Assembly: GCA_000004985.1 (NCBI GenBank)
Contig: GG738853.1
Strand: one strand, 5' to 3'
DNA length: 64,000 bases
Source of the DNA: Naegleria gruberi
Lineage: Eukaryota
Shown here: positions 1-64,000 of the stretch, piece by piece
Position numbering within the stretch: position 1 is the stretch's first letter
Layout: the number at the start of each line of letters is the position of its first letter
Notes under the pieces: model-generated
Databases searched by the model: none
The model's input: the letters and a program-made list of their open reading frames with translations, nothing else
What the model was told of the DNA's origin: nothing
Translations under genes and position numbers: made by a program

Positions 1-12049: not shown

Positions 12050-12688
12050 TTACAATCCTAAGAGTTTCTTCTTTTGTTGTTGAAATTCTTCCTCTGTTAA
12101 AATTCCTCTATCTCTCAATTGACCCAATTTCTCAATTTGTGCATAAACATCATCACCACCAGAGCTACCACCACCACCAAGAATACTTCCTGAACTGGAT
12201 GATGTTGAACTGTTAGAATCACTCAAAGGAGTATTAATAACAGTGGTCGTTCCTGGAGCTTTTGAAACATAACGTTTCTGACCAGTTTTTGGATCGACAA
12301 CGAAACCAGGTTGTTGACGAGGTGAACTTGCACCACTTGTTGTTTTCTGAATTGTTTGAGTGGTTCCAAATTTATCATCCAATTTTCTTTGAACGAGTTG
12401 AAGACCTTTTCCTTCTTCTCTTCTAATGAGAATGAATGGGCCTTCCTTTTCAATATTAAATGATTGTACACTGTCAATATTACGTTTAGCAATCAAAATT
12501 CTGACTTGACATTTGGCAAGTGATGGAATATTTACTTGTTGAGCGACGTGTCTTTCCATTTCTATGGTATCTTCCGTTTTACACACGACAATATGATCAC
12601 CTGTTGTGGTTTCAACAGAGAGTTGGAAAGGAAGAGTTTCAGAAGCTGGAATATTTTCGATACAGAATGTCAAGTTGGTGATTGGCAT
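12050..12688 (-). CDS. protein with a C-terminal SHOCT-like domain
   Basis: 212-aa ORF. C-terminal DDVYAQIEKLGQLRDRGILTEEEFQQQKKKLLGL matches the SHOCT (short C-terminal domain) consensus seen mainly in prokaryotes. A Gly/Ser linker lies upstream of it. The N-terminal ~110 aa form a globular, possibly PH-like domain. Confidence 0.5.
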   Translation of the reverse strand: MPITNLTFCIENIPASETLPFQLSVETTTGDHIVVCKTEDTIEMERHVAQQVNIPSLAKCQVRILIAKRNIDSVQSFNIEKEGPFILIRREEGKGLQLVQRKLDDKFGTTQTIQKTTSGASSPRQQPGFVVDPKTGQKRYVSKAPGTTTVINTPLSDSNSSTSSSSGSILGGGGSSGGDDVYAQIEKLGQLRDRGILTEEEFQQQKKKLLGL

Positions 12689-13063
12689 TTTTTTTTTGAT
12701 TTTAATGATGTTTGAAGGTTAGATTGACGAGGTATTGATTTGGAGAATTATATTTGTTGTAACCATTATGCTGTTAATTGGTGTGAGTACTTGTTAAATA
12801 GTTAAATATTTTCTCATCTTTACAATACACTATTACTTTCAATATTAAATATATTTAAACTGTTTTTTTTTGATAATCTTTCCATATTGAGAAGGGCGTC
12901 AGTGACAAAAGCTCAGTTAGGCACCAACAAGAGGGTTTAGCTGCTTTCTTCTAATTTCCTCTGAGTTTCGAATAATTTCCAGCAAAGATAATGACAATTT
13001 CCTTGCATTTTCTTCATCAACAAAAGGAAATTAAAAAAAAATACCTGCAATTCTATTCGAAAG

Positions 13064-14465
13064 ATGATTCATACCACAAGATTCGAACCAAGTGATCGAT
13101 TACTTGTAGTGGTGGAACGTGGAACTAATCTTCCTGCAAAGGATTGGAATGGACTCAGTGATCCTTTCGTTATTCTAAAGTTGAATGATTCGTTTGAGAA
13201 AAAGACGAAAATTATCAAGAAGAATTTGAATCCGGTTTGGAATGAGGAATTTCTCTTCTTTTCATTGGGAGGAAGAGATCCATTGCAATTGACATTTGAA
13301 GGTTAGTATAGAGATTTGGAAATTGATTCAGATAGTGTTTCGTTTTGTTTCAGTGTTTGATTGGGATAGATTCTCAAAGGATGTAAGTTTCTAATAATTC
13401 TATTGGAAATGAGAACTAATGAATGAATAGGATTTTTTGGGATCTGCCACCTTGTTCATTCCCTCTGATAGGTTTGAATTCAATCAATTTCATAAAACTA
13501 TTCTCAATTTAACAACCTCAGGAACTATTTCAATCCATTACAAAATTATTCGAAAGGAACAGAGAGAATCAGGAATGTTTCCTTCCATTACTCAAGGTAG
13601 TGATGGAATTGTTGCTGGTGAGAATGAGAATGAAAGGAATTCCTTTTTTAATTATGAATTTTCTCCAACATTTTGTCCAAGTCTTCCAATGAATTTCAAA
13701 TTATTGTCTGTCAAGAAGGAAAAAAAAGTCATCTGTCAATGTGATTTTGAAGGTCCTTTTGAAAAACCTAGAAATAATCTCACAAAAGAACCAGGAGTTC
13801 TCCAAATATGCTATTTCAATATTCCACAAGACAAATTTTCACAAATCCACTCTGAATATCTATATTCCTATTTTGATCGATTGAAACAGTCTACAGAAAT
13901 CATGAATAGTCAATTGATGATGGAGAAAATTTCACATGAACAGGAGAAGGACATTACCTCTCTCTTCAAGAAGGGAAAATACTCAAAAGTTCTCGAGCAC
14001 ACTTGTAAGGTCAACACAACAGATGGCTTACTCACCGTTCTGACCTTCTCGTGTCTTGTTGGGGATTCCATGATGGCCCTCTTTCGATATGTCAGTTATT
14101 CGTACGAACAGAGAATTCGAATCACCTTAATAGAAATTATGAAACAATCGAAAATTGTACCAATCACGAACATTACATGCAATGGTATTACTAATGGAGG
14201 TGGTAGTATTAATAATAATTATAATTCACCTCCATCTCCTACTGTAACATCTTCATCATCATCTTCATCTTCATCACCATCATCGGATAGAGTTATGGAC
14301 GTGGGAAGTTTGTCCTCCTTAATGGATGATGAAAATTGTGCATTGTGTTCTCCATCACGACTTTTATCGAGTAATAATGCTAACAGTAGGAAAAATTCTG
14401 CAACCTCTCCTAAATCACCAATTATTGCCCTTTCTCCCTCATCCAACAATAAACATCTTCATTAA
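13064..14465 (+). CDS. C2-domain protein, 3 exons (13064-13301, 13354-13382, 13431-14465)
   Basis: C2 motifs RNGLSDPFVILKL...KKNLNPVWNEEF and, after splicing, LTFEVFDWDRFSKDDFLGSA. Introns GTTAGT...AG (52 nt) and GTAAGT...AG (48 nt) flank a 29-nt micro-exon. Ser-rich C-terminal region. Confidence 0.65.
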
Positions 14466-14551
14466 AATTGTTTATTATTAATAAGGCTTATTAGTAAGCC
14501 AAAAACACAACAAGTTAAAGTTATAAAAAAATTGCATTTACTTCTTCCACA

Positions 14552-15376
14552 ATGTTGAACAACACATTATCAGCTTCCTCCACTTTGCATAACCACATTA
14601 AAAAAGTTCCACTGGTATTTGAAGTTGTCTCTTTGAACCATGATACTGGTGCACCTACCACCATTTACAAGAAGGAAAGCCAACAATTGGGTCTAACCAG
14701 AAAGGGGCAAAAAGAACTTGAACAAATTATGCTTTCCAAAGATTATAGAAAGAGAAGATTTAGAGACACTTTCTACAACAAATCAGCAATGCTTGAAAAT
14801 GAGTGGCACTTTGAGAGATACGATATTGAAACAAACGAAACAGTTTCTATTATCAAAACCATTACCAATAATGCACTGGATCTTAAATCATTCTCCAGAC
14901 ATGCAAAAAGCTTTACTATGTCAGAAATAGTAGTTTCTTATGAAGTTCAATGTTTAGAGTGCGACTTTGGAAATTATGTTATTGAGATGGATGAAGTTAC
15001 CTTTCCCAAAGGGGATCCTCATTTCACTTGCACAATCATTTACAAAAATGAATCAAAGTTTACTGATACTGATTGTTGTGGAATTTCCAAATGCTCACAG
15101 AATTCCAACTACCCTGTGAGAAGTCAATTAGCTGAGTATTTCTATAGACATGATAGAATATTCTACGATGAATTGATGAATGCAAAAGTAATTGCTGAAC
15201 ATGGTTATCATATTTCCTTAACATTAAAACAGATTGAAGAAGTAAACAAAAGATCAGATGTTGAGGACATTATGGCTATGGTTTCAGGAACTTACAATCA
15301 AGATATTCCAGAATCAGAATCAGATTTAGACTCAATGGTAATCCAAGATGATGATACCGACGATGATGAGGTTTAA
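14552..15376 (+). CDS. hypothetical protein with acidic C-terminus
   Basis: 274-aa ORF with an ATG start, ending DDDTDDDEV. No recognised domain. Confidence 0.4.
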   Translation: MLNNTLSASSTLHNHIKKVPLVFEVVSLNHDTGAPTTIYKKESQQLGLTRKGQKELEQIMLSKDYRKRRFRDTFYNKSAMLENEWHFERYDIETNETVSIIKTITNNALDLKSFSRHAKSFTMSEIVVSYEVQCLECDFGNYVIEMDEVTFPKGDPHFTCTIIYKNESKFTDTDCCGISKCSQNSNYPVRSQLAEYFYRHDRIFYDELMNAKVIAEHGYHISLTLKQIEEVNKRSDVEDIMAMVSGTYNQDIPESESDLDSMVIQDDDTDDDEV

Positions 15377-15464
15377 TTTGCTCAATTTCTAGTCATTCTT
15401 TTTTGTATTTATCTCCATTAAAATTATATTATTAAATTAATTAATAATTATAAAATATAATAAT

Positions 15465-16502
15465 TTAAATGAATAATGATTTCCAACTATCTGGTAATCG
15501 TTTAAAGAAGGGAATATTTTGGAATGTTTTAGGTTGATAGACAATTTCAATGGATGGTTTCGACTCTAAATCAAAGGCAAATGGCACATCACATTCAACA
15601 TCTAAATAATATTCAATCTTTAAAAAGGTTCCATTGGTGGAAGGTAAAGTTTTTCTAGGAATGAAAAAATTTAAAACTCTCTCAGTATGTGTTTTGGCAG
15701 AAACTCCTTCAAATTTCATTCTGTAAACTTCGACTGGACCTTGCTTAATTGTTCTACGACCTTCTTTATCATTGGTTTCTCCATAAGTGGTAAGTTTGAG
15801 AGCTGCTTCATCACAAGAAATTGTTGCAGTTCTAAATAATTTAACTTTCAATGATTGAACATCTTTCCTTGAATCATTTTGAATGCTCAATTTGATTGGA
15901 ATAACTTCACATGGTTGGAAAAAGTTCTTTTCCATTTCTAGTTTCATTTTCAATTTACCAATACCTCCAAAAAGGAATTTCTTCTCTTTGAAATCAGTCA
16001 CTTGTTCTCTGATAATGTTTGGAGTAATAGGAACAAGCATACTACAATATAAATCTCCAAGTCTTGCAGCTACCTTATAAATAACTGCTCCTTTGTAAAC
16101 ATCTTTACAATCTTTCATTGAAATAAAAGTGCTTGGAAGCAATCCATTGGTTGGTAATTGAATTTCGAATGGAAACGAATAATCACCTGCTTCTATTCCA
16201 CTAGGAAAGCTTTTAACAATCGGTCTCAGGTCAACCAATGCCTTTTTACCATTCAACGAATAAGAGCTAGTTCTAGTATCCAACTGTATATCAGTCACAA
16301 CTAAACCTTTAGGAGTTACACCAATCTCATCATCCAATATATGAAGTTTAGTTCTTTCCTTTCCTTTGAATATGACAATTAAATTATTAGCTGGAGAGAA
16401 TGAAGATGGCAAAAGTGGTTCAGTGAGAGAAAGATTAATTATTCCACTCACCACTTCACCAGGATGATAGAAAGGCTTGGAAAGAGTAATGAAGATTGTC
16501 AT
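15465..16502 (-). CDS. arrestin-domain protein (paralog of 4109-5131)
   Basis: 345-aa ORF. MTIFITLSKPFYHPGEV...FKGKERTKL aligns along its length with the ORF at 4109. Confidence 0.65.
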   Translation of the reverse strand: MTIFITLSKPFYHPGEVVSGIINLSLTEPLLPSSFSPANNLIVIFKGKERTKLHILDDEIGVTPKGLVVTDIQLDTRTSSYSLNGKKALVDLRPIVKSFPSGIEAGDYSFPFEIQLPTNGLLPSTFISMKDCKDVYKGAVIYKVAARLGDLYCSMLVPITPNIIREQVTDFKEKKFLFGGIGKLKMKLEMEKNFFQPCEVIPIKLSIQNDSRKDVQSLKVKLFRTATISCDEAALKLTTYGETNDKEGRRTIKQGPVEVYRMKFEGVSAKTHTERVLNFFIPRKTLPSTNGTFLKIEYYLDVECDVPFAFDLESKPSIEIVYQPKTFQNIPFFKRLPDSWKSLFI

Positions 16503-17013
16503 CTGCTACTAATTTTTTGTGTTATTATTTGATCAGTGTTAAAGTTCATTGCAAGGTTCTCCAGTATATGTAGACTTGTATTAATGTTGGAATTATTCCG
16601 AAATTTCCTTCAAGCAAATCATGCTGATGATGATCAAGGTATTAAATAATATCGAATATCGTACCACTTGTTTGCTGTGATGATTTTTATTTCAAATTCA
16701 ATCTTGAAAAACTCCAAATATTTGTGCAAGCTTTATATTAATAGAAAAAAAAGGAAAGATCAAATTCTCTCTCTTCTTTGTTCATTCTCGCTTATTTGAT
16801 TTTGTTATTCTTGTGTACACAAAGAGAGGAATTCATCAACATCTTTTTTGAAGACACTTTTGTAAATAGTATATATTCTGTAGTAGAGGTTACATTCTTT
16901 ACATCTTCCGAAGCATTTTGTTGAAGAGTTTGAATTCGCTCTTCTCTCAACAATAGTATTAATTAATATATAGTAGTAGTAGCAGCAGCTAATTTATAGA
17001 GTACAAACTTATT

Positions 17014-20000
17014 ATGAAGTGTACATCATCATCATCATCTCCATTGTCTCCATCCTCACTGAAAAGAAAGCCTTCCGATTGTTTAGATCAAGAACAGGAT
17101 AGTAATATTATGGATCCTCCTTCAAAAAAGCAAAATATTACATCAAAAGCAAATAATTTCTCACATCAACATGGTATTCCATTGTCTTGTTTTATAGATG
17201 AACAAATTGAGGAAAATTTGAACAAGTATGAAGAGGAATTAAAGAATGGAGTATCTCTCAACTTGTTCAAATGTGTTAACAAGATGAAAGTGTCGGAAAA
17301 TGGAATTTATGTCCAATATCCTGGAGAAGCTAATGTTTACAAGACATTCTATGGATTTCTTAGTCTGGTTGATATGTTGCGAGTGGCAGAATTGAATTCA
17401 ATTGATGATTTATTTGGTAGGGATTATGATTCATCGACAGATCACGTCCTTCTAAATAAGATTATGAGATTATGCATTTCTAGTCACAATGCAAAGAATG
17501 GATTTTCAATGATTGTCGTATTCCAAATTATTTATCAGTTAACACAATTCTTAATTGCTGAAAGAAAGGCAGCACTCGAGTATATGGCCAACAATAGACA
17601 TGGAGAAGTAGAGGAAACGAATAATAATAATAGTATTAATTTGGAGGATATTGCTGTGTGTAAAATTGATCGGATATTTGTATCAGAATTTGATCCAAAG
17701 AAGGGAGAACTCATCAAGATTGGAATAACATACAATCAATATCAAAAGGAAAACTCTCACAAGATTTGGAATAGTGAAAGAGAGGCTGTGGAAATCTATC
17801 ACCTCGGAAAGCTTCTATTCGATGTTGTGACTTGGCATTATATTGGTTTGGACACGTTGGGAATGATCATTTTCCAAAAACCAACCAAAGAAGTTACTGT
17901 CCTTCAACAAGTTACTCAACAATTGAGGAATCTGTATTCAAAGAATGGAGAAAAGAGGACCAAGCTTTTTCAAAAAGTATTTACACAATGGAGTGATGAA
18001 CAATTTAAGAAGGATTTGGAAAATTCCAAGTCCAAAGCCCCTAATGACTATTTCTACTTTAACGAGGAATTGGGAAAAACTGTCGAGTGGATGTTTGCCA
18101 AATCTCAGGAGAAATACTATGGAGAATGCATAACAGCAGCACTCTATGAAACGGCAATGAAAAAGAAGAGGAATCTCCCCAAGCAGACTGATCCTTTTTT
18201 CAATTCTTCTTCCATCTTTAATTTCTTCTCGTCAAATTGGCAGAGTTCACAAGTGGTTACCTCTGAAAAGATAATGAGGAGTTTCCTCTTTTCCAAGTCA
18301 AGAATTCAAGACACTCTCCTAACTATTTATTTGAAAAGAAATCCAATCCTCCAGATTAGATACATCAAAAACATCCTTCATGATATGCTGGACAAGTTAC
18401 AGGAGGTTCCATCACAACCTCTCATGGATGGATACAATTATTATTCACTCTTCCCTAACTTGGAGTTTTTCAACAAGTATTCATACTTGTGTAGAGCTCT
18501 TTCCTCCCTGGTCTTTCCAATACCTTCTTTGAGGCTCAAGTTGGATCATTGGTCCTTTGTTGAGTTGCCACAATTCATTTCCAGTTATTCAAGTGTTACA
18601 AATGCTATGGAGAAGGGAAAAATTGCATCATACTTTGCCAAGAATACCTTCTTCAATGACGAAAATTCAAAGGGAACTTTCAATACAGCACTCTCACAAT
18701 ATGGTGTTGCTGATTTTTCTTCCTCTGTTATCATTCTGAAGAATATTGTACAAAGCCATTTGATATCATTGGAGAATATTATTGAGGAAAAGTCATTCAT
18801 TCAATCTTATATACGGGAGGCCAGTGATGCAATTTGTTATCAGGACTTGTTCGATTCATCTTCATTGAGGTTGGAATTAATGTTACAGGAACTAATTCTC
18901 TGTTATTCCTACATGGGCAAAGGATTGACAGAACAGAAGGACTTTGATAATGCAATGAAATATTCCGAGGATTCACTCAAGGCAATAATTATGGCTTGGA
19001 TTATTCTCACCAAGAGAGAGAAGGATTATGAGCAATTGCCAATTTTAATGCACGAAATCAAGACCTCAATAGATGGAGTATCTACCACTGATTTTGATCA
19101 ACTTGCCATTACTGTTGATGAATCAAAGCAAATTATTAAGGAAAATTATCATTCAGAATTGTCAGTTGTTCCTAACTGGTTCATTTCTACTCTCTTCACA
19201 GTGGCATACATTTACGATCACATTGAAAAGTTCAATGATGCTGTGGAAATTTATAGTTATGTAGTCAATGTTTGTCCAACCTATTCTATGGCTTTTAATA
19301 ATAGAGGAATTTGCAAGTATAGAATCTCCTCACCAGCTGTCGAATTTGAAGGTGATACATCACTACGTGAGGAAATGTCTTTCTATGACTATACTCTCTC
19401 TTCAGTTCTCGACTATGCCAATGTGTGTCCTCAGGTAAATAGGGTTTGCCTTCTCAATATTCAATCTAATCTGACCGATTATGATAAAATCGAGTCGAGA
19501 ATTGAACAAATGATCAATTTTTATCAGAATATTGGTTATGAAAACCTTGGAGAGGATTTGGAAAGCTATCTCACTGATGAAGAAGTGGAGATGGATATTT
19601 ATGAATTTTGGGCCAAAGACAGAAAGGAGAGATTGATCAAAGATCTCAATTTTTGTACCATTTACAAACCAACTGATACAATCAATGACATTTCAGAACA
19701 TTTATTCGATAGATCTGTGAATTTCCAATCTTTGGACATGTATGATCAGGCCATTAATGATTTAACCTGGTGTGAAGAATTGTGTAAAATTGAGGAGAAA
19801 CGACAAGTAATTGTTGATGAAGATGAAGAATCAAATTCCTTCTTTGGAGGATTCCCCAACTTTAGATCATTCCAAGCCAATCTCTTTTATAATAGAGCTG
19901 TTTGTTATGATGCTATTGGAAAATATAGAGAAGCCATCGATGATTTGTATCAATTATTGGAAATTGATGGAAATGATGCAGATGCTCGAATGATTTTAGA

Positions 20001-20043
20001 GGAATTGCTCGAGTCAACCAATGTTCAATCAAGAGTTTCTTAA
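17014..20043 (+). CDS. large hypothetical protein with C-terminal TPR-like repeats
   Basis: 1009-aa single-exon ORF. Ser-rich N-terminus. C-terminal TPR-like segments (AFNNRGICKY..., YNRAVCYDAIGKYREAIDDLYQLLEIDGNDADARMILEELL). Confidence 0.5.
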   Translation: MKCTSSSSSPLSPSSLKRKPSDCLDQEQDSNIMDPPSKKQNITSKANNFSHQHGIPLSCFIDEQIEENLNKYEEELKNGVSLNLFKCVNKMKVSENGIYVQYPGEANVYKTFYGFLSLVDMLRVAELNSIDDLFGRDYDSSTDHVLLNKIMRLCISSHNAKNGFSMIVVFQIIYQLTQFLIAERKAALEYMANNRHGEVEETNNNNSINLEDIAVCKIDRIFVSEFDPKKGELIKIGITYNQYQKENSHKIWNSEREAVEIYHLGKLLFDVVTWHYIGLDTLGMIIFQKPTKEVTVLQQVTQQLRNLYSKNGEKRTKLFQKVFTQWSDEQFKKDLENSKSKAPNDYFYFNEELGKTVEWMFAKSQEKYYGECITAALYETAMKKKRNLPKQTDPFFNSSSIFNFFSSNWQSSQVVTSEKIMRSFLFSKSRIQDTLLTIYLKRNPILQIRYIKNILHDMLDKLQEVPSQPLMDGYNYYSLFPNLEFFNKYSYLCRALSSLVFPIPSLRLKLDHWSFVELPQFISSYSSVTNAMEKGKIASYFAKNTFFNDENSKGTFNTALSQYGVADFSSSVIILKNIVQSHLISLENIIEEKSFIQSYIREASDAICYQDLFDSSSLRLELMLQELILCYSYMGKGLTEQKDFDNAMKYSEDSLKAIIMAWIILTKREKDYEQLPILMHEIKTSIDGVSTTDFDQLAITVDESKQIIKENYHSELSVVPNWFISTLFTVAYIYDHIEKFNDAVEIYSYVVNVCPTYSMAFNNRGICKYRISSPAVEFEGDTSLREEMSFYDYTLSSVLDYANVCPQVNRVCLLNIQSNLTDYDKIESRIEQMINFYQNIGYENLGEDLESYLTDEEVEMDIYEFWAKDRKERLIKDLNFCTIYKPTDTINDISEHLFDRSVNFQSLDMYDQAINDLTWCEELCKIEEKRQVIVDEDEESNSFFGGFPNFRSFQANLFYNRAVCYDAIGKYREAIDDLYQLLEIDGNDADARMILEELLESTNVQSRVS

Positions 20044-20154
20044 TAAACTTTGAGTTTTTCAAATTTCCTACACCCAAACCAACTTCCAAATAGAAACAAT
20101 TTATTTAAGGTTGTGATGGTGAGATGTTTTTTCAATGTTCAAATAAACTTAAAA

Positions 20155-21803
20155 ATGCAGCAAGAATCGAACAGCGCACAGTTTCAGAATATATCATCTT
20201 CGGAATTGGAGCAAACGAGCACAACGTATGAGAGAAAAGAAGTGAAAATAATCGAATGGAAAGAATGGAAAATTGTCAAGTTTTTTAGAAGAGACAATAA
20301 AGAGAATGGAAATGGACCAAAACTTTACAAGATGAGGTGGATAATATTGCTGATTTTCGCGTTGGCAATGTTAAGTTCGTTTTTGGCTCAGTTGACTTTC
20401 TCTTCTCTTGGGTGAGTATATCGAATATTTCGAATTAAAGCTCATTTTAAATGAAACCATGAATGAAATTGAATTCTACCATTACAATCAGGGTAATTAT
20501 CATGCAGTATTATAAAATTCCACACCAGAATTGGAAAGTCAACATGATGAGTTTGATATTTCTTATAGTTCATCTTCCCTCTTCATTGATAGTGAGTTTC
20601 GTAATGAAACGTTTTGGATTAAGATGTTGCATGATCATATTCGGTTCACTAACATTTATTGGAATGTGGATTCGTTGTTTTGGCTATAAGAAAGGAGACG
20701 AAACCTATTTATGGATTGCATTTTGTGGCCAAACTTTCATTGCTTTTGCCCAACCATTCCTTACGAGCATTTCGGGTCTTTTGGGAGTAAATTGGTTTGG
20801 AGATAAGGAAAGAACACTGGTCCAAGTTGCAGCTCTACTTACGGCAGCTCTCGGAGGCGGAGTCGCATTTGCTATCGGACCTAGTTTAATTACGATGGGC
20901 AAGAGAGAAATGCATGGATCAGAGATTGGAATGCTAGCTTATTTATCTTCCCAGGCCTTTATTTCAACTGCTTGTTTATTGTTGATTGTTATTTTCTTTA
21001 AGGATCGACCACCAACTCCACCAGTACTAATTAAGGAAATTCAAACAATGGAGAAATTGGACGAAAACGAACAAATGTTAACAGAGGAGAGCAGATTGAC
21101 AATTAATTTGACCACTGATGACATCAATATCGAAAAAGGCTTTGAATCTTTCAATTCGAAAGATATTTATCCAGAACAAACTTTTTGGATAGGTTTTAAA
21201 AAGTTAATGACCTCTCCTCATTTCATAATGTTAACAATTTCATCATCCTGTCTGATTTCTGTCTTTCAAACAATGTCCATTCTCGATCAGATCATTAACC
21301 CAAAAGGTTACACCACCTTTGACACTGCAAATCTTAACATTGTCAATTTGGTATTTGTGGTATTTGGATGTTTTGGATTGAGTATTGTATTTGACAAGAC
21401 TAAACGTTTCAAATTGATTTCTTGCATCAGTAGCTTTATGGCATGTTTAGGATTTGCTTGTTTTGCCATTATCTTGCAATGGAACAAGTCAGATTTCACA
21501 ATAATTTTGGTTTATCTGTCAATGGTCGTTATCGGTTGTTCAGCCATTCCCAGTTTACCTCTAATTTCTCAAATGATAGTCTATTCAACCTATCCAATCC
21601 ATCCAGCAACAAGTCTTGTGATATCAAGTGCCTTCAGTACAATTTGGAATGTAATAATGTGGGTCATTGTAAATGTGCTACTGAGCGAGATGAGTAATTC
21701 ATCCAGTGTCATATTGTGGTTGAGCTTTGCGCTATTGATTGTTTCCTTTATAATGACTGTATTATTTAGAGGTAAATTCGATAATATTCTGGTCAATAAA
21801 TAG
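20155..21803 (+). CDS. MFS (major facilitator superfamily) transporter, FLVCR/MFSD7-like, 2 exons (20155-20411, 20492-21803)
   Basis: GTGAGT...AG intron of 80 nt joins ...LAQLTFSSLG to VIIMQYYK.... About 12 predicted TM helices. MFS loop motif WFGDKERTLVQVAA between TM2 and TM3. The upstream ATG choice (20155) is uncertain. Confidence 0.6.
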
Positions 21804-21888
21804 AAACTGTTCAAAGTTTATTTAGCCAAAGTTATACTTTGTTCATTCAACGTTTTTCGAAAATTGTAAATATGATGAAAATGTGTAA

Positions 21889-21977
21889 GGCGGCTTAGCA
21901 CAGTGGCAGTGCATCAGTCTTGTAGGCAGCAATGCTTAGATAACTGAGGGTCGAGGGTTCAATTCCCTCAGTCGCCT
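21889..21977 (+). tRNA. tRNA-Thr(UGU) with a 17-nt intron (anticodon assignment tentative)
   Basis: Cloverleaf: acceptor GGCGGCT/AGTCGCC; D-arm GCAC-AGTGGCA-GTGC; anticodon stem TCAGT/ACTGA with loop CTTGTA|intron GGCAGCAATGCTTAGAT|A; T-arm GAGGG-TTCAATT-CCCTC. TTTT terminator immediately 3'. Confidence 0.7.
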
Positions 21978-22047
21978 TTTGTATTGGTGATTGCCAAGAA
22001 AAACAAGCCTTAATTGTGAATAAGGGATATTTTCTTTTATCAATGTA

Positions 22048-22120
22048 TCCCCCTTAGCTCAGTCGGTAGAGCGTCAGACTGTTAATCTGCAGGTCGGTGG
22101 TTCGAGCCCACCAGGGGGAG
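22048..22120 (+). tRNA. tRNA-Asn(GUU)
   Basis: Acceptor TCCCCCT/AGGGGGA; D-arm GCTC-AGTCGGTA-GAGC; anticodon loop CTGTTAA; T-arm GGTGG-TTCGAGC-CCACC. T-rich terminator 3'. Confidence 0.8.
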
Positions 22121-22590
22121 TTGTTTTGTTTTTGTTTACTCTAAACTTTGAACTATATTTGATATTACGAATAAGCAGAATATTTCTGAAGGCCAATTGT
22201 TATTTTCAAACGAGATATCCCGTCTAGTTGAGCTGGAAAGCTCAAAAGAAGGGAATGTTAAACTAATAAGGATTGGACGTGATATTCCCGTTCCATGATT
22301 TTTTGCGAGTTAAAACCAGTTCCAAAATCAAGCGGTTGTACAAATCAGACAAGCTAACTGGATTTAAGCATACGAACCAACCTGAAAGAAATGTTTTCTA
22401 ATAGAACCTTCCATTGTAAGCTTTCCAGTATACTGAACATTAAAGATCTCAAAGTCTACTAAGTTGAATTACTATTGCAAATCACCATAATGATTGCTGA
22501 TGACATTGCTGCTACTACCACTCATTAAGTGTGTGATTAATTGTTGTTGATTTGTTGGAGAATCAGATAACACAATCAAAAAAACACAAC

Positions 22591-25500
22591 ATGTCTGGTA
22601 AACCAAGATATTCCACACTTGTGGAAATGCTCGAGCATGCAACACAAGAAAGAACATCCTCTCTCATTTACAGACAATTAGATTACTCCAATGATGTGGT
22701 GGGGGAGGAGAAGAAACTTTTCTCTGACTTATTGAAACCTTCAAGTATCAAGGAGATTAGTTATTGTGATTTCTTAAAGAAAGTGAAATCTCTCTCCACT
22801 CTCATTCAAACTCAAGCCAAAAGTGGTGATAGAGCTTTGCTAATCTTTGAACCAGGTATTAACTTTATTGCTGCTTTCTTTGCTACCTTGTTTGCTGGTG
22901 TTATTGCTGTACCTGTCTATCCTCCAAAGAACAAGGAAGAATTCAACAAGTTGAGTAAGATTCTGGCCGATTCTAAACCAAGTTTATTTCTGTTATCCAA
23001 GCTCATTCATCAAAACTTTGAGCAACATGGCATTAACAAGTTTTTTACCAAGATTAATTCTCAACAACATGTCGAGAATCAGGTAATACAAGATGTACTC
23101 AGTGGTTGTCTGGAAACTTATGAAGGTTTTAGTCTTTTGATTTCAGACGCGGTTGACTACAGTGATAAACAATTGTATACATATTGGAAACACCCAAACA
23201 TCGACACAGATTCGGTTGCTTTCCTCCAATATACCTCTGGATCAACCAGTGATCCAAAAGGTGTCATTCTCACTCATAGAAACCTTCTCAACAATCTTCA
23301 TGTTATGAACTATGCCCTACGATACTCTAATCAGAAACATGTTGTGCTCTGGCTTCCTCCTTACCATGACATGGGTTTAATTGCTGGTTTACTTGAAATT
23401 GTCTATTCGAATTGTAGTGCTACTGTATTATCTCCAATCTCCTTCCTGGAAAATCCATTACGTTGGATGTGGGCAATCAATGAATATAGAGCCACATTGC
23501 TGGGTGCTCCTAATTTTGGTTATGATCTCTGTGTAAAGCACTTTCTAGCTCATGAGAAGGAATACAGAGAAAGTTTTAAATTATTCGATTTTAGCAGTTT
23601 GGAAATTGTGGCATGTGGTGCAGAACCTATCAGAGCAGAAACTATGGAAAGTTTCAGTACACTCTTCTCTGAATTTGGATTGAAAAAACAAGCCATGTAT
23701 CCATGTTATGGATTGGCTGAGAGTACTCTCTATGTCACTGGTGTAAACTATATGAAAGGTTTCGACTTTACCACAATTGACAACAAGAACCAATACATTA
23801 TCAAGAATGGAACAGTCGAACAAACACAAACTCATCAAAAATTCGTTAATTGTGGTGTCAACTATGATGAAAATCAATCCATTAAAATTGTCGATCCAGA
23901 ATCTTCTACAGAAATGGAGAATGGAAAGGTTGGTGAAGTTTGGTTGTCAAGTCCAAGTGTCGCTCAAGGTTATTGGGAGAAACCAGAACTTTCTCAAGAG
24001 GTTTTCCATGCACGAGTGGTTGGAGATGATAGGGAGTATCTCAGAAGTGGAGATTTGGGTTTCATGTTGAATGGAAACTTGTACATTACTGGTCGTCGTA
24101 AGGATGTCATTATTTTGAATGGTGTGAATTATTATCCTCAAGATGTAGAATTGGCATGTTCTAAATGTCATGCACAGATTAGAACTGGGTGTGTGGTGGC
24201 TGTTAATATTGCTGATCGTGATGGACAGGATCGATTGGTGATAATTGCTGAAACTAAAGTTGTTTCGAATAGTGAGACACAAGTATTGGAGAGTATTGTA
24301 CAATCCATACGATCTGCAATTGCCGAATCGATGGGAATTCCAATGTATAATGCCCTATCGACCATCCTTCTCATGACTAAAGGAGGCATTCTCAAGACCA
24401 CAAGTGGTAAACTGAGACGTCAACCAACTAAACAAGCATTTCTCAATAACAAACTTCCTCCAAAACTAATCGTTCACAGATGGGATCAGGAGAAACTCTC
24501 AGATAGCGCTTCTCAACCAAGTACTCCAACAGAGATTGGATTGGCTAAAATTTGGAAAGAATTAACAGGAATTGATCCATCACTTTCGAATAACTTTTTC
24601 CTTTTGGGAGGAAGCTCTATGAGTTTGATTCAGCTAAAATCTAGAATCCAACATGTTTTCAATGTAATTATAAGTTTGACTGATTTGGTAATGTCGCCAA
24701 CATTGCAATTGATGGCTAAATTGGTCGATCAACACAGCAATCAATGTAATACTAGCTCTGTACAAATTTCAAAGAGAGAAAGGACAAGTGACACTTTAGA
24801 ATTATCAAACTCACAAACGAGATTCTGGTTCTTACATCACTTGATCGATAATCCTGCCATTCACAATGTTTTTGCAGGTGTTCGTTTGAAAGGTGACTTG
24901 GATAAACAAGCTTTAGAAAATTCCATTACCAAACTTGTAGAACGTCATGAAAGTTTACGTACAAGCTTTCAAGAAACAGAGATGTCACCAATGCAACACA
25001 TTCATTCTGAAATTTCTCTCAAATTAAATTCAATTAGTTTGAAACATCTCACTAGTGAAGAAGAAAAGAATTTGGAATTGAACAAGTTTCTCTTTGATGA
25101 GGTGAACGCACCATTCAACTTGAATGAAGCTCCTCTTCTCAGAGCTAACTTGATCGAAATGTCAGAGTGTGATCATGTTTTGGCCATGACTTTCCATCAT
25201 ATCATAATCGATGGATGGTCCATGAATTTACTTGTTGAAGAGCTAGTTCAATACTATCTGGCTTTTAAGAATCATCAATCGCCAATTCTTCCACAAGTTC
25301 TTCAATATGGTGATTACACACTGTGGAGCAATCAACAACAATCAATGAATGAAACTCAATTAAAATATTGGGAAGAAAAACTCTCCAATTTACCAGAATC
25401 TATCAAATTGCCAACAGAAGGCGAAAACTTATCCAAATCATTTGATGGATCTCATTTCTGGTTTGCAATCCCAGAAACTCTCGTTAACTCCTTAAGAAAG

Positions 25501-28020
25501 ATCGTTCAATCAAGAGGAGCCACACTCTACATGGGCATGTTAACTCTATTCAATATTTTACTGTACAGATATTCTGAACAGAATGATATTGCAATTGGAA
25601 CACCTGTTGTGAATAGACAGCAACATGTTGAGTTGGAAGCACTGATTGGACTCTTGGTAAATACTCTGGTGATTAGAAATAATGTGAATCCAGAGCATAA
25701 TTTCATTGAAACTTTGATGGAAATCAAGTCAACTGTAATTGAAGCTTTTGAAAATCAAGATGTTCCTTTCCAGAAAGTTGTAGAAAGATTGAAAGATTCA
25801 CGTAATTCAATGGAGAATCCACTTTTTCAAGTCATGATGGCCATGCACAACCCACAACGGAAAATTGTCATGGATAATCTTGAAACTGAGCTAGTTAGAG
25901 TTGACAATGGATCATCCATGTTTAATTTAACACTTGAATTACAAGAAATAGAGGATGGAAGTTTACAATGTTGTTTCGAATATAGAACTGATCTTTTCAA
26001 GAAGGAAACTATTGAAAGAATGGCTGGAAATCTTATTGAACTATTGAAATCAGCCACAACTGAATCGGATAACAAATCAATAAGCAAGTTGTCTTTCCTA
26101 TCGAATTCTGAAGTTGAAACTTTGAATAATTTTGGAAATATCACCAATAATGATCTCAGTTCTTCAGTTTCGAATAGATTATTACACGAACTCATTGAAG
26201 AGCAAGCTATCAAAACACCAGACAATACCGCCGTCTACTTCCAAGGTAAATCCTTCTCCTACCAACTTCTCGATCAAAAATCAGACCAATTAGCAAGGAG
26301 ATTACGAGATATGAATCACTCCAAAAATCCCTTCATTGCCATTAGCATTGACAGAAGCTTTGAATTGATTGTGAGTTTAGTTGCCATTCTCAAAGCTGGA
26401 TTTGCCTATCTCCCTCTCGATCCAAGCTATCCACAAGAACGATTACTCTACGTGCTTGATGATTCACAAGCAGGTCTGTTAATAACTCAATCTAATTATT
26501 CTGAAAAATTCAAAGACTATCAAGGGAAAGTGTTGTCTATTGATAGATTCGTTTGGTCAGCAAGTAGCACTTCCACATCCTCCATTAGTATTGAGAAACC
26601 ATTGACATCACCAAATGATTTGGCCTATCTCATTTACACTTCTGGCAGCACTGGAAATCCAAAAGGTGTCATGCTTTCTCACAGAAATGTAAACAATACT
26701 CTCAATGGTCTAATTAAATTGTACGAAATGAAGCAAGATGACAAGTTTATTCATTACAGCTCCTATAGCTTTGATGTTTCATTGGAAGAGATTTTCCTTC
26801 CACTAATTACAGGTGCTTCGATTATTGTGGCCAATCCAAATATTCAATATCAGTTGGAGGAGCTTGTTGACTTGGTTGAGCAAACGAAGGCAACAATCAT
26901 TGGTGTCACTCCAAGTTTGTGGCATGGTATAAGGTACCATGTTTTGAGGAATCCAAAATCAACTGAATCTTTAAGAATTGTCACTATTGGAAATGAACCT
27001 GTTGATTCGAATGCAGTCAAAGAAATCCAACAAATGTGTCCCAATGCAACAGTATTCAATGTATGTGGAGGAACAGAGACTTGCATTGATTGGTCTCTCT
27101 TCAAGGTTCCAAAAGATTATGCACCTTTACAACAAGTAGTTCCTATTGGAAAACCAATTCCTGGTGTCAAATTGTATGTTTTGGATTCGAATAGAGAGTT
27201 AGTTCCAATTGGAGTACCTGGAGAACTCTACGTTGGAGGAAATGGTGTTGGAAATGGATATTGGAAAAATAGTGAGCTAACCTCCAAGAGCTTTATTGAA
27301 AATCCATTCCAAACTAAAGACGAAAAACAGAACAATGTTAATGGAAAACTATTCAAAACAGGAGATTTGGTTAAATGGTTACCTGATGGAAATATGGTAT
27401 TCATCTCCAGATTGGATCATCAAGTGAAATTAAGAGGATTCAGAGTTGAATTGGGTGAAATTCAAAATGTCATGAGGAAGAGTGGTCTCGTCAGGGAGGC
27501 AATTGTGATTCTCCAAGATGATGAGAATGTCAGTAACAAACAACTTGTTGGATACATTGTGTGTAATGAGGGAGAAACTAGACCGCACTCAATCATCATA
27601 CAGCTAGTCAATTCCTACTTGGAGAAACATCTGCCATACTATATGATTCCATCTCATATCATTTGCATTGAAAAAGTTCCAACAACCAATAATGGAAAAT
27701 TGGATCGTAGAGCTTTACCAAGAGCAGTTGACCACCAGCAAACTAAAAGACTAGAAGAAAATATGGGAGAGGTCGATCCAGCTGATATTCCAGAGAGTCA
27801 TTGCAAGCTAAGACAAATTTGGTCCAAAGTACTCAAGATGAAGGAGGATTGCATTGGGTTGAGTGATAACTTTTTTGCAATTGGTGGAAATTCCATTCTC
27901 ATTGCCCAATTGAGAAGCATGGTTCGTACAGAGTTGGGTATTCAGTTAGAGTTGAAGACTTTCTTTGAAAAATTAACAATCCAATCTATGGCTACCCACA
28001 TTGAAACTGTTAGCCAATAA
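22591..28020 (+). CDS. non-ribosomal peptide synthetase, single module with lipo-initiation: FAAL - ACP - C - A - PCP, no terminal TE/R domain
   Basis: One uninterrupted ORF (the tool ORF begins at a TTG at 22552; the first ATG is 22591). FAAL-type N-terminus (RALLIFEPGINFIAAFFATLFAGVIAVPVYPP, YTSGSTSDPKGVILTHRNL). Carrier domain 1 with FFLLGGSSMSLIQL. Condensation domain with HHIIIDGWS. Adenylation core motifs LIYTSGSTGNPKGVMLSHRN, FDVS, NVCGGTETC, GELYVGGNGVGNGY, YKTGDLVKW, GRLDHQVKLRGFRVELGEIQ, LPYYMIPSHIICIEKVPTTNNGKLDRRAL. Carrier domain 2 with FFAIGGNSILIAQL. Stop follows directly. Confidence 0.9.
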   Translation: MSGKPRYSTLVEMLEHATQERTSSLIYRQLDYSNDVVGEEKKLFSDLLKPSSIKEISYCDFLKKVKSLSTLIQTQAKSGDRALLIFEPGINFIAAFFATLFAGVIAVPVYPPKNKEEFNKLSKILADSKPSLFLLSKLIHQNFEQHGINKFFTKINSQQHVENQVIQDVLSGCLETYEGFSLLISDAVDYSDKQLYTYWKHPNIDTDSVAFLQYTSGSTSDPKGVILTHRNLLNNLHVMNYALRYSNQKHVVLWLPPYHDMGLIAGLLEIVYSNCSATVLSPISFLENPLRWMWAINEYRATLLGAPNFGYDLCVKHFLAHEKEYRESFKLFDFSSLEIVACGAEPIRAETMESFSTLFSEFGLKKQAMYPCYGLAESTLYVTGVNYMKGFDFTTIDNKNQYIIKNGTVEQTQTHQKFVNCGVNYDENQSIKIVDPESSTEMENGKVGEVWLSSPSVAQGYWEKPELSQEVFHARVVGDDREYLRSGDLGFMLNGNLYITGRRKDVIILNGVNYYPQDVELACSKCHAQIRTGCVVAVNIADRDGQDRLVIIAETKVVSNSETQVLESIVQSIRSAIAESMGIPMYNALSTILLMTKGGILKTTSGKLRRQPTKQAFLNNKLPPKLIVHRWDQEKLSDSASQPSTPTEIGLAKIWKELTGIDPSLSNNFFLLGGSSMSLIQLKSRIQHVFNVIISLTDLVMSPTLQLMAKLVDQHSNQCNTSSVQISKRERTSDTLELSNSQTRFWFLHHLIDNPAIHNVFAGVRLKGDLDKQALENSITKLVERHESLRTSFQETEMSPMQHIHSEISLKLNSISLKHLTSEEEKNLELNKFLFDEVNAPFNLNEAPLLRANLIEMSECDHVLAMTFHHIIIDGWSMNLLVEELVQYYLAFKNHQSPILPQVLQYGDYTLWSNQQQSMNETQLKYWEEKLSNLPESIKLPTEGENLSKSFDGSHFWFAIPETLVNSLRKIVQSRGATLYMGMLTLFNILLYRYSEQNDIAIGTPVVNRQQHVELEALIGLLVNTLVIRNNVNPEHNFIETLMEIKSTVIEAFENQDVPFQKVVERLKDSRNSMENPLFQVMMAMHNPQRKIVMDNLETELVRVDNGSSMFNLTLELQEIEDGSLQCCFEYRTDLFKKETIERMAGNLIELLKSATTESDNKSISKLSFLSNSEVETLNNFGNITNNDLSSSVSNRLLHELIEEQAIKTPDNTAVYFQGKSFSYQLLDQKSDQLARRLRDMNHSKNPFIAISIDRSFELIVSLVAILKAGFAYLPLDPSYPQERLLYVLDDSQAGLLITQSNYSEKFKDYQGKVLSIDRFVWSASSTSTSSISIEKPLTSPNDLAYLIYTSGSTGNPKGVMLSHRNVNNTLNGLIKLYEMKQDDKFIHYSSYSFDVSLEEIFLPLITGASIIVANPNIQYQLEELVDLVEQTKATIIGVTPSLWHGIRYHVLRNPKSTESLRIVTIGNEPVDSNAVKEIQQMCPNATVFNVCGGTETCIDWSLFKVPKDYAPLQQVVPIGKPIPGVKLYVLDSNRELVPIGVPGELYVGGNGVGNGYWKNSELTSKSFIENPFQTKDEKQNNVNGKLFKTGDLVKWLPDGNMVFISRLDHQVKLRGFRVELGEIQNVMRKSGLVREAIVILQDDENVSNKQLVGYIVCNEGETRPHSIIIQLVNSYLEKHLPYYMIPSHIICIEKVPTTNNGKLDRRALPRAVDHQQTKRLEENMGEVDPADIPESHCKLRQIWSKVLKMKEDCIGLSDNFFAIGGNSILIAQLRSMVRTELGIQLELKTFFEKLTIQSMATHIETVSQ

Positions 28021-28145
28021 ATCCTAAAAATGTAAAATATAAGTTGTAATATCTTAAAATATTTATTATAACGTCTCGTGTATCGTAAAGGTAATGTAAA
28101 ATAGATATTTCATATTGGCCGTGAAAAGTTTAAAAAGGAAAACAA

Positions 28146-28218
28146 CTCCCCCTGGTGGGCTCGAACCACCGACCTGCAGATTAACAGTCTGACGCTCTAC
28201 CGACTGAGCTAAGGGGGA
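28146..28218 (-). tRNA. tRNA-Asn(GUU), inverted duplicate
   Basis: Exact reverse complement of the tRNA at 22048-22120. Confidence 0.8.
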
Positions 28219-28299
28219 TACATTAATAAAAGAAAATATTCCTTATTCACAATTAAGGCTTGTTTTTCTTGTTAAGATTTTGGCAATCACCAGTACAAA

Positions 28300-28388
28300 A
28301 GGCGACTGAGGGAATTGAACCCTCGACCCTCAGTTATCTCAGCATTTCTGCCTACAAGACTGATGCACTGCCACTGTGCTAAGCCGCC
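28300..28388 (-). tRNA. tRNA-Thr(UGU) with 17-nt intron, inverted duplicate
   Basis: Exons identical to 21889-21977. Intron GGCAGAAATGCTGAGAT versus GGCAGCAATGCTTAGAT in the left copy. Confidence 0.7.
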
Positions 28389-28460
28389 TTACACTTTATC
28401 ATCAAATTTAAAATTTTCGAAAAACATGTGCAAGGACAAAGAATAATTCATTTGCAGAGT

Positions 28461-30824
28461 TTATTCAGAAATTGAAATGGTTTGTGAGGTGTGACTTCTT
28501 GTAGACTGTGTGTCATTAGCAATATAAGCTTCTAATGGAATGGTTCTGTGATGTGAAACACCATTTTGTTGGCTCTTATCTACACTCGAAATGTTCGAAT
28601 TATTGTTATTCGAATTATGATTAAACTTTTCAAAAAGACCTTGGAAGCTTTCATTTACCTTTCTTCCAATAATGGATAATCTACCACTTGCTCTCGATCT
28701 AAATGATGAAGGAGCTGTCTGTGAAATTTTTCCACCATGAACTGTTCCCCGTCTTGTTGAAGCTGAAGAAGCATTTCCCACGTACGAAACCATCGAAGCT
28801 GACGAAACAATTTCCTCCTCATTCGTAATATTTCCCAAATTGACAGATTTTCTATTACTATTTGCATGATCAAATTCTGAAAATCTCTTCTTCATAATAT
28901 GACTATACATTAGTGAGATTCCCATATCGAAAATGTGTAACGTATTGAACATGTTCTTCCTATCACAACATCCGAGGAATGCCTTGAAAACATTCAATTC
29001 TTGAGCTCGTTCAGTTGCCTGAATATATGAAACAAAATTCATATCAGCAACAGTGATCGTTCTCCTTCGTCCAATCTTGAATTTGTACTTTTCCCTCAGA
29101 TAGTGATCGACCTCATCTCGCTTCAATCCAATCATGGCAACAATGGATTGAGGAAAGTGTGTATTTCTCGTCTCGATAAACTTTTTAAAATAGGAATTCT
29201 CTTTGGAAGGTAATGAATCCTGATTGGTCATATCAAAACAGTACAGGAATAGATCAACCTTCTTTTTAGCATTCTTGAGAATTTTGGAATTTTCAGATAG
29301 TTTTTCATTCATTGTCTTTTCACTTTTGGATGATTTGAAATGATCCGGAATATTGTGTGGAATATCATGAACAACCAGATCGATCCTTTCACCATTCAAC
29401 AAGTAATATGGATGACAGTAGGTTTGCATTTGTTCGGTTGGAATGTATCCATGTTCCTTTCCAACTGGCATGGCATTTCCAAAGATGGATTCTATAAAGG
29501 TTGTCTTGCCAACATTCTCTTCACCTACAATGACAATTCTAAATATTTTCCTTCTGGTCTTTCTCTTCACATTGGTCATTAATTTGGTAAATTGACTAAC
29601 GTTATTATCAACTTGAACTTGCAGAGGTTCAATACCACAAGCATGTTGACCATCCGATAATCCAACATTAATTGGTGGAGAAACCAGAGAATGTTCAGAA
29701 TTTACCGATTGTGCACTCAAAACTGAACTTGTTGATGAATTATGTATTGTATGAGCATTTTGAGAAAGGATTGAATTATCCAAACTCGACGATTTCACAT
29801 GGTGATTTCTTTTTTGAGGTGAAGCATTCAAAATATTATCATAACTTGCACTATTAATAATGATACTTCTTCTGGCTAGTGTAGCTGAAGTGAGTGGTGC
29901 ATTATCAGTCAATCGCCAACTATTTCTACAACTCCTTAAATCAAAACTTCCAGTTGACCTTGTTGAAGCAAACGAATCATTCAATGAATTTCTACTATTC
30001 ATTGAACCAGTTGTCTGTATTGAGCCACTACTAGTATTATTTGCACTATTGGTATTACTACTCGAAAATTTCATCATTAAAATAGCCATAACATGATCCA
30101 TTTGATCTTCAATCATGGCATTTGACAGTAAATTTGGAAATCTCTTCAAGTGAATTTCATTAATAATCCTCAAACACGTCCAAGATATCGAAAGTTGATT
30201 CTTTGAAGTCAATCCCAATGATAACAAATCACTAACATTAAGAAATGGAAGAATTCCCTTCTCCACAATTTCACTTTCCATATTTTTCAATAATTCCACA
30301 GCTTGTTTATCCATGAAACAATAATCAGAGTCGGAGAAACTGGCTCTCGAATCGAATGATGGTTTATCTGTTGCTGGACTTGAATGGCTGGTCCTTCCTG
30401 TTGAAGTTGATGGAGAAGAAAGCAAATGATTTTCATACGAAAGTTGACTAATTTCCACAGAAGGACTAGACAAGGAATTTGTCGAATATCTTCCACTATT
30501 ACTTCCTGTAGGACTTGTTTTCTTATTACTTGTTGATGATGGAATGATGAGTCTGTCTTCTCTTCGTTTACGAAGAATTGCTAATTGACGTTGTTGAGAA
30601 ATTGTCAATTCGTCCTCGTCGAGAGATTCATTGATGGAATTAAAGATTGGCATGATTATAAAAAGAGGGTTATGTTGTGATGATGATGAATTATCATGTG
30701 TGTCTGTTGAGTGAGTATCTAACGGTTTGATTTTTTTAATTTGTTGATTCGAATAAAATGTGAGAGGGACTACGAAAGGAAAGAATGAGTTGCTAATTGA
30801 GATAAAATCAATTAAATATGACAA
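28461..30824 (-). CDS. Ser-rich protein with a divergent Ras-like small-GTPase (P-loop) domain
   Basis: 787-aa single-exon ORF. P-loop GEENVGKTTF. G3-like DLVVHDIPH lacks the DxxGQ glutamine. A C-terminal GTPase-like fold follows. Long S/N/T-rich low-complexity N-terminal half. Confidence 0.45.
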   Translation of the reverse strand: MSYLIDFISISNSFFPFVVPLTFYSNQQIKKIKPLDTHSTDTHDNSSSSQHNPLFIIMPIFNSINESLDEDELTISQQRQLAILRKRREDRLIIPSSTSNKKTSPTGSNSGRYSTNSLSSPSVEISQLSYENHLLSSPSTSTGRTSHSSPATDKPSFDSRASFSDSDYCFMDKQAVELLKNMESEIVEKGILPFLNVSDLLSLGLTSKNQLSISWTCLRIINEIHLKRFPNLLSNAMIEDQMDHVMAILMMKFSSSNTNSANNTSSGSIQTTGSMNSRNSLNDSFASTRSTGSFDLRSCRNSWRLTDNAPLTSATLARRSIIINSASYDNILNASPQKRNHHVKSSSLDNSILSQNAHTIHNSSTSSVLSAQSVNSEHSLVSPPINVGLSDGQHACGIEPLQVQVDNNVSQFTKLMTNVKRKTRRKIFRIVIVGEENVGKTTFIESIFGNAMPVGKEHGYIPTEQMQTYCHPYYLLNGERIDLVVHDIPHNIPDHFKSSKSEKTMNEKLSENSKILKNAKKKVDLFLYCFDMTNQDSLPSKENSYFKKFIETRNTHFPQSIVAMIGLKRDEVDHYLREKYKFKIGRRRTITVADMNFVSYIQATERAQELNVFKAFLGCCDRKNMFNTLHIFDMGISLMYSHIMKKRFSEFDHANSNRKSVNLGNITNEEEIVSSASMVSYVGNASSASTRRGTVHGGKISQTAPSSFRSRASGRLSIIGRKVNESFQGLFEKFNHNSNNNNSNISSVDKSQQNGVSHHRTIPLEAYIANDTQSTRSHTSQTISISE

Positions 30825-31543
30825 CTATTCTTGGCGAGTAAGAAGAAAAGGTGATAATTAGAGATGATAACAATTACAACTGTTTAGTTTCAATTTTTTC
30901 TTTCGTCTTCTACAAATCGAAAGGTACATAAACCTTTCAGATTGCTACTACACTTCATCAATTGCACTAACATTTTTCATCCGTTCCATGTAAAGAAACT
31001 TTCACCCTATCACTTGTCTTTCAATAAATGTCACCCTCAATCCAAATTTCAAAAAACATGTCCACACATCGCGCAAAAAGTTCACTTGGATGGAAGTTGA
31101 AAATTACGCCATTAGTGAAAAGTTTAAAAAAACTTGGAAAAATATAAAACTTGGATCCTCAACAGGCCAAGATTATGAAATGAGGTCATGTTGAAAAGTG
31201 TCTTCGATTGAGTTGAATAATGGGTCGTTTTTAAGATAAATTAAAGAAATGGATGGTGTTTACAATGGGAAAGATGGATGAGATGGAAATTTGTGAATTT
31301 CCTTATTGGAATTATAATTGTATCATATTCAATTGTTTTCAAGTGAATTTCGAATAAAATGATATTAAAAACTTAAGTGATAATTGTCAATAATGTTTGA
31401 AAAAGACAAGATTATTACAATGACATGGACTTTTGGTGTATTTCTTACTAATTTGGACTGGACGAAAGGAAGCATTTCGACTGATGATTAATTGATTGCT
31501 GTTCAAGATACTTCCAATTCAAATTACACACAAAAATCAAAAA

Positions 31544-33637
31544 ATGCATCCCTCTTCTCTCTTCATACTCTTTCTTTTTCTTTCTGCCAGTTTCGTCTAT
31601 TCTCTCACAACCAACCAAACTCGTTTCTTCAATGATCTAGATCCTAATTCCTCCATATCCTTCGTCAATGACTATTTATCTGCCATAATCTACCACAATC
31701 CTTCTCAGCCCTTCAATATTACCTCTAAAAATCAACTCTTTTCACAAAATTTAAAAATTGTTTCAATTTTACCAGAAGAAAATCTAATGAAATTGTGGAA
31801 AACACTTCCCTTGAATAGAAATCAAGTAATTTTGAATAATTTCGAGAAGGGAGCTTGTCAGATTTATCATCCTTTGGAAGAATTTGATGTGATTATTACG
31901 AGTAGGAGTTTATTCTTGCAAAAGTTTCGAATATTTAGAAAGGGAATGGGAATTCGAAAGTTGGAAGGAGAATATTTTGAGACGAGTGATTTTATATTTG
32001 TTGATTTGCTTCCTTATACTGTTTTGCAAGTTAACTCGAATGATGAATTGATACGGTTCAATGTTTCGAATGAAAAACCTTCATGTAAGGAAGTATTGCA
32101 GAATTTCGAATATGAACAAAATGTATTGACAGCCTATTCAATTTTGACACAAAATAATTCATCATCTACTATTAACAATGAAGATTTACAATTCCTCAAA
32201 CTGTGGAATTCATTTAACATCAATCTCATGAGTGTCACCAATCAACAGCTATTTAGAACATATCTATCTCAACAATTTAATCTTTCCAGCAACTCAACTA
32301 TCCAACAATTGAACTCCCTTCTCTTACCTTCCAACTGTTCAGTTTGCAAGAGTGACATGTGTCTCACTGATTTAGAATTTAAAGAAGTTGAATATTGGGT
32401 CATTCCACAAATTTGTTTTGTCATCATTTACATGATTTTCTTGATATGTAGTGGAGCATTGACACAACCTTCACTGAAAAGAAGATTACTGACACCTTAC
32501 TTGCCATTATTAATGTTGTATTTCATGTTTGCTTTGGCTGATGTCTTTACTCCATGGTGCAGAAGTGTTTTGTTTATTACAGTTGGATTTTTCTTGACAT
32601 TCTGTTCATTGGTTAATGTGTTTACCTATTTGAGATTGTACTATTTGAGAAATTTGTATAGATTATTCTCAAATTCTGAAAAGATTAATTCAATTTTGAG
32701 TGGAATAGTTCCAGGATTGTTATTTACAGGACTTTTACCATTTCTAATGTCATTTTTTGTTTCGTCTCACTACATTTCAATTCCTTTCGTATTGGATCGT
32801 CCTCTGGTATTTGCACTGAATATTAATGTTGGAGTAACAATTGGAATTTGTTGTTTAATTGGTTTCATTGTCATTATATGTGATATATTAATTAATAGAA
32901 AGAAGTGGAAAGATAAGGGATTGAGATACATGTTATTCTTTGACGATCCGTTCATGATTCGTATAGATATGATACTACTTTCGTTTAATTTAGTGATCCT
33001 CATATTGATGACTGCCTTTTCGTTTAACAGACATGCTATTTACTTTCTGAGAACAATTCTCTTCTTTTCATTTATTCTGACCTGTGGAGGACAATGTATT
33101 ATAAAGTATCTATTCGAAAAGCTGAGAAGAAACAAAACTGAACAAGAATCGAGCTTTGAGGAGTTTATGAAAAATGATGATTTTAGGAGAATTCAAAGAG
33201 AATATTGTGTTAAAGAACTTTCCTTGGAAAATTACAATTTTTTCGTATATCTTAATGAATTGAAAAGTAAGGCAATGAAAAATTTGACACTTTCACAAAT
33301 GATTGAAGTGGAAAAGGAATATTTGACTGGAGTGTTTGAAGTGAACGTATCTGGAAGTTCGAAACGTGCATTTTACAAACTGAAAAAGCAAGTGGAAGGA
33401 TCAAGTGCAGAGGCAAATGTTTCGTCCAGCTCAGTTTCAATTTCTTCCATGACTGGTGTCGGTTCTGCATCCTCTTCCATAGCTGAACACCAATTCAAGG
33501 TCCAAGAATTAATTTCAATATTTGAAATGGAAGTTTTAACCAATCTCAAAGATACCTTTTCAAGAATGGAAAAAACTCTCGAATTCTTAACTTGGCAAAA
33601 AGTATACAAAATCCAAAAACAAAATGATATTTGCTAG
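31544..33637 (+). CDS. 7-transmembrane receptor with C-terminal RGS domain (7TM-RGS)
   Basis: Signal peptide MHPSSLFILFLFLSASFVYS, then a Cys-containing extracellular domain of about 280 aa, seven hydrophobic helices, then an RGS-like segment FEEFMKNDDFRRIQREYCVKELSLENYNFFVYLNELKS...MIEVEKEYL. Confidence 0.55.
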   Translation: MHPSSLFILFLFLSASFVYSLTTNQTRFFNDLDPNSSISFVNDYLSAIIYHNPSQPFNITSKNQLFSQNLKIVSILPEENLMKLWKTLPLNRNQVILNNFEKGACQIYHPLEEFDVIITSRSLFLQKFRIFRKGMGIRKLEGEYFETSDFIFVDLLPYTVLQVNSNDELIRFNVSNEKPSCKEVLQNFEYEQNVLTAYSILTQNNSSSTINNEDLQFLKLWNSFNINLMSVTNQQLFRTYLSQQFNLSSNSTIQQLNSLLLPSNCSVCKSDMCLTDLEFKEVEYWVIPQICFVIIYMIFLICSGALTQPSLKRRLLTPYLPLLMLYFMFALADVFTPWCRSVLFITVGFFLTFCSLVNVFTYLRLYYLRNLYRLFSNSEKINSILSGIVPGLLFTGLLPFLMSFFVSSHYISIPFVLDRPLVFALNINVGVTIGICCLIGFIVIICDILINRKKWKDKGLRYMLFFDDPFMIRIDMILLSFNLVILILMTAFSFNRHAIYFLRTILFFSFILTCGGQCIIKYLFEKLRRNKTEQESSFEEFMKNDDFRRIQREYCVKELSLENYNFFVYLNELKSKAMKNLTLSQMIEVEKEYLTGVFEVNVSGSSKRAFYKLKKQVEGSSAEANVSSSSVSISSMTGVGSASSSIAEHQFKVQELISIFEMEVLTNLKDTFSRMEKTLEFLTWQKVYKIQKQNDIC

Positions 33638-33711
33638 CTCACTTTCTCATTCCCTTACAAAGTTCGTTTTCAAATGTGAACTTTGCATAAAAAGTTCCAA
33701 GTTGTTTTACA

Positions 33712-34520
33712 ATGAAAAATTTAAAATTACAATTAAAAAAAATGTCTCAACAAGAAACAAGTTCACCATCAGCGGAATCAACTGAAAAACAAGTTGTTTT
33801 GATGAAGGAAAGTAGGAATTATATGGGTCACAAACCAACAAATAAAAAGAGGATGGTTGAGGTGAAGAGGCCAGTTTATGATTTTCCTCTTGATGATTTT
33901 TCGATTTTTGGAAAGGTTTCGGATGAGGATTTGAAGCTCAATTCGACCTATGCTTTGCATACAGCTTTGTGTTACATTCCACCAGAGTCTATATGGGATC
34001 CTGTTCAAGATATAAGACAGGAAATTGATAAGGTATGTTTGAATACTGCTATTTGGTTTCGAACAAATAATAGGGAATGGAAAGATGGCCTCCTCATGTG
34101 AACTTGTTATTTCCTTTTATTCCAGAAACATGTTTTGATTCGGCTTTGAAATTATTGACTCAAGAATTGCAAGATTTCAAACCTTTCGAATGCTCATTCG
34201 ATTCAATTTCATATTTTGAAAAAGGATCTTCTGTCTTGTGGGTCAACCAAAACGAAACTGCAAGAAATAACTTTATAGAATTACAAAAACGAGTTGCTTC
34301 CCTCTTTCCTTATTGTGCTAAGAAGAAAAACGAAACTGGAGAATTCATTCCACACATGACTGTTGGTTATGCACCAAAAACAATTGTGGAAAAAGTTCAC
34401 AAACAATTGAGTGAGGATTGGAAAACTCAAACTGTAACAGTTGGAGAAATTTGCATGATTTACAGACCTGATGTGGATACTTGTTTCAAAATTATTCACA
34501 AAGTACCACTTGGAAAGTAA
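33712..34520 (+). CDS. 2H-phosphoesterase-like (LigT/CPDase superfamily) protein; putative 2 exons (33712-34033, 34074-34520)
   Basis: The second part contains PHVNLLFPF and PHMTVGY (H-x-T/S-x type motifs) about 90 aa apart. A putative 40-nt GTATGT...AG intron joins ...QEIDK to GMERWPPHVNL in frame. The exon-1 assignment is uncertain. Confidence 0.35.
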
Positions 34521-35023
34521 ATCAGATTAGCAAGAATAAATATGCAATGTTCATTGACGATTGTTATTTTGTAATCGATTTAGATTTGTTCAACTTAATA
34601 ATTATGTGAATAAGGATATGAACATATTCATCAAACAGTATCTGTCACTATTATTCCTAATTTCCTAACCGTGCTCTGTCCACATTAAATAATTGAATCA
34701 ACATTAAGCTGACCAACATGATAAACAATCCACTTAAATTATAAGATTTTTTGATAGTGTCACCACGAGGCAGCACACAGAGAGTACTATCTAAAATACT
34801 CCTCCCTAGATTTAAATATCTCCTCTGTATTTTTTCATCAGCAGCATCTATCTATTATCAAGTTTATTTTTGGTTCTCATAACTATCCATGTGCTGATCT
34901 TTCATCATCACCCAACGCGATAAAAGCTTCATCAAGAACCTTCGCTCATTTAAAATTTTAAATTTTCAATCAAAAAAACAATTTTTAATAATTTATTTTT
35001 TTTTAATACAACACACAAGAAAA

Positions 35024-36792
<1,769 letters not shown>

Positions 36793-36949
36793 ATTAAATA
36801 ACTTTATTTATTTTGAAATTGAAAACACACATTTTATTTCTTACAATTTCATCTTTCAAGAAATTAAATAACTCATCTTCCTTTGTAGAAACTGCTTACA
36901 AAGGAAAAGCTGCAGCAGTTTCAAGAATATCTGTCAAGTGTGACACAGA

Positions 36950-38149
36950 TCAATAAACAAAATGGTAAATTTCAGGATAGAAACTATTGGAAGGTAATGT
37001 AAAAACCAATCTACATAATGGAATCGAGTCAATTGTGTAAAATCCTGTATCTATTCTTCCTCCATAACTAGTTCCATGATCATAACCTCGTGTCCAATAC
37101 ATTTCAGAGACTAAAATATCTCCACAATAGTCCTTGGAATTGTATCTCAGTACATGAGGATATTTACGTTCACAGCACGGATCGTGTGGATAAATCACTG
37201 AGCTATTTGAAGAAACATTTGTTGTGATGCAATGAAGGAAATTTCCAATGCAGAATCTGTAAATTCCAACTTCTTTACAATCGTGTTTCAGATTTGGTTT
37301 GCCACTTTTGTAAATCCTTTCTTTGAATGGTTCTGGTGTAAAGTGTTGATAAATTTGATTAATTTTCTTTAAATGTCTGTTTTGCTTGAAGGTTTCAGTC
37401 ATGTTTAGAATAAAACATGAATCAGTTCCATCAATTTTACCCATCAAAAAGTAACAAGATGGATTATTAGACCTCTTTTCAATAAATGACTTCAATCGAA
37501 TAAAAACATGCTTTCTTTCATAATCAACATCAAGAATTTCCACAAATCGTGACAAGATTTCTTCCTCAACGCTCATTAGACTATTTGTATTATCTAAACT
37601 CAAATATTTTACAACTTCTGAAAATGATTTAAATCTCAAACCAATATCTATTTTCATTCTATTACTCAATGATCGATCAACATTCACCATCGATTCAAAT
37701 ACACTACAAGAAATATCAGGTAATCCTTCATAATAACCTTCATAATAATCTTCGTAATTTCTTTGAAAAGCTAATCTCGATTTGTTGGCAGCTTCCAAAT
37801 GATTAAATAAACATTTAAATTTAATTCTAAACACTGCATTTCTATTATCCAAATAATCTTGCTTAATATTTTCACAATCCTCATCATCAATCAACTCAAT
37901 ACTTTGATTAGATTGCATCAAATATTCAAATCTTTGAATCATCCCTTCCTCCATCCCCAAATAATTCAAACCAACCTCCAAACCAATTCCGAAACCCTGC
38001 AAAATTCCAATAATTGATTCATCCTCATAAATAATCCTCCGATCTTTCTGTGATTTGAATTCTTTAAAGGGCATTTTAGAAGATCGTGATGAGGTTTTAT
38101 TTTTATTTTCATTGTGTGCAGCAATTGTTTTACGATGTTGTGGCTTCAT
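36950..38149 (-). CDS. hypothetical protein
   Basis: 399-aa ORF with an ATG start. No confident family. Confidence 0.4.
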   Translation of the reverse strand: MKPQHRKTIAAHNENKNKTSSRSSKMPFKEFKSQKDRRIIYEDESIIGILQGFGIGLEVGLNYLGMEEGMIQRFEYLMQSNQSIELIDDEDCENIKQDYLDNRNAVFRIKFKCLFNHLEAANKSRLAFQRNYEDYYEGYYEGLPDISCSVFESMVNVDRSLSNRMKIDIGLRFKSFSEVVKYLSLDNTNSLMSVEEEILSRFVEILDVDYERKHVFIRLKSFIEKRSNNPSCYFLMGKIDGTDSCFILNMTETFKQNRHLKKINQIYQHFTPEPFKERIYKSGKPNLKHDCKEVGIYRFCIGNFLHCITTNVSSNSSVIYPHDPCCERKYPHVLRYNSKDYCGDILVSEMYWTRGYDHGTSYGGRIDTGFYTIDSIPLCRLVFTLPSNSFYPEIYHFVY

Positions 38150-38471
38150 TTTTTTTAAAGTTCATGTAAATGTCGACTTTGAAATTGCAAGTCAATATAT
38201 TTAATTTTAAATTGTAATCTTGCAAAATTAATATTGAATTAAATGTTGAGAGTTTTGTTCGAAATGGAAGATCAAAAAGTTCTGTGCAGTGAATTCAAGG
38301 CCTTTCCAAAAATATCCGAAAGTTGTCAGTGATAGACCATTTTTTATTACAAACATGAAAATCGTTGATTGAGTTGGGACGAAAAAGATCTTTATCACTG
38401 ATTAATTTAAAATAAAACCAGATTCCACTTTAAAAAAAACTAATCTAAACTAATCAACTATTCTAAACGAA

Positions 38472-39455
38472 ATGGTCCTTCTCAAATCAGACAAAATCAA
38501 ACTCACCATTCTCTCAGCCAATAACCTTCGTTCCATGGATCGAAATGGATTCTCAGATCCATACACAAAGATTTTCATCATTCCTGAACAAAATGTTGAA
38601 TTTAAAACAAGGAAAATTAAGAAAACTTTAAATCCAGTTTGGAATGAACAATTTACATTTTCACCAACTGCTCATTATTGTCAGGTTTCTTGTTATTTAT
38701 ACGATTGGGATATGATTGGAAAGGATGATGTGTTGGGGATGGTCAATTTTGAAATTTCAGAAGAAAGGTTTCGGATAAATCAAGAACATACAATTACAAA
38801 GAATGTGGATGATCAGGAGGATGGAAAATATGGAACTGTCACTTTTAAATTTACCATTGAAAGATCCCAACAAGAAATTGACAAGTGGCACGATTTGAAA
38901 CTTCCAGCCAATTACAAATTTGTAATGGATTCAGATCCAACTTTTAAAGCAGCAATTCCATACTATTTCGAATACATTCCAGACCAGCTCACAAGTGAGA
39001 AACTCAAAAATCTAGTTGGCTGCACCAAAATGGAGTTTAAATACATGGAAAATGTCTTTACAATTATGAGATCGCAACACAACAAGTCAATTGAGGAAAT
39101 TCTACTCATGCACACAAGACCTTTCGAAAATTCGACCAAGTCAGACGAAATTATTTGTAGAAAGTGTGATCACTTTACCAAAGGTGATATTTTGATGGGA
39201 AAATTCAAACAAGTTGTCATTGCTGATTATTATGTTGGATATGGAAAGGACACGAATGGACACGACGTGTTTTCATTGAGTTTCTTTATGGTTGGAATGT
39301 TGGAAGAGGGTCTCTATGAAATTTATCATTATTGCAGGGAGGAGGGAAGTCATGAGAGTGAGGAGTTGAATATTGAGGAAGATGTCCTGATTAATAATGT
39401 GATACAATATACACAGATGAGGAAATTCATTTCCAAAAAGTCGTGTTTGCCTTAA
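38472..39455 (+). CDS. C2-domain protein (single exon)
   Basis: N-terminal C2 motifs: RNGFSDPYTKIFI...KKTLNPVWNEQFTF...YDWDMIGKDDVLG. It is a paralog of 13064 and 40186 but lacks their intron. Confidence 0.6.
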   Translation: MVLLKSDKIKLTILSANNLRSMDRNGFSDPYTKIFIIPEQNVEFKTRKIKKTLNPVWNEQFTFSPTAHYCQVSCYLYDWDMIGKDDVLGMVNFEISEERFRINQEHTITKNVDDQEDGKYGTVTFKFTIERSQQEIDKWHDLKLPANYKFVMDSDPTFKAAIPYYFEYIPDQLTSEKLKNLVGCTKMEFKYMENVFTIMRSQHNKSIEEILLMHTRPFENSTKSDEIICRKCDHFTKGDILMGKFKQVVIADYYVGYGKDTNGHDVFSLSFFMVGMLEEGLYEIYHYCREEGSHESEELNIEEDVLINNVIQYTQMRKFISKKSCLP

Positions 39456-39530
39456 ATAAATATGAAATTGCATGAATTAATTAGTACATCAACAATCCGG
39501 CTAATAACTCTTTTCAACAAATATACGTAA

Positions 39531-39603
39531 GCGGCAGTAGATCAGTGGTTAGATCGTCCGCCTCACACGCGGAAGGTCGCGGGTTCGAACCCCGTTTGCC
39601 GTA
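39531..39603 (+). tRNA. tRNA-Val(CAC)
   Basis: Acceptor GCGGCAG/TTGCCGT; D-arm GATC-AGTGGTTA-GATC; anticodon loop CTCACAC; T-arm GCGGG-TTCGAAC-CCCGT. T-run downstream. Confidence 0.8.
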
Positions 39604-39992
39604 AACAAATTTTAATCTTTTAGTGCTTCTACGGTTCTTTTTCATACCATATGTTTATCTACGTTGTTTCCCAATCTTTATTCAAGAAACGATTGAGACG
39701 AGCTGTTCCTTAATATTATTTGCCAAAACTGAAATTTTTCAAATGCCTCACCATAATTAAATATTGGTTGGATAAAGTGTGTTAAGCATGTTTTCCAGAA
39801 ATTATGAAATATCTCATCAAGGTAAATATAGTTCAATGTTTGTTGGAATTGAATGGTTTCCTGAATAGGTGTTTTTGCTTTTGAAAATGCAAAAAGTACC
39901 CAACACAAATAATGTTTGAAACAAAATATCATCTTTACTAAATATCAATAATTGTATTATTGAAAATCATTAATTCATGCCCTATAAAATTT

Positions 39993-40065
39993 TACGCAAG
40001 GCGGGGTTTGAACCCGCGACCTTCCGCGTGTGAGGCGGACGATCTAACCACTGATCTACTTGCGC
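39993..40065 (-). tRNA. tRNA-Val(CAC), convergent copy
   Basis: Same body as 39531-39603. The acceptor stem is changed to GCGCAAG/CTTGCGT with compensatory changes. T-stem 3' CCCGC and T-loop TTCAAAC. TTTT follows. Confidence 0.8.
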
Positions 40066-40185
40066 TTACATTCAATATCTAAAAAGTTCTGTTGTGCGCT
40101 TAACAACCTTCTCATTAAGGGAGATAAAGGCATAGGGTTCTTTACAGAATATTACAACCCAAAAAAATTGATACAAAAGCTCATC

Positions 40186-40842
40186 ATGGGATTTGGATAT
40201 CAACACAGATTGCACGTAACCATTGAGGCAGGTGTTGATCTTGTTGGCGCTGATAGAAATGGTCTCTCCGATCCAGTAAGTTTCATGATATTCAATTATT
40301 AATTAAATGTTCCTAGTATTGTAAAATAATCGTTAATGGAGCTCTTCCTAGAAAAACAAAAACCATTAAAAAGACTTTGAATCCTGTATGGAATGAAACT
40401 TTTAAATTCTATGCAATTTATACAACCGTAAAGTTGAAATTAAAATTTGAGGGTGAGTTTTAAATCATTACTACGAGTTATTGAATAATATTATTATTAA
40501 TATCAAATGATCTTAAAGTATTTGATTGGGATTTTATTCTTAAAGATGTAAGTAAACTTGTATATTTAATATTTATATTATTTAAATATATTGATCATCA
40601 TTATATATTAGGATTTTATCGGAAGAGCTTCCCTTGATATTGATTCCAACGATATTCAACTCGATAAGGAATACACCCAAATATTAAAACTTCAAGATAC
40701 AAACAGTGGAAGTATCAAAATTAAATATGTCATCATGGAAGGCTTGGATCCATCTGTAAAACATACCATTACTCGTTCTGTAACACCATCTCCAAGACAA
40801 CAAGTAAAACCAACCATGTTTGAACCAACGAACCAACTGTAA
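40186..40842 (+). CDS. C2-domain protein, 4 exons (40186-40275, 40317-40452, 40519-40547, 40612-40842)
   Basis: Exon 1 reads MGFGYQHRLHVTIEAGVDLVGADRNGLSDP. A 41-nt GTAAGT...AG intron follows. Exon 2 reads YCKIIVNGALPRKTKTIKKTLNPVWNETFKF.... A GTGAGT intron precedes the 29-nt micro-exon VFDWDFILKD, at the same position and phase as in the gene at 13064. Exon 4 reads DFIGRASLDIDS.... Confidence 0.55.
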
Positions 40843-40853
40843 ATGAAAAACCA

Positions 40854-41657
40854 ATGGTTGAGAAGGAAGCCACTCCAGTGGTTGTAGAAAAGGCCATTCC
40901 TATAGCAAGGAAAGTTCCTGAAACACCATCTCCAATTACAATTTCAACATTTATGGAACCACTTGAAGAATTTGAAGATGAGGAGACAAAACCAATAGAC
41001 GATTTTGAAGTTGAGATGGAGAAACGAGCTATCGAACTTATGGAACCACTTGAAGATATTAAAACTGAGGAGCAAGAACCAGTCGAAGTTGTTAATAAGG
41101 AAGTGGACGAGAGAAAGGCTGAGGAAAATATAGTGAATGATGGAATGATTTATTGGAATGAGCTCAATGAAAATTTTGCTCCATATTTACCTTCAGAATT
41201 CACCATGTTGAGTACTCATGCTTCAAATTCTGAATTATTGGCTGCATTCTCCAGTTTATCTGATAATGATATAATCTATGTTTCATATAAGGACATTAGA
41301 GGGTATGATTTCCAAGATGCTCATCATGCTTACATGGAAACCTATATCACAGGATCAACTGCAGCTGCTGAAGAAGCTGGTGATGAAATGGAAATTCTAT
41401 ACAGAGAGAAGGATATTACAGATATTTGTGAGGAAAAGTACACTCACCTCTATGAAACTCGTTGTCAAACAGCTAATAAGGAAAGTGGAAAGATTGTTCA
41501 ACAAATTTGCATTTCTGGTCTTGCCAAGTGTGAAGTTATGGTAGGGTTTGAACTTATTACCTCTCAAATTGAATCTATTGATGACAAGTATTTGATTTTA
41601 ATGAGAATTATTCAAAATACAAAGGTTTCCAATACTGTCGAAGGACATTCAGAGTAA
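40854..41657 (+). CDS. acidic (Glu-rich) protein; possibly the C-terminal part of the preceding C2 gene
   Basis: 267-aa ORF starting 12 nt after the C2 gene stop, in the same orientation. A candidate 59-nt GTAAAA...AG intron (40804-40862) would fuse the two in frame. Confidence 0.35.
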   Translation: MVEKEATPVVVEKAIPIARKVPETPSPITISTFMEPLEEFEDEETKPIDDFEVEMEKRAIELMEPLEDIKTEEQEPVEVVNKEVDERKAEENIVNDGMIYWNELNENFAPYLPSEFTMLSTHASNSELLAAFSSLSDNDIIYVSYKDIRGYDFQDAHHAYMETYITGSTAAAEEAGDEMEILYREKDITDICEEKYTHLYETRCQTANKESGKIVQQICISGLAKCEVMVGFELITSQIESIDDKYLILMRIIQNTKVSNTVEGHSE

Positions 41658-41727
41658 ATTCAATAAATTCAAAGCTTAATATGTGTATTTTATAACTTCA
41701 ATAAAAGTACTTGCCTTAATGCCAACA

Positions 41728-41816
41728 GGGTGGTTAGCTCAGCGGTAGAGCACCGGATTGCAAAGATATTTGCAGCAGACATCCGATGGTCACGTGTTCG
41801 ATCCACGTACCACCCT
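41728..41816 (+). tRNA. tRNA-Cys(GCA) with 17-nt intron
   Basis: Acceptor GGGTGGT/ACCACCC; D-arm GCTC-AGCGGTA-GAGC; anticodon stem CCGGA with loop TTGCAA|intron AGATATTTGCAGCAGAC|A; T-arm ACGTG-TTCGATC-CACGT. T-run 3'. Confidence 0.75.
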
Positions 41817-41921
41817 TCCTTTTGTTTTTTACTCCTTTTTACTAAGGAAATAATATTAATCTGGATGATAACTAAGCTGTTAGTATTTGGTTTAATAAGT
41901 AAAGTTTGACTTCGTGTGACT

Positions 41922-43679
41922 TTAATAATGTAATTGTTCAATTGCCTCAACCCATGAATCTCTCTCCTCTGCACTGTCTACACAACAGTTCAAATTTCTC
42001 GCTCCCGATATTACCACAAATGTGAAACCCTTCTTTGATTCATCTTCCACATTTCTGGCTCTTGTCTTTGGATCAATTACTACAATGCCCTTTGGTTTTT
42101 CGTTTGGTGCATCCTTGGAGAAATAAAAGAGGAATTCCTTAAATAACAAACAGTACCTCTTCTTCCATGATTTAAAGTTTGAGCCTTGCTTCTCCATATA
42201 GCCTGCCTTGACAGGTCTCATGTGTTTCAGTGTTTGTACAGTTGGGTTAGAACCAAATCGCATCTCTGCTAATGCAGCTCCAGCATTTTCACCACTATTC
42301 TTGAGCAATGTTTGGACATCATTCTTTGATTTTTCATGTTGTTCTTTCAGTGTCAGTAAGGCAGAGGCAAGTTGAAGATTCTCCTTTCTAGATTCATCCA
42401 ATTTTTCTTCCACTTCTTGTTTATCCTTTGTGTATTGCTCCGCCAAAGTTTGTCTTTCCTGTGCAAGTTTTTCTTCCATTTCTTGTCTTTCCTTTTCCAA
42501 AGTTTCAGCCATTTCTTGCTTTTCTTTTATCATGTTTTCTTCCATCTCTTTCTTTTCCTTCTCAAGCTTTTCTTTTTCCAAATTTAGAGATTTTCCCTCG
42601 GTAAATTGTTTCACCCTCTCAATTTCAATCGCCAATCGTTGTTTGAGGTCTTGAACCTGACTCTTGTAGGTATCCAACTCGGAGAGTGTACTATCGAGTT
42701 GAGATTTAGTTTCTTGTAATTGAGTTGTGGCTAAAATTTGAGATTGTTCCAAGTGGGAAACTCTTTCTTGAAGAGTGATGATCTTGGTTTGTTGATTTTC
42801 ATTCTCTCGCTGCAACTTATCATTTGTAGTCAATAGTGAAGTGTTATCGCTTTCTAGTTTTTCAATTTGTTTCCTCATGTGAATTTCTAATTTTTTGTAC
42901 ATGTCAGTTGTTTCAAAGTTGGAAACATTCTTTATGAGCGCCAAGAATGCTTTCATTTCAGGTCTTGTATTTACATCAGGTATTTCCTTTCCTAGAATAG
43001 CAATAGAATTTTCAAATATTTCATTCTTGAGAGTGTCGAGTGTCTCTTCTGACTGTTCCAAAACCAAATCGGAATGGTCACAACTATAAAAAATGGATGA
43101 AATCAGAGACATTATCAAGTGCTTCTCACCATAGAGAATATCTTCAGGCTCCAGCATGATACTCTTCTTGTTCAAATCCAATCTGTCTATTACTTCCAAA
43201 AGGGCTTGGATTTTATCACTATCTGTTGGAGCCTCAGAGATCATTGCCTCATCTTCATCTGTAAAACCCTTAGAGACTGTCTTTACAAGTTGGTGGAAGA
43301 GATAACCGTTTCTCCATTCCTCTCCAAGATTTGTTACCTTAATGTTTTTAGATTCCAACCTATTATTGACCCATCTGAGCAAGAGCGAGAGAGGTTGTTG
43401 ATTCATAAATTCCACAACTGTTTCATCTGCCCTCTTCAATGCAATTGCATCAAAGAAGTGAACAATATTCAGTGATTTAGTCAAATCCTCTCTAATCAAT
43501 TGCCACAAGATGGAATTTAATGCTGTTGGTCTCCCCTCGGCACAATCCTCTGGAGAAATGTTGACTACTACAATACCAAGACCCTTGGCATATCCTAGAA
43601 CCATTGTATGATTCAAAACTCGTTTAATCTTGTTCAATTCTTGTTCCTTCTTTGGTTTACATATTTTACTCCATTCCAC
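41922..43679 (-). CDS. coiled-coil protein with C-terminal PH domain
   Basis: 585-aa ORF. Long heptad-rich E/K/Q central region. C-terminal PH-like segment VKAGYMEKQGSNFKSWKKRYCLLFKEFLFYFS...SWVEAIEQ. Confidence 0.55.
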   Translation of the reverse strand: MEWSKICKPKKEQELNKIKRVLNHTMVLGYAKGLGIVVVNISPEDCAEGRPTALNSILWQLIREDLTKSLNIVHFFDAIALKRADETVVEFMNQQPLSLLLRWVNNRLESKNIKVTNLGEEWRNGYLFHQLVKTVSKGFTDEDEAMISEAPTDSDKIQALLEVIDRLDLNKKSIMLEPEDILYGEKHLIMSLISSIFYSCDHSDLVLEQSEETLDTLKNEIFENSIAILGKEIPDVNTRPEMKAFLALIKNVSNFETTDMYKKLEIHMRKQIEKLESDNTSLLTTNDKLQRENENQQTKIITLQERVSHLEQSQILATTQLQETKSQLDSTLSELDTYKSQVQDLKQRLAIEIERVKQFTEGKSLNLEKEKLEKEKKEMEENMIKEKQEMAETLEKERQEMEEKLAQERQTLAEQYTKDKQEVEEKLDESRKENLQLASALLTLKEQHEKSKNDVQTLLKNSGENAGAALAEMRFGSNPTVQTLKHMRPVKAGYMEKQGSNFKSWKKRYCLLFKEFLFYFSKDAPNEKPKGIVVIDPKTRARNVEDESKKGFTFVVISGARNLNCCVDSAEERDSWVEAIEQLHY

Positions 43680-44428
43680 AACTCCTTCTATTAAATTATC
43701 GATGAGATGACTATTTTACATTCCATTCATTCGTTGTTATTGTTGTTTATCAAATTTCAGAAGAATGATTAGTGAAAACCTACATGAATATTAAACCATC
43801 ACTTAATCGACCATATAACTCATTTGAAGTTTCCAAATTATCAACACTAATTGGTTGCCACTCACCAATCGTTTCCTCCACTCGTTGTGGCATCTCTCTC
43901 AATCTCTTACTCATAACGGAATTAATAAACATGATAAAACACCTCTTCTCTCTCTTTGAAATCGTCGAGACCGAACCTGTTGCACTCACCGATTTAATTA
44001 GTGGCTCGACACTCCTGAGTGAGGCTCCTCTTAACTTGATAGCCTCTTCACCTTCGAGCGTTGTTGTTTGTTGCTGCGAATTGTCGTTATTAAGGTTGCG
44101 AGATGACAACATTTTTTCTACAAGTAATAATTTTTTTAAAAATTCCTTAAATCCTTAACGTCTCCCTTCAACAGCCCAAAGATTTGGCGGGAGAAATCTT
44201 GCTCAATAATGCACTGTAAAATAATGATCCCCTTAATGGTTCTATTCGAAAGGAAAATTAGTTTATTTAAGTATTTAAAAGTTTTCAAGTTTTTTATAAA
44301 ATGTTAAATTTTTGTATCTTTTAAAAAGAATTCATACTTTCAGTTTCAAAATACGAAATGAAGATAAACTTACTTAAAGAACATCAAGAAATTACAATTT
44401 ATTTAATGAAAAATCAAAATGTAAAAAA

Positions 44429-45658
44429 ATGCAAAGACAACAACAGAGAGCATCCTCATCACAAAATGTTTCTCAACATCAGCAATCTCTTGAACAACAA
44501 CAAAATTCTCAAGAAGAGGATGATTTAGAATCGGTCAGATTATCACAAGCTGACGAATTATCGCCACCATCATCACCCGAACCTGAAACTCCTTTTCAAA
44601 ATCGAAGAAGGAGAGAACGAGAACGTTCTTTATCATCTAATGATGAAGAAGAACAATCAGTAGTAGATGAACAAGACAATACTTCAGTAACTCCCAACAT
44701 AAATGCTCATCAAAGTCCCTATGTAACATCAAATGCTCGGAGGAGAGATTTAATGTACTCTAATCGATACTCTCCACAAACACCAGGACAAAAGAAGAAG
44801 GCTTTGGAAAATAAATTGAAAAGGGATTTTCCAGAAGACTTTAGAGAAATGAATAGAAGAGAGGAGGAACGAAAAAAGAAACGAGAATTTTGTCCAGATA
44901 GCTGTGGCTCGATTGCTGGATTTCAATTTACAAATCCTGGTTTACTCATGTTGGGACAGTCAGCACTACATAGATCGGGAGCAATCAGTTCATTGAGTAC
45001 GATTGATCCTGCCTTCCTGGCACTGCATAGTCCCGAGAAGAGAATTGAAATTTTGAATAGTGTGGTTGCAAAACCTCCTCCACTTCCTCCAAAGGAACCA
45101 AAAACAGAGGCCGATATACTGAGGGAGTTTCTTAAAAAGAAGAGAACTGAATTGGCAAAACAGGACAAGGTTCAACCTAGATTGATCATGGCAGATGATA
45201 CTATCGATCTGATTGTCATGTGTAGAGAATCAATGTGTATGGGACATGAACTAGTTGAGAAAATTAAGGAAAAACATCAACAGACGATTGTTAATTATGT
45301 ACGAGCATTTGTGAAAAAGAAACATCAACAGCATGAAACTGCAGATGATAATGTAAATAGCAACCATTTAGATTTGAATGTCAATTCCTCTCACTTGAAT
45401 GAAACGAGTCAATCAGCATGTTTGGAAAATAGTAACAACAATAACACATTGAATGAGATTTCCCAACTGAATCATTCTATTGCATCTTCAACATCTTCTC
45501 AAACTGTTGTTACAGAGCCAGTTACTCCTGCCAAACAAAGTGTTTCCTTAAAAACTCCAACAGCAAGTAATTCAAAGAAAACACCAGTTCAAAAAGAGGT
45601 TATCGAACTTGATTCTAGTGATTCTGATGATGATGATGGAATTATCCAAATTGATTAA
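44429..45658 (+). CDS. low-complexity Ser/Arg/Glu-rich, nuclear-type protein
   Basis: 409-aa ORF with Q-rich N-terminus, RRRERERS, SPxSP motifs and an acidic C-terminal SSDSDDDD tail. Confidence 0.45.
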   Translation: MQRQQQRASSSQNVSQHQQSLEQQQNSQEEDDLESVRLSQADELSPPSSPEPETPFQNRRRRERERSLSSNDEEEQSVVDEQDNTSVTPNINAHQSPYVTSNARRRDLMYSNRYSPQTPGQKKKALENKLKRDFPEDFREMNRREEERKKKREFCPDSCGSIAGFQFTNPGLLMLGQSALHRSGAISSLSTIDPAFLALHSPEKRIEILNSVVAKPPPLPPKEPKTEADILREFLKKKRTELAKQDKVQPRLIMADDTIDLIVMCRESMCMGHELVEKIKEKHQQTIVNYVRAFVKKKHQQHETADDNVNSNHLDLNVNSSHLNETSQSACLENSNNNNTLNEISQLNHSIASSTSSQTVVTEPVTPAKQSVSLKTPTASNSKKTPVQKEVIELDSSDSDDDDGIIQID

Positions 45659-45765
45659 CAGAATCAATATTTTATTAAATAATAACAATCTGATATCTTC
45701 TTAATAAGAACACCTCAATCATCAAATATTACTGATAACACCCTTCACATGTCAGCCATCACCTG

Positions 45766-48681
45766 TTGATCTTCCAAACCATCATAAAAAAAATGTTTAA
45801 AAAAGTCTTTGGAAATAATGGCAGTAAAAAACCAGAGCCAAACAACAATGTCATTGTTGAATCAGCCTCCTCCGACCAACCACCTCCATCATCACCAACC
45901 ACTCCCTCTGACGAACAACCAAGAAAACGAACACCCGTTGCGCCACAAATTCAAGAAGTGAGCGCCAAAGTAAATAATCAATATGTTCCCACCAAAAAAA
46001 ACACCGAAGAACAGTACAGTGAGAGTGATAAGGGAGTCTCTGAGAGAAATAAACAAGCATCGGATGTGGTTCGTGTTGAGAGAAATCAGGGTGATGAAGC
46101 GTTGAAGGCTGTTAGAGGATTGTCTGATGGTTTGGAAGATCAACAGGATGATGATTTGGATGGAAAGAAGAAGAAGAAAAAGAAGAAGGATAAAGAAAGT
46201 ATTGTTGTTAATACAACAGCTGGAAAGGGAAAGAAATCAACAATTTTGGGTGATTTGATGGGAATTGCTGCTAGAAAGGGATATCTGAGTAAGAGAGGTG
46301 GTTCTATCAAGACTTGGCACAAGAGATTTTTCATTGTTGTTGGTCATCGTCTCTATTATTACAAAGACGATAGTTCAAAGAATGAACCATTGGGTTCTGT
46401 TAAATGTAAAGGACCAGAAAGTGTTCAACCTGTTGCAGACACATCTCGTCCTAACTGTTTTAGAATTATCTCTGAAGAGAGAACATTATACTGTCAAGCT
46501 GAAAATGAAAATGACATGAATTCTTGGATGAATTTTTTGAAGGAACACACTTCAAAATTGAATTTACGTAAAGTGAAAGAACTTTCCAATCTTCAAGGAT
46601 ACATGACATTGTTGGATAATCAAACAAAGAAAAAGAAACGTGATGTTTATTGTTTGTGTATGGATGGTAAATTTTACATTTTGAATAATTTTGAGGATGT
46701 ATTACCGGATAGAATTGTAGAATTGGCTGGTGCCAGTGTAAGCAAAGTTAGTATTTCAGGTACATCAACAAATAATTTATTGGAAACACCTGCAACTCCT
46801 TCAAGTCCTAGAAAGATCAACAATACTGAAATTCAAGATTTTGCATTCCAAATCACAGAAAGTTTGCAAGCCGGATACATCCCAGAAGATGTTGCACCAG
46901 AAAAGGAAAAGTCTGGTAGATCTTCACGTTCCAGCTCTACTTTCCGTCAATCTAAAATGTTCAGTAGAAAATCAATGAAGGTCAATGATAGCAGTCAATC
47001 AGGAAGTGGACAAGGCGATACTACAGCTCGTTTGAGAAAGGGAACTCAATTTTTCCAAAACTTGATCACTAGTGTTGAAGGACTCAATCAAGTTACACTA
47101 ACATCAATTGATCCATTTTTGGCTGATGCTGAAATTTGGTGTGAAATGGTTCGTCACGAATCTGAATTGGCCTCAACCAGTTGGTATGTTCGTAACTCTC
47201 AAATGCGTGGTTGGATCAAGATTTTAATGAACAACGATGAAGTCAACAAGGCCATTCTTCAAGATAAGAAGAAACCAGAATCATTATATTGGATTGAAAG
47301 ATATGCCTGTCTTGTTCGTGGTACCTTGTTCTACTTTTCCGAAGAGAATTCTCCAACTCCAGATGGTAGTATTGTCCTCACTACAGGTTCTCGTCTCGTA
47401 ACCTCAGCTGTTCGTGAATTGAACTGTCCATATGCATTCAAGATTTCTTCACTTTCATCCAATTTTTATGTTTGCGTAAATTCGGATGATGAAAAGGATT
47501 GTTGGGTTGAAGAATTAAAGGAAGCAACCTACTCTCAAGCCAATCTCGACTATAACAAGTATGGTTGGTTGACCAAGCAAGGTGGTTCCTACAAGTCTTG
47601 GAAGGAACGTTTCTGTATCTTGAAGGGTACCAATTTGTACTATTTCTCTGATCCAAATGACTCTGAACCTAAGGGTAAAGTCAATCTTAAGGGTCAAATG
47701 ATTCGTCACCTTACTCCAGTCGAGGCCTACAATGAAGTTCAAAAGGATAACGTTATCAAGATTTACACTAGTCAACGTACTTGGTATTTCTTTGCAGATA
47801 CCATGCAAGAAGCTGTCGAATGGTCTATTGTATTGAGAAAGGCAGCCCTTCTCTATCGTGGTAGAACTTGGATTGTTGATGACAAGTTGGATGGCATGGA
47901 TGCAAAGAATTCCTTGAGATGTAAGAGTATTTCCCAAGCTGTTGCCAAAGCAGCAGAATTGGATCGTATCATTGTCTATTCTGGTGTATATTCTGAAACT
48001 GTAGTTGTAAACAAATCTGTAATTATAGAATGTGTAGGTGATGTGGTATTAAAGAAGGATTCTGGAGCTCCACTCATTGTGGATTGTATTGGTGCCGTAA
48101 AGGTCACTGGTATGGAATTAAGACAAGAAGGAGCTCCTAAAGAGCTCAGAGGTGACAAACATGCAGCTGAAGTTAAACGTGGTAACATTATGTTTGAACA
48201 TTGTCAAATTACCAGCAGAGATGGTAATGGTGTTGTCATTACCGAAGAAGGTGGTGTCACTATGAGCAAGTGTCGTGTATTCGACTGCAACCACTATGGC
48301 GTTTGGTTGAACGGAAGAGCTAGTGCCATTTTGGAAAATGTGGAAATTTGTGGATGTCAATGGGATGGTGTCATGCTCATGGCTAATACTGACTGTATCA
48401 TTCGTCAATCTGATATTTTCAACAATTCTTACAATGGTATTGCCGTCTCTTCAAAGGGTCGTCTCAATGTAGAAAATTGTAGAATAAGTGGAAACTTGTG
48501 GGATGGTATCTCTATCAATACTGACAAGGGTGCTGCCAGATTATTCGATAACTTTATTTTTGACAACCAAGGATTTGGTATTTATTATGCTAAAGATAAT
48601 GTCAGTGGTATCAACGTTGACAATGAAGTGTATTCCAATAAGAAGGGTCAAATCTACACTCTCAGTGGTAGACTTGAATAA
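45766..48681 (+). CDS. protein with three PH-like domains followed by right-handed parallel beta-helix (pectin-lyase-like) repeats
   Basis: 971-aa single-exon ORF. PH-like signatures KGYLSKRGGSIKTWHKRFFIV...SWMNFL, a central PH segment near 47150-47550, and KYGWLTKQGGSYKSWKERFCILKGTNLYYF...EWSIVL. The C-terminal 330 aa carry repeated ~22-aa G/N-rich beta-helix units. Confidence 0.6.
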   Translation: MIFQTIIKKMFKKVFGNNGSKKPEPNNNVIVESASSDQPPPSSPTTPSDEQPRKRTPVAPQIQEVSAKVNNQYVPTKKNTEEQYSESDKGVSERNKQASDVVRVERNQGDEALKAVRGLSDGLEDQQDDDLDGKKKKKKKKDKESIVVNTTAGKGKKSTILGDLMGIAARKGYLSKRGGSIKTWHKRFFIVVGHRLYYYKDDSSKNEPLGSVKCKGPESVQPVADTSRPNCFRIISEERTLYCQAENENDMNSWMNFLKEHTSKLNLRKVKELSNLQGYMTLLDNQTKKKKRDVYCLCMDGKFYILNNFEDVLPDRIVELAGASVSKVSISGTSTNNLLETPATPSSPRKINNTEIQDFAFQITESLQAGYIPEDVAPEKEKSGRSSRSSSTFRQSKMFSRKSMKVNDSSQSGSGQGDTTARLRKGTQFFQNLITSVEGLNQVTLTSIDPFLADAEIWCEMVRHESELASTSWYVRNSQMRGWIKILMNNDEVNKAILQDKKKPESLYWIERYACLVRGTLFYFSEENSPTPDGSIVLTTGSRLVTSAVRELNCPYAFKISSLSSNFYVCVNSDDEKDCWVEELKEATYSQANLDYNKYGWLTKQGGSYKSWKERFCILKGTNLYYFSDPNDSEPKGKVNLKGQMIRHLTPVEAYNEVQKDNVIKIYTSQRTWYFFADTMQEAVEWSIVLRKAALLYRGRTWIVDDKLDGMDAKNSLRCKSISQAVAKAAELDRIIVYSGVYSETVVVNKSVIIECVGDVVLKKDSGAPLIVDCIGAVKVTGMELRQEGAPKELRGDKHAAEVKRGNIMFEHCQITSRDGNGVVITEEGGVTMSKCRVFDCNHYGVWLNGRASAILENVEICGCQWDGVMLMANTDCIIRQSDIFNNSYNGIAVSSKGRLNVENCRISGNLWDGISINTDKGAARLFDNFIFDNQGFGIYYAKDNVSGINVDNEVYSNKKGQIYTLSGRLE

Positions 48682-48807
48682 ATTTAACAGCCCAAACATT
48701 TGCAAAAATCAAAAATTCAAAAATTCTTATTATGCAGATGTAAACGCAACAATAGAAAAGATTATTGAGGGATGTCTGTATTGCAGCTGAATGCCATATT
48801 TATTTTG

Positions 48808-50540
48808 TTACAAATAAAGGAAGGACAAGATGATCAAAACTAAAACAATTAAAACGTTTGGAAGACGAACCAATTGAGCATCATTGACATTTCTTGAAAT
48901 ATTAGCATCAGGAGTAGCAGTGGAATTTGTGTTGGAGTTTGAATTAGAATTGGAAGAAACTGCTGGTTTTGGTGAAGAAGTAACTGCGCTAGGTACTTCA
49001 ACCTTTAACATTTGAACTGAAACAGTTGATTCCTGATTGACTCCACTAATTGCTGAAATACTTCCCCAACATGAAGAAGATGGCCAAGTAAATACGAAAC
49101 TTTGTCCATTATTCAAATTTCCACTATCAATATTTGAAAGATTCCTACAAGCCAAATTCAAAAACAATCTAAACTGTCCTCCTCCAGTAGTAAGAGCTGT
49201 AACATTATACAATTGACCAGCAACTGTTTTAGCCCATGAAACTGGTGAATATCCATTTCCATTTGCATTATTCTGAACTGTTTTCACAGTTCTACTGGAA
49301 AAGATTACTGCTTGTCTCCATGTATCGAAATATCCAGCAGGTCCTCCAGAACTTACAGTCCAAAGACCTCTCATGGAAAGTAAATTTTGATTTCTATTAA
49401 AATCAATCACCTTATCCTCACCATTCAAATATCCTGAACAAGATTTGAGAGGTCTGAGAGCAGCTCTAATGAGTTGCAATTCATATGCTGCTTGATTACT
49501 CCAACCACCTGGATGCAATGTGTAATTACTGCCAATTTCAACGAAAATGCCATAAGGTGTACCAGTATTACGATCAGTGACATAACCTCCATAAGTTTTC
49601 AAAGTTTCTGCAACTTTTCTCAATTTTGGAATGGTAAGTTGAGCAGTGACATTGAAAGTGGAAGGAAGCATCAATAAACTACCTTCAGGAATAGTTCCAT
49701 AATTGCTCTGATAATCAGTATCAGATGCAGTGGCTGGCCAAACATATGGTGGATTATTAGACAAACCATTGTGAGTCATGGATACAGTCAATGCATGTCT
49801 ATATTGAGTATCGCCATCATCTACTTCATGTTTTCTAATCAATCCTGCAGAACTCACAACTCCTGTGGCTCTGGCTCCTTGATAGAATTGAGCTGGATTT
49901 CCCCATCCAGAACCATCGAGAGCTGTCCATGAATAGAGAGTAGTACACCAGGTGCCATTAATTTTGACCATTTGCCAGAATGAGTGAATAACATTTGAGA
50001 TTGGATCATAAATTTCACAGTGACCTATTTTCCAAAAATATCAAATTTTGACACACATGTCATTTTAAAAAACTAATTACATTGACAAGTATGCAAACAA
50101 ACTTACCATCACTTCCACTAGCTGGTAAAGTATTAGCTGGCCATCTTGGAATTGTAATATTTGGAGCAAATCCACCAATATCTGGCACGCCAATTCCCTT
50201 ACTAGATGAACCATAAACTGTGAGTGGAGAATCAGTTTTTGAGGCAACGAAAACTCCAGTAGAATAAATTCCTTCACCAACTGTTGGATAAAAGTTCATT
50301 GTTGATAGTGGAATAGTTTTGGTATCGTCTAAAACTGGGTTGACTGGACGACAATTCCAAGGAGAGCTTGCAGAGAATGGTCTGTAAATGCTTCCAAAGG
50401 GATAATCAGATTGGAGGCATGTTACATGTTGAGAAAACATGTCTGTTAAAAACAATGTCAATTGTCAAAGTGCATGAAAACTTACAAATTACTGACAGCA
50501 AAAGCATGACAGATAATTTAACTGTGAATAGGTTATTCAT
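48808..50540 (-). CDS. secreted or GPI-anchored surface protein, 3 exons (50540-50486, 50442-50107, 50024-48808)
   Basis: An 18-aa signal-peptide micro-exon MNNLFTVKLSVMLLLSVI. A 43-nt GTAAGT...AG intron, then a second exon. An 82-nt GTAAGT...AG intron, then a large exon. C-terminal Ser/Asn-rich linker and hydrophobic tail LPNVLIVLVLIILSFLYL. Confidence 0.5.
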
Positions 50541-51055
50541 AGTTTTATGTTTGTTTTTTTGGATGATGTTTTTTAGTGGAGGTAAAATGCTGTCAAATAT
50601 CGTTTGCTTACTGGACGAATCTTGACTATGCATGGTTACACTGTTACGTGCACTTCTCGCGAATTTCTTTTGTTGTTTTTCGAATAGGTCATTTAACAAG
50701 ATTATGTGTAACACAGTTGTGATGAATTTGTTGAAGGAAATACAAGTTTAGTTTGTTGAGGTTTCGGATAGGATATACCACGATGAATTGAGGGTTCCAA
50801 CTGGAAGAAAGAACTGAACTGGAATGGGCAGCAATCGTTTGATCACATAATTTGAAGTTTCGAATAGTAAGTTTCTAATCATGCCAATCAAAAATCAACA
50901 AAAATCTTTAATACATTGTAATCAGCAACATATCTCTTGTTTCAATATGTTGAATTTTAATAATTTACAGTTTTTCGAAAGGTTTACAATAAAGTTATTT
51001 GAAATGTAATGAAAGGCACTTTTCAAAATATTTCAGCAACAAAAAGTTGTAAAAA

Positions 51056-52321
51056 ATGTTCAAACTGAAAGTACCAGTTTCGGTTTTGTTTTTGCTGTTG
51101 TGTGTTGTATGTTTGGGAGGAGATTTTGCTCATTCTACAACAAAAACTAAAGTTTCGTCATTATGGAAAGTTCCAAAATCTGTATCCGAAACTCAACAAA
51201 CTTTTATCAAATCTTTTAAAATAGTTAAGGAACGTCAATTAGTGAGCAAAGCATTTAAGAAATTGAATGGAATGGCTCACAAAATGAATCTTCATACCAA
51301 CAAACCACCCATCAAATCAGCACTTTCTAATAAGAAAGTAAATACGAAAGGAATCAAGAAGAAATTAGAAGGTCCTTTCTTTAAGGGTGCTCAATCTCAA
51401 TGGATGAAATATTCTTTTAGAAAAATTAAGAACAAACCGTTGAATTCTCTTCTCATTCCTGGAACTCATAATTCCTTTGCAAAATCGTTGAAAAGTGAAA
51501 AATCACCAAAAAAAGCAAAAATCAACAAAATTTTCAAAGGTTATCCGAAAAAATTGATTCGTTTGATACTTTCTCAATGGAAAGAAACACAAACGAATGG
51601 ACCAGTTGAACAATTGATGGATGGCGTTAGATATTTTGATTTGAAAATTTGTCAGGACTCTTCAGAATTTTCCAAAATTAGAAAATTGAAGATTTGTAAT
51701 TCACTTTATGCTGGAATTTTGGAAAAATCTTTACAAGGTTTGGCAAATTTTGTAAAATTTGTTGGAAAGAAGGAAGTTCTAATAATTAATTTTAGAGAAT
51801 TTACCTCAGTTGATGAAAAGAGTCATCAGTACTTGTTCAATACTTTACAATCCAAGTTTGGAAAGTTATTAGCAGATTCCAACAAACTTTCACCAAAATC
51901 CAAATTCAAAGATTTCATTCGTTTGAATCAGAGAGTGATTATCTTGTATGGAAACTCTGATACGGTATCCAATTCAAAGGGTTTATTATGGTCGAGTGAT
52001 GTAATTCGCTCACCATCTTTCAAAGTTCAAGATTCCATTTCACTTTATTCGAAAATCAAAGCTCAACTCGCAGAAAGATCTAAAACTGATGAAAAACTAT
52101 TCATCACTCCAGCATTTATCACTCCAAACATTCAAATGATAATCAAGGGATTACTATCTCAACCAACTTGTCTCCAACAACAATCCTCACAAGTCAACCC
52201 AACCATAGTCAACTGGATCAGTTCCAACAACTTGCCAATATCGAAAATGAACGTCATCTTGCTCAATCATGAAAGTAAACACCTCCTCTCTGCACTAATT
52301 GTAAAAAATCTGGAACACTAA
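51056..52321 (+). CDS. secreted PI-PLC X-domain (PLC-like phosphodiesterase) protein
   Basis: Signal peptide, then IPGTHNSF and GVRYFDLKI motifs characteristic of the phosphatidylinositol-specific phospholipase C X-box/TIM-barrel. Confidence 0.6.
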   Translation: MFKLKVPVSVLFLLLCVVCLGGDFAHSTTKTKVSSLWKVPKSVSETQQTFIKSFKIVKERQLVSKAFKKLNGMAHKMNLHTNKPPIKSALSNKKVNTKGIKKKLEGPFFKGAQSQWMKYSFRKIKNKPLNSLLIPGTHNSFAKSLKSEKSPKKAKINKIFKGYPKKLIRLILSQWKETQTNGPVEQLMDGVRYFDLKICQDSSEFSKIRKLKICNSLYAGILEKSLQGLANFVKFVGKKEVLIINFREFTSVDEKSHQYLFNTLQSKFGKLLADSNKLSPKSKFKDFIRLNQRVIILYGNSDTVSNSKGLLWSSDVIRSPSFKVQDSISLYSKIKAQLAERSKTDEKLFITPAFITPNIQMIIKGLLSQPTCLQQQSSQVNPTIVNWISSNNLPISKMNVILLNHESKHLLSALIVKNLEH

Positions 52322-53052
52322 CTGTAAAGCGAACTTCAAATAAAGCAATTTGTGTACCACATCCGAACTTTGTAAAATCCATTCCAAATACGGTCAAGAG
52401 ATAGGACACAATAAGCGAATATCCCAAGTATTTCTTCTTGTGGATGTTTCCAACAACAGATCTTGGTTCTAATCTGTTCTTTCATGTATTATCTATAAAA
52501 TTAAAACAATGTTAATTAAATTAATTGCCAATAACTATTGAGTGATTCGGAAAGTAAAAATTCGGAATAAAGCAACGACCATCTATTGTAATTTTCCCAT
52601 CATCCTGATGATGATGATTACTAACTGAATAGATGAAAAAAGTCTCATAGGCATTAAAGGTTAAAAGCAAATTAATGGTGAGGATGAAGGGCAAACAATT
52701 TAATATTTTAAAATTCAAAAAAAAAAAAGTTTTTTCCAATTTCAAAAAAAAATATCAAACTCTGCTCGCTTGCGATTGCTATTAAAATAATCGTAACGGT
52801 TTTATATATTGTTGTTAGTGTTTTTATTATAATCATCACCATCATCACTGCTACTCTGTAGAAAGGAAGAAAAGCAACACCCTATTATACGCTCAGTAGT
52901 GTATTATCATCATCATTGTACAATTTTTCTTCTTGCGATTTTAACCTCCTTTTTATTTGCACTAAATCAGATTTTCATACTAGACACAATACGTATTGGA
53001 AATCTACACTATCTTCATCATCTAAACAACAATCAAACAAAATATATAGAAA

Positions 53053-54381
53053 ATGCATCCCTTTGAAGGTTACGCAAAATTATGTGGGCAAGATGTTGAA
53101 TATTACTTACAAAAGCTAAATGTCTCTCTCGGAAGAACACGGGTGCCTGATCCACAAGTTATAGATCCTAAATCTTTGGCAGAAGAACAGACAGTTGATG
53201 CTAATCAAAGTTTAAATTCCACATTATCTACTACAGGTCATTTACAACCTTCTATTGAAACACTTCAAAGAGTGCTCTGGGAACAAGATGTAGATATTCC
53301 TCTAGGTACCAACAAGAATATTTCACGTCTCCATGCCAAAATAATTTATAATGCTATAACAAAATTCTTTGAATTACACGTGATATCAAAGAATGGTGTA
53401 AAAGTTAATGGAATTTACTATCCTCCACAACCACACTCTCAACCAATCCCACTTCATAACGGTTATGAATTACAATTAGGTGATTGTTTCTTGACCTTTA
53501 TGCTTCCAATTAAAAAGATAACCCAAAGCGAAATGTATCAAATGGTAAACCTGAAAAAGAGAGATATGCAAAATGCAGATAGAGCTGACAGAGACAATTC
53601 TTCAACAAATGATCAAGATAGACAAGGAAATGATATGATGATGACTGACGAGAGTCACACAAGTACTATGAATGATGAAGTTTCTGATGCTCTTTCAAAA
53701 AACTTTCTTAGAGAAATTGAACCAATGGACGACCCCAATGGAGAGTATGGTTCTTTTTTTCTAAATGAAGGAAAGAAGAATATTTTTTTTAGGAACCTCG
53801 GAAATGGTCTAGCTGGGGGAACACCAATTAGTAGTGAACAAGCAAATGTACTTGCAAGATCATTGACAACAAGTATTGGCCCTTCTCTCACTGCAGCAGT
53901 AACACAAACTTTATCTGGAATTTATTTAGAAAATCACTCTGATTTTATCAAATCATTTCTTTCTAAATCAAATGCACCAAGTCCTCATACGGAAATGGTT
54001 CTGGAGTATCTTTACAACTCTCCTGATATTGAAAATGCAGAATCACCTGAGGCAGTTAGTATGTTAGCGCGATTAATGACAGATATGGATAATAATATCG
54101 GATCAAACTTTTCCAACATGTCCAAGAATACTAAAAAGCTGTTGCATATAGTACTGAATGCTGCTTTGGCAACAGAACAACAAGAGTTAGCCTCTCTACT
54201 TTTCAAGACAAAGCAAGAAAACGAAATTACTGTAAGAAATGGTATTGCTACTTTTGTGCTTGATTGGAACGAAAAGAAGCAGAAACAACAAGATATGGAA
54301 GCTGCTGTAAATACAAGTGCTACAACACCTCTTGTAGATCCACAAGCCTCCTCTCTTTCATCTCATCCAACAGTGAGATAG
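53053..54381 (+). CDS. FHA-domain protein
   Basis: N-terminal FHA signature: ...LGRTRV...ISRLHAKIIYNA...HVISKNGVKVNG. Ser/Thr-rich C-terminus. Confidence 0.55.
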   Translation: MHPFEGYAKLCGQDVEYYLQKLNVSLGRTRVPDPQVIDPKSLAEEQTVDANQSLNSTLSTTGHLQPSIETLQRVLWEQDVDIPLGTNKNISRLHAKIIYNAITKFFELHVISKNGVKVNGIYYPPQPHSQPIPLHNGYELQLGDCFLTFMLPIKKITQSEMYQMVNLKKRDMQNADRADRDNSSTNDQDRQGNDMMMTDESHTSTMNDEVSDALSKNFLREIEPMDDPNGEYGSFFLNEGKKNIFFRNLGNGLAGGTPISSEQANVLARSLTTSIGPSLTAAVTQTLSGIYLENHSDFIKSFLSKSNAPSPHTEMVLEYLYNSPDIENAESPEAVSMLARLMTDMDNNIGSNFSNMSKNTKKLLHIVLNAALATEQQELASLLFKTKQENEITVRNGIATFVLDWNEKKQKQQDMEAAVNTSATTPLVDPQASSLSSHPTVR

Positions 54382-54478
54382 TATCTTTTCATCACGAGTT
54401 AATCTTCCTTCAATTGATTCACAACCTCCACCAGCCAACAATTTTACTGCAATTACCTCATCTTCACAACCTCTACAA

Positions 54479-56674
54479 ATGGCCACCACAACATCATCAT
54501 TAACTTCTCTAATTCCTCCTCCAATATTATCATCCTCTCAACAACAACAAACACAATTGACGGATGTACCTCCATCATCGCAGAGTACAACACAATTACC
54601 ACCCGATGATGATTTGGATGCTTTGGACGAATTTGATGAATTGATGGCTTTCGTCAATGCTCCTATGGATACAAATTCTGAACAATGGCGTTTATTGAAT
54701 CAAAATTCAAATGTTCCACCAGTGACAACAACAACTTCCTCTATTCCTCCTAATGATACAACAGTAAACAGTAGTGCTACTACATCAAATGTAACTGCAC
54801 CAACTACTGAAAAGAAGAAAAAGACTACAAAAAAGAAGAAGGATGAAAAGGAAACCACCACTAAAAAGAAGGAAACAAAGAAGAAGAAGGATGATAAAAA
54901 AGAGGACAAGAAGGAAGATAAAAAGGAAGAAAAGAAAGAAGAAAAGGAAAAGAAGAAGAAAAAGAAGAAGGAGGAGCCATCTACTCCAAAGGATACTGTC
55001 AAACAAGAAGAGCCTGCTGTTTCCACACCAAAAGATCCCAATCTTAAGAAACCTGATATTTCATATTCTACAATGATTGCTCATGCACTCATGTCAGCAG
55101 CTAATAACATGATGCCTCTCAAATCAATTTATTCTTGGATTTCCACAACTTATCCATTCTACGATCTTGCAGAGACTGGTTGGAAGAGTAGTGTGAGACA
55201 TAATTTGAGCACAAATTCTAAATATTTCCGAAGAGTATCACCTGAAGAATGGAGACAATTAACTGGAGAAGAGAAAAAGTCAAAATCTAAAAAACAAGGC
55301 TCCTCAGATAAGAAGATGGCATTCTCTGTCTATGCACTTGTGACTGAGCATTGTGATGAAGTTTTGGGAACAAAGAAAGCCAAATCAGACAAGAAGGCAT
55401 CCTCTTCTACTTCTTCTTTAACAACGCTTAGTAATGCTACTACAGCACCAGTTAGTTCATCATCTACATTACCTGCCAATAGTACTCTTTCTTCTTCTAC
55501 TAATGCAACCACTGACCAAACAGCAATAACCTCAGAAGTGAAAGAAGTTAAGGAAAAAGAAACCAAGAAGAAGAAATCATCCACCAGTAGTGCAACAAAG
55601 AAGAGAAGTAGAAAAAAGTCCGAATCTACAGACTTGGATTTAAATGATGGCTTGTTGAACTTTGATGAAATTGCACCATCAATGAGTTTGGATAAACCAG
55701 AAAAGAAAAAGAAGAAGAAGACTTCTAAAAAATCAGAAACTCCTACAGCTAGTACAACTCCAGCTGCTGAATCTTCAACACCTGTGACTCAAACCAATAA
55801 CAACAATAATACCAATGTAACTACTCCCCAATTGTCACATTCCAGTTCCAATCAAAACTTCCAACACAGTACTCCAACTAATCAAATTTCTATCACCCAA
55901 AATATTATGCCAAATACATCTCAACCATTGGCTCCAAAACAACCATTCCCTTTGTCAAATCAAATTCCTAATCAAATTCCACCAAACCAAATGCCAAATC
56001 AAATGCCAAACCAAATGCCAAATCAGATGCCAAATCAAATACCTAATCAAATCCCTCGTCAAAGTACTAATAACTTGTTGGAAATGTTTGTTCAGAATGG
56101 AATGCTAAATGCCCAAGAACCTTCTTTTCTTAAAATTTTATTGGATGGAAATGGAGATTCATCAGCCAACAATCCATTATCAGCGCTCATGGGTCAAGGA
56201 GGTCAGAATATGAATCCAAACCAAGGACTCAATACAGCACCACTTGGTAATATGGTTGATTCACAGGGAAAGCAAATTGACCTTATTAATTTACTTTCAA
56301 TGGTAACTGGAATGCCTCAACAACAAAACATGTCTCAATCTGGTATGTCTCAACCACCAATGCACCAAAACTTTTTAGATCCAAATAACAGACTTGTTAC
56401 ACAAGGAAGACCTCCTAATTGGCCACCTGGTGCAGGCTTACCAAATCAACTTCAAGGAGGAAGGCCTTCTATGGGATCAGTTGTTGGTATGCAAAATCCT
56501 GGTCAATTCCCTGTACAAAATCCAAATATGAATCCATTAGGTCATCCAGGATTTAATCAATTCCCATTTCCCATGATGAACTACTCTCAAACACTTCTCA
56601 ACTTTGATCCATCATCAATACTGCAGCAACAAGGTAATGGTGGTATTCCTCCCAATAATAACAATAATAAATAG
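54479..56674 (+). CDS. forkhead (FOX) DNA-binding-domain transcription factor with K/E-rich and Q/N/P-rich low-complexity regions
   Basis: Forkhead domain KPDISYSTMIAHALMSAANNMMPLKSIYSWISTTYPFYDLAETGWKSSVRHNLSTNSKYFRRV. The same frame is open upstream to 54377. Confidence 0.7.
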   Translation: MATTTSSLTSLIPPPILSSSQQQQTQLTDVPPSSQSTTQLPPDDDLDALDEFDELMAFVNAPMDTNSEQWRLLNQNSNVPPVTTTTSSIPPNDTTVNSSATTSNVTAPTTEKKKKTTKKKKDEKETTTKKKETKKKKDDKKEDKKEDKKEEKKEEKEKKKKKKKEEPSTPKDTVKQEEPAVSTPKDPNLKKPDISYSTMIAHALMSAANNMMPLKSIYSWISTTYPFYDLAETGWKSSVRHNLSTNSKYFRRVSPEEWRQLTGEEKKSKSKKQGSSDKKMAFSVYALVTEHCDEVLGTKKAKSDKKASSSTSSLTTLSNATTAPVSSSSTLPANSTLSSSTNATTDQTAITSEVKEVKEKETKKKKSSTSSATKKRSRKKSESTDLDLNDGLLNFDEIAPSMSLDKPEKKKKKKTSKKSETPTASTTPAAESSTPVTQTNNNNNTNVTTPQLSHSSSNQNFQHSTPTNQISITQNIMPNTSQPLAPKQPFPLSNQIPNQIPPNQMPNQMPNQMPNQMPNQIPNQIPRQSTNNLLEMFVQNGMLNAQEPSFLKILLDGNGDSSANNPLSALMGQGGQNMNPNQGLNTAPLGNMVDSQGKQIDLINLLSMVTGMPQQQNMSQSGMSQPPMHQNFLDPNNRLVTQGRPPNWPPGAGLPNQLQGGRPSMGSVVGMQNPGQFPVQNPNMNPLGHPGFNQFPFPMMNYSQTLLNFDPSSILQQQGNGGIPPNNNNNK

Positions 56675-56867
56675 TATGCCACTATTTTGACTTCCACTTG
56701 AAAATCAAAGATGTAGATTTGCAATTTGATTTTGGAATCAAATTAGAAGTAACAAAGAACACAACGTGCTTTTCAATCTTTTTTAATTTTTAAAAATTAA
56801 TTAAAAAATTGCTCCAACAACAAATCTTCGTCGCTACTAGCCTACTTTTAGTGTTTTGAATATTAAA

Positions 56868-58017
56868 ATGAGCAACAATAGCAACAATAATTCAGATGAT
56901 GCTTCAATCAGGAAGCAACTGTGGGAAGGTTCAATACCAAGTGTAATCAACATTAAATCTGAACACATAACGTCTTTTCAACAGCCTTTCCCATATTTTG
57001 TAAGTGTTTTCATTCCGATCATTAATTGTTTGGGGCAATAATTATCTAGACAATGATTCCTAGACATTCATATTTATCTTTACTGATCGATAAAGTCAAA
57101 TCGCATTATTCTGAATTTTCAGGATTTGATAGTGATCAATTATGGTTTAGTTTCAATACTATTGCTATGCAATGGCACGTACCAGCTGGAGTTTTATATG
57201 ATTTGATGTATATCTTGGATCCGAATAGTATGTATTTGATTGGAAATAATAATAACAATAATTATATAACTAATAATTTGATGATGGTGAAATTATAATA
57301 TTTAAATAATATAACAACAATGATATGTTGTGCATTTACTAAATGTTGATTGATCAAATTATATTAATATAATTTTAATAATATTTAACAAAACATGAAA
57401 ACTAAATAGCACTTAAATTACCTTGGTCATTAACAGCAAATTTTGGAGCTTTTCCAGCAGATACTGTCATTCGTTGTAGTAATGAAGAGGATGCTCAGTG
57501 GAATTATCTCAACAATATTAAAGAGTGCATGTATATTCGTTTCAACTCTACATCAGCCATGATGACTTTTAGTAATGAGGATCAAAAGGAATTATGGTCA
57601 GCTGTAAAGAGTCAAAACGAACAAGTATTTTGCAAACTTTTCGAAAAGATTAAACTTGGAGCTAAAATTGCTTCCATTGATGATATGGTTTATGCCATTA
57701 GAATTTACACACCACTCAAAAAGGATTCTAATAGCTCTGTAAATTTAACAGATGATTCAAAGAAGAAGGATGTATTAAAATATAAGAAGAATATGATATG
57801 TTTAAAGAGAGACCAAGCTAAACAACTTGATTTACAAACATTCTTAAACAATCATGTTATTCCTCAATTAACCAAAGGTGGATATTTTGGAGATTGTGAA
57901 ACCAAGATTGACCGAGTTGTCATTCAAGGTGTCGAACCTTCCAAGGAAACTGAAATGTTATGGCTCTTTGAAAATTGTGCTCATCCAGATGGTTTCTTAT
58001 ACATGTGTTGTAAATAA
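56868..58017 (+). CDS. ATG5: autophagy protein ATG5, 3 exons (56868-56999, 57050-57227, 57410-58017)
   Basis: Spliced product aligns with ATG5 along its length: KQLWEGSIP, PRHSYLSLLIDKVK, WHVPAGVLYDL, LPWSLTANFGAFP, QKELW, VVIQGVEPSKETEMLW. Introns GTAAGT...AG are 50 nt and GTATGT...AG 182 nt. Confidence 0.8.
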
Positions 58018-58338
58018 AAATGTAACAATTATTTTGTAAAAACTATTTTCCATATACAGCAACATACCCAAATATTTAATTTCAAAAATTTCTAAAATTT
58101 AAAATGATAAGCAAAATCCAAAGGTCGCTCCTTTAGATCATCATTACAACCCAATTTTTGAGTCAAAAATTATATCACACCTTTGCATCTTTGCATCTTT
58201 CTAATTGAAAAAAACAATCCAACCACCACCGACACAGTTGTGTGTGAACCATTCATCATTTTAGCATTATCTGGACATCGAATTGATAACTTTCAATTTT
58301 CATCATCCACAGTTTTACAACAATAAGAAGAAAAAAAA

Positions 58339-60660
58339 ATGTCAACATCCTTGTTATTGTTGGTGGATCAATTGACAACATTTTACGGAAAGAAACTTTT
58401 AAACGATCATTATGCTCTCACCTATTTAGATAATAATTACTATTCATTGGCTTTCATTGGAGTCATGTTATGTTTGGTGTGGGGAGTTTTAATTACTGCG
58501 CCAATTCATATCATTTCTTGGGTTTTGTATTTTGTGGGTGCTAGGAAATCATCATCATTAAATTCATCATCTTTTGGAATTGATGATGATGATGAGGAGG
58601 ATGTTGTTGGAAGTTCTGGTTTTGGTGGTCAGAAACAACCTTCCCTAAAGAAACAAATTGAAAAGAGTAGAAAATTCGGAAAGGTTTTTAATGTCTTGAC
58701 AAGTGTTTCATCATTTGTTTGGTGTTTGTTTGCTTCTTACTTTTTGGTGCTTGTTTCTACATTTTCTAGAGCTCATTATATTTTGACAGCTTTGGTGATT
58801 ACTATTATGTGGTCTGTTTGGTTGATTAATAGTTTTGTTTTGGATTTAAAGTGGATTATTGTTATGATTTATTATAGACTTGTCAAGAAGGTTGATTTGA
58901 CAAGTGTCAGCACATCATCTAGTCAAATGATTCAAGAATCACAAGAATTGGCTGATGATGGTGAAGCACTTTTGGAAGATAACTCTTCTGGTTTACAAAG
59001 AAGACCACAATCTTCATCAAAATTAGATCCAAAGAAAGCAGTTACTGTTACTCGTTCCTTGCTTTTGGATTCATCAAAACCATACATTTCTAGAAAGCCA
59101 ATTCTTGCTGTCATTTTGATTGTTATTGCTACTACAATTATTCTCATTGTTTCTGTCATGACAACTTTCATCTTTGCTGATATTTGTATTGCCTATGATC
59201 CTATTGAAATTTCTACACATTTCACTCGTACTGTCTTGTCAAATGGCAAGTGTGAAAGAGATACTGTCTGTTATTCTTATTTGACAGTTCCAGAAAAGAT
59301 GGATCATCAAATGATTGTCAATTTCCAACTCTATACTTATGAATTCTATAAGGGCTTTGTTGAATATAAGAGATTCGATCCAGCTGATGAAGATTTTGAT
59401 CCAAAAGATGTTGAATTCAATGAATATCATCAAGCCAGTTGCTTTAAATTGGATAATATTGAAGAAGAAAGCAGATATCAATGTTTTGCTGAATTGACTG
59501 ATTTGAAACCTGGTTCTTCTTATATTCTTCGTGCTGGTTATTCTGCATCTGAAAGTACTGATGCTCATGATTTCCACTACGATAATGAATATCTCAAATT
59601 TAGAACAATTCCATCAGAGGATGATTCCTCCAAGATTGTTTCATTCATTAATGGAGGTGATTTGGCATGGAGAGGACCAACCTATGCTCTCTCCAAAGCT
59701 GTCAATACTTTGGGATATGGAAATGTAGATAATGCTCCATATTTCGCTATTGTTGGTGGTGATATTGCCTATGAAAATGGATGTGCCTACTGTTATAGAA
59801 GATGGGACGATTGGTTCTTGAATTGGAATAAGTTTATGAAGACAACTGTTCAATACGATTCTGATAATTCTACCATTCATCAATATACACTTCCAATTTT
59901 GACAACTGTTGGTAATCATGAAGGTGGTAATTTCAAGAGACCTAGATCAGATGATGCATTCTATATTAGATTATTCCCAATGTCAATTAGTGGAGCAACT
60001 GAAAAGATTGTTTCTGATCCACAAACTACAAGAAAATTGCAACACGTCCACTATCTCTCCAAGCATACCATGATTGTTGCATTGGACAGTTGGGTTCACG
60101 AATCTCCACAAGACCAAATTGAATACTTGACCAATCTCTTTGAAAAATCAGTCACTGCAGGAACCTACAAGAATCGTTTCATTATTATTCACCATCCAAT
60201 GTATACTTCAGGTAGTGTTGGAGACATTGATAAGGAAATGATTGCCAAATGGGAATCCCTCTTCCAAAAGTATGGTATTACAGCAGTTTTTGAAAATCAC
60301 GTTCATACCTACAAGCAAACTTATCCAATTCGTGATGGTAAGGTTGTAACAAAGACCAGTGAACAAACTGATTCAACATCTGTTGCATTCAGTTACAAGA
60401 GAGAATCTGCTGACAATAGCAAGGACGGAATTATGTATTTCGGAGATGGAAGTTGGGGAGTTACCTATTGGAATGCTTCCTTGAGAAAGAGCAGTGGACT
60501 CTTCAGACAAATTGGAGTTTTGAGTCATGTCTATCATGTCAAATGTAGATCATTATCGAATGCTATTTCATTCACTGAATTGTATGCTCTTGGATATAAT
60601 TCTACAACTGGAGCTGTTTCTGAATTTGGTAAATCTCGTGTCAGAATTGAAGTTCACTAA
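58339..60660 (+). CDS. membrane-anchored purple-acid-phosphatase-like metallophosphoesterase
   Basis: 773-aa single-exon ORF. About 4 N-terminal TM helices, then an Fn3-like segment. Metallophosphatase motifs GGDLAW, GGDIAYENG, GNHEGG, IIIHHPMY and ENHVHTY. Confidence 0.65.
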   Translation: MSTSLLLLVDQLTTFYGKKLLNDHYALTYLDNNYYSLAFIGVMLCLVWGVLITAPIHIISWVLYFVGARKSSSLNSSSFGIDDDDEEDVVGSSGFGGQKQPSLKKQIEKSRKFGKVFNVLTSVSSFVWCLFASYFLVLVSTFSRAHYILTALVITIMWSVWLINSFVLDLKWIIVMIYYRLVKKVDLTSVSTSSSQMIQESQELADDGEALLEDNSSGLQRRPQSSSKLDPKKAVTVTRSLLLDSSKPYISRKPILAVILIVIATTIILIVSVMTTFIFADICIAYDPIEISTHFTRTVLSNGKCERDTVCYSYLTVPEKMDHQMIVNFQLYTYEFYKGFVEYKRFDPADEDFDPKDVEFNEYHQASCFKLDNIEEESRYQCFAELTDLKPGSSYILRAGYSASESTDAHDFHYDNEYLKFRTIPSEDDSSKIVSFINGGDLAWRGPTYALSKAVNTLGYGNVDNAPYFAIVGGDIAYENGCAYCYRRWDDWFLNWNKFMKTTVQYDSDNSTIHQYTLPILTTVGNHEGGNFKRPRSDDAFYIRLFPMSISGATEKIVSDPQTTRKLQHVHYLSKHTMIVALDSWVHESPQDQIEYLTNLFEKSVTAGTYKNRFIIIHHPMYTSGSVGDIDKEMIAKWESLFQKYGITAVFENHVHTYKQTYPIRDGKVVTKTSEQTDSTSVAFSYKRESADNSKDGIMYFGDGSWGVTYWNASLRKSSGLFRQIGVLSHVYHVKCRSLSNAISFTELYALGYNSTTGAVSEFGKSRVRIEVH

Positions 60661-60877
60661 ACATAATCTGAATTGTACATATTATTTAATTATACAATTA
60701 TTATTAATTAATACAATTAATACACACATTATTTATTAGAATTGTTTCACATTGGATATTTTTGTAAATTGGATAAATTTGGTAATTGGAAAATTTTTAA
60801 TTTTTGGAAAATTACTCGATTAAATAATTCACTCTGGAAGAATCTGATTCGTTTCCATCTCTTTCCAATATTAAAAA

Positions 60878-61363
60878 ATGTTATCAAGATCTTCATTAAT
60901 CCATCAAATTAAACCTTTCAACAAGTTTCGTTTCTTCTCTTTGAAACTAAATCAAACTCTTCAACAAGACGAAGTTGATTCTCCACTCAAAAAACCAGGT
61001 TCAACTAATGCTAGACCTGCTGGGGATGCTCTCAAATATGGAAATGTTCATACCTTCTCAGATACGAATGATAAACCGAATCCTCCCGAAAACAAAGCAG
61101 ATCCAAAAATTTCATTCTTTCATGTGGATGGAAAGGAGAAAACTCGAGATCAAGTTAAGGCTCAACAAGTAAACGAGTTTCCATTCGAAAAAGAACATCT
61201 TTCTGTGAATCCTTTCGAAGAAGAAAGAAAACTAATTCATGAAATTGAAGAAGGAGCAGATGAAGGCGTTATTGAGGGAAAGACAAAAGGAGAAAAGCAA
61301 ACTCTTGGACAACACTTGGAACAGAAAGGTTATCATCCAAAAGATTCACCTTGGGCTGAATAA
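60878..61363 (+). CDS. small hypothetical protein with mitochondrial-presequence-like N-terminus
   Basis: 161-aa ORF. The N-terminus MLSRSSLIHQIKPFNKFRFF is basic and amphipathic. Lys/Glu-rich remainder. Confidence 0.4.
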   Translation: MLSRSSLIHQIKPFNKFRFFSLKLNQTLQQDEVDSPLKKPGSTNARPAGDALKYGNVHTFSDTNDKPNPPENKADPKISFFHVDGKEKTRDQVKAQQVNEFPFEKEHLSVNPFEEERKLIHEIEEGADEGVIEGKTKGEKQTLGQHLEQKGYHPKDSPWAE

Positions 61364-61413
61364 ACTTGCACACCTTCGTCTACATTCTCAATAACATTAT
61401 TTTACTTTCTTCT

Positions 61414-62352
61414 TTACAAAATTGAATAAATAATCAAAATACAAATCAACAATCCATAACTCAACACTCCAATCGATTCAACTCCACTAGTAGCTGGCAT
61501 TTTCTTTGTAAAAATCGAAACTGGCAATGGATCACCAAAAACTTTCATATAACAATTCACACATTCCTTATGATCATTCATCCAACTGTACACATCAATA
61601 GCATCGAATAGAATAGCATGTACTTGTTTAGTTTCTGCAAATGAAAACATTGCATTCATTGTAGAGCCAGGATATTTCTGGACTAAAGATAAACTGTTGT
61701 TCATGACTTGATCGAATAAAGTTCCTTTCCACCAAGCAACTTTGACATCTGCTCTGTTGAGTTGATCTAAAGTGGTAATTCCAGTTATGGTTGTGTTATC
61801 GAGGTCAGTTCTCATGAATGTGAAATAGGTAGTTCCATAAGAGCATGTAGTAAACGAAACTTGTTCACTTCTGGCAGTTGACAAGGCAGTATCAGAAACT
61901 ACAATATCACATGCACCAGAATTAATCCCACCCAACAAGGAAGGAAAATATCCACTGGTTGTATTAATCGAAAGATATTCGATTCCTAACGAAAGTGAAT
62001 ACTTCTTATTTAGATTAGCAACTAAACCCTTTGCAACCAATTTATAAACAGTCAACCACAAATTAGTTGAACTTGTTTGAAGCTCTGAACAAATCGTTAA
62101 TTTCGTGATATTAGAAGGTAAAGGATTTTTCGTTGGATAATTTGCAGTTTCTTTACAATATGGAACGACGAAAGGAACACCCAATGATGTAACTTGTTTC
62201 TGGAAGGTTGTATCTTGTGCTAATTCTGTCATGGCTGCGTCTACTGCGCTAGTCCAAGCAGCAGAAGCAACTGATGGGTCTGAAGTGACAACTGTCAGGT
62301 GGCAGATAATACAAATGACAAGGAAAATGAGGGTTGATTTGAGTTCTGGCAT
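61414..62352 (-). CDS. secreted/GPI-type protein with a bacterial periplasmic solute-binding-protein family-3 (SBP_bac_3 / iGluR ligand-binding-like) domain
   Basis: Start taken at M25 (62352), which gives signal peptide MPELKSTLIFLVICIICHLTVV. Core GACDIVVSDTALSTARSEQVSFTTCSYGTTYFTFMR resembles the amino-acid-binding PBP fold. C-terminal hydrophobic tail. Confidence 0.5.
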   Translation of the reverse strand: MPELKSTLIFLVICIICHLTVVTSDPSVASAAWTSAVDAAMTELAQDTTFQKQVTSLGVPFVVPYCKETANYPTKNPLPSNITKLTICSELQTSSTNLWLTVYKLVAKGLVANLNKKYSLSLGIEYLSINTTSGYFPSLLGGINSGACDIVVSDTALSTARSEQVSFTTCSYGTTYFTFMRTDLDNTTITGITTLDQLNRADVKVAWWKGTLFDQVMNNSLSLVQKYPGSTMNAMFSFAETKQVHAILFDAIDVYSWMNDHKECVNCYMKVFGDPLPVSIFTKKMPATSGVESIGVLSYGLLICILIIYSIL

Positions 62353-63037
62353 TTTTTTTTGTATGGTGTTTATTTTTGGTGATACCATGAAGTGAATTAT
62401 TTCAACTCTATTCATCCCTGTCAAACATCAAAATTTAGAAATAGAAAAGCAGGTCTATCAATGGTACTGATTAACAAACACAATTACCAATATCTTTCCA
62501 TATTTTATACAAATCTCTTGTCCTTTCCTTGAAATCTGAAATAAGAATGTGTTATTGTGGGTCGAGTGGCCTTTGTTCGTTTATTCGAAACTTACCTATA
62601 CCTGCATTTCAAGAACTGTCTTTCCACTAATGTCAAGATGCAATCTCTCTTGATTGTGTTAAGTCTATTGTATATCGAAGAGATCAACAGTTTCTAATAA
62701 TTTCAATTAGGAAATAAGGATAATAGCTGCCATGAAATTCTAATTATTCTAAATGCACTATTAGCATGAAATATACGGCGAAATCTTTTTGTCATCATTC
62801 AATTTAAGTGAGAACTCATTCGAGTTTACAAACTTTTACAACTTTGTTTTTTACAATTTTCTTGTTGATGAAAAAAGAAAAACCAAAACTTTATTTCAAT
62901 ATCATTGTGAGTTTGAATTTTGAATGAAACTCTGGAAACTCTATAATATCTTTCAAGCCAAAACACATAATAATGAACAACTTTAGATAATAATAAATAT
63001 GTGGTGTGATAATTTTATATTAATACACACGCACATA

Positions 63038-63868
63038 TTAAACTTGCATGATGGGAGGAGTAGACGAATCTTCCATTGTTGATTTTAATTCTTTTGAATC
63101 CAAATTCGAATCAGAAACATTCAATTCAGAAATTTGATTTTCCAATTCCTTAATTGCATTAGTTTGTTCCTTCATACAGCTTTCTAATTGCAAGAGTTGA
63201 TGCTTTGATTGAGTTAATTCATTGATTAGTCTAGTTTCCTTCTCAACATAAACTTTCTGAAATTCGAATTGTTCCAAATCCAATATGTTTTTCAATTCTT
63301 CCACTTGTTTTCTGTATTGTTCCAACTCTAAATCCTGAACTAGCTCTTCTGTCTGAATGTCAATATTTTTTCTTGACACTTCTCTTGATCGAATAAAATT
63401 CAATAAACCAAAGAAGAGTTTCTTCTGAATTCTAATAGTCTTGTTCAATTCTTCTTGTTTCACTCTAAATTCAACAGTATTTTGTTTCATCTTACTTTCC
63501 ACATTCGAAACTAAATTTTGCATATCACTGTACATTTTCGTACTTTCTCTTTCCATTCTATTCTTCAAATCTTCCTTCTCATCCATCAATTCTTTAATCT
63601 TTTCGTTTAATTCGTCCACTTTCTCGTTATACTTTTTAAGGAAGGCATCACGACACTTAATTTGTACAGATGCGCATTTCTCTTCGAATTCCTTCATGCA
63701 CAATTCTATTTTTTCAGTCTTTTCTTGATCCATCTTTTCGTAATGTTTCTTCATCATTCGTTCTCTTTCTTTAAACTCCCTTCTTGTGTTGGCATACTTG
63801 TGCATGATATCTTCTACTTGACGTTTCACATAGTCCATTCTCACATAGACAATTCCACCTACTACCAT
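63038..63868 (-). CDS. coiled-coil protein (may continue beyond the listed start)
   Basis: 276-aa ORF dominated by E/K/L heptads. Upstream exons cannot be excluded. Confidence 0.4.
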   Translation of the reverse strand: MVVGGIVYVRMDYVKRQVEDIMHKYANTRREFKERERMMKKHYEKMDQEKTEKIELCMKEFEEKCASVQIKCRDAFLKKYNEKVDELNEKIKELMDEKEDLKNRMERESTKMYSDMQNLVSNVESKMKQNTVEFRVKQEELNKTIRIQKKLFFGLLNFIRSREVSRKNIDIQTEELVQDLELEQYRKQVEELKNILDLEQFEFQKVYVEKETRLINELTQSKHQLLQLESCMKEQTNAIKELENQISELNVSDSNLDSKELKSTMEDSSTPPIMQV

Positions 63869-64000
63869 TGTATATTTCGAATCATCCCATTGTTGTGTAT
63901 TTGCCTCTAATTGACTAGTTGGTGATGGAATTAATTGTTGTGAATCTTGAACTGTTGCAAGGAATGAACTAATTTTGGAGGTGGATGATAATGGAGAAAT

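Follow-up and report, generated by a model that had tools for sequence, protein, structure and literature searches.

The window considered here, the whole stretch of DNA that was analysed, comprises 64,000 nucleotides of Naegleria gruberi, and its GC content of about 33–37% is typical of amoeba nuclear DNA. Positions 12050..12688 (-) carry a complete intronless coding sequence, a single open reading frame (ORF) running from ATG to stop without interruption and encoding 212 amino acids plus the stop. An earlier note, made from the letters alone, had described a small intronless gene at this place, and so it is. Exact-sequence look-up identifies the ORF product as the N. gruberi protein XP_002680658.1 / EFC47914.1 / UniProt D2V671, locus NAEGRDRAFT_46987, which is labelled ‘predicted protein’ in its record; a literature search found no paper that mentions these gene identifiers. 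The limits of the coding sequence follow from the ORF list, this look-up and the starts of the orthologues: the initial Met-Pro of D2V671 is common to the orthologues in alignment A1, pointing to the same start. The same gene is present, with two synonymous changes and one non-synonymous change, in a metagenome contig (L001) that is 98.4% identical to the window. Its GC content is 0.372 and its GC3 0.216, compared with 0.352±0.022 and 0.295±0.043 for 30 ORFs of the window; both values fall inside the spread, and the third codon positions are AT-rich. Intronless genes are common in these 64 kb.

Around the SHOCT gene, as it will be called for the domain at its end, lie genes for C2, arrestin-like and TPR proteins. 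About 130 nt beyond the C2-domain ORF (13064..13306), and in the same orientation, begins an ORF of 342 aa (13437..14465). The two, spanning 13064-14465 (+), probably represent separate exons of a single gene; in the gene calls for the near-identical contig L001 they are distinct entries. Two intronless arrestin-like ORFs, each with Arrestin_N and Arrestin_C, are located at 4109-5131 (+) and 15465-16502 (-), and the former also matches the bacterial Spo0M family (E=9e-10).

The SHOCT tail and the anatomy of D2V671

The C-terminus of D2V671 reads DDVYAQIEKLGQLRDRGILTEEEFQQQKKKLLGL, as the earlier note quoted it when claiming a close match to the SHOCT consensus in the last 30 amino acids. Is this likeness significant? 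The comparison with Pfam PF09851 by HMMER that the note had proposed leaves little doubt: hmmscan places SHOCT at residues 183-210 of 212 with E=1e-10 and 41.5 bits, covering positions 1-28 of the 28 in the profile, and the score stands 14.5 bits above the gathering score of 27. The only other Pfam entry at E<=10 is GvpG, far under its threshold and on the same helix; a scan of D2V671 against NCBIfam gave no match. A SHOCT HMM built from sequences gathered in the analysis and run over the whole window in six frames finds this site only (E=4e-18), the second-best score having E=0.6. A match to the full model and a single site in six frames together put the resemblance far beyond chance. The domain occupies 12059..12142 (-), as judged from the Pfam match, the AlphaFold2 helices and a check by translation, and is predicted to be a two-helix hairpin, with helices at residues 177-193 and 199-210 (pLDDT ~80) and a turn at R194-G195-I196. 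Neither a search by sequence nor one with the SHOCT profile found a solved SHOCT structure among PDB chains. In the orthologues the G-I-L-T-x-x-E-F core, with the flanking L-x-x-L and K-K-x-L-L, is nearly invariant. A Gly-Leu pair follows SHOCT at the very C-terminus; a terminal LGL is counted in four of the five aligned orthologues and also ends many other family members. The C-terminal exceptions among the five are Asn-Leu in P0003 and the Willaertia protein P0005, which is truncated.

The presence of SHOCT in N. gruberi is already known since 2013. The paper defining the domain (Eberhardt et al., PMC3581485) treats N. gruberi in a separate section and counts 14 SHOCT proteins there, so the observation made from the sequence is a rediscovery; most of these proteins have one C-terminal copy, two have three, and D2VS68 has eight. 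In the supplementary text of that paper, as far as it is accessible, D2V671 is not found. The Pfam 26 counts given there are 790 bacterial, 53 archaeal and 19 eukaryotic species, of 882, which agrees with the remark in the earlier note that SHOCT is uncommon in eukaryotes, and within eukaryotes the domain is patchily spread, occurring in Naegleria, trypanosomes, Dictyostelium and oomycetes (PMC3581485). Like D2V671, the published SHOCT proteins, which include those of the same organism, combine a C-terminal two-helix module of 28 residues with a linker and an unrelated globular domain. What differs is the partner: the main text of PMC3581485 names Band 7, bPH, CorA, PLD-nuclease, PUB and others, whereas that of D2V671 is an uncatalogued beta-sandwich. 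A larger protein that carries the SHOCT name is A0A6A5CCE5, a 69-kDa ‘SHOCT domain-containing protein’ prominent in the vesicle-cargo and secretion proteomes of N. fowleri (PMC9312180, PMC12089049).

How is the rest of the protein built? The boundaries of its parts were taken from the five-orthologue alignment A1 and a full-length AlphaFold2 model, and the coordinates were checked by translation. Residues 1-108 (12365..12688 (-)) form an eight-strand beta-sandwich domain, recognised by its family signature and predicted fold. It is followed by the conserved motif GFVVDPKTGQKRY at residues 128-140 (12269..12307 (-); alignment A1 and translation check), a predicted beta-hairpin whose strands are modelled with low confidence. 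G128, F129, V131, D132, P133, T135, G136, K138 and Y140 are invariant in alignment A1, and the motif, GFVVDPxTGxKxY, is also found in P0009, P0010, P0012 and P0014; it is common to the group of single-domain orthologues including that of Acrasis, and is kept from Naegleria to Acrasis within an otherwise disordered region. It has no match to a known family, and might serve as a short linear motif or as a strand docking on the beta-sandwich. Residues 142-178 (12155..12265 (-)) are a disordered linker rich in Ser, Thr and Gly, delimited by pLDDT below 50, by pN and by translation, and differing between species in both length and sequence. In a Nei-Gojobori comparison of N. gruberi with N. lovaniensis, in which synonymous sites are saturated at about 0.7, pN is lowest in SHOCT (0.08), reaches 0.23 in the beta domain and rises to 0.61 in the linker. 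The low values in the beta domain and SHOCT and the high one in the linker indicate purifying selection on both folded parts and none on the linker. No signal peptide or transmembrane segment was found in D2V671, so the protein is most likely cytosolic; hydropathy over 19 residues (Kyte-Doolittle) peaks at 0.79, and residue 3 already starts the first strand.

The beta-sandwich head and its family

Profile A2, which covers residues 1-145, was run with HMMER over 1.84 billion cluster representatives and retrieved 25 proteins at E<=1e-3, none of them a prokaryotic match. Iteration inside this set delimits a domain of ~105 residues that occurs in 1-4 tandem copies per protein; the 37 copies, aligned as A3, share the signature NIPAS-E-x-PF-x-L ... 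Q-x-FN(L/I)T-x-x-G ... Q-x-x-DD-x-F. SHOCT stands at the end of 14 of the 25 representatives, and those that lack it are mostly short fragments. P0011 and Acrasis kona P0013 are much larger, at ~1,050 residues each, with three beta domains and SHOCT repeats; Pfam finds eight SHOCT stretches in P0011, and the two have the kind of architecture published for the eight-SHOCT N. gruberi protein D2VS68. A word-index search with alignment A3 found nothing, and one with two beta domains of P0011 found two metagenome proteins only.

Homologues with the same layout over their full length come from N. lovaniensis (62% identity), N. fowleri (61%), Willaertia magna (47%) and a Naegleria-like ENA sequence (59%). 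UniRef already lists the first of these as ‘SHOCT domain-containing protein’. The Acrasis kona protein P0014 has the same architecture including the mid motif. NCBI and UniRef name this protein (KAL0477359.1) ‘tgtA’, which appears to be a misannotation. All family members with an organism name are heterolobosean, belonging to Naegleria, Willaertia magna (P0005, P0024) and Acrasis kona (P0013, P0014), a distribution based on few named members, as most matches are metagenome or transcriptome sequences without organism name. One metagenomic member adjoins intron-split MCM6, NAGLU and PDI genes in exon-like pieces, and such exon-split neighbours as MCM6 and NAGLU show that its contig is eukaryotic.

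What kind of domain is the head? Modelled from the 37-sequence alignment, it has eight strands, with a pLDDT of 93.2 and a pTM of 0.84. Foldseek with this model against the PDB gave no match at E<=1e-3 and a best TM-score of about 0.55, and a comparison of the beta-domain profile with solved structures likewise found no sequence link (best E 0.16). The 37 copies have no consistent Pfam match at E<=10, each weak match being confined to one copy. The structural neighbours are the extracellular domains of PepT1/2, Bacteroides fimbrial subunits, TssJ, transthyretin, CBM41, domain 4 of pneumolysin and the luminal domain of HGSNAT. Since this mix is broad and no family is ahead, the domain would be an Ig-like or transthyretin-like sandwich of generic type, one that cannot be traced to a parent family, and the variety of its neighbours allows no ligand to be named. 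Sequence identity to such sandwiches is 4-14% and no family stands out; the modelled likeness is one of fold and not evidence of homology or shared function.

Several more specific assignments were tried. The earlier note had suggested a bacterial PH (bPH_2) fold for the N-terminal domain, and this did not hold. There is some likeness in layout, as bacterial proteins with bPH_2 and SHOCT also have a small beta-rich N-terminal domain ahead of a C-terminal SHOCT. The head of D2V671 differs from bPH_2 in being an eight-strand sandwich that lacks the C-terminal capping helix; two structure models and three fold searches returned no PH structure among the matches, and bPH_2 (PF03703) has no sequence match in D2V671 (Pfam, E<=10) or in the 37 copies. 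C2 domains are eight-strand sandwiches as well. The fold lists contain a few C2 structures at low rank, and ‘NIPAS..PF.L’ of the head superficially resembles the strand-loop-strand ‘NLP..D..G.SDPYV’ of C2. Membership of that family was rejected: hhalign against the C2 domain encoded in the window gives a probability of 0.8%, and Pfam C2 matches are absent from all 37 copies. Kinship with arrestins fared no better, at a probability of 0.5% against an arrestin domain of the window. Finally, the conserved ‘NLT’ of the family could be read as an N-glycosylation site. This reading was also discarded because the corresponding residues of D2V671 and the orthologues are NIE, NVE or DIA and no family member has a signal peptide.

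No domain library describes the beta-sandwich of D2V671. We lean, by a modest degree, towards the view that this ~105-residue domain represents a previously undescribed family, apparently confined to Heterolobosea, which has co-evolved with SHOCT in proteins that combine 1-4 beta domains with 1 to 8 or more SHOCT copies. This uncatalogued partner family recurring with SHOCT appears to be the new point of the locus. With a single uncharacterised beta-sandwich joined by a linker to a single SHOCT, D2V671 is about as simple as the available eukaryotic SHOCT proteins get. Were the family as described, Naegleria and related amoebae would offer a tractable eukaryotic setting for work on SHOCT function, and D2V671 would be the minimal member to start from.

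Origin of the gene and of its SHOCT module

Did the gene, or a part of it, come from bacteria? Beyond the family, the only matches at E<=1e-3 are two bacterial-looking proteins, one of them lipoprotein-like and the other a membrane protein with the JGI label ‘sortase’. They match the SHOCT tail alone, with 77-78% identity over 15% of the query. Homologue taxonomy, which the earlier note had put forward as a check, thus divides along the protein: the tail-only matches look bacterial, and the full-length homologues with a name are all heterolobosean. The gene is carried by N. gruberi, N. lovaniensis, N. fowleri, Willaertia magna and Acrasis kona and is not patchy among the relatives of its host. 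In N. lovaniensis and Willaertia it is located on contigs of 776 kb and 167 kb, where its neighbours are PIG-P, Rcd1, adaptor-complex, ataxin-2-like, Myb and Macro genes; no conserved gene order around the orthologues was seen among N. gruberi, N. lovaniensis and Willaertia. A bacterial transfer of the whole gene is contradicted. Most of the protein is without a prokaryotic relative, the heterolobosean spread is deep, the composition is native and the neighbours are eukaryotic, and for these reasons the gene as a whole is not regarded as horizontal. D2V671 is very probably a genuine, vertically inherited nuclear gene of N. gruberi, from a family whose named members all belong to Heterolobosea.

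A vertically inherited gene is compatible with an older event that concerns the origin of the tail only. The SHOCT module may have entered an early heterolobosean or an earlier eukaryote from bacteria, been fused to lineage-specific domains and multiplied, so that only the 28-residue tail would be bacterial. We find this plausible, although somewhat short of an even chance. It draws on the overwhelmingly prokaryotic distribution of SHOCT and its patchy spread in eukaryotes (PMC3581485), and on the fact that the best matches outside the family are the two bacterial-looking tails. The occurrence of SHOCT across deep heterolobosean branches (Naegleria, Willaertia, Acrasis) implies that any transfer was ancient. 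Against it, the same pattern would arise if the last eukaryotic common ancestor had SHOCT and some descendants lost it, and 28 residues carry too little signal for phylogeny and hence for direction or timing. The suggestion of the earlier note that the gene is a horizontally acquired or ancient bacterial-type module therefore survives in part: SHOCT is indeed mainly prokaryotic, whereas acquisition of the whole gene is opposed by heterolobosean homologues, native composition and eukaryotic neighbours.

That acquisition, had it been recent, would have brought in a bacterial PH-like or DUF domain together with SHOCT, and a small intronless gene with a domain typical of bacteria does invite the idea. 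It is nevertheless highly improbable, given that the N-terminal 145 residues have no prokaryotic match among 1.84 billion representatives and only heterolobosean ones among named matches, that the third codon positions are AT-rich as in a gene of native composition, that orthologues with eukaryotic neighbours exist in at least five heterolobosean species, that the fold is not PH and that intronless genes are common in the window. Similarly, the convergence on a short amphipathic helix that the earlier note offered as an alternative, that is, a chance likeness of a short helical hairpin lacking bacterial homology, could appeal to a domain of only 28 residues and simple composition (rich in E, K, Q and L), and is hardly credible in view of an HMM match over all 28 positions, the nearly invariant G-I-L-T-x-x-E-F hallmark with its flanks, the 77-78% identity to bacterial SHOCT tails and the noise-level scores of the rest of the window. 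D2V671 is then best seen as an ordinary vertically inherited amoeba gene and not as a sign of gene transfer.

Possible role, and further features of the window

What might such a protein do? A comparative study predicts that SHOCT and SHOCT-like domains act as anchors, keeping a variety of intracellular domains close to the membrane's inner face (PMC11237479), and a literature search found no functional work on SHOCT later than this. By analogy with that predicted role of the bacterial domains, D2V671 may tentatively be viewed as a soluble adaptor that docks its beta-sandwich head through SHOCT, an idea in which we place rather low confidence. Judging from the anatomy, the beta-sandwich would be a ligand-binding head for a protein, a lipid or a glycan, and SHOCT, on its flexible tether, would be the docking module recruiting the head to a membrane-proximal site or a partner protein. 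The relatives combining 1-4 beta domains with SHOCT repeats that number up to 8 or more could then be multivalent versions of the same adaptor. The SHOCT helices carry no net positive charge and are only weakly amphipathic, with Eisenberg hydrophobic moments of 0.25 and 0.34. These properties do not favour direct membrane insertion of SHOCT, and docking to a protein would fit better than direct lipid binding.

The authors who defined SHOCT proposed other roles, self-association or nucleic-acid binding (PMC3581485). Applied to D2V671, SHOCT would be a putative helix-hairpin-helix-like module of either kind and the protein an oligomeric or nucleic-acid-bound array of sandwiches. Arrays of 8 or more SHOCT (P0011) and 2-4 beta domains would suit a multivalent assembly, and the weak amphipathicity of the helices, arguing against direct membrane binding, is in keeping with this reading too. 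We think it unlikely, because the sole published oligomerisation test, in which a bacterial SHOCT was fused to domains 3 and 4 of rat Cd4, was negative (PMC3581485), and the net charge of SHOCT is about zero or negative.

Elsewhere in the window, an uninterrupted ORF of 1822 aa for a non-ribosomal peptide synthetase (NRPS) at 22552..28020 (+) contains two AMP-binding domains, one Condensation domain and two PP-binding domains, with an MFS transporter ORF (20463..21803) just upstream. The NRPS ORF is bracketed by an inverted repeat of ~285 nt whose arms, at 21852-22133 and 28133-28425, are 95-97% complementary, and each arm holds a tRNA-Thr(tgt) and a tRNA-Asn(gtt) gene. This bacterial-type NRPS module with its mirrored tRNA pairs seems more worth a second look than the SHOCT gene. 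Two tRNA-Val(cac) genes in inverted orientation, about 390 nt apart, lie at 39531-40065. Together with the Thr/Asn pairs, the Val pair suggests that tRNA genes in this region tend to be mirrored duplicates. Strong local AT and GC skews mark the stretches 42000-46000 and 54000-56000 (AT skew -0.19, +0.17 and +0.23); long ORFs and short tandem repeats with periods of 12 and 33 are found in the same places, and these are probably low-complexity coding repeats.

What the first reader, a model, noticed from the sequence alone, without database searches (positions are those of the whole stretch)
21851..28425. Intronless NRPS gene enclosed by inverted repeats that each carry a tRNA-Thr(intron)/tRNA-Asn pair
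A 5.4-kb NRPS ORF with no introns sits in a genome whose other genes carry GTAAGT introns. It is bracketed by two ~285-bp inverted repeats: 21851-22135 and its reverse complement at 28135-28425. Each repeat contains the same two tRNA genes. The repeats still share tRNA-exon identity and about 90 percent spacer identity. Possible explanations: an inverted segmental duplication of a tRNA pair captured the NRPS; the NRPS inserted into a tRNA locus; or the element is a composite-transposon-like or foldback unit. The inverted-repeat geometry would also allow recombinational inversion of the NRPS segment. NRPSs are rare outside fungi and bacteria, so a horizontal origin is plausible. The A+T-rich codon usage matches the host, so any transfer is probably old.
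Basis: partly seen in the sequence, partly recalled or inferred. Interest (0 to 1): 0.85.

Follow-up and report, generated by a model that had tools for sequence, protein, structure and literature searches.

The report
Bacterial-type NRPS between inverted tRNA pairs
In the amoeba Naegleria gruberi, an anciently acquired bacterial-type peptide-synthetase gene sits between two mirror-image copies of a tRNA-Thr/tRNA-Asn gene pair; the mirror repeat is real, but it is much younger than the gene's arrival and is probably a by-product of tRNA-gene duplication, not the vehicle of the transfer.

Summary
Arms 21852-22133 and 28133-28425 are 93% identical inverted repeats. Each carries tRNA-Thr(UGU, 17-nt intron) and tRNA-Asn(GUU), and all four genes point inward. 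They enclose one intact 1809-aa ORF (22591-28020) with the domain order FAAL-T-C-A-T. The window is Naegleria gruberi, and the ORF is its annotated 'non-ribosomal peptide synthetase'.

An old bacterial origin is supported. An ortholog in N. lovaniensis (54-56% identity) has the same architecture and the same A-domain code. All other close relatives are bacterial or metagenomic bimodular FAAL-NRPSs at 30-35% identity. Codon composition matches the host.

The link between the repeat and the transfer is not supported. The N. lovaniensis locus has no tRNA and no inverted repeat within 10 kb. Neutral sites are saturated between the two species, yet they are 92% identical between the arms. There is no transposase, integrase or target-site duplication. 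Homology stops at the edges of the tRNA dimer. Being intronless is ordinary in this genus.

The most likely reading is a local inverted duplication, or a gene-conversion-homogenised pair, of a tRNA dimer that happens to flank a resident gene of bacterial origin. Interest is modest.

The parts
21852..22133 (+). Left arm of the inverted repeat. It is one tRNA dimer unit: 37-nt leader, tRNA-Thr, 70-nt spacer, tRNA-Asn, 13-nt trailer with T-runs.
   Evidence: the repeat finder; alignment A1; blastn 93% over 287 columns, E 1e-120; per-segment counts.
21889..21977 (+). tRNA-Thr(UGU) gene with a 17-nt intron (21926-21942) at position 37/38.
   Evidence: ARAGORN; Rfam RF00005, 58.5 bits; sequence read.
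22048..22120 (+). tRNA-Asn(GUU) gene.
   Evidence: ARAGORN; Rfam 67.9 bits.
22134..22590 (+). Unique 457-bp upstream region of the NRPS (presumed promoter and 5' UTR). It has no repeat, no RNA family hit and no similarity elsewhere in the window.
22591..28020 (+). Intronless NRPS coding sequence, 1809 aa, identical to the annotated N. gruberi 'non-ribosomal peptide synthetase' (P0001). AATAAA overlaps the stop codon.
   Evidence: Translation; Pfam; 100% match to P0001.
22591..24465 (+). FAAL-type adenylation domain (about aa 1-625, with a DIP2-like C-terminal subdomain at aa 505-623).
   Evidence: Pfam PF00501 and PF23024. Best bacterial matches 38% identity. The FAALPred paper lists FAALs in two Naegleria species (PMC12820801).
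24511..24765 (+). Carrier domain T1 (about aa 641-725; GGSSM phosphopantetheine site). It is PCP-like rather than like the FAAL-associated ACP of the bacterial relatives.
   Evidence: Pfam PF00550. It matches the second or third T of bacterial homologs best in 113 of 118.
24790..26124 (+). Condensation domain (aa 734-1178) with an intact HHIIIDG motif, of elongation (second-C) type.
   Evidence: Pfam PF00668, E 3.9e-99. The second C of bacterial homologs scores best in 102 of 118.
26197..27699 (+). Amino-acid adenylation domain (aa 1203-1703) with specificity code DVEGTGVID(K).
   Evidence: Pfam; PDB sequence search; PheA numbering verified against 1amu_A; code extraction.
27805..28002 (+). 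Carrier domain T2 (aa 1739-1804; GGNSI site). It is the last domain; no TE, R or terminal C domain follows.
   Evidence: Pfam.
28133..28425 (-). Right arm of the inverted repeat, the reverse complement of the left arm with an 11-nt insertion in the Thr-Asn spacer.
28146..28218 (-). tRNA-Asn(GUU) gene, identical to the left copy.
28300..28388 (-). tRNA-Thr(UGU) gene. Its exons are identical to the left copy and its intron has 2 substitutions.
20463..21803 (+). Context: the left neighbour is an MFS transporter (NAEGRDRAFT_64336). It is native to Heterolobosea, has a probable upstream exon and GTGAGT intron, and its stop codon lies 48 nt before the left arm.
   Evidence: Pfam; exhaustive search with names (N. 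gruberi paralogs at 47-63%, Willaertia magna at 37%); sequence.
28461..30653 (-). Context: the right neighbour is a GTPase-like 'predicted protein' (P0121, 730 aa). Its stop codon lies 35 nt beyond the right arm.
   Evidence: Pfam; 100% match.

Best explanation
Two independent things lie side by side.

(1) The ORF is a single-module FAAL-T-C-A-T non-ribosomal peptide synthetase of bacterial ancestry. It entered the Naegleria lineage before N. gruberi and N. lovaniensis diverged, and it has since been inherited vertically and fully adapted to host composition. By inference from domain order and intact catalytic motifs, it adenylates a fatty acid, loads it on T1, and condenses it with an amino acid loaded on T2. 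The code DVEGTGVIDK is tentatively of basic, Orn/Lys-like type. The product would be an N-acyl amino acid that must be released by hydrolysis or by a trans-acting enzyme, because no release domain is present.

(2) The 282-293-bp arms are two copies of one Pol III unit, a tRNA-Thr(UGU)/tRNA-Asn(GUU) dimer. They arose by a local inverted duplication in the N. gruberi lineage, or they are an older pair kept alike by intrachromosomal gene conversion. This is part of the tRNA-gene amplification of this genome (924 tDNAs). The two copies occupy the short intergenic spaces on either side of the NRPS. The repeat is not the transfer vehicle.

The shown steps are the anatomy, the homology, the relative ages and the absence of mobile-element hallmarks. 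The inferred steps are the chemistry, the duplication mechanism and the incidental nature of the juxtaposition.
For: Organism and gene identity: 100% match to N. gruberi P0001 on a 695,587-bp scaffold.

Bacterial ancestry:
- Apart from the two Naegleria proteins, the best 120 hits are all bacterial or metagenomic, at 30-35% identity and 2580-3155 aa.
- The two checked (P0003, P0004) are bimodular FAAL-T-C-A-T-C-A-T.
- The viral scan was empty.

Age of the transfer:
- N. lovaniensis P0002 is 54-56% identical, intronless, has the same five domains and an identical specificity code.
- GC3 is 0.324 against 0.294 +/- 0.044 for other window ORFs.

Functional integrity: there is no stop codon, and the motifs HHIIIDG, GGSSM, GGNSI, SGSTGNPKG and NGKLDR are intact.

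Repeat younger than the gene:
- The arms' unconstrained sites are 92% identical.
- Four-fold sites between the two species are 37.6% identical against 30.4% expected at random.

Repeat not tied to the NRPS: there is no tRNA and no inverted repeat within 10 kb of the N. lovaniensis gene.

The repeat is just the tRNA dimer: flank homology beyond the arms is not above shuffles.

No mobile-element signs: no target-site duplication, and no ORF other than the NRPS inside the repeat.

tRNA-gene dynamics:
- N. gruberi has 924 tDNAs.
- Within 1 kb it has 77 adjacent pairs against 39 expected.
- Same-anticodon inverted '+-' pairs number 4 against 0.5 expected, and '-+' pairs number 0 (PMC2888827 supplement 2).
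- The window holds a second convergent same-anticodon pair, tRNA-Val(CAC).
- It also holds inverted arrestin-like paralogs.

Native neighbours: the MFS family is heterolobosean.
Against: - Only one outgroup locus was available. N. gruberi is distant from the other Naegleria species and was left out of the published synteny analysis (PMC9928731), so the different neighbourhood in N. lovaniensis does not show which state is ancestral.
- The rest of the N. gruberi genome could not be searched. I therefore cannot say how many Thr-Asn dimers exist or how often tDNA inverted repeats span a gene.
- The tight fit, with exactly one gene enclosed and the arms filling both intergenic spaces, could reflect function or insertion into a palindrome centre rather than coincidence.
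- Divergence looks lower in the central spacer (3/70) than at the edges (8/67), which hints at gene conversion. In that case the pair could be older than its identity suggests.
- No formal phylogeny with eukaryotic NRPS outgroups was made.
- The substrate prediction rests on a 10-residue code with no close characterised match.
Confidence: 0.62

Rival explanations
1. Insertion into a palindrome centre. N. gruberi first had a tight convergent palindrome (Thr>Asn> <Asn<Thr), like the tRNA-Val pair 12 kb away. The NRPS gene, already resident in Naegleria, was later relocated into its break-prone centre.
For: - The arms enclose exactly one gene plus only 457 bp and 112 bp of unique DNA.
- A compact convergent same-anticodon pair with a 385-bp centre exists at 39531-40065.
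- Same-anticodon '+-' pairs are enriched in this genome, 4 against 0.5 expected.
- The NRPS has different neighbours in N. lovaniensis.
Against: - No relic of a split centre or of insertion junctions was found. The inner flanks show no homology above shuffles.
- The Val pair turns out to be two different gene variants without flank homology, so it is a weak precedent.
- The different neighbourhood is expected anyway, given the distance between the two species.
Confidence: 0.15
2. A maintained functional frame. The two convergent tDNA dimers are an old pair kept alike by gene conversion because they do something for the enclosed gene. Candidates are TFIIIC/Pol III-based chromatin boundaries insulating a foreign Pol II gene, or substrates for a recombinational inversion switch.
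For: - The geometry is symmetric and the tDNAs lie immediately outside the neighbouring genes' poly(A) signals.
- Divergence is lowest in the middle of the arms (3/70 against 8/67), as conversion tracts would give.
- tDNAs are established barrier elements in yeast (HMR tRNA-Thr; from general knowledge, not tested here).
Against: - N. lovaniensis keeps the NRPS intact with no tDNA within 10 kb, so the gene does not need such a frame.
- The divergence gradient is not statistically significant.
- There are no data on chromatin, transcription or inversion isomers.
Confidence: 0.1
3. Mobile island. The 6.6-kb unit is a composite-transposon-like or foldback element, or a tRNA-targeted genomic island, that brought the NRPS in.
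For: The inverted terminal repeat geometry and the foreign ancestry of the cargo.
Against: - There is no transposase, integrase or reverse transcriptase; the only long ORF is the NRPS.
- There is no target-site duplication.
- The arms are complete functional tRNA genes, not att-like partial direct repeats.
- Composition is host-like.
- The arms are far younger than the acquisition.
- The ortholog in N. lovaniensis lacks the arms.
- Scans of the viral and metagenome collections for the Thr-Asn dimer pattern, and of the viral collection for NRPS relatives, were empty.
Confidence: 0.03
4. Assembly artefact. One arm is a mis-joined copy of the other.
For: None beyond the general caution that short repeats can confuse assemblers.
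Against: - The arms differ by 11 substitutions, an 11-nt indel and an 8-nt indel.
- Each arm is joined to different unique genes on its outer side and to the two ends of one continuous ORF on its inner side.
- The ORF equals the deposited protein.
Confidence: 0.02

Closest known systems
Bacterial FAAL-initiated lipopeptide NRPSs (bimodular FAAL-T-C-A-T-C-A-T proteins of Acidobacteriota, Tumebacillus, Myxococcota and Cyanobacteria)
   Same: - The domain families and their order at the N-terminus are the same, with 30-39% identity per domain and intact core motifs.
- By inference the chemistry is the same: fatty-acyl loading followed by condensation with an amino acid.
   Different: - The Naegleria protein has only one module and no release domain.
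- Its T1 and C resemble the elongation-type T and C of the bacterial proteins rather than their first ACP and C. This suggests an internal deletion or fusion rather than a simple truncation.
- It is encoded in a eukaryotic chromosome with host codon usage.
Horizontally acquired bacterial genes in free-living amoebae, including the FAALs already noted in 'two Naegleria species'
   Same: - The nearest homologs are bacterial.
- The gene is integrated among native genes.
- It is shared by two species.
   Different: Nothing essential. This gene is already annotated as an NRPS in N. gruberi, and the FAALPred survey (PMC12820801) mentions Naegleria FAALs. Its product and role are unstudied.
Local tDNA duplications and clusters in eukaryotic genomes (Bermudez-Santana et al. 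2010 survey)
   Same: - A tRNA gene unit is duplicated nearby.
- N. gruberi has an inflated tDNA count and more adjacent pairs than expected, with same-anticodon inverted pairs all in the '+-' configuration seen here.
   Different: - The unit here is a two-gene dimer.
- The copies are 6.3 kb apart, outside that survey's 1-kb cluster definition.
- The copies bracket a protein-coding gene.
Bacterial tRNA-linked genomic islands
   Same: Foreign DNA lies next to tRNA genes.
   Different: - Islands are bounded by short direct repeats of a tRNA 3' end, carry an integrase and show anomalous composition.
- Here the repeats are inverted full genes, there is no integrase, and composition is host-like.
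Composite transposons and foldback elements
   Same: Inverted terminal repeats enclose a cargo gene.
   Different: - The arms encode tRNAs, not a transposase.
- There is no target-site duplication.
- There is no evidence of other copies.
tDNA chromatin barriers (for example yeast HMR tRNA-Thr)
   Same: Pol III genes flank a Pol II gene.
   Different: This is purely an analogy recalled from the literature. No functional or comparative support was found here, and the N. lovaniensis ortholog lacks flanking tDNAs.

Membership tests
Non-ribosomal peptide synthetase (modular) | Adenylation, carrier (phosphopantetheine) and condensation domains in module order, with intact core motifs | tested here: met
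   Pfam finds PF00501 x2, PF00550 x2, PF00668 and PF13193. The motifs HHIIIDG, GGSSM, GGNSI, SGSTGNPKG and NGKLDR were read. PDB sequence matches to NRPS A domains reach E 1e-92 to 1e-182.
Non-ribosomal peptide synthetase (modular) | A chain-release domain (TE, R or terminal C) at the end of the assembly line | tested here: not met
   The protein ends 5 residues after T2, and no PF00975 or reductase hit was found. The same holds in N. lovaniensis. Release must be in trans or spontaneous.
FAAL-initiated lipopeptide synthetase | An N-terminal fatty-acyl-AMP ligase domain followed by a carrier domain and a C domain | tested here: met
   AMP-binding plus DIP2-like C subdomain at aa 505-623, followed by PP-binding and Condensation. 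The FAAL is 38% identical to bacterial FAAL-NRPSs. The fatty-acid substrate was not tested.
Horizontally transferred gene of bacterial origin in a eukaryote | Closest homologs outside the genus are bacterial, with no closer eukaryotic homolog | tested here: met
   The best 120 of 5558 hits are the 2 Naegleria proteins, and the remainder are bacterial or metagenomic.
Horizontally transferred gene of bacterial origin in a eukaryote | Physically integrated among native eukaryotic genes (not contamination) | tested here: met
   The gene is flanked by intron-containing eukaryotic tRNAs, a heterolobosean MFS gene and a GTPase-like gene on a 695-kb scaffold. The N. lovaniensis copy lies among Ras, RRM, DnaJ, kinase and Kelch genes.
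Horizontally transferred gene of bacterial origin in a eukaryote | Phylogeny nests the eukaryotic sequence within bacterial clades | not tested
Only similarity ranking is available.
tRNA-linked genomic island (bacterial type) | An integrase gene and direct att repeats derived from a tRNA 3' end | tested here: not met
   The only long ORF inside is the NRPS. The repeats are inverted and contain whole tRNA genes.
tRNA-linked genomic island (bacterial type) | Composition deviating from the host | tested here: not met
   GC is 0.37 against 0.31-0.40 for the window, and GC3 is within 1 SD of neighbouring ORFs.
Composite transposon / foldback element | Transposase encoded in or between the arms | tested here: not met
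   The arms contain only tRNA genes, and the interior holds only the NRPS.
Composite transposon / foldback element | Target-site duplication at the outer ends | tested here: not met
   No direct repeat of 4 nt or more abuts the ends, allowing +/-3 nt of slop.
Composite transposon / foldback element | Multiple copies or polymorphic insertion sites in the genome | not testable with these tools
   The N. gruberi genome is not in the searchable collections. The Thr-Asn dimer pattern found nothing in the metagenome or viral collections, and the viral scan for NRPS relatives was also empty.
Local inverted duplication of a tDNA unit | Two copies sharing homology in non-coding parts (leader, intron, spacer), in opposite orientation, on one chromosome segment | tested here: met
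   Non-exon sites are 126/137 identical and the order is collinear. Orientation is + and -. Spacing is 5999-6282 nt.
Local inverted duplication of a tDNA unit | Lineage-specific (absent from the orthologous region of relatives) | tested here: inconclusive
   It is absent around the N. lovaniensis NRPS. However, the loci share no other gene, so orthology of the intervals is not established.

The most novel reading that the evidence does not exclude
The convergent tRNA-Thr/tRNA-Asn dimers could be a maintained frame for a gene of bacterial origin, kept alike by gene conversion. They could act either as paired Pol III/TFIIIC chromatin boundaries that isolate the NRPS from its very close neighbours, or as recombination substrates that flip the 6-kb segment. 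A variant is that such tDNA palindromes are preferred landing sites for relocated or foreign genes in Naegleria.
Probability: 0.08. Interest if true: 0.7.

Novelty: new member of a known kind. Interest (0 to 1): 0.3.

Why it matters
The gene shows that a free-living heterolobosean amoeba has kept, for a long time, an intact bacterial-type lipo-amino-acid/NRPS enzyme. No N. fowleri or Willaertia protein appears among its close relatives. It is therefore a candidate for an unstudied amoebal natural product.

The inverted tRNA frame is a clean, datable example of tRNA-gene duplication in a genome with an unusually large tDNA complement. For the original claim, the main value of this work is negative: the eye-catching 'island' geometry is not evidence of how the gene arrived.

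Tried and rejected
1. Empty-site test. I tried to find N. lovaniensis or N. fowleri orthologs of the flanking genes with two concatenated-protein queries. The first was swamped by low-complexity words and returned only the N. gruberi GTPase-like protein itself. The second returned nothing. All three homolog searches were thereby spent, and the test could not be done.
2. Exact-protein contig look-ups for N. gruberi proteins. The N. gruberi genome is not indexed, so no genome-wide count of Thr-Asn dimers or tDNA inverted repeats was possible.
3. Scans of the metagenome and viral collections for the dimer pattern, and of the viral collection for NRPS relatives. All were empty.
4. Co-transfer of the neighbouring MFS transporter. 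Rejected: its family is native to Heterolobosea and it probably has an intron.
5. Extension of the repeat into the flanks, to test for a larger segmental duplication. The result was not above shuffles.
6. The tRNA-Val pair as a second example of the same process. This is only partly apt: the two genes are different variants with no flank homology.
7. The very high PDB score to LgrA looked like a special relationship. It is only the sum of two A-domain matches.
8. The sigma-70 promoter and terminator scan is irrelevant for a eukaryote, and its counts were at or below those of the shuffles.
9. Literature searches for a described Naegleria NRPS or tRNA palindromes found only the FAALPred remark and the 2010 tDNA survey.

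Full report
OBSERVATION. The described structure is present.
- The repeat finder reports two adjoining inverted-repeat blocks, 21852-21997/28280-28425 (146 nt, 95%) and 21995-22133/28133-28271 (139 nt, 97%), offset by an indel.
- As one alignment the arms are 93.0% identical over 287 columns, blastn E 1e-120.
- This is the only long high-identity repeat in the 64-kb window. The only other one of at least 60 nt is the 96-nt, 84% tRNA-Val pair.
- ARAGORN and Rfam agree on the tRNA genes. tRNA-Thr(UGU) lies at 21889-21977(+) and 28300-28388(-). tRNA-Asn(GUU) lies at 22048-22120(+) and 28146-28218(-).
- All four genes point inward, towards the enclosed gene.
- The Thr genes carry a 17-nt intron at position 37/38.
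- Exons are 145/145 identical. Leader, intron, spacer and trailer are 126/137 = 92% identical, with an 11-nt indel in the spacer.
- Between the arms lies a single ORF, from the ATG at 22591 to the stop at 28020. It is 1809 aa and has no GTAAGT.

WHAT THE GENE IS.
- Pfam gives an N-terminal AMP-binding domain with a DIP2-like C subdomain (a fatty-acyl-AMP-ligase type), PP-binding, Condensation, a second AMP-binding domain with AMP-binding_C, and PP-binding. The domain order is FAAL-T-C-A-T, with no release domain.
- The catalytic motifs are intact.
- The protein is 100% identical to the N. gruberi entry 'non-ribosomal peptide synthetase' on a 695,587-bp scaffold. This identifies the organism.
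- The next hit is N. lovaniensis at 54% identity and 1837 aa. Every other one of the best 120 hits is bacterial or metagenomic, at 30-35% identity and 2580-3155 aa.
- The two checked (P0003, P0004) are bimodular FAAL-T-C-A-T-C-A-T.
- No virus-derived relative was found.
- Using PheA numbering verified against 1amu_A, the A-domain code is DVEGTGVID(K) in both Naegleria species. The bacterial relatives carry many different codes. The acidic residues at positions 239 and 331, and the resemblance to Orn-type codes, suggest a basic amino acid. This is tentative.
- The Naegleria T1 and C resemble the elongation-type T and C of the bacterial proteins. The second C scores best in 102 of 118, and the first ACP is rarely even detected. 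The single-module enzyme is therefore more likely an internal-deletion or fusion derivative than a simple N-terminal truncation.
- Inferred function: acylation of one amino acid to give a lipo-amino acid, released in trans or by hydrolysis.

HOW OLD THE TRANSFER IS.
- The N. lovaniensis gene is intronless, has the same five domains and sits among ordinary eukaryotic genes.
- GC3 of the N. gruberi gene is 0.324, against 0.294 +/- 0.044 for 29 other window ORFs.
- The acquisition therefore predates the split of the two species, and the gene is fully ameliorated.
- The FAALPred survey has already remarked on FAALs in 'two Naegleria species' and proposed horizontal transfer (PMC12820801).
- No paper describing the Naegleria NRPS itself was found.

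IS THE REPEAT CONNECTED WITH THE TRANSFER? The evidence says no.
- The 25.5-kb N. lovaniensis locus has no tRNA by ARAGORN or Rfam and no inverted repeat. It shares no gene with the window other than the NRPS.
- N. gruberi is distant from the other Naegleria species and was left out of the published synteny analysis (PMC9928731). The different neighbourhood is therefore uninformative by itself. It does show that the gene does not need a tRNA frame.
- Four-fold degenerate sites at conserved residues are 37.6% identical between the species, against 30.4% expected from composition. They are essentially saturated. The arms' unconstrained sites are 92% identical. The arms therefore last shared a sequence, by duplication or by gene conversion, long after the gene arrived.
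- Mobile-element hallmarks are absent. There is no other ORF inside, no target-site duplication and no compositional anomaly.
- Homology ends at the edges of the tRNA dimer. Neither the outer nor the inner flanks score above shuffles.
- The left neighbour, an MFS transporter, belongs to a heterolobosean family with N. gruberi and Willaertia paralogs, and it probably has a GTGAGT intron. It was therefore not co-transferred.

WHAT THE REPEAT MOST LIKELY IS.
- N. gruberi has 924 tDNAs.
- It has about twice the expected number of adjacent tDNA pairs within 1 kb (77 against 39).
- Its same-anticodon inverted pairs are enriched, and all are in the '+-' configuration (4 against 0.5 expected; 0 of '-+') (PMC2888827).
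- The window itself has a second convergent same-anticodon pair, tRNA-Val(CAC) at 39531-39603(+) and 39993-40065(-). Those two genes are distinct variants without flank homology.
- The window also has inverted arrestin-like paralogs 10 kb apart.
- The simplest account is a local inverted duplication of one roughly 285-bp Pol III dimer unit, or gene-conversion homogenisation of an older pair. The copies happen to occupy the two short intergenic spaces around the NRPS.
- On both sides the neighbouring genes end with AATAAA at their stop codons, 35-48 nt outside the arms.

RIVALS.
- Insertion of a relocated NRPS into the centre of a pre-existing tDNA palindrome is not excluded (0.15).
- A maintained frame, as an insulator or an inversion switch, kept alike by conversion is also not excluded (0.10). 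It draws weak support from lower divergence in the central spacer (3/70 against 8/67, not significant).
- A mobile island (0.03) and an assembly artefact (0.02) are unlikely, for the reasons above.

'Intronless among intron-bearing genes' is a weak signal. Most window ORFs are long and uninterrupted, and six of the ten complete neighbouring genes in N. lovaniensis have lengths that imply no intron.

LIMITS.
- The empty-site comparison could not be run.
- The N. gruberi genome is not in the contig index.
- The environmental and viral scans were empty.
- No rooted phylogeny was made.

VERDICT. Old horizontal transfer of the NRPS is supported, and it is already annotated and hinted at in the literature. 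The inverted tRNA repeat is real, but it is young and probably incidental. It is a new member of known kinds, and interest is about 0.3.

Noticed in passing
window 39531-39603(+) and 39993-40065(-): This is a convergent pair of tRNA-Val(CAC) genes 390 bp apart. The two copies differ by compensatory changes in the acceptor stem and by one further substitution in the T arm. They share no flank homology beyond a few bases, so they are distinct gene variants and not a recent inverted duplication.
   Followed up: yes
window 41728-41816(+): An intron-containing tRNA-Cys(GCA) was found by Rfam (54.7 bits) but missed by ARAGORN. The window therefore has 7 tRNA genes, and this one is unpaired.
   Followed up: partly
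window 4109-5131(+) and 15465-16502(-): Two arrestin-domain paralogs, 51% identical in protein, lie in inverted orientation about 10 kb apart. This is an older inverted gene duplication in the same region.
   Followed up: partly
window 38472-39455(+) and 40207-40547(+): C2-domain paralogs (37-40% aa identity over short stretches; 77% DNA identity over 56 nt) lie in direct orientation on either side of the inverted tRNA-Val pair. A simple tandem or inverted duplication does not explain this arrangement.
   Followed up: no
window 41922-43679(-) and 45766-48681(+): Two large ORFs in opposite orientation share repeated segments at 27-49% aa identity. They are probably paralogous repeat-domain proteins.
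   Followed up: no
window 21795-21803, 28016-28021, 28455-28468(-): In the MFS, NRPS and GTPase-like genes an AATAAA hexamer abuts or overlaps the stop codon. This suggests extremely short 3' UTRs in this compact genome.
   Followed up: partly
window 21883-21888, 39526-39530, 40066-40070(-), 22044-22047: A TGTAA or GTAA motif sits immediately upstream of the first base of the tRNA-Thr and both tRNA-Val genes (TGTA for tRNA-Asn) but not of tRNA-Cys. It may be a conserved 5' leader or Pol III start element.
   Followed up: no
window 24511-26124 (NRPS T1 and C domains): The Naegleria T1 and C domains are closer to the second (elongation) T and C of the bacterial bimodular homologs than to their first ACP and C. 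The second C scores best in 102 of 118. This hints that the single-module enzyme arose by internal deletion of ACP-C1-A1.
   Followed up: partly
window 20050-20415 and about 20411-20462: A 121-aa ORF directly upstream of the MFS ORF ends at a GTGAGT. It is probably an unannotated first exon plus a short intron of NAEGRDRAFT_64336, whose deposited model (399 aa) starts further downstream.
   Followed up: no
L001 (N. lovaniensis PYSW02000020.1:147244-172757): The N. lovaniensis NRPS has a higher GC3 (0.378 against 0.324), in line with its locus GC of 0.381. Each ortholog therefore tracks its own host's composition.
   Followed up: partly

What the first reader, a model, noticed from the sequence alone, without database searches (positions are those of the whole stretch)
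22591..28020. Lipo-initiation NRPS architecture (FAAL-ACP-C-A-PCP) with no release domain
The N-terminal ~600 aa are a fatty-acyl-AMP ligase type adenylation domain of the kind that starts bacterial lipopeptide and mycobacterial lipid pathways. It is followed by a carrier domain (GGSSMS), a condensation domain (HHIIIDGWS) and a full adenylation domain (A3-A10 motifs visible, FDVS at A4). The ORF ends right after a second carrier domain (GGNSI). There is no thioesterase, reductase or terminal C domain. Product release must occur in trans, or the product stays carrier-bound for a downstream partner. The predicted product is an N-acyl amino acid or short lipopeptide.
Basis: partly seen in the sequence, partly recalled or inferred. 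Interest (0 to 1): 0.7.

Follow-up and report, generated by a model that had tools for sequence, protein, structure and literature searches.

The report
Bacterial-type lipopeptide synthetase in Naegleria
The region is an intact, single-exon gene of the free-living amoeba Naegleria gruberi for a bacterial-style one-module enzyme that should join a fatty acid to one amino acid; the design is common in bacteria, but here it stands alone in a eukaryote with no release domain, no docking tail and no partner gene nearby.

Summary
ORF 22591-28020 (+) encodes 1809 aa with the order FAAL-ACP-C-A-PCP, every catalytic motif is intact, and no TE, R or terminal C domain follows.

The window is Naegleria gruberi nuclear DNA, and the protein is the already annotated XP_002680530.1 / D2V677. 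N. lovaniensis has an orthologue (54% identity) with the same architecture and the same end point. That orthologue sits in an unrelated gene neighbourhood. Between the two species dN is 0.37 while dS is saturated.

All other relatives are bacterial, at 27-38% identity, and no close donor was found. Ending in a carrier domain is ordinary in bacteria. There, such proteins carry a 62-94-aa docking tail and are followed directly by a PKS or a C-A-T-TE gene. The Naegleria proteins have a bare PCP (41 and 44 aa after the phosphopantetheine Ser) and no NRPS, PKS or TE neighbour.

The specificity code (DVEGTGVIDK) and the A5 motif (NVCGGTE) are unique among 231 homologues.

Best reading: an anciently acquired, stand-alone N-acyl amino acid synthetase whose product is released in trans or by self-cyclisation. 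This is a new member of a known kind and of moderate interest.

The parts
22591..28020 (+). Single-exon gene for an 1809-aa NRPS, including the TAA stop (N. gruberi XP_002680530.1 / EFC47786.1 / UniProt D2V677)
   Evidence: The TTG at 22552 is an artefact of bacterial-code ORF calling. The ATG at 22591 matches the deposited model and the N-termini of the homologues.
22612..24459 (+). FAAL domain (aa 8-623). Motifs: YTSGSTSDPKG at 23230-23262, YGLAEST at 23707-23727, TSGKLRR at 24400-24420.
   Evidence: NCBIfam FAAL models cover aa 8-622. Best PDB hits are 7R7E at 408 bits and 3KXW at 354 bits. Pfam PF00501 and PF23024.
23728..23883 (+). Region holding the FAAL-specific insertion, between motif A5 and the KIVDPES strand
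   Evidence: This spacing is 59 aa here and 36 aa at the equivalent place in the same protein's A domain, so 23 aa are extra. The region aligns through the matching stretch of the solved FAAL 7R7E. The insertion is the feature that defines FAALs (PMC11837247).
24541..24756 (+). ACP (aa ~651-722). The phosphopantetheine Ser676 lies in LGGSSMS, at 24616-24618.
   Evidence: Pfam PP-binding. G673 and S676 are invariant in alignment A2.
24790..26124 (+). Condensation domain (aa 734-1178) with HHIIIDGWS at 25195-25221. It resembles LCL elongation-type C domains.
   Evidence: Pfam E=3.9e-99. Best PDB hits are Txo1/Txo2 at 246 and 244 bits, TycC6 at 211 and LgrA at 162. The dedicated starter C domain RzmA (7C1H) scores only 50 bits.
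26197..27699 (+). Adenylation domain (aa 1203-1703) with motifs A2-A10 present. The specificity code is DVEGTGVIDK. The A5 motif is the atypical NVCGGTE, at 27058-27078.
27805..28002 (+). PCP (aa 1739-1804). Ser1768 lies in IGGNSI, at 27892-27894. Only 41 aa follow it, so there is no docking tail.
21852..22133 (+). Left arm of the inverted repeat: tRNA-Thr(UGU, intron-containing; 21888-21978) and tRNA-Asn(GUU; 22048-22120)
28133..28425 (-). Right arm of the inverted repeat: tRNA-Asn(GUU; 28146-28218) and tRNA-Thr(UGU; 28299-28389)
   Evidence: The arms are 95-97% complementary to each other.

Best explanation
This is a nuclear, intron-less gene of the amoeboflagellate Naegleria gruberi. It encodes a complete one-module lipo-initiation NRPS of bacterial ancestry.

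Proposed mechanism:
1. The FAAL domain adenylates a free fatty acid and loads it on Ser676 of the ACP.
2. The A domain adenylates one amino acid and loads it on Ser1768 of the PCP. Its code, DVEGTGVIDK, matched none of the homologues or the few reference signatures compared here. Acidic residues at positions 239 and 331 hint at a polar or basic substrate of the Orn/Arg/Lys class.
3. The LCL-type C domain forms the amide bond and leaves N-acyl-aminoacyl-S-PCP.

These steps are inferred from intact domains and motifs. They have not been shown biochemically.

Origin: the gene was most likely acquired from a bacterium before N. gruberi and N. lovaniensis diverged, and it has been kept under purifying selection since.

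Release: the bacterial T-ending relatives hand their intermediate to the next subunit. The Naegleria enzyme has no C-terminal docking tail and no NRPS, PKS or TE neighbour in either species. I therefore judge that it works as a stand-alone N-acyl amino acid synthetase. Its product would be released either by a hydrolase or acyltransferase encoded elsewhere in the genome or by intramolecular attack of the amino acid side chain (lactam or lactone formation).

Approximate probabilities:
- Domain identities and the PCP-bound N-acyl-aminoacyl intermediate: 0.9.
- Genuine eukaryotic gene of bacterial origin: 0.9.
- Stand-alone operation rather than hand-off: 0.55.
For: Architecture and motifs.

Eukaryotic host:
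- 100% match to the N. gruberi protein on a 695-kb scaffold.
- Neighbouring ORFs carry BTB, PARP, arrestin, C2, PH, CH, FHA, forkhead and ATG5 domains.
- Intron-containing tRNAs flank the gene.
- GC is 37% and GC3 is 32%, like the neighbouring genes.

Conservation:
- The N. lovaniensis orthologue has the same domain order and the same end point.
- Identity is 49-66% per domain, and all core motifs are identical.
- dN=0.37 against saturated dS.

Bacterial ancestry:
- Every other hit among 5.8 billion proteins, and the 80 loci kept from the scan of 185,579 species genomes, are bacterial at 27-38% identity.
- The hits span Cyanobacteria, Acidobacteriota, Myxococcota, Nitrospirota, Planctomycetota and Pseudomonadota.

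Stand-alone reading:
- Most of the 74 bacterial homologues of single-module length have 62-94 aa (mode 83) after the last phosphopantetheine Ser. The exceptions are three 15-38-aa ends that look truncated, P0135 at 44 aa, and one protein that continues into a second C domain. The tails shown carry recognisable docking sequences. Naegleria has 41 and 44 aa.
- Bacterial T-ending homologues are followed within 0-220 bp by a PKS (L002), by a C-A-T-TE gene (L003), or by a 1557-aa gene with no Pfam hit on record (L004).
- The Naegleria genes have no NRPS, PKS or TE within the 64-kb window or within 10 kb on either side in N. lovaniensis. The two loci share no other gene.
- Solitary bacterial single-module versions exist, with a TE (P0142, L005) and without one (P0135, L006). 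They fall next to Naegleria in a neighbour-joining tree.
Against: - No release activity has been identified, and the rest of the Naegleria genome could not be searched. Naegleria genomes encode PKSs, 16 in the pangenome (PMC9928731), and one of these could be an acceptor.
- Eukaryotic pathway genes need not be linked, so the absence of a neighbour is weak evidence.
- The neighbour-joining placement has no bootstrap support, and distances to all bacterial groups are nearly flat (1.23-1.29).
- The A5 motif lacks the near-universal Tyr and Pro: 226 of 231 homologues have Tyr and 209 of 231 have Pro. The A domain may therefore be catalytically atypical.
- There is no expression or metabolite evidence.
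- The substrate guess rests on two residues. I recalled the Arg and Lys signatures from memory. Only the Orn signature DVGEIGSIDK was checked in a paper.
Confidence: 0.55

Rival explanations
1. It is the initiation subunit of a split assembly line. The N-acyl-aminoacyl-S-PCP intermediate is passed in trans to a Naegleria PKS or NRPS encoded elsewhere, and that partner elongates and releases a larger lipopeptide or lipopeptide-polyketide.
For: This is how the bacterial ~1790-aa relatives appear to be organised. L002 is followed by a PKS module, L003 by a C-A-T-TE gene, and L004 by a 1557-aa gene with no Pfam hit on record. Naegleria genomes contain PKS genes (PMC9928731; PMC7285305). Eukaryotic genes need not be clustered.
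Against: Both Naegleria proteins end 41 and 44 aa after the PCP Ser. They lack the ~35-40 extra residues of docking sequence that most of the bacterial T-ending relatives carry. No NRPS or PKS lies near either orthologue, and the two loci share no other gene. No second Naegleria NRPS appeared among the listed hits, though a lower-scoring one would not have been listed.
Confidence: 0.27
2. It is a functionless or decaying remnant: a truncated first piece of a transferred bacterial gene cluster that makes no released product.
For: There is no release domain, no partner nearby, and an A5 motif that departs from the consensus at two near-invariant positions. No orthologue from N. fowleri appeared among the hits, which is compatible with the gene being dispensable.
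Against: - A 5.4-kb ORF is intact in two species that have diverged to saturated dS. dN is 0.37, and the A core is the best-conserved part at 65.6% identity.
- The phosphopantetheine serines, HHxxxDG, the adenylation motifs checked and the A10 lysine are all conserved.
- The unusual A5 motif and the specificity positions are identical in both species.
- Neutral decay would have broken the frame long ago.
Confidence: 0.07
3. It is bacterial contamination or a mis-assembly in the amoeba genome.
For: All non-Naegleria homologues are bacterial, and the gene has no introns.
Against: - The gene is embedded between eukaryotic genes and intron-containing tRNA genes on a 695-kb scaffold.
- Its GC and GC3 match the host.
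- An orthologue lies on a 656-kb contig of an independently sequenced species, between eukaryotic genes (DnaJ/ZUO1, protein kinase, kelch).
- No bacterial sequence is closer than 38% identity.
Confidence: 0.01

Closest known systems
Bacterial FAAL-ACP-C-A-T lipo-initiation subunits (uncharacterised ~1780-1800-aa proteins of Nitrospira, Sorangium, Archangium, Nostoc and Tumebacillus). FAAL domains fused to NRPSs are described for vioprolides in PMC11837247.
   Same: Identical domain order and length, the same core motifs, and 33-36% identity over the full length. They too end in a carrier domain with no TE.
   Different: The bacterial proteins carry a 62-94-aa post-Ser docking tail, and a downstream PKS or NRPS-TE gene in the same operon follows directly. 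The Naegleria protein has a bare PCP, no partner nearby and a eukaryotic host. Its specificity code and A5 motif are unique.
Solitary bacterial single-module enzymes: FAAL-ACP-C-A-T-TE (P0142, locus L005; also P0128 and P0129) and the TE-less, tail-less P0135 (Gammaproteobacteria MAG, locus L006)
   Same: One module, with no other NRPS or PKS within 10 kb. P0135 also ends 44 aa after the PCP Ser. These are the nearest neighbours of Naegleria in the neighbour-joining tree and by distance.
   Different: Identity is only 33-36%. Most members keep a TE. None has been characterised, so the comparison gives an architecture but no known product.
PvdL, the pyoverdine initiation NRPS (solved structures 9LCO, 9LCP, 9LCQ, 9UP2)
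   Same: It starts with an acyl-activating domain and a carrier domain, followed by C-A-T, and it N-acylates the first amino acid (own knowledge). Its C domain matches the Naegleria C domain at 121 bits and its A domain at 227 bits.
   Different: PvdL continues with further modules. Its N-terminal ligase domain did not match the Naegleria FAAL at E<=1e-20. In that pathway the acyl group is later removed (own knowledge).
Solved stand-alone FAALs (7R7E, Legionella 3KXW, mycobacterial FadD32/FadD28/FadD23, E. coli 3PBK)
   Same: These are the best structural relatives of aa 1-640, at 170-408 bits. The FAAL-specific insertion region is present.
   Different: Most of them are separate proteins or loading domains of PKS and lipid pathways. 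They are not fused to a full NRPS module.
Horizontally acquired NRPS genes in other eukaryotes: bdelloid rotifers (PMC11258130), the animal survey (PMC10531068), and FAAL-NRPS fusions noted in Oomycota, Chytridiomycota and Chlorophyta (PMC12820801)
   Same: These are bacterial-type NRPS genes resident in eukaryotic nuclear genomes with a patchy distribution. The FAAL survey lists FAALs in 'two Naegleria species'.
   Different: None of those eukaryotic proteins appeared among the 120 best hits to the FAAL-ACP-C region, so this looks like an independent acquisition. The Naegleria enzyme has not been described beyond that one sentence.

Membership tests
Modular non-ribosomal peptide synthetase (type I NRPS) | An adenylation domain of the ANL superfamily carrying the NRPS core motifs A1-A10, including the A10 lysine | tested here: met
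   TIGR01733 amino-acid adenylation domain scores 524 bits against a cut-off of 317. Pfam PF00501 and PF13193. Motifs A2, A3, A4 and A6-A10 were located. A5 is present but atypical, NVCGGTE.
Modular non-ribosomal peptide synthetase (type I NRPS) | Carrier domains with a conserved Ser for phosphopantetheinylation | tested here: met
   Two PP-binding hits. S676 and S1768 are invariant across 9 aligned homologues. Actual modification cannot be tested here.
Modular non-ribosomal peptide synthetase (type I NRPS) | A condensation domain with the catalytic HHxxxDG motif | tested here: met
   PF00668, E=3.9e-99. HHIIIDGWS at aa 869-877, identical in N. lovaniensis.
Modular non-ribosomal peptide synthetase (type I NRPS) | A cis-acting chain-release domain (TE, R or terminal C). 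This is typical of terminal modules but does not define the family. | tested here: not met
   No PF00975, reductase or second C domain. There are stops in all frames downstream. The N. lovaniensis orthologue shows the same.
Fatty acyl-AMP ligase (FAAL) | Closer to FAALs than to fatty acyl-CoA ligases over the whole domain | tested here: met
   The 16 best PDB matches are FAALs, and no FACL reached E<=1e-20. NCBIfam FAAL models cover aa 8-622 at 343-429 bits, although these scores are below the cut-offs of those subfamily-specific models.
Fatty acyl-AMP ligase (FAAL) | The FAAL-specific insertion in the N-terminal domain (PMC11837247) | tested here: met
   The spacing between A5 and the following strand is 59 aa, against 36 aa in the A domain of the same protein. 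The region aligns through the corresponding segment of FAAL 7R7E.
Fatty acyl-AMP ligase (FAAL) | Transfers acyl-AMP to a holo-ACP rather than to CoA | not testable with these tools
   An ACP is fused directly downstream, which fits this behaviour. It needs a biochemical assay.
Starter (Cs) condensation domain of lipopeptide synthetases | Sequence affinity to dedicated starter C domains | tested here: not met
   The starter C domain RzmA (7C1H) scores 50 bits. LCL elongation C domains score 160-246 bits. No NaPDoS-type classification was available.
Initiation subunit of a multi-protein NRPS/PKS line | A C-terminal docking (communication) tail after the last carrier domain | tested here: not met
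   The tail is 41 and 44 aa in Naegleria, against 62-94 aa (mode 83) in most bacterial homologues of the same length.
Initiation subunit of a multi-protein NRPS/PKS line | An acceptor synthetase encoded in the same genome | not testable with these tools
   None lies within the 64-kb window or within 10 kb on either side in N. lovaniensis. The rest of the genomes could not be searched.

The most novel reading that the evidence does not exclude
A bacterivorous amoeba has domesticated a bacterial lipo-initiation module into a self-sufficient enzyme that lacks a thioesterase. The N-acyl-aminoacyl thioester would release itself by side-chain cyclisation. The product would be an N-acyl lactam or lactone, a structural mimic of bacterial acyl-homoserine-lactone-type signals or of ornithine/lysine lipids. 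The amoeba could use such a molecule to manipulate or kill prey bacteria, or as its own developmental signal. The unique specificity code and the unique A5 motif would then reflect a non-proteinogenic substrate.
Probability: 0.1. Interest if true: 0.75.

Novelty: new member of a known kind. Interest (0 to 1): 0.4.

Why it matters
NRPSs are rare outside bacteria and fungi. I found no description of this enzyme's chemistry in the papers I could search. A stably retained, stand-alone lipo-amino-acid synthetase in Naegleria would give protists an unexplored route to N-acyl amino acid lipids, which could act as signals, surfactants or antimicrobials in predator-prey interactions.

It would also be a compact, 1809-aa natural test case for how an NRPS turns over without a release domain or a docking partner. 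The gene appears to be missing from the hits for the pathogen N. fowleri. If that absence is confirmed, it would be a simple metabolic difference between harmless and pathogenic Naegleria.

The architecture itself is textbook and the gene is already annotated, so the value lies in its context rather than in a new mechanism.

Tried and rejected
1. A hidden continuation into a TE or R domain is rejected. All frames downstream contain stops, a tRNA and a minus-strand GTPase gene follow, and the orthologue ends at the same point.
2. A gene cluster around the NRPS is rejected. Pfam scans of about 40 window ORFs found only eukaryotic signalling and housekeeping domains, with no TE, PPTase, NRPS or PKS.
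3. The upstream MFS transporter (20463-21803) as a co-transferred exporter is rejected. Its relatives are three N. gruberi paralogues and distant eukaryotic FLVCR/SLC49-like proteins. No MFS gene is near the N. lovaniensis orthologue.
4. Synteny between the two Naegleria loci was not found. The NRPS gene is the only shared ORF.
5. The tRNA inverted repeat as the scar of the original transfer is rejected. The arms are 95-97% identical, including the intron and spacer, so they are young or homogenised. The NRPS predates the species split, and N. lovaniensis has no flanking tRNAs.
6. Substrate assignment from the specificity code failed. The code matches none of the other 229 homologous first-module codes in full; the nearest is DVWDTGCIDK at 7 of 10 positions. 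A literature search for the code returned nothing.
7. The search for a close bacterial donor failed. Nothing exceeds 38% identity in the protein database or in 185,579 species genomes. The neighbour-joining tree gave a placement without support values.
8. Four literature searches found no description of the Naegleria NRPS beyond one sentence on FAALs in two Naegleria species.
9. dN/dS is only semi-quantitative. YN00 failed and NG86 gave dS=5.9, which is saturated.
Full report
**Observation.** The window contains one long ORF at 22552-28020 (+). Its first ATG is at 22591 and gives 1809 aa. Pfam finds two AMP-binding regions (E=1.7e-139), a condensation domain at aa 734-1178 (E=3.9e-99), two PP-binding domains (E=2e-27), AMP-binding_C at aa 1623-1703 and the FAAL/DIP2-type C-subdomain at aa 505-623. 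It finds nothing else. NCBIfam FAAL models (PRK05850, PRK12476, FadD32) cover aa 8-622, and TIGR01733 (amino-acid adenylation) passes its cut-off at 524 bits against 317. The best solved-structure relatives of aa 1-640 are all FAALs: 7R7E, Legionella 3KXW, FadD32/23/28 and E. coli 3PBK.

The spacing between motif A5 and the next strand is 59 aa in the N-terminal domain. It is 36 aa at the equivalent place in the A domain of the same protein. This is the position of the FAAL-specific insertion that defines the family (PMC11837247). The stop is TAA. The 112 nt that follow contain stops in all frames and run into a tRNA gene on the other strand, and a 787-aa minus-strand GTPase ORF lies beyond that.

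**Source of the sequence.** The protein is 100% identical over its full length to 'non-ribosomal peptide synthetase [Naegleria gruberi]' (XP_002680530.1 / EFC47786.1 / UniProt D2V677) on a 695-kb scaffold. The other ORFs of the window carry BTB, PARP, arrestin, C2, PH, CH, FHA, forkhead and ATG5 domains. The flanking tRNA-Thr genes are 91 nt long and have an intron after position 37. The gene's GC (37%) and GC3 (32%) match those of its neighbours. This is a resident eukaryotic nuclear gene and not contamination. It has no intron.

**Conservation and origin.** The only other eukaryotic hit is N. lovaniensis XP_044549142.1 (1837 aa, 54% identity). It has the same five domains and ends at the same place, 44 aa after the PCP serine against 41 in N. 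gruberi. Identity per domain is 49-66% and is highest in the A core. Linkers are much less conserved, at 27-37%. The phosphopantetheine serines, HHxxxDG, the adenylation motifs checked and the A10 lysine are all conserved. NG86 gives dN=0.37 with saturated dS of 5.9, so the gene has been under purifying selection since the two species split.

Everything else that matches is bacterial at 27-38% identity. The hits spread over Cyanobacteria, Acidobacteriota, Myxococcota, Nitrospirota, Planctomycetota, Chloroflexota, Bacillota and Pseudomonadota. No donor can be named. The patchy distribution and the flat similarity to many phyla fit an old bacterium-to-Naegleria transfer, and composition has since fully adjusted to the host. 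No N. fowleri protein appeared among the hits. N. lovaniensis is the sister of N. fowleri (own knowledge), so this suggests loss in the pathogen. I could not check it at the DNA level.

**How unusual the architecture is.** It is not unusual in bacteria. A search with the FAAL-ACP-C part alone returned many bacterial proteins of 1760-1830 aa with exactly FAAL-ACP-C-A-T and no TE. It also returned a 1970-2050-aa class that adds a TE. Three T-ending examples were inspected. One is followed within a few bases by a PKS module (L002, Nitrospira). One is followed by a C-A-T-TE gene plus a PPTase (L003). One is followed by a 1557-aa gene with no Pfam hit on record, in a siderophore-like cluster that also holds a TonB receptor, an ABC exporter, a penicillin amidase, MbtH and TauD (L004, Sorangium). 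'No release domain' simply marks a first subunit there.

**What differs in Naegleria.**
- Most of the 74 bacterial homologues of single-module length have 62-94 residues (mode 83) after the last phosphopantetheine serine. The exceptions are three short, apparently truncated ends, P0135 at 44 aa, and one protein that runs on into a second C domain. The extra ~40 residues in the tails shown look like docking sequences. The two Naegleria proteins stop at 41 and 44 residues, which is a bare PCP.
- Neither Naegleria locus has an NRPS, PKS, TE or PPTase nearby. The two loci share no gene other than the NRPS.
- The adjacent MFS transporter belongs to a Naegleria-specific family and was not co-transferred.
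- Two bacterial precedents for solitary single-module enzymes were found. P0142 (FAAL-ACP-C-A-T-TE, L005) sits among exporters and lipid-metabolism genes. P0135 (a Gammaproteobacteria MAG, L006) lacks a TE, lacks a tail (44 aa) and has no synthetase within 10 kb. A neighbour-joining tree of the FAAL-ACP-C region puts P0135 and three TE-containing single-module proteins as sister to the Naegleria pair. That tree has no bootstrap values, and distances to all groups are nearly equal. I treat it as a hint only.

**Catalytic details.**
- The C domain resembles ordinary LCL elongation domains: Txo1/Txo2 at 246 and 244 bits, TycC6 at 211 and LgrA at 162. It does not resemble the dedicated starter C of RzmA, which scores 50 bits. 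That fits a donor delivered by an in-cis ACP.
- I extracted the ten specificity-conferring positions of the A domain from a MAFFT alignment of 231 homologous first-module A domains with the GrsA-PheA segment.
- Both Naegleria proteins read DVEGTGVIDK, and no other homologue does. The nearest is DVWDTGCIDK at 7 of 10 positions.
- A literature search for the code found nothing. The Orn signature DVGEIGSIDK was confirmed in PMC3992020 and shares 6 of 10 positions.
- Glu239 and Asp331 suggest a polar or cationic side chain. This is inference at low confidence.
- Unexplained: the A5 motif is NVCGGTE. Of 231 homologues, 226 have Tyr and 209 have Pro at the positions that are Cys and Gly only in the two Naegleria proteins.

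**Mechanism.**
- Inferred from intact domains: the FAAL adenylates a fatty acid and loads ACP-Ser676. The A domain loads an amino acid on PCP-Ser1768. The C domain forms N-acyl-aminoacyl-S-PCP.
- Inferred from context: the enzyme works alone, and its product leaves by a trans-acting hydrolase or acyltransferase or by side-chain cyclisation.
- The main rival is hand-off to a Naegleria PKS or NRPS elsewhere in the genome. Naegleria does encode PKSs (PMC9928731), and I could not search the rest of the genome.
- A decaying remnant is unlikely, given selection across two species.
- Contamination is excluded.

**Literature and novelty.** The gene has been annotated as an NRPS in GenBank since the genome release. 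A 2026 survey of FAALs mentions, in one sentence, FAALs in 'two Naegleria species' (PMC12820801). The Naegleria pangenome paper discusses PKSs but not this gene. I found nothing on its architecture, its missing docking tail, its specificity or its product. Horizontally acquired NRPSs are known in other eukaryotes, for example bdelloid rotifers (PMC11258130) and other animals (PMC10531068). I therefore rate this as a new member of a known kind and of moderate interest. The architecture is textbook. The eukaryotic, stand-alone, tail-less context and the unique A-domain features are what deserve follow-up.

**Side observation.** The NRPS gene lies between the arms of a ~285-nt inverted repeat. 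Each arm is a tRNA-Thr(UGU)-tRNA-Asn(GUU) pair, at 21852-22133 and 28133-28425, and the arms are 95-97% identical. The only differences inside tRNA-Thr fall in its intron, and homology ends about 12 nt past tRNA-Asn. N. lovaniensis has no tRNAs at its locus. The repeat is therefore younger than the gene and is not the scar of the transfer. It could allow the 6-kb segment to invert. A second convergent tRNA pair, tRNA-Val(CAC), lies at 39.5-40.1 kb, so inverted tRNA pairs may be a general feature of this genome.

Noticed in passing
window 21852-22133 (+) and 28133-28425 (-): A ~285-nt inverted repeat brackets the NRPS gene. Each arm is tRNA-Thr(UGU, 91 nt with an intron) plus tRNA-Asn(GUU), and the arms are 95-97% identical. 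The only differences inside tRNA-Thr fall in the intron. The repeat is absent from the N. lovaniensis locus, so it is younger than the gene. It could mediate inversion of the 6-kb segment.
   Followed up: partly
window 39531-39603 (+) and 39993-40065 (-): A second convergent inverted pair of identical-anticodon tRNA genes, tRNA-Val(CAC). The arms are 84% complementary over 96 nt and 385 nt apart. Inverted tRNA pairs may be a general feature of this genome.
   Followed up: partly
window 27058-27078 (aa 1490-1496): The A-domain motif A5 reads NVCGGTE instead of NxYGPTE. The Cys and the second Gly occur only in the two Naegleria proteins among 231 homologues. The functional consequence is unknown.
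   Followed up: partly
window 20463-21803 (+): The MFS transporter directly upstream of the NRPS belongs to a small Naegleria-specific family with three N. gruberi paralogues. Its distant relatives are FLVCR/SLC49-like proteins. It is not of bacterial origin and is not linked to the NRPS in N. lovaniensis.
   Followed up: yes
window 4109-5131 (+) and 15465-16502 (-): Two ORFs with both arrestin N and arrestin C domains.
   Followed up: no
window 12050-12688 (-): A 212-aa ORF that ends in a SHOCT domain (E=1e-10). As far as I recall this domain is mostly bacterial, so the ORF may be another acquired gene.
   Followed up: no
window 33712-34520 (+): A 2'-5' RNA ligase (LigT-like) ORF at 34077-34520 is preceded by an overlapping 129-aa ORF in another frame. 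This suggests an intron or a frameshift in a single gene.
   Followed up: no
window 45766-48681 (+): A 971-aa ORF that combines three PH domains with a right-handed beta-helix (NosD-like) region.
   Followed up: no
window 42001-46000 and 52001-56000: Strong local AT-skew and GC-skew excursions (AT skew -0.19, +0.17 and +0.23) over coding regions. Low-complexity coding repeats are a likely cause.
   Followed up: no
L006 10001-15172 (Gammaproteobacteria MAG, GCA_035546635.1) and L005 10001-16162: Bacterial solitary single-module relatives on low-GC contigs (41% and 37%). P0135 lacks both a TE and a docking tail and has no synthetase within 10 kb, which is the same puzzle as in Naegleria. An 835-aa protein with no Pfam hit lies convergently just downstream of it.
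   Followed up: partly
L004 (Sorangium sp. So ce406) and L002 (Nitrospira): In these bacteria the FAAL-ACP-C-A-T gene sits in siderophore-like clusters with a TonB-dependent receptor, PepSY_TM, an ABC exporter and a penicillin amidase. The amidase suggests that the acyl chain is removed after export, as in pyoverdine maturation (own knowledge).
   Followed up: no

What the first reader, a model, noticed from the sequence alone, without database searches (positions are those of the whole stretch)
45766..48681. Unusual domain fusion: three PH-like domains plus a right-handed beta-helix (pectin-lyase-like) C-terminal region
PH domains are intracellular lipid- and protein-binding modules. Parallel beta-helix repeats are typical of secreted carbohydrate-active or adhesin proteins. 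A cytosolic PH-PH-PH-beta-helix protein (no signal peptide, single exon, 971 aa) has no well-known counterpart and could be a lineage-specific signalling scaffold or enzyme.
Basis: partly seen in the sequence, partly recalled or inferred. Interest (0 to 1): 0.5.

Follow-up and report, generated by a model that had tools for sequence, protein, structure and literature searches.

The report
Four PH domains plus cytosolic beta-helix
The gene is real and encodes a Naegleria gruberi cytosolic protein with four lipid-binding-type PH domains and one beta-helix domain related to that of human FBXO11; it belongs to a small, uncharacterised protist family, which is unusual but not a new kind of system.

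Summary
The ORF 45766-48681 (+) exists. The real CDS starts at the ATG at 45793 and gives 962 aa, 100 % identical to Naegleria gruberi NAEGRDRAFT_57266 (UniProt D2V687, "Uncharacterized protein AM14").

- **Location.** There is no signal peptide and no TM segment.
- **Correction 1.** There are four PH-like domains. The second is split by a disordered insert.
- **Correction 2.** The fusion is not unique. About a dozen 50 %-identity clusters carry 2-4 PH domains plus the same beta-helix: Naegleria, Willaertia, Heterolobosea sp. BB2 and uncultured eukaryotes.
- **Correction 3.** Intracellular beta-helices have a known counterpart. This one is sequence-homologous to the CASH domains of an FBXO11-type protein, and to bacterial TIR- and Hsp70-like-fused (and more distantly kinase-fused) beta-helices.
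- **Catalytic motif.** The alginate-epimerase motif YG(I/F)DPH(D/E) is reduced to YG. A family-specific stripe (Tyr, Trp-Asp, Tyr-Asn, Trp-Asp) sits in its place.

Best reading: a phosphoinositide-recruited adaptor whose beta-helix is a ligand-binding platform. The function is inferred, not shown.

The parts
45793..48681 (+). Complete CDS (962 aa + stop) of N. gruberi NAEGRDRAFT_57266 / UniProt D2V687 'AM14'.
   Evidence: ORF. 100 % identity to P0172, with names. Orthologue starts.
45793..46242 (+). Disordered, Lys/Ser-rich N-terminal region (aa 1-150). It contains a short conserved motif, GDEALKAV.GLSDGLE.
   Evidence: pLDDT 22-29. No Pfam hit. Motif conserved in Naegleria, Willaertia and P0143.
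46264..46560 (+). PH1 (aa 158-256). Net charge +6. The beta1-beta2 segment is GYLSKRGGSIKTWHKRFF, a near-canonical 3-phosphoinositide-type motif with His in place of Lys/Arg.
   Evidence: PF00169 75.5 bits. Best PDB sequence matches are DAPP1, TAPP1 and GRP1. Strands plus C-terminal helix. Charge.
46576..47178 (+). PH2 (aa 262-462). A degenerate PH domain split by a disordered low-complexity insert (aa ~358-440, nt 46864-47112). Pfam does not detect it.
   Evidence: It aligns with the Pfam-detectable second PH domain of P0014 and P0049. Family PH2 profile vs PH4 profile: hhalign probability 97.9 %, E 4.8e-13. Naegleria/Willaertia rows alone are weak: 33 %, E 4.5e-4. AF2 gives six strands (267-355) plus helix 441-460.
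47188..47538 (+). PH3 (aa 466-582). It has a helical/basic insertion in the beta1-beta2 loop, and the basic motif is degenerate (WIERY).
   Evidence: PF00169 44.2 bits. Secondary structure. Alignment.
47542..47853 (+). PH4 (aa 584-687). The family-invariant segment GWLxKxGGxxKxWKxR is a canonical K-Xn-[K/R]-X-R motif. Its C-terminal helix (EW.IVLRKAALL) runs directly into the beta-helix.
   Evidence: PF00169 70.0 bits. Invariant columns. Best PDB match is the myosin-X PH domain. Net charge +4.
47854..48678 (+). C-terminal right-handed parallel beta-helix (aa 688-962). An N-terminal cap (SISQAVAKAAELDRIIVYSGVYSE) is followed by about 9 coils of ~23 residues.
48295..48585 (+). Family-specific conserved stripe on successive coils: Y835-G836, W857-D858-G859, Y880-N881-G882, W903-D904-G905, G927-F-G929-I-Y931.
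   Evidence: These residues are invariant or >=90 % conserved across 10 family members that are only 33-45 % identical overall. The first element aligns with the AlgG catalytic VYGIDPHD. The same positions are Ser/Ala/Gly-type in the bacterial TIR- and Hsp70-fused relatives and in the FBXO11-type protein. Surface exposure could not be checked because no coordinates are returned.

Best explanation
The gene encodes a soluble cytosolic protein of N. gruberi. It has a disordered N-terminus, four tandem PH domains and one C-terminal CASH-type right-handed beta-helix.

Proposed mechanism, with steps marked as shown or inferred:
1. PH4 has a fully canonical basic beta1-beta2 motif and PH1 a near-canonical one. 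Together they bind acidic phosphoinositides, most likely 3-phosphorylated species, and recruit the protein to the cytosolic face of a membrane (inferred from motifs and closest solved relatives).
2. PH2 and PH3 are degenerate in Naegleria and Willaertia. They act as spacers or protein-binding modules (inferred).
3. The PH4 C-terminal helix leads through a highly conserved junction into the beta-helix, so the beta-helix is held close to the membrane-binding module (conservation shown; rigidity inferred).
4. The beta-helix works as an elongated ligand-binding platform rather than as an alginate-epimerase-type enzyme. The Asp-Pro-His-Asp/Glu part of that catalytic motif is missing (shown). The domain is homologous to the substrate-recognition CASH domains of FBXO11-type proteins and to beta-helices fused to signalling or effector domains (shown).
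5. A family-specific, in-register stripe of Tyr, Trp-Asp, Tyr-Asn and Trp-Asp on four consecutive coils is the likely ligand-contact surface (conservation shown; role inferred). The ligand, peptide or glycan-like, is unknown.
For: - **Architecture.**
- **Cytosolic location.**: no signal peptide or TM segment.
- **Lipid-binding motifs.** PH4 has invariant G, W, L, K, G, G, K, W, K and R residues across 11 family members. Its best solved relatives are phosphoinositide-binding PH domains: myosin-X, DAPP1, TAPP1 and GRP1/cytohesin-3. PH1 and PH4 are basic (+6, +4), whereas PH2 and PH3 are not.
- **Fold.**
- **Homology to an FBXO11-architecture protein (P0082, Trichuris muris).** phmmer E 8.2e-23 against 1.84 billion representatives. 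F-box + Beta_helix + zf-UBR confirmed. BLASTP 5e-16. FBXO11 CASH domains are right-handed beta-helices in an intracellular ubiquitin-ligase substrate receptor (PMC8825234; abstract of PMC13394945).
- **Partner census of 60 close relatives.** Pkinase 18, TIR 4, CHAT 2, caspase 2, PP2C 1, DnaJ_C 1, F-box/zf-UBR 1.
- **Loss of the epimerase motif.**: the family's QYGIyls (HYGVWLN in the window) aligns with AlgG VYGIDPHD.
- **Family-specific stripe.**
- **Conservation of the whole architecture** in several eukaryotes.
Against: - No binding or localisation data exist. Lipid specificity cannot be read reliably from a sequence motif, and many PH domains do not bind lipids.
- PH1 has His where the motif wants Lys/Arg.
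- The best structural matches of the beta-helix are all carbohydrate-active enzymes or phage tailspikes.
- The conserved Trp/Tyr + Asp/Asn stripe has a composition typical of sugar-binding or catalytic grooves, so an enzymatic role is not excluded.
- The relatives are not uniformly intracellular. 3 of 13 regex-detected kinase fusions have a TM helix between the kinase and the beta-helix, and about 13 of 60 relatives have signal- or TM-like segments.
- I could not inspect model coordinates, so exposure of the stripe and the PH4/beta-helix contact are untested.
Confidence: 0.5

Rival explanations
1. The beta-helix is an enzyme (glycan or polyanion lyase, epimerase, hydrolase or esterase). The PH array delivers it to a membrane, where it acts on a cytosolic-face or cytosolic substrate. 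The Tyr, Trp-Asp, Tyr-Asn, Trp-Asp stripe would be the active-site groove.
For: - The family profile reaches AlgG by sequence (E 2.5e-4), and the invariant Tyr-Gly aligns with the Tyr-Gly of the catalytic YGIDPHD turn.
- The stripe is invariant within the family but absent from non-catalytic-looking relatives.
Against: - The Asp-Pro-His-Asp part of the epimerase/lyase motif is absent.
- No carbohydrate-active-enzyme Pfam family is hit by the window protein at E <= 1. The only beta-helix-region hits are Beta_helix and NosD; the Fe-ADH and DNA_pol_viral_N hits at E ~0.07 lie outside the beta-helix.
- Sequence identity to every solved enzyme is 9-19 %.
- No polysaccharide substrate is known in the cytosol.
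- Most conservation is periodic and structural.
Confidence: 0.22
2. The PH domains are mainly protein-binding modules rather than lipid-binding ones (for example for small GTPases, actin regulators or phospho-proteins). The protein would then be a soluble scaffold in the amoeboid cytoskeleton or trafficking machinery, independent of phosphoinositides.
For: - Two of the four PH domains have lost the basic motif in Naegleria.
- PH domains in general often lack lipid specificity; only about half of the human PH proteins tested bound phosphoinositides (abstract of PMC8282632).
- The UniProt gene name AM14 probably refers to the 'amoeboid motility' phylogenetic-profile set of the N. gruberi genome paper. 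This is my recollection; the paper was not readable.
Against: PH4's K-Xn-K-X-R motif is invariant across the family, and PH1 and PH4 are strongly basic. Their best solved relatives are bona fide phosphoinositide binders.
Confidence: 0.2
3. The fusion is an artefact (two neighbouring genes merged by an ORF finder), or the protein is really secreted or surface-exposed like classical beta-helix adhesins.
For: None beyond the general association of beta-helices with secreted proteins. Some relatives do carry signal or TM segments.
Against: - The ORF is one continuous 2.9-kb reading frame.
- The PH4/beta-helix junction is the most conserved part of the protein.
- The same architecture is found in N. 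lovaniensis, N. fowleri, W. magna, transcripts of Heterolobosea sp. BB2 and several environmental eukaryotic contigs.
- There is no signal peptide or TM segment.
Confidence: 0.02

Closest known systems
FBXO11 / FBXO10 (DRE-1) CASH-domain F-box proteins
   Same: Both are intracellular eukaryotic proteins with a PF13229-type right-handed beta-helix. Sequence homology is detectable, including the N-terminal cap: phmmer E 8e-23 and BLASTP 5e-16 at 24 % identity to the Trichuris FBXO11-type protein P0082. In FBXO11 the beta-helix region belongs to a substrate receptor (PMC8825234; abstract of PMC13394945).
   Different: The window protein has no F-box and no zf-UBR. It has one beta-helix unit instead of three tandem CASH domains, and four N-terminal PH domains instead. 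The Tyr, Trp-Asp, Tyr-Asn, Trp-Asp stripe is absent from the FBXO11-type sequence.
Bacterial single beta-helix domains fused to TIR (P0145) or Hsp70-like ATPase (P0139)
   Same: These are the closest non-PH relatives: 31 % identity, collinear over 234-255 residues including the cap, BLASTP 6e-29 and 2e-28. Each has one beta-helix unit at the C-terminus of an intracellular-type N-terminal domain.
   Different: They sit on prokaryote-like contigs. They have different N-terminal modules and lack the family-specific stripe.
Mannuronan C5-epimerases / alginate lyases (AlgG, AlgE4, PL31 lyase 6kfn)
   Different: They are secreted or periplasmic enzymes. The D-P-H-(D/E) catalytic residues are replaced in the family (W-L-N-G in the window). 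Identity is 14-16 %.
Tandem-PH phosphoinositide effectors (DAPP1, TAPP1, cytohesin/GRP1, myosin-X PH domains)
   Same: PH1 and PH4 match these best among solved structures (E 8e-13 to 3e-9). They share the K-Xn-[K/R]-X-R motif.
   Different: None of these proteins carries a beta-helix. The window protein has four PH units, two of them degenerate.
NosD (periplasmic copper-binding beta-helix of the NosDFY ABC system)
   Different: The hit overlaps the generic Beta_helix match. NosD is periplasmic and part of an ABC transporter complex, and no such context exists here.

Membership tests
PH domain (Pfam PF00169) | HMM score above the curated gathering threshold | tested here: met
   Three separate domains score 75.5, 44.2 and 70.0 bits against a threshold of 25.1. 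A fourth (PH2) is not detected by Pfam. It is supported by the family profile-profile match (probability 97.9 %, E 4.8e-13) and by alignment to Pfam-positive orthologous domains.
PH domain (Pfam PF00169) | Seven-stranded beta-sandwich closed by a C-terminal alpha-helix carrying a conserved Trp | tested here: met
   The AF2 secondary structure shows four strand blocks, each followed by a long helix (H239-254, H441-460, H565-580, H671-685). The Trp is visible in NSWMNFL, EIWCEMV, DCWVEEL and VEWSIVL (sequence). Only secondary structure was available, not coordinates.
3-phosphoinositide-binding PH subclass | Basic beta1-beta2 motif K-Xn-[K/R]-X-R-hydrophobic-hydrophobic | tested here: inconclusive
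   Met in PH4 (K..GGSYKSWKERFC, invariant in the family). Nearly met in PH1 (HKRFF). Not met in PH2 or PH3 of Naegleria. The motif alone does not prove specificity.
3-phosphoinositide-binding PH subclass | Measured binding to PI(3,4,5)P3 / PI(3,4)P2 | not testable with these tools
   Needs lipid-binding assays.
Right-handed parallel beta-helix (Pfam PF13229 Beta_helix; pectin-lyase-like fold; CASH/PbH1 repeats) | HMM score above threshold, predicted fold and ~22-23-residue coil repeat | tested here: met
Mannuronan C5-epimerase / alginate lyase (AlgG, AlgE type) | Catalytic YG(F/I)DPH(D/E) motif | tested here: not met
   The profile alignment puts the family's QYGIyls (HYGVWLNG in the window) opposite AlgG VYGIDPHD. 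Only Tyr-Gly is retained. That the DPH(D/E) residues are catalytic is from my knowledge of the AlgE4 and AlgG literature.
Mannuronan C5-epimerase / alginate lyase (AlgG, AlgE type) | Export to the periplasm or exterior | tested here: not met
   No signal peptide or TM segment.
FBXO11-type SCF substrate receptor | F-box domain | tested here: not met
   No F-box hit at E <= 1. P0082, used as a positive control, has F-box-like at 5.9e-16.
FBXO11-type SCF substrate receptor | Three tandem CASH beta-helix units followed by a zf-UBR | tested here: not met
   The window protein has a single beta-helix unit and no zf-UBR.
FBXO11-type SCF substrate receptor | CASH beta-helix homologous in sequence | tested here: met
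   phmmer E 8.2e-23 and BLASTP 5e-16. This shows domain homology only, not family membership.
Pectate lyase / pectinesterase / polygalacturonase enzyme families | Match to the specific enzyme HMMs (PF00544, PF01095, PF00295 and others) | tested here: not met
   None is listed for the window protein at E <= 1. Only weak N-terminal-cap matches to Pectinesterase occur in some relatives.
PH(n)-beta-helix family (unnamed; NAEGRDRAFT_57266 / AM14 orthologues) | 2-4 N-terminal PH domains, the conserved PH4-helix/beta-helix junction (EW.IVLR.AALL..G.T..VD) and the Y / WD / YN / WD stripe | tested here: met
   Alignments A1, A2 and A6. Pfam scans of members.

The most novel reading that the evidence does not exclude
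The PH(n)-beta-helix proteins would be a previously unrecognised class of phosphoinositide effector in heterolobosean and other uncultured protists. The family-specific Trp/Tyr-Asp/Asn groove of the membrane-tethered beta-helix would bind, or chemically modify, a cytosolic glycan-like or other extended polymer at sites of pseudopod, phagocytic-cup or macropinosome formation. That would fit the 'AM14' label, if the label really marks the amoeboid-motility gene set.
Probability: 0.12. Interest if true: 0.6.

Novelty: new variant of a known kind. Interest (0 to 1): 0.3.

Why it matters
If the reading is right, this family shows a CASH-type beta-helix, best known in eukaryotes from the FBXO11 ubiquitin-ligase receptor, re-used as the output module of a phosphoinositide-recruited adaptor.

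It offers a defined and experimentally tractable surface, the conserved Tyr, Trp-Asp, Tyr-Asn, Trp-Asp stripe, for finding its ligand.

The pathogen N. fowleri has an orthologue (CAG4717497.1). I did not test whether animals lack the PH + beta-helix architecture: no animal PH + beta-helix protein was among the close relatives I examined (24 of the top 150 scanned individually plus 60 in a census), and the only animal hit was an FBXO11-type protein.

The practical weight is modest. This is an uncharacterised but already deposited protein, both domains are well known, and no function has been demonstrated.

Tried and rejected
1. Full-length word-indexed search. It was saturated by low-complexity and PH words and returned only 4 close orthologues. 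The beta-helix-only word search returned 1 hit. The exhaustive phmmer search was needed to see the family.
2. phmmer of the single beta-helix sequence against PDB sequences found nothing meaningful. Only the family profile reached phage Andhra gp15 and AlgG.
3. The AFDB50 fold library was unavailable, so I could not look for predicted structures with the same architecture.
4. I tried to confirm what 'AM14' means. The N. gruberi genome paper is not held, and four searches or reads did not contain the AM list. The 'amoeboid motility set' meaning remains my recollection only.
5. I looked for direct evidence that Naegleria makes PI(3,4,5)P3. The papers found only place PI3K and PTEN in the ancestral eukaryotic core and give nothing Naegleria-specific.
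6. I first took 'all close beta-helix relatives are intracellular' as support, then checked it and rejected the strong form. Some kinase fusions have a TM helix before the beta-helix, and some relatives have signal peptides.
7. Secreted adhesin or enzyme, and gene-fusion artefact: rejected.
8. Neighbouring genes give no functional hint. This is a eukaryotic genome with no operon logic. The neighbours are a CH+PH protein, an FHA protein, a Forkhead protein and ORFs without Pfam hits.
Full report
**1. What is in the sequence**

A continuous ORF lies at 45766..48681 on the + strand (971 aa from a mechanical TTG). The biological start is the ATG at 45793, preceded by an A-run. This gives a 962-aa product that is 100 % identical to N. 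gruberi NAEGRDRAFT_57266 (EFC47793.1 / XP_002680537.1; UniProt D2V687, 'Uncharacterized protein AM14'). The window is therefore Naegleria gruberi DNA, about 32-38 % G+C.

Orthologues exist in three other sources, and the N. lovaniensis and Willaertia magna proteins begin at the same Met:
- N. lovaniensis: 79-81 % identity.
- N. fowleri: CAG4717497.1, 969 aa.
- Willaertia magna: 59-62 % identity.

**2. Domain check**

- **Whole protein.** Pfam gives PH 2.4e-51 (3 stretches), Beta_helix 4.2e-29 and NosD 6e-13.
- **Segments.** The PH domains score 75.5, 44.2 and 70.0 bits against a gathering score of 25.1. The C-terminal 272 residues score 109.7 bits for Beta_helix against 25.9.
- **Location.** The N-terminus is hydrophilic, and no 19-residue window exceeds a Kyte-Doolittle mean of 1.31. 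There is no signal peptide or TM helix.

**3. A fourth PH domain**

An alignment with more distant family members shows the ancestral plan PH1-PH2-PH3-PH4-beta-helix. In P0011, P0014 and P0049, Pfam sees four PH domains.

In Naegleria and Willaertia the second unit (aa 262-462) has lost its signature Trp-Lys. It is also interrupted by a roughly 80-residue low-complexity insert. Three lines of evidence bear on it:
- The family PH2 profile matches the PH4 profile at 97.9 % probability (E 4.8e-13).
- The Naegleria/Willaertia rows alone give only weak support (E 4.5e-4, probability 33 %).
- The full-length AF2 model (mean pLDDT 64, dragged down by aa 1-150 and the insert) shows four strand blocks, each closed by a long helix, followed by the beta-helix.

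**4. The beta-helix**

AF2 on aa 682-962 with a shallow alignment gave pLDDT 90.2 and pTM 0.89, an all-beta coil.

- **Sequence vs PDB.** The single sequence finds nothing. A 10-member family profile reaches phage Andhra gp15 (E 2e-8) and AlgG (E 2.5e-4).
- **Catalytic turn.** In the AlgG alignment the family's invariant (Q/H)YG(I/V) lies opposite VYGIDPHD, but D-P-H-D is W-L-N-G in the window protein. The epimerase/lyase catalytic residues are absent.
- **Coil register.** The coils show a family-specific, in-register stripe that is >=90 % conserved: Y835-G, W857-D-G, Y880-N-G, W903-D-G, G927-F-G-I-Y.
- **Outgroup comparison.** The same positions are Ser/Ala/Gly-type in the nearest outgroups.

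**5. Relatives**

An exhaustive phmmer search with the beta-helix against 1.84 billion representatives gave 2,939 hits at E <= 1e-3.

- **Same family.** Of the ten closest single-stretch hits I scanned, eight are the same family. Six of these carry 2-4 PH domains. Two are fragments that lack a detectable PH domain; one of them (P0013) still ends with the PH4 helix.
  - One is from Heterolobosea sp. BB2 transcripts.
  - Two lie on eukaryotic environmental contigs, with BTB, PTPLA, DEAD, PEPCK, C2H2 and Rad52 neighbours.
- **Next closest.** Bacterial-looking TIR-beta-helix and Hsp70-like-beta-helix proteins, at 31 % identity and collinear including the cap.
- **Multi-beta-helix proteins.** Further out are proteins fused to Ser/Thr kinases or AAA ATPases.
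- **Census of 60 further relatives.** Pkinase 18, TIR 4, CHAT 2, caspase 2, PP2C 1, DnaJ_C 1, and one F-box + zf-UBR protein.
  - The F-box + zf-UBR protein is Trichuris muris A0A5S6QY51, with the FBXO11 architecture.
  - It aligns with the window domain at BLASTP 5e-16.
- **Annotation.** IMG itself labels two of the top hits 'F-box protein 11'.
- **Known role of the FBXO11 domains.** They are right-handed beta-helices in an intracellular substrate receptor (PMC8825234).
- **Caveat, checked.** This beta-helix subtype is not exclusively intracellular. 3 of 13 regex-detected kinase fusions have a TM helix before it, and about 13 of 60 relatives have signal- or TM-like segments.

**6. How it most likely works**

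Shown:
- The architecture.
- The cytosolic character.
- The invariant PH4 K-Xn-K-X-R motif and the basic PH1 and PH4.
- The best solved relatives, which are phosphoinositide binders.
- The very conserved PH4-helix/beta-helix junction.
- The loss of the epimerase catalytic residues.
- The homology to CASH-type recognition domains.
- The family-specific stripe.

Inferred:
- PH4 and PH1 recruit the protein to phosphoinositide-rich membrane.
- The beta-helix then presents a ligand-binding groove there.
- The ligand is unknown.

The enzyme alternative stays alive at about 0.2. The stripe's Trp/Tyr + Asp/Asn composition and its position at the homologue of the AlgG/AlgE4 active-site turn are what one would expect of a sugar-binding or catalytic groove.

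**7. Comparison with the known, and novelty**

Both domain types are textbook. Intracellular CASH beta-helices are known from FBXO11 and FBXO10. SHCBP1 is a further example from my memory that I did not test.

I found no description of a PH + beta-helix protein. The family has no name beyond 'PH domain-containing protein', 'hypothetical protein' or 'AM14'.

I therefore rate it a new variant of a known kind. It is a conserved but uncharacterised domain architecture, found so far in heteroloboseans and some uncultured eukaryotes. It is not a one-off and not a new principle.

Interest is 0.3. It is worth an experimental look because it has a clean, testable surface and an orthologue in N. fowleri, but a specialist would not find it startling.

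Noticed in passing
window 41925-43679 (-): The gene two positions upstream encodes a calponin-homology (CH) domain plus a C-terminal PH domain protein. This is another cytoskeleton/membrane-type adaptor.
   Followed up: no
window 53053-54381 (+) and 54479-56674 (+): Adjacent ORFs carry an FHA domain (9.9e-07) and a Forkhead DNA-binding domain (1.1e-21) respectively.
   Followed up: no
window 48808-49971 (-), possibly continuing to 50060-50461 (-): A 387-aa ORF with no Pfam hit has an S/N-rich stalk and a C-terminal hydrophobic tail (LPNVLIVLVLIILSFLYL). This suggests a GPI- or TM-anchored surface protein. A second ORF just upstream on the same strand may be another exon.
   Followed up: no
window 45793-46242 (aa ~95-125 of the protein): Inside the otherwise disordered N-terminus lies a short motif (…GDEALKAVRGLSDGLEDQ…). 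It is conserved in Naegleria, Willaertia and the environmental member P0143, and is possibly a linear binding motif.
   Followed up: no
P0005 (Willaertia magna ABK040_015956, 366 aa): This is a degenerate partial duplicate of the end of PH4 plus the beta-helix. It has an internal deletion of about two coils and many substitutions, and is likely a decaying paralogue or pseudogene.
   Followed up: partly
P0160 / P0175 vs P0174 (N. fowleri orthologue): Automated gene calls split the N. fowleri gene. P0160 ends '...ADTMQVSRMLLSFNIF', which looks like read-through into an intron inside the PH4 C-terminal helix. N. gruberi has no such intron.
   Followed up: no
L004 5001-6254 and L005 2478-4358: The closest non-PH relatives of the beta-helix are on prokaryote-like contigs. 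One is a TIR-beta-helix protein next to NotI-type restriction, methyltransferase and PD-(D/E)XK genes, a defence-island-like setting. The other is an Hsp70-like-ATPase-beta-helix protein near VWA and dynamin-like GTPase genes.
   Followed up: partly
L002 4181-6697: In the environmental PH-beta-helix gene P0143, the beta-helix continues in a separately called 101-aa ORF (6392-6697). This implies an intron or frameshift in that contig.
   Followed up: no

What the first reader, a model, noticed from the sequence alone, without database searches (positions are those of the whole stretch)
53053..56674. FHA-domain ORF and forkhead-domain ORF are adjacent and co-oriented: possibly one FoxK/Fhl1-like gene split by an unannotated intron or frameshift
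FHA followed by forkhead is the architecture of fungal Fhl1/Fkh1-2 and metazoan FOXK. Here the FHA ORF stops at 54381. The forkhead ORF frame is open from 54377 and has its first ATG at 54479. I could not find a canonical GT...AG intron that joins the frames. The only good acceptor (the pyrimidine tract ending ...caacag at 54373) lands on a TGA codon. The pair is therefore either two genes, a gene with a non-canonical or alternative splice, or a sequencing frameshift.
Basis: partly seen in the sequence, partly recalled or inferred. Interest (0 to 1): 0.5.

Follow-up and report, generated by a model that had tools for sequence, protein, structure and literature searches.

The report
One FHA-forkhead gene, broken by frameshift
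The two adjacent reading frames are the two halves of a single Naegleria gruberi FoxK/Fkh-like transcription-factor gene, which is one uninterrupted reading frame in three related amoebae. The break here is most likely a one-base error or very recent mutation in the reference sequence, not an intron, so the finding is ordinary.

Summary
ORF1 (53053-54381) has an FHA domain and ORF2 (54479-56674) has a forkhead domain. The ORF2 frame is open from 54377, two bases before ORF1's TAG stop.

The window is Naegleria gruberi NEG-M. The orthologues in N. lovaniensis, N. fowleri and Willaertia magna are each one uninterrupted, intronless ORF carrying both domains. ATG5 lies downstream in both Naegleria loci, as it does here.

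Codon usage switches from frame 1 to frame 2 at 54374-54381 with no non-coding gap. The 102 nt before ORF2's ATG score like average coding sequence.

All 44 frame-preserving GT-AG pairs differ from the nine intron-like sequences I identified in this window. Those nine have GTAAGT or GTATGT donors, 16-32% GC and no coding signal.

A published BLAST table places the forkhead of the public model at residue 601. That fits only a fused model with a 196-nt "intron" (54186-54381), which would delete conserved codons. This looks like a gene-predictor workaround.

Verdict: one gene with a net +1 break. I put a draft-sequence error at about 55% and a real recent or allelic frameshift at about 25%. It is already known and of low interest. 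The only wider point is that it is a syntenic, non-contaminant FHA-forkhead gene outside opisthokonts.

The parts
53053..54378 (+). 5' part of the coding sequence (frame 1, 442 codons). It holds the FHA domain and a conserved middle block.
   Evidence: ORF list. It is 58-63% identical to the N-terminal 410-428 residues of the N. lovaniensis and N. fowleri FHA-forkhead proteins. Codon-usage score is positive in frame 1 up to about 54320.
53284..53481 (+). FHA domain core (ORF1 residues 78-143). The first FHA strand with Gly27-Arg28 lies upstream at 53131-53136, separated by an insertion of about 45 residues.
   Evidence: Pfam PF00498, E 9.9e-07, profile positions 7-67 of 67. G27 R28, S91 R92 L93 H94 and N114 G115 are invariant in the three Naegleria sequences. 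The AlphaFold model of this region was too poor to use (pLDDT 36.5).
53734..54252 (+). Conserved middle block (ORF1 residues about 228-400). It matches no Pfam family.
   Evidence: Long invariant runs in alignment A1, for example GEYGSFFLN, FFRNLGNGLAGG, IGPSLTAAVTQTLSGIYLEN and VLNAALATEQQELASLL. It is partly conserved in Willaertia. Pfam finds only FHA in ORF1.
54374..54381 (+). The frame break, sequence TGAGATAG. It holds the frame-2 stop TGA (54374-76) and the frame-1 stop TAG (54379-81). Deleting any one of these 8 bases gives a single 1206-codon ORF.
   Evidence: Three-frame translation and single-base deletion test. Coding score leaves frame 1 and enters frame 2 here. The stretch contains no homopolymer.
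54377..54478 (+). Linker codons in frame 2, upstream of ORF2's first ATG. This is coding sequence, not a spacer or 5' UTR.
   Evidence: Codon log-likelihood is 11.1. Real coding 102-nt windows average 11.0 +/- 5.2. Only 1.7% of non-ORF windows reach this value. A 14-nt repeat at 54418 and 54463 is spaced 45 nt apart, which is in frame.
54479..56674 (+). 3' part of the coding sequence (frame 2). The ATG at 54479 is an internal Met.
   Evidence: MATTTSSLTSLIPPP aligns to the internal N. lovaniensis linker MTATTTTTVTSAPPPP (score 55 against a shuffle mean of 31.7, p about 0.003). DALDEFDELM, the forkhead domain and the C-terminal TLLNFDPSSILQ are conserved with the orthologues.
55046..55249 (+). 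Forkhead (winged-helix) DNA-binding domain. Recognition helix is WKSSVRHNLS. Wing 1 is replaced by an insert of about 30 residues that continues downstream to about 55390.
   Evidence: Pfam PF00250, E 1.2e-21, profile positions 1-68 of 88. PDB sequence hits are FOXN3, FOXK1 and FOXK2 at E about 1e-13. AlphaFold model has pLDDT 72.6, with the core at 88-90. Foldseek top hit is FOXK1 8bzm; target-normalised TM is 0.77-0.87 across the top forkhead hits.
54186..54381 (+). 196-nt 'intron' (GTTAGC...GATAG) that the public gene model appears to use. I judge it a prediction artefact.
   Evidence: This is the only single-intron model from ATG 53053 that puts the K of KPDISY at residue 601. Residue 601 is the subject start reported for EP00686_Naegleria_gruberi_P012610 with probes beginning KPPYSY/KPPFSY. 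It would remove LASLLFKTKQENEITVRNGIATF..., which is conserved in the orthologues. GC is 0.39 and the coding score is +0.38 per codon.
54373..54583 (+). Best-looking alternative GT-AG intron candidate (GTGAGA...TCGCAG, 211 nt, phase 0). Rejected.
   Evidence: It keeps the frame. However, the donor is not GTAAGT or GTATGT, GC is 0.39, the coding score is +0.24 per codon, and the interior is open in frame 2 throughout. It contains the segment homologous to the orthologues' linker.

Best explanation
This is one gene. It is the Naegleria gruberi orthologue of the intronless FHA-forkhead (FoxK/Fkh-like) transcription-factor gene of N. lovaniensis, N. fowleri and Willaertia magna.

In this reference sequence its reading frame is interrupted by a net +1 shift confined to 54374-54381. 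That means one base too many, or two too few. Nothing is spliced out. Coding sequence runs straight through in frame 1 up to the break and in frame 2 from it.

The most likely cause is a single-base error in the draft reference. The intact gene would then encode about 1206 residues. From N- to C-terminus these are an FHA domain, a conserved middle block, a low-complexity linker, a forkhead DNA-binding domain and a Q/N-rich tail.

The protein presumably binds forkhead-type DNA sites through helix 3 and docks phosphothreonine-bearing partners through the FHA domain, as FOXK, Fkh1/2 and Fhl1 do.

Shown: one gene, the position of the break and the domain content. Inferred: that the break is an error, and the protein's function.
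For: (1) Orthologues.
- The only strong hits to the joined query are N. lovaniensis C9374_004745 (E 8e-211) and an N. fowleri protein (E 9.5e-207). Both carry PF00498 and PF00250.
- Their genes are uninterrupted ORFs: L001 10001-13735 and L002 1005-5381.
- The Willaertia magna gene is also uninterrupted (L003 5001-7859).
- These proteins align along both window ORFs.
- ATG5 follows the gene in both Naegleria loci, as in the window.

(2) FHA relatives. Nine of the ten best non-Naegleria relatives of ORF1's FHA region also carry a forkhead domain.

(3) Coding signal.
- It switches frame at the break with no gap.
- 54377-54478 scores 11.1, equal to the coding mean of 11.0. Only 1.7% of non-ORF windows reach this.
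- The segment at ORF2's 'start' is homologous to an internal linker segment of N. lovaniensis (p about 0.003).

(4) Introns.
- The nine intron-like sequences I identified in the window have GTAAGT (7) or GTATGT (2) donors, 16-32% GC and best-frame scores of -0.06 to -0.65 per codon.
- Only the two ATG5 ones are independently checked, by a complete Pfam match to the spliced protein.
- Every bridging GT-AG candidate scored (9 of the 44) has 37-44% GC and +0.24 to +0.39 per codon, against a coding mean of 0.32.
- Only 54059 (GTATGT) carries a consensus donor, and it would excise the conserved block.

(5) Error is plausible.
- Both halves are otherwise intact over 3.6 kb.
- N. lovaniensis shows that one-base breaks split models of this gene. 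A 5-A run truncates its model, and the real C-terminus continues in the next frame.
- From my own knowledge, the N. gruberi reference is a roughly 8x Sanger draft.

(6) Public model. It evidently fuses the two parts already, with the forkhead at residue 601.
Against: - There is no independent read or transcript evidence for this species. Neither ORF, none of the seven single-base-repaired proteins and not the 211-nt-spliced protein is in the 15-billion-protein collection as an exact sequence. N. gruberi contigs were not retrievable.
- The break is not in a homopolymer or any other error-prone context. A genuine mutation, or a heterozygous null allele in a long-cultured and probably polyploid strain, is therefore a serious alternative.
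- The break lies in the least conserved part of the protein, so homology cannot show which base is extra.
- GTGAGA sits exactly at the break and has an in-frame CAG acceptor 211 nt downstream.
Confidence: 0.55

Rival explanations
1. The frameshift is real. The sequenced NEG-M strain, or the assembled haplotype, carries a very recent one-base insertion (or 3n+1 indel) in this gene. The locus would then yield an FHA-only protein of 442 residues. A forkhead protein would arise, at best, from the internal ATG at 54479. An intact allele may exist on another haplotype.
For: - The break is in a non-repetitive 8-nt stretch with no homopolymer.
- It is still one ancestral gene.
- The sequence on both sides is still fully coding-like, as expected for a recent event.
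- A metagenomic Naegleria only 98.4-99.4% identical to the window shows that close strains with many indels exist: 14 gap openings in 4.9 kb.
Against: - A gene kept as one ORF in three other genera or species is presumably under selection.
- There is no second lesion anywhere in 3.6 kb.
- By my own estimate, a fixed disabling mutation in a given conserved gene is rarer a priori than an indel error in a draft assembly.
Confidence: 0.25
2. A spliceosomal intron restores the frame. The candidates are 54373-54583 (GTGAGA...CAG, 211 nt), the 196-nt 54186-54381 apparently used by the public model, or a non-canonical intron.
For: - 44 GT-AG pairs keep the frame open.
- 54373 is a fair GTGAG donor placed exactly at the break. 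It has a pyrimidine-rich CAG acceptor and a TTGAC branch-like site.
- The public model seems to contain an intron here.
- The genome does have introns.
Against: - The orthologues have no intron in this gene.
- All nine intron-like sequences I identified in the window have GTAAGT or GTATGT donors, 16-32% GC and negative coding scores.
- The candidates scored have 37-44% GC and coding-level scores, and the only one with a consensus donor (54059, GTATGT) would excise the conserved block.
- 54186-54381 would delete residues conserved across Naegleria.
- 54373-54583 is open in frame 2 throughout and contains a segment homologous to the N. lovaniensis linker.
Confidence: 0.1
3. These are two independent, functional genes produced by an older gene fission: an FHA protein and a separate forkhead protein starting at ATG 54479.
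For: - Each ORF is complete, with an ATG and a stop.
- Spacers of 74-217 nt between co-oriented genes are normal in this window.
- ORF2's ATG has an A at position -3.
Against: - The 97-nt 'spacer' has coding-level codon usage in ORF2's frame. That frame opens exactly where ORF1 closes.
- Its upstream 60 nt is 42% GC, against 17-38% for most 5' flanks in the window.
- No AATAAA, ATTAAA or TGTAA signal follows ORF1's stop. Such signals follow 17 of the 26 ORFs examined.
- The ATG aligns to an internal Met of the orthologue.
- All three relatives have one ORF.
Confidence: 0.05
4. The break is real and is bypassed during translation by programmed +1 ribosomal frameshifting at AGA-UAG, giving the full-length protein from two frames.
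For: - A stop codon sits in the A site directly at the frame overlap, which is the geometry of antizyme, RF2 and Euplotes +1 sites (general knowledge).
- Frame 2 is open from two bases before the stop.
Against: - The P-site codon AGA cannot re-pair in the +1 frame (GAU).
- The downstream RNA has no unusual structure: MFE -4 kcal/mol, z -0.52.
- The orthologues need no frameshift.
- To my knowledge, no such recoding has been reported in Naegleria.
Confidence: 0.02

Closest known systems
Metazoan FOXK1/FOXK2 and fungal Fkh1/Fkh2/Fhl1 (FHA-forkhead transcription factors)
   Same: - The FHA domain is N-terminal to a forkhead domain on one polypeptide. This holds in the orthologues and in the repaired gene.
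- The FHA signature residues GR, SxxH and NG are present.
- The recognition helix is ...WKSSVRHNLS....
- Among solved structures the forkhead is closest to FOXN3, FOXK1 and FOXK2 by sequence, and to FOXK1 by fold.
- The best non-heterolobosean relatives of the FHA part are FHA-forkhead proteins of Pigoraptor, Ichthyophonus and Wickerhamomyces.
   Different: - The host is a heterolobosean (Discoba), not an opisthokont.
- An insert of about 45 residues lies between the first FHA strand and the rest of the domain.
- A conserved block of about 170 residues with no known family, plus a long K/E-rich linker, separates the two domains.
- Wing 1 (the GKGxxW region) is replaced by an insert of about 30 residues. 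Pfam covers only positions 1-68 of 88.
- Orthology to any one Fox class was not established.
Orthologues: N. lovaniensis C9374_004745, N. fowleri CAG4717496.1, Willaertia magna KAL9650008.1
   Same: - Same domain order, same conserved blocks and same C-terminal motif.
- 58-63% identity in the N-terminal 410 residues for the Naegleria proteins.
- ATG5 is the downstream neighbour in both Naegleria species.
   Different: - They are uninterrupted ORFs, whereas the window copy has the +1 break.
- The linker around the break is not alignable except for one short T/S/P-rich segment.
- The N. lovaniensis model has its own one-base break near the 3' end.
Public N. gruberi model EukProt EP00686_P012610 (= EFC47795 / XP_002680539 by numbering offset)
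   Same: - It is the same locus and the same protein.
- It is the only N. gruberi Fox hit in the two EukProt-wide FoxJ1 DBD BLAST sheets (X. laevis and S. mediterranea probes) of Coyle et al. 2023 (PMC10530576, File S2).
- Its forkhead starts at residue 601, so about 410 residues of ORF1 must precede it.
   Different: - The coordinate fits a 1141-residue model that splices out 54186-54381.
- My reading is that no intron exists and that about 65 conserved-region codons are wrongly removed.
- I could not retrieve the model's sequence, so this is an inference.

Membership tests
FHA-forkhead transcription factors (FOXK / Fkh1-2 / Fhl1 type) | Forkhead winged-helix DNA-binding domain | tested here: met
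   Pfam PF00250, E 1.2e-21, 77 bits against a cut-off of 27. 46 PDB forkhead chains match at E <= 1e-3. AlphaFold model has pLDDT 72.6 and shows H1-S1-H2-H3-S2...S3. All Foldseek top hits are forkhead domains, led by FOXK1 8bzm, with target-normalised TM 0.77-0.87.
FHA-forkhead transcription factors (FOXK / Fkh1-2 / Fhl1 type) | FHA domain on the same polypeptide, N-terminal to the forkhead domain | tested here: inconclusive
   As written, the window has a stop and a frame change between the two domains. The feature is met in the three orthologues and in any single-base repair of the window.
FHA-forkhead transcription factors (FOXK / Fkh1-2 / Fhl1 type) | FHA phosphothreonine-binding signature (Gly-Arg, Ser-x-x-His, Asn-Gly) | tested here: met
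   G27-R28, S91-R92-L93-H94 and N114-G115 are present and invariant in the three Naegleria sequences. Pfam FHA scores above its cut-off. This is a sequence-level test only, because the structural model failed (pLDDT 36.5).
FHA-forkhead transcription factors (FOXK / Fkh1-2 / Fhl1 type) | Canonical recognition helix (xSxRHNLS) for base contacts | tested here: met
   WKSSVRHNLSTNSKYF is invariant in the Naegleria sequences, and SSIRHNLS is present in Willaertia.
FHA-forkhead transcription factors (FOXK / Fkh1-2 / Fhl1 type) | Canonical wing 1 (GKGxxW hairpin) | tested here: not met
   The Pfam match stops at profile position 68 of 88. The model shows an extra helix and a disordered K-rich loop (residues 82-107 of the modelled segment) between S2 and S3.
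FHA-forkhead transcription factors (FOXK / Fkh1-2 / Fhl1 type) | Phylogenetic placement inside the FoxK or Fkh clade | not tested
   Only best-hit evidence is available. The FHA part's nearest non-heterolobosean relatives are FHA-forkhead proteins. The forkhead part is equally close to FOXN3, FOXK1/2 and FOXM1. No tree was built.
FHA-forkhead transcription factors (FOXK / Fkh1-2 / Fhl1 type) | Sequence-specific DNA binding and phosphopeptide binding | not testable with these tools
   This needs protein-binding microarray or EMSA assays and phosphopeptide pull-downs.
Spliceosomal intron of N. gruberi | Consensus donor GTAAGT or GTATGT | tested here: not met
   All nine intron-like sequences I identified in the window have GTAAGT or GTATGT. 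Two of them are validated by a complete Pfam ATG5 match. The candidates that spare conserved codons have GTGAGA, GTTAGC, GTATTG or GTGCTA.
Spliceosomal intron of N. gruberi | AT-rich, non-coding interior | tested here: not met
   The intron-like sequences have GC 0.16-0.32 and best-frame scores of -0.06 to -0.65 per codon. The candidates have GC 0.37-0.44 and +0.24 to +0.39, against a coding mean of 0.32.
Spliceosomal intron of N. gruberi | Removed from mature mRNA | not testable with these tools
   No transcript data for this species could be reached.
Programmed +1 ribosomal frameshift site | P-site codon able to re-pair in the +1 frame, a stimulatory context, and conservation | tested here: not met
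   AGA|UAG shifts to GAU, so no re-pairing is possible. Downstream RNA has z -0.52. The orthologues are in frame.

The most novel reading that the evidence does not exclude
The extra base is real, and the cell still makes the full-length FHA-forkhead protein by recoding: a programmed +1 ribosomal frameshift at AGA-UAG, or some non-canonical RNA-level repair. This would be the first recoding event described in a heterolobosean nuclear gene.
Probability: 0.02. Interest if true: 0.7.

Novelty: already known. Interest (0 to 1): 0.2.

Why it matters
Mostly this is a curation point. The N. gruberi reference seems to carry a one-base break in its only Fox hit in the published FoxJ1-probe survey. The public model appears to hide the break with a fake 196-nt intron that deletes about 65 codons, part of them conserved. 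Anyone using this protein for phylogeny, expression constructs or antibodies would get a wrong sequence.

There is also a small wider point. Fox factors are described as nearly restricted to opisthokonts, and heterolobosean hits have been put down to horizontal transfer, convergence or contamination (PMC10530576).
- Here the gene sits in native, syntenic context next to ATG5 in three Naegleria species, and it is also present in Willaertia. Contamination is therefore excluded, and the gene predates the split of those genera.
- It has the FoxK/Fkh-type FHA-forkhead architecture. That argues for common descent with, or transfer from, the opisthokont family rather than convergence.

Tried and rejected
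- **Exact look-ups.** ORF1 and ORF2 are not on record in the contig index. ORF1, ORF2, seven single-base-repaired proteins and the 211-nt-spliced protein are not in the protein collection.
- **N. gruberi's own contig** could not be fetched through a neighbouring gene.
- **Homologue searches.** Two of the three word-indexed searches returned nothing, not even the N. lovaniensis orthologue. The index is evidently patchy, so these negatives carry no weight.
- **JGI metagenomes.** An exact-pattern scan across the junction found nothing. A protein-guided scan also found no relatives.
- **ERR1078381.** This ENA/Logan metagenome holds a Naegleria 98.4-99.4% identical to the window, but only contigs for 44058-48913 could be reached.
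- **PDB.** A sequence search with the FHA region gave no hit.
- **FHA structure.** The AlphaFold model was unusable (pLDDT 36.5).
- **Linker homology.** For the 34 residues upstream of the ATG it was not significant (p 0.22 and 0.58).
- **Poly(A)-like signals and start-codon context** discriminate only weakly.
- **Reassigned stop codons.** Frame 1 hits TAA and TGA soon after the TAG, so I rejected this.
- **Short introns from the 54373 donor.** Lengths of 26 and 62 nt give the wrong frame, so I rejected these.
- **Literature.** No paper describes this Naegleria gene beyond one supplementary BLAST table.

Full report
**What is in the sequence**

The finding's coordinates are right.
- ORF1 runs from ATG 53053 to TAG 54379-54381 (442 aa).
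- ORF2 runs from ATG 54479 to the stop ending at 56674 (731 aa).
- The ORF2 frame is open from 54377, immediately after an in-frame TGA at 54374-54376.
- The two open frames therefore overlap by only two bases.
- Upstream of the break, frame 2 is full of stops. Downstream of it, frame 1 is full of stops.

Pfam places an FHA domain in ORF1 (E 9.9e-07, above the curated cut-off). It places a forkhead domain in the ORF2 frame (E 1.2e-21).

The window has 32-38% GC. Five of its long ORFs are exact matches to Naegleria gruberi GenBank proteins, for example EFC47784, EFC47793 and EFC47796, on a 695,587-bp scaffold. The window is therefore the N. gruberi NEG-M reference.

**One gene or two**

I joined ORF1 to the frame-2 translation and searched with the result. 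It matched two proteins very strongly: N. lovaniensis C9374_004745 (1244 aa) and an N. fowleri protein (1458 aa). Each carries both FHA and forkhead.

I fetched the DNA of the relatives.
- The N. lovaniensis gene is one uninterrupted ORF (L001 10001-13735).
- So is the N. fowleri gene (L002 1005-5381).
- So is the Willaertia magna gene (L003 5001-7859; KAL9650008.1).
- In both Naegleria loci ATG5 is the next gene downstream, as in the window, where ATG5 lies at 56868-58017.

The relatives align with ORF1 and with ORF2 along their whole lengths. The alignment includes a conserved middle block, the motif DALDEFDELM, the forkhead domain and the C-terminal TLLNFDP motif.

I also ran an exhaustive HMMER search of ORF1 alone against 1.84 billion representative proteins. 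Among the ten best non-Naegleria hits, nine also have a forkhead domain. They include Willaertia, Pigoraptor, Ichthyophonus and Wickerhamomyces.

ORF1's FHA domain is therefore the kind that lives on forkhead proteins. The two ORFs are the two halves of one ancestral gene.

**What the break is**

I trained a codon-usage log-likelihood on 15 long ORFs elsewhere in the window.
- Frame 1 scores as coding up to about 54320-54370.
- Frame 2 scores as coding from 54385 onward.
- No non-coding interval lies between them.
- The 102 nt of frame 2 that precede ORF2's ATG score 11.1. Real coding windows average 11.0 +/- 5.2. Only 1.7% of windows outside long ORFs reach this value.
- The peptide at ORF2's supposed start (MATTTSSLTSLIPPP) matches an internal linker segment of N. 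lovaniensis (MTATTTTTVTSAPPPP). It does so better than 99.7% of shuffles.
- Deleting any single base from 54374 to 54381 produces one 1206-codon ORF.

**Introns**

I found 44 such pairs.

I identified nine intron-like sequences in this window, each flanked by strong coding signal.
- Two of them are validated, because the spliced ATG5 product gives complete Pfam ATG5 domains.
- All nine begin GTAAGT (7) or GTATGT (2).
- They have 16-32% GC.
- Their best-frame codon scores are -0.06 to -0.65 per codon.

The nine bridging candidates I scored have 37-44% GC and coding-level scores of +0.24 to +0.39 per codon, against a coding mean of 0.32. Their donors are GTGAGA, GTTAGC, GTATTG, GTGCTA and the like. 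The only ones with GTATGT or GTAAGA donors would excise the conserved block. The orthologues have no intron at all.

**Public annotation**

EukProt numbers track GenBank EFC numbers with a constant offset of 35185. EP00686_Naegleria_gruberi_P012610 is therefore EFC47795, the plus-strand model just before the gene at 58339.

In Coyle et al. 2023 (PMC10530576, File S2) that protein is the only N. gruberi Fox hit in the two EukProt-wide FoxJ1 DBD probe sheets. Probes that begin KPPYSY or KPPFSY align from their residue 1 to its residue 601.

In ORF2 alone that lysine would be about residue 191. It falls at residue 601 only in a model that starts at 53053 and removes exactly 196 nt. The single frame-preserving GT-AG pair of that length is 54186-54381, whose acceptor is the AG of ORF1's TAG stop.

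The public model therefore already fuses the halves, though I infer this and have not seen the model. It appears to do so by cutting out 65 codons, including LASLLFKTKQENEITVRNGIATF, which is conserved across Naegleria. That is the typical way a gene predictor steps over a frameshift.

**Error or mutation**

The tools could not reach any independent read or transcript of this species.

These points favour an error.
- The gene is conserved as one ORF in three relatives.
- Both halves are otherwise flawless.
- From my own knowledge, the reference is a draft Sanger assembly.
- The N. lovaniensis model of this same gene is visibly truncated at a run of five A's. The true C-terminus continues in the next frame and is called as a separate 137-aa gene.

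One point favours a real event. The 8-nt stretch has no homopolymer.

My probabilities are as follows.

| Explanation | Probability |
|---|---|
| Reference error | about 55% |
| Real recent or allelic frameshift | about 25% |
| Intron | about 10% |
| Two old genes | about 5% |
| Programmed +1 frameshift | about 2% |

For the programmed frameshift, AGA cannot re-pair in the +1 frame, the downstream RNA has z -0.52, and the orthologues are in frame.

**What the protein is**

- The FHA signature residues are present (G27-R28, S91-x-x-H94, N114-G115).
- The recognition helix WKSSVRHNLS is present.
- An AlphaFold model of the forkhead region has pLDDT 72.6, with the core at about 90. It has the H1-S1-H2-H3-S2 layout.
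- Its best structural matches are all forkhead domains, led by FOXK1.
- By sequence the closest solved structures are FOXN3, FOXK1 and FOXK2.
- Wing 1 is replaced by an insert of about 30 residues, so Pfam covers only profile positions 1-68 of 88.
- The FHA model was too poor to use.

The protein most likely works like FOXK or Fkh. The forkhead domain reads DNA and the FHA domain recruits phosphorylated partners. This is inferred from domain content only.

**Novelty**

The gene, its domain pair and its presence in Heterolobosea are already in databases. One paper notes that four of eight heterolobosean taxa have Fox hits and attributes them to transfer, convergence or contamination.

This analysis adds three small points.
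- The hits are native and syntenic.
- They have the FHA-forkhead architecture.
- The N. gruberi reference and its gene model at this locus are probably flawed.

Noticed in passing
L001 13668-14250 (N. lovaniensis PYSW02000022.1): The N. lovaniensis orthologue's annotated model ends early. After ATG GAA CAA AAA (a run of five A's) the N. fowleri-like C-terminus (...PLQQPSPQQQQPTPPLTQ...LLNFDPTSLLQ) continues in the next frame to 14250. One more A in the run would restore it. The 137-aa 'gene' called at 13837-14250 is that C-terminus. This is probably a homopolymer error in that assembly.
   Followed up: partly
window 21888-22120 (+) and 28146-28389 (-): A tRNA-Thr(TGT) plus tRNA-Asn(GTT) pair and its mirror-image copy flank the 1809-aa ORF at 22591-28020. 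The Thr genes are 89-91 nt long, so they probably contain an intron.
   Followed up: no
window 39531-39603 (+), 39993-40065 (-), 41728-41816 (+): Two divergently oriented tRNA-Val(CAC) genes lie here. A further 89-nt tRNA is found by Rfam but missed by ARAGORN.
   Followed up: no
window 56868-58017: ATG5 gene with two introns (57000-57049 GTAAGT...CTAG; 57228-57409 GTATGT...ATAG). The spliced 305-aa product gives complete Pfam UblA, HBR and UblB domains. GenBank numbering runs from EFC47795 (forkhead model) straight to EFC47796 (58339-60660) and leaves no number for it, so it may be missing from the public protein set.
   Followed up: partly
window 53734-54252 (ORF1 residues about 228-400): This block is strongly conserved in the three Naegleria species and partly in Willaertia, for example FFRNLGNGLAGG, IGPSLTAAVTQTLSGIYLEN and VLNAALATEQQELASLL. 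It matches no Pfam family. It seems to be a lineage-specific domain of these forkhead proteins.
   Followed up: no
window 55250-55390: Wing 1 of the forkhead domain is replaced by an insert of about 30 residues. In the AlphaFold model the insert forms a short helix and a disordered K-rich loop, followed by strand S3 (MAFSVYAL) and a C-terminal helix. Willaertia has an even longer insert at the same place.
   Followed up: partly
L004 and L005 (ENA ERZ929261 / Logan ERR1078381, PRJEB11402) against window 44058-48913: A metagenome contains a Naegleria 98.4-99.4% identical in DNA to the window, with 47 mismatches and 14 gap openings in 4.9 kb. This is a very close strain of N. gruberi and could serve as an independent check of this locus.
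   Followed up: partly
window 54418-54431 and 54463-54476: A 14-nt direct repeat (TTCACAACCTCCAC / TTCACAACCTCTAC) is spaced 45 nt apart, which is in frame. It encodes SQPPP and SQPLQ in the linker upstream of ORF2's ATG.
   Followed up: no
window 51056-52321: This 421-aa ORF with a signal-peptide-like start has no Pfam match. Its exact sequence is not in the protein collection, although its neighbours are, so the public model here probably differs from the plain ORF.
   Followed up: no

What the first reader, a model, noticed from the sequence alone, without database searches (positions are those of the whole stretch)
61414..62352. Stand-alone periplasmic-binding-protein (SBP_bac_3-like) domain with signal peptide and GPI-like tail
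The core GACDIVVSDTALSTARSEQVSFTTCSYGTTYFTFMR resembles bacterial family-3 amino-acid-binding proteins, which are also the evolutionary source of iGluR ligand-binding domains. Here it appears as a small secreted protein with an N-terminal signal peptide and a C-terminal hydrophobic anchor. It lacks a channel or 7TM moiety. It could be a free amino-acid or ligand sensor, or a receptor precursor.
Basis: partly seen in the sequence, partly recalled or inferred. Interest (0 to 1): 0.5.

Follow-up and report, generated by a model that had tools for sequence, protein, structure and literature searches.

The report
GPI-anchored, circularly permuted amino-acid-binding protein
This Naegleria gruberi gene encodes a small cell-surface protein built from a rearranged bacterial-type amino-acid-binding "Venus flytrap" domain, probably lipid-anchored to the membrane, which most likely lets the amoeba sense or capture an amino-acid-like molecule outside the cell.

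Summary
Window 61414-62352 (minus strand) is an intact, intron-free 312-codon gene in a Naegleria gruberi genome window. It encodes a signal peptide, a single type-II periplasmic-binding-protein (PBP) domain and a terminal hydrophobic tail with GPI-signal features. There is no channel, 7TM or other domain.

The Pfam SBP_bac_3 hit is sub-threshold, but other evidence places it among polar-amino-acid binding proteins:
- a family profile matches them at E 7e-25;
- the AlphaFold model has pLDDT 92;

The Arg and Asp that hold the ligand's alpha-carboxylate and alpha-ammonium in GlnBP are conserved (R161, D250).

- The domain is circularly permuted. The canonical C-terminal helices sit at the N-terminus.
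- Cysteine co-variation implies three disulfides.
- It belongs to a multi-paralogue family across Heterolobosea. The same permuted module is the ectodomain of receptor kinases in an amoebozoan.

The gene has no counterpart among the N. gruberi proteins in the database searched. dN/dS is about 0.15.

The closest functional analogue is Entamoeba EhVFT, a PBP1-type protein shown experimentally to be GPI-anchored. I classify this as a new variant of a known kind. Ligand and signalling partner are unknown.

The parts
61414..62352 (-). Complete single-exon CDS (312 codons plus TAA stop) of the permuted SBP-like surface protein
   Evidence: The DNA is 99% identical to metagenome contig L001, where the same 312-aa gene is called. 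dN/dS is about 0.15.
62281..62352 (-). Signal peptide, residues 1-24 (MPELK, hydrophobic core 7-23, VTS|DP)
   Evidence: Hydropathy scan. N-terminal hydrophobic segments are present in most family members. Orthologue P0002 has an in-frame upstream Met plus signal peptide. No trained predictor was run.
62185..62262 (-). Two N-terminal helices (residues 31-56), equivalent to the C-terminal helices of canonical SBPs: the permuted element
   Evidence: Model helices 31-45 and 48-56, pLDDT about 97. The family profile aligns this block to the last ~30 residues of 4zv1, 5eyf and 5jos. A 37-position profile of this block alone hits only amino-acid SBPs, all at their C-terminal end, 23 of 23. The un-permuted profile aligns co-linearly over 192 columns against 148 for the native order.
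62104..62184 (-). Linker loop (residues 57-83) joining the relocated helices to strand beta-1. It carries C66 and the invariant Y72-P73.
   Evidence: Model loop. C66 is present in 34/35 and P73 in 35/35 members. C66 co-varies with C170.
61837..62103 (-). Lobe 1 core (residues 84-172): beta-1, helix 98-118, beta-2, F136, C148-D149, the S153-D154-T155-A156 loop, R161 (codon 61870-61872) and the F-T-T-C170 motif
   Evidence: Secondary structure. Mapping to E. coli GlnBP: F136=F50, S153-A156=A67-T70, R161=R75. Conservation: R161 34/35, F136 30/35.
61537..61827 (-). Lobe 2 (residues ~176-272): conserved DNTT glycosylation sequon (N186), G210-T211-L212 ligand loop, W208, F249, D250 (codon 61603-61605) and the C264-x-x-C267 hairpin
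   Evidence: Mapping to GlnBP: W208=K115, G210/T211/L212=G117/T118/G119, F249=H156, D250=D157. Conservation: G210 29/35, T/S211 33/35, D/E250 30/35.
61498..61536 (-). Return strand into lobe 1 (residues 273-285, GDPLPVSIFTKK), the last element of the fold. No C-terminal helices follow.
   Evidence: Model strand 268-283. Consensus FGxPxxxGxFT. Aligned to the GlnBP 'YGIAFPKG' strand in the un-permuted hhalign.
61474..61497 (-). Small-residue region (residues 286-293, MPATSGVE) with candidate GPI omega site (A287, omega+2 = S289)
   Evidence: Rule-based scan. All 27 family members with a hydrophobic end have such candidates. No trained GPI predictor was available.
61417..61473 (-). C-terminal hydrophobic tail (residues 294-312, IGVLSYGLLICILIIYSIL) ending the protein. 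Proposed GPI-attachment signal, removed on anchoring.
   Evidence: Hydropathy. Of 35 members, 27 have a hydrophobic last 15 residues, 24 of them with no charged residue. Distant relatives with true TM anchors instead carry a basic cytoplasmic tail.

Best explanation
The gene encodes a secreted, N-glycosylated, disulfide-stapled Venus-flytrap protein held on the outer face of the Naegleria plasma membrane by a GPI anchor. Its single domain is a type-II periplasmic-binding-protein fold derived from bacterial polar-amino-acid binding proteins, but it is circularly permuted. The helices that normally end the fold come first, so the fold finishes with a beta-strand of lobe 1 that leads straight into the anchor signal.

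An alpha-amino-acid-like ligand binds in the cleft between the lobes. Its carboxylate is held by R161 and the G210-T211-L212 loop. Its ammonium group is held by D250. Its side chain sits in a largely aromatic pocket (F136, W208, F249). Binding closes the two lobes.

The protein has no cytoplasmic part. The closed, ligand-bound form must therefore be read by a separate membrane protein, acting as a co-receptor that reports extracellular amino acids or prey-derived compounds.

Shown here: the ORF, the fold, the permutation, the conserved contact residues, the conserved signal and tail architecture, and purifying selection.

Inferred: actual GPI attachment, ligand class, lobe closure and the signalling partner.

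For: Ligand residues: mapping to GlnBP, with main-chain-binding positions conserved and side-chain positions variable among paralogues.

Secretory and anchor features are conserved.

Extracellular adaptation: six near-invariant Cys co-vary as C66-C170, C88-C148 and C264-C267. All nine deviating sequences that lose C66/C170 or C88/C148 lose them as a pair; five single or joint losses were seen at C264/C267. There are four N-x-S/T sequons.

Sensor role: the same permuted module is followed by a TM segment and a protein kinase in Cavostelium apophysatum P0153 and metagenomic P0132.

Precedent: Entamoeba EhVFT is a stand-alone VFT protein shown experimentally to be GPI-anchored and needed for motility and phagocytosis (PMC12965686).
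Against: - No ligand, anchor or expression data exist for this protein.
- GPI signal features were judged by simple rules, not a trained predictor.
- The Pfam hit is below threshold.
- One GlnBP carboxylate contact is not conserved (T70 aligns with A156).
- D250 is replaced by S or P in 5 of 35 members.
- No candidate partner lies next to the gene, and synteny is not conserved.
- I could not inspect model coordinates. Helix placement and disulfide geometry are therefore inferred from sequence statistics.
Confidence: 0.55

Rival explanations
1. Nutrient-capture receptor rather than sensor. The GPI-anchored binder concentrates a scarce amino acid or vitamin-like compound at the surface and delivers it by endocytosis or to a secondary transporter. 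This would resemble the GPI-anchored folate receptor or trypanosome nutrient receptors (my own knowledge).
For: Same structural evidence as the best explanation. Its ancestors are transporter-associated SBPs, and the nearest bacterial hits are SBD-permease fusions. Naegleria feeds by phagocytosis and pinocytosis (my own knowledge).
Against: No ABC permease or other transporter gene is adjacent. The homologous module is wired to kinases in other amoebae, which points to signalling. Many paralogues with diversified pocket residues fit a sensor repertoire at least as well.
Confidence: 0.2
2. The C-terminal hydrophobic segment is a permanent single-pass membrane anchor with no cytoplasmic tail, not a cleaved GPI signal. 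Everything else is as in the best explanation.
For: The tail is 17-19 residues, long enough to span a membrane. No GPI predictor or experiment was available. Some distant relatives are clearly TM-anchored (P0133, P0137).
Against: Relatives with real TM anchors carry a basic stop-transfer tail (RRKK, RQRRNYDGI, KRRR). This protein and 24 of 35 relatives end inside an uncharged hydrophobic stretch preceded by small residues, the classical GPI-signal layout. Entamoeba EhVFT has the same layout and was shown to be GPI-anchored.
Confidence: 0.15
3. A surface-coat or adhesion protein that has kept the fold but no longer binds a small ligand.
For: It is a multi-copy GPI-type family. The ligand of the analogous EhVFT could not be found.
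Against: The Arg, Asp and G-T loop positions that contact the ligand backbone in GlnBP are the best-conserved non-cysteine residues of the family. That pattern is not expected if the cleft were unused.
Confidence: 0.07
4. An enzyme of the cyclohexadienyl-dehydratase type, which evolved from this SBP clade.
For: CDT and ancestral CDT reconstructions are among the best sequence and structure hits.
Against: The top hit, AncCDT-1, is a non-catalytic amino-acid binder (PMC7683729). The alpha-ammonium Asp and alpha-carboxylate Arg of binders are retained. A GPI-anchored extracellular prephenate dehydratase has no obvious substrate. Catalytic-residue mapping was not done.
Confidence: 0.02

Closest known systems
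Bacterial polar-amino-acid solute-binding proteins (Pfam SBP_bac_3; GlnH/GlnBP, HisJ, LAOBP, ArtJ, reconstructed AncCDT-1 and AncQR)
   Different: - Eukaryotic.
- Circularly permuted: C-terminal helices moved to the N-terminus.
- Three inferred disulfides and N-glycosylation sequons.
- GPI-type tail instead of a free periplasmic protein or lipoprotein.
- No ABC transporter genes nearby.
- Below the Pfam gathering score.
Entamoeba histolytica EhVFT (CL6EHI_096680), PMC12965686
   Same: A stand-alone Venus-flytrap/PBP protein of an amoeba with a signal peptide, no TM or 7TM domain, and a C-terminal hydrophobic GPI signal. GPI anchoring and surface exposure were shown experimentally. It is implicated in motility and phagocytosis. 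Bacterial origin is suspected and the ligand is unknown.
   Different: EhVFT is a PBP1 / ANF-receptor-type (LIVBP-like) fold of about 43 kDa. The Naegleria protein is PBP2 / SBP_bac_3-type, smaller and permuted. They are different supergroups (Amoebozoa versus Heterolobosea), so the architectures arose independently.
Ionotropic glutamate receptor ligand-binding domains (GluR0, AvGluR1, GluN1, plant GLR3.4)
   Different: No pore domain is inserted between S1 and S2, there is no Lig_chan or Lig_chan-Glu_bd Pfam hit, and there is no internal TM. iGluR LBDs are not permuted.
Plasmodium falciparum PfVFT1 (PDB 5jkq)
   Different: No detectable sequence similarity. No membrane anchor has been identified in PfVFT1. 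Whether it shares the permuted topology could not be checked.
VFT/SBP-coupled receptors: amoebozoan SBP-TM-kinase proteins (P0153 Cavostelium, P0132), invertebrate Venus kinase receptors, bacterial BvgS
   Different: Those proteins carry their own transmembrane and cytoplasmic output domain. The Naegleria protein has none. VKRs use a PBP1-type VFT.

Membership tests
SBP_bac_3 / polar-amino-acid solute-binding proteins (type-II PBP, cluster F) | Bilobed type-II PBP fold with two crossovers between the lobes | tested here: met
SBP_bac_3 / polar-amino-acid solute-binding proteins (type-II PBP, cluster F) | Scores above the Pfam PF00497 gathering threshold | tested here: not met
   21.6 bits against a cut-off of 26.4, covering only residues 113-182. 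Paralogues carry precomputed weak PF00497 hits. The family profile nevertheless matches SBPs at 7e-25.
SBP_bac_3 / polar-amino-acid solute-binding proteins (type-II PBP, cluster F) | Canonical order of elements: beta-1 at the N-terminus and the helical 'x-a-L-x-x-l-x-x-d-G-x-y-x-x-i-x-x-k-W' segment at the C-terminus | tested here: not met
   That segment is at the N-terminus (residues 31-56) and nothing follows the last strand. The domain is circularly permuted.
SBP_bac_3 / polar-amino-acid solute-binding proteins (type-II PBP, cluster F) | Arg binding the ligand alpha-carboxylate and Asp binding the alpha-ammonium (GlnBP R75, D157) | tested here: met
   R161 and D250 align to them. R161 is present in 34/35 and D/E250 in 30/35 family members.
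SBP_bac_3 / polar-amino-acid solute-binding proteins (type-II PBP, cluster F) | Works with an ABC importer, usually encoded alongside | tested here: not met
   No BPD_transp_1 or ABC genes were found among the neighbours scanned. The setting is eukaryotic: ATG5, Forkhead, FHA and arrestin genes.
SBP_bac_3 / polar-amino-acid solute-binding proteins (type-II PBP, cluster F) | Binds an amino acid with lobe closure | not testable with these tools
   Needs a binding assay or a liganded structure.
Ionotropic glutamate receptors | LBD split by a pore-forming transmembrane domain (Lig_chan) | tested here: not met
   No internal hydrophobic segment. No Lig_chan or Lig_chan-Glu_bd hit. The ORF is bounded by neighbouring genes.
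GPI-anchored proteins | N-terminal ER signal peptide | tested here: met
   Hydrophobic core 7-23 after a charged n-region, with small residues at -3/-1. Conserved in the family. This was judged by rules; SignalP was not available.
GPI-anchored proteins | C-terminal signal: small omega/omega+2 residues, short polar spacer, uncharged hydrophobic end with no cytoplasmic residues | tested here: met
   A287-T-S289, spacer GVESIG, then a hydrophobic run to the last residue. The same layout occurs in 24-27 of 35 relatives.
GPI-anchored proteins | Actual transamidation and lipid anchoring | not testable with these tools
   Needs PI-PLC release, metabolic labelling or a trained predictor such as NetGPI.
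EhVFT-type GPI-anchored VFT receptors (Entamoeba) | PBP1 / ANF-receptor-type fold with the class-C 8-residue amino-acid motif | tested here: not met
   All top structural and sequence matches are type-II SBPs. The resemblance is in architecture (signal peptide, VFT, GPI signal), not in family.

The most novel reading that the evidence does not exclude
The permuted module arose once, from the junction of two tandem substrate-binding domains of a bacterial SBD-permease fusion acquired by horizontal transfer. It then became an independent eukaryotic chemoreceptor system: GPI-anchored co-receptors with diversified pockets in Heterolobosea, and ectodomains of receptor kinases in Amoebozoa. That would be a further, separate recruitment of the PBP fold into eukaryotic signalling, besides iGluRs, class-C GPCRs and ANF receptors, and Venus kinase receptors. 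It would also give a handle on how free-living and pathogenic Naegleria detect amino acids or prey.
Probability: 0.3. Interest if true: 0.7.

Novelty: new variant of a known kind. Interest (0 to 1): 0.5.

Why it matters
How amoebae such as Naegleria, including the brain-eating N. fowleri which has paralogues, sense nutrients and prey is poorly understood. A family of surface-anchored amino-acid-binding modules gives concrete candidates that can be expressed and screened for ligands.

It also matters for protein evolution. It is a natural circular permutation of the SBP fold, stabilised by a disulfide that ties the new linker to the core. The same module appears both lipid-anchored and fused to kinases. 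That illustrates how a bacterial transport component can be converted into eukaryotic receptor hardware, in parallel with the origin of iGluR ligand-binding domains.

Practically, the gene appears to be missing from the N. gruberi protein set.

Tried and rejected
- First AF2 run with only 6 sequences gave pLDDT 50.6 and was discarded. The 35-sequence alignment fixed this.
- Foldseek against AFDB50, wanted for taxonomic spread, was not available.
- The word-indexed search with the family alignment added little: 10 hits with the candidate cap reached.
- Exact-product look-ups for the target, four neighbours and the N. gruberi arrestin all returned nothing. N. gruberi gene positions seem not to be indexed, so the annotated gene models at this locus could not be viewed.
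- Scoring a hand-permuted GlnBP against the family HMM was uninformative, because HMMER split it into two local hits either way. The hhalign test with re-ordered profile columns was used instead.
- A profile of the N-terminal third, aimed at a sequence link to PfVFT1, found none. The weak Lassa GP2 hits (E about 0.5) are treated as chance.
- The PfVFT1 structure paper is not held.
- Literature searches for Naegleria plus solute-binding or GPI, SBP_bac_3 in eukaryotes, and circularly permuted SBPs found no description of this family.
- Rejected readings: iGluR or GPCR fragment (no extra exons or TM), bacterial contamination (eukaryotic neighbours, Naegleria paralogues), pseudogene (dN/dS about 0.15).

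Full report
**What is there.** On the minus strand, window 61414-62352 holds an uninterrupted ORF of 312 codons (ATG 62350-62352, TAA 61414-61416). A hydropathy scan shows only two hydrophobic segments. One is at the N-terminus (residues 7-23, after MPELK, followed by VTS|DP). The other is at the very C-terminus (residues 294-312), which ends the protein without a single charged residue. The mature part carries four N-x-S/T sequons and six cysteines.

**Genomic setting.** The window has about 33% GC and is densely packed with long intron-poor ORFs. These encode eukaryotic domains: ATG5, Forkhead, FHA, arrestin, PH, CH and BTB. The arrestin ORF at 4109-5131 is 100% identical to a Naegleria gruberi predicted protein, so the window is N. 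gruberi.

**Annotation status.** No N. gruberi protein resembling the target closely is in the protein collection. The best match is a 99%-identical protein from a metagenome (P0001). The best named match is a 34%-identical N. lovaniensis protein. The gene therefore seems to be unannotated in N. gruberi. The caveat is that I could not view the gene models at the locus.

**Is it a real gene, and is it complete?**
- The metagenome contig L001 is about 99% identical in DNA and carries the same 312-codon gene and the same downstream neighbour. Within the CDS there are 4 synonymous and 2 non-synonymous differences.
- Nei-Gojobori dN/dS is 0.14 against L001 and 0.16 against the 67%-identical orthologue P0002. 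dS is near saturation for P0002.
- P0002's called start is internal, but an in-frame upstream Met followed by a signal peptide is present.
- The N. lovaniensis homologue is a single-exon gene of 333 codons with the same layout.
- The next gene upstream on the same strand ends at 63038, and the protein starts with its own signal peptide.

There is thus no room or need for upstream exons encoding a channel or 7TM part. tblastn finds no paralogue elsewhere in the window.

**Fold.** Pfam gives only a sub-threshold SBP_bac_3 hit (E 1.9e-4, 21.6 bits against a 26.4 cut-off, residues 113-182), and NCBIfam only traces. A 6-sequence profile already reaches AncCDT-1 and AncQR in the PDB at 2e-7.

An exhaustive profile search of 1.84 billion representatives found 245 relatives, 104 of them below 1e-10. 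With 35 full-length members (A2):
- the profile hits AncCDT-1 at 7e-25 and 205 PDB chains at E<0.01, all amino-acid SBPs, CDTs, iGluR LBDs or SBP-type sensor domains among the 60 listed;
- AlphaFold2 rose from pLDDT 50.6 with 6 sequences to 92.3, pTM 0.83;
- Foldseek against the PDB returns ligand-bound AncCDT-1 (E 1.9e-13), a Trp-binding SBP, ArgBP, AncQR, GlnBP, the Cys-binding protein and GluR0;

The model fits closed, liganded structures (rmsd 2-3 Å) much better than apo ones (rmsd 5.6-8 Å). The PBP-fold prediction that could have refuted the finding is clearly positive.

**Circular permutation.** In the profile-versus-PDB alignments, the family's N-terminal block does not match the N-terminus of SBPs. 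This block has the consensus ..F.qAidaAl.elv.d..f...... and forms model helices 31-45 and 48-56. It matches the last ~30 residues of SBPs instead: 4zv1 203-230 of 233, 5eyf 205-235 of 245, 5jos 216-244 of 247.

A 37-position profile of this block alone, searched against all 177,635 PDB sequences, returns 23 hits. Every one is a polar-amino-acid SBP (GlnP SBDs, LAOBP, HisJ, 5eyf, AncQR), and every match lies at the extreme C-terminal helix. The individual E-values are weak (0.03-1.5), but the specificity is complete.

More distant family members show the canonical motif almost verbatim at their N-termini, for example LRTAISAALKEVMANSEWDTIYYKWF and ILNLSLNTLKNNGKLQSILNKY.

I then re-ordered the family alignment columns into the canonical order (core 81-286 followed by block 26-60). 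I compared this with a profile of 89 sequences (88 bacterial SBDs and GlnBP):

| Column order | hhalign score | Aligned columns | Alignment ends at template column |
|---|---|---|---|
| Native | 136.7 | 148 | 176 of 232 |
| Core only | 136.9 | 142 | 176 of 232 |
| Un-permuted | 146.6 | 192 | 226 of 232 |

In this protein the fold ends with the lobe-1 return strand (residues 268-283), which runs directly into the anchor signal. The order helix, linker, 'gtl..il..g.l..c' beta-1 is what one sees at the junction of two tandem SBDs. This suggests origin by duplication and truncation. The nearest bacterial hits are indeed 3-7-fold tandem SBD-permease fusions, but their rank may simply reflect summed domain scores. 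That step is inference.

**Disulfides.** Six cysteines are nearly invariant. Of the 50 relatives in which all six positions aligned:
- 40 have all six;
- 7 lack C88 and C148 together while keeping C66 and C170;
- 2 lack C66 and C170 together while keeping C88 and C148.

Losses at C264/C267 occur singly in three sequences (P0011, P0084, P0153) and jointly in two (P0104, P0132), overlapping the groups above.

This implies C66-C170, C88-C148 and a C264-x-x-C267 hairpin. C66-C170 staples the permutation-created linker to the F-T-C-x-Y segment of the core. I could not check the geometry because model coordinates are not exposed.

**Ligand site.** Aligning E. coli GlnBP to the family HMM gives the equivalences below.

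| GlnBP residue | This protein | Family conservation |
|---|---|---|
| R75 | R161 | 34/35 |
| D157 | D250 | D/E 30/35 |
| G117-T118-G119 | G210-T211-L212 | G210 29/35; T/S211 33/35 |
| K115 | W208 | variable |
| H156 | F249 | variable |
| A67-G68-I69-T70 | S153-D154-T155-A156 | 154 and 156 variable |
| F50 | F136 | 30/35 |

The residues that grip the amino-acid backbone are the most conserved non-cysteine positions. Positions that face the side chain (89, 154, 156, 208, 209, 249) vary among paralogues. This is the pattern expected for a repertoire of amino-acid-type binders with different specificities.

In this particular protein the side-chain pocket is largely aromatic (F136, W208, F249). 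From this I infer, weakly, a hydrophobic or aromatic ligand.

**Anchor.** The tail layout is A287-T-S289, then the spacer GVESIG, then an uncharged hydrophobic run to the end. Of the 35 aligned members, 27 have a hydrophobic last 15 residues, 24 of these have no charge, and all 27 have omega-site candidates. The rest are truncated models. Distant relatives that are truly transmembrane end instead with basic tails: P0133 ...VVLRRKK, P0137 ...RQRRNYDGI, P0153 ...KRRR followed by a kinase. No trained GPI predictor could be run, so anchoring remains a strong prediction, not a result.

**Family and distribution.** Named members come from:
- N. fowleri (FDP41_000021, FDP41_012477);
- N. lovaniensis (at least C9374_005968, _002535, _002538, _008685, _008029, some in tandem or within 10 kb of each other);
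- N. gruberi (NAEGRDRAFT_68554, 28% identical, apparently a fused model of two tandem copies);
- Willaertia magna (three genes);
- the transcriptome of Heterolobosea sp. BB2.

One soil metagenome sample yields an orthologue and two paralogues on contigs with eukaryotic genes (TAF8, EPL1, CENP-T).

The same permuted module, with its N-terminal helix motif, is followed by a TM segment and a Tyr/Ser-Thr kinase in Cavostelium apophysatum (Amoebozoa, P0153) and in P0132. In P0123 it is followed by NIDO and EGF repeats. UniProt auto-labels some Naegleria members 'Solute-binding protein family 3/N-terminal domain-containing protein'. I found no paper describing them.

**Mechanism.** The shown facts are a secreted, cleft-containing binding domain with intact amino-acid-backbone contacts, tethered by a predicted lipid anchor and lacking any output domain. 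The most economical mechanism is ligand-induced lobe closure read out by a separate membrane protein, that is, a co-receptor.

Two observations favour sensing over mere uptake. First, homologous modules are hard-wired to kinases in other amoebae. Second, Entamoeba EhVFT is an unrelated PBP1-type stand-alone VFT with the same signal-peptide, VFT, GPI-signal layout. It was shown to be GPI-anchored and surface-exposed, and it is required for normal motility and phagocytosis. Its ligand and partner are still unknown (PMC12965686).

A nutrient-capture role, a permanent TM anchor, a ligand-less coat protein and a CDT-like enzyme are the rivals, in decreasing order of plausibility. No partner gene is evident nearby. 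The neighbours are a 161-aa protein of unknown function, a coiled-coil protein and a 773-aa membrane protein with metallophosphoesterase-like motifs. The neighbours differ in N. lovaniensis.

**Comparison and novelty.** By fold and sequence, the protein belongs to the SBP_bac_3 / polar-amino-acid SBP superfamily. It fails three of that family's usual features: the Pfam threshold, the canonical topology and transporter association. It is not an iGluR (no pore domain). It is not a member of the EhVFT family (different PBP class), although it probably works like it.

I therefore rate this a new variant of a known kind. The elements are known: SBP fold, GPI-anchored VFT in an amoeba. The combination of permuted type-II SBP, disulfide staple and GPI signal, its spread in Heterolobosea and its reuse in receptor kinases appear undescribed.

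Interest is moderate (0.5). A specialist would find it a neat and testable case rather than a shock.

Noticed in passing
window 20463-28020 (+): An 1822-aa NRPS-like ORF (AMP-binding, PP-binding, Condensation, AMP-binding, PP-binding) lies directly downstream of an MFS transporter ORF. This is a non-ribosomal peptide synthetase pair in a Naegleria genome, possibly of bacterial or fungal origin.
   Followed up: no
window 61414-62352 (-): The target gene has no close counterpart among N. gruberi proteins in the collection, although the window is N. gruberi (arrestin ORF 100% identical). It is probably an annotation gap in the N. gruberi gene set.
   Followed up: partly
window 58339-60660 (+): A 773-aa ORF with several N-terminal hydrophobic segments. 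By eye, its C-terminal half has metallophosphoesterase / purple-acid-phosphatase motifs (GDLAW, GGDIAYENG, VGNHE, HHPMY, NHVHTY). Pfam nevertheless returned no hit at E<=0.001.
   Followed up: no
P0007 (N. gruberi NAEGRDRAFT_68554, not in window): The 462-aa model matches the query twice: a 5'-truncated copy followed by a complete copy. It looks like two tandem paralogues merged into one gene model.
   Followed up: partly
P0153 (Cavostelium apophysatum), P0132, P0123 (not in window): The same permuted SBP module is the ectodomain of single-pass receptor kinases, and of a NIDO plus EGF-repeat protein, in other protists.
   Followed up: partly
L003 (N. lovaniensis PYSW02000026.1) 10001-11002 and 20398-21002: Two family paralogues lie within 10 kb, with G-alpha and RGS genes between or around them. 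C9374_002535 and _002538 are also three genes apart. This indicates local tandem expansion. The G-protein neighbours may be coincidence.
   Followed up: no
window 57529-58017 (+): The ORF covers only the helical-bundle and UblB parts of ATG5. The N-terminal part is presumably on an upstream exon, so this gene, unlike the target, is likely spliced.
   Followed up: no
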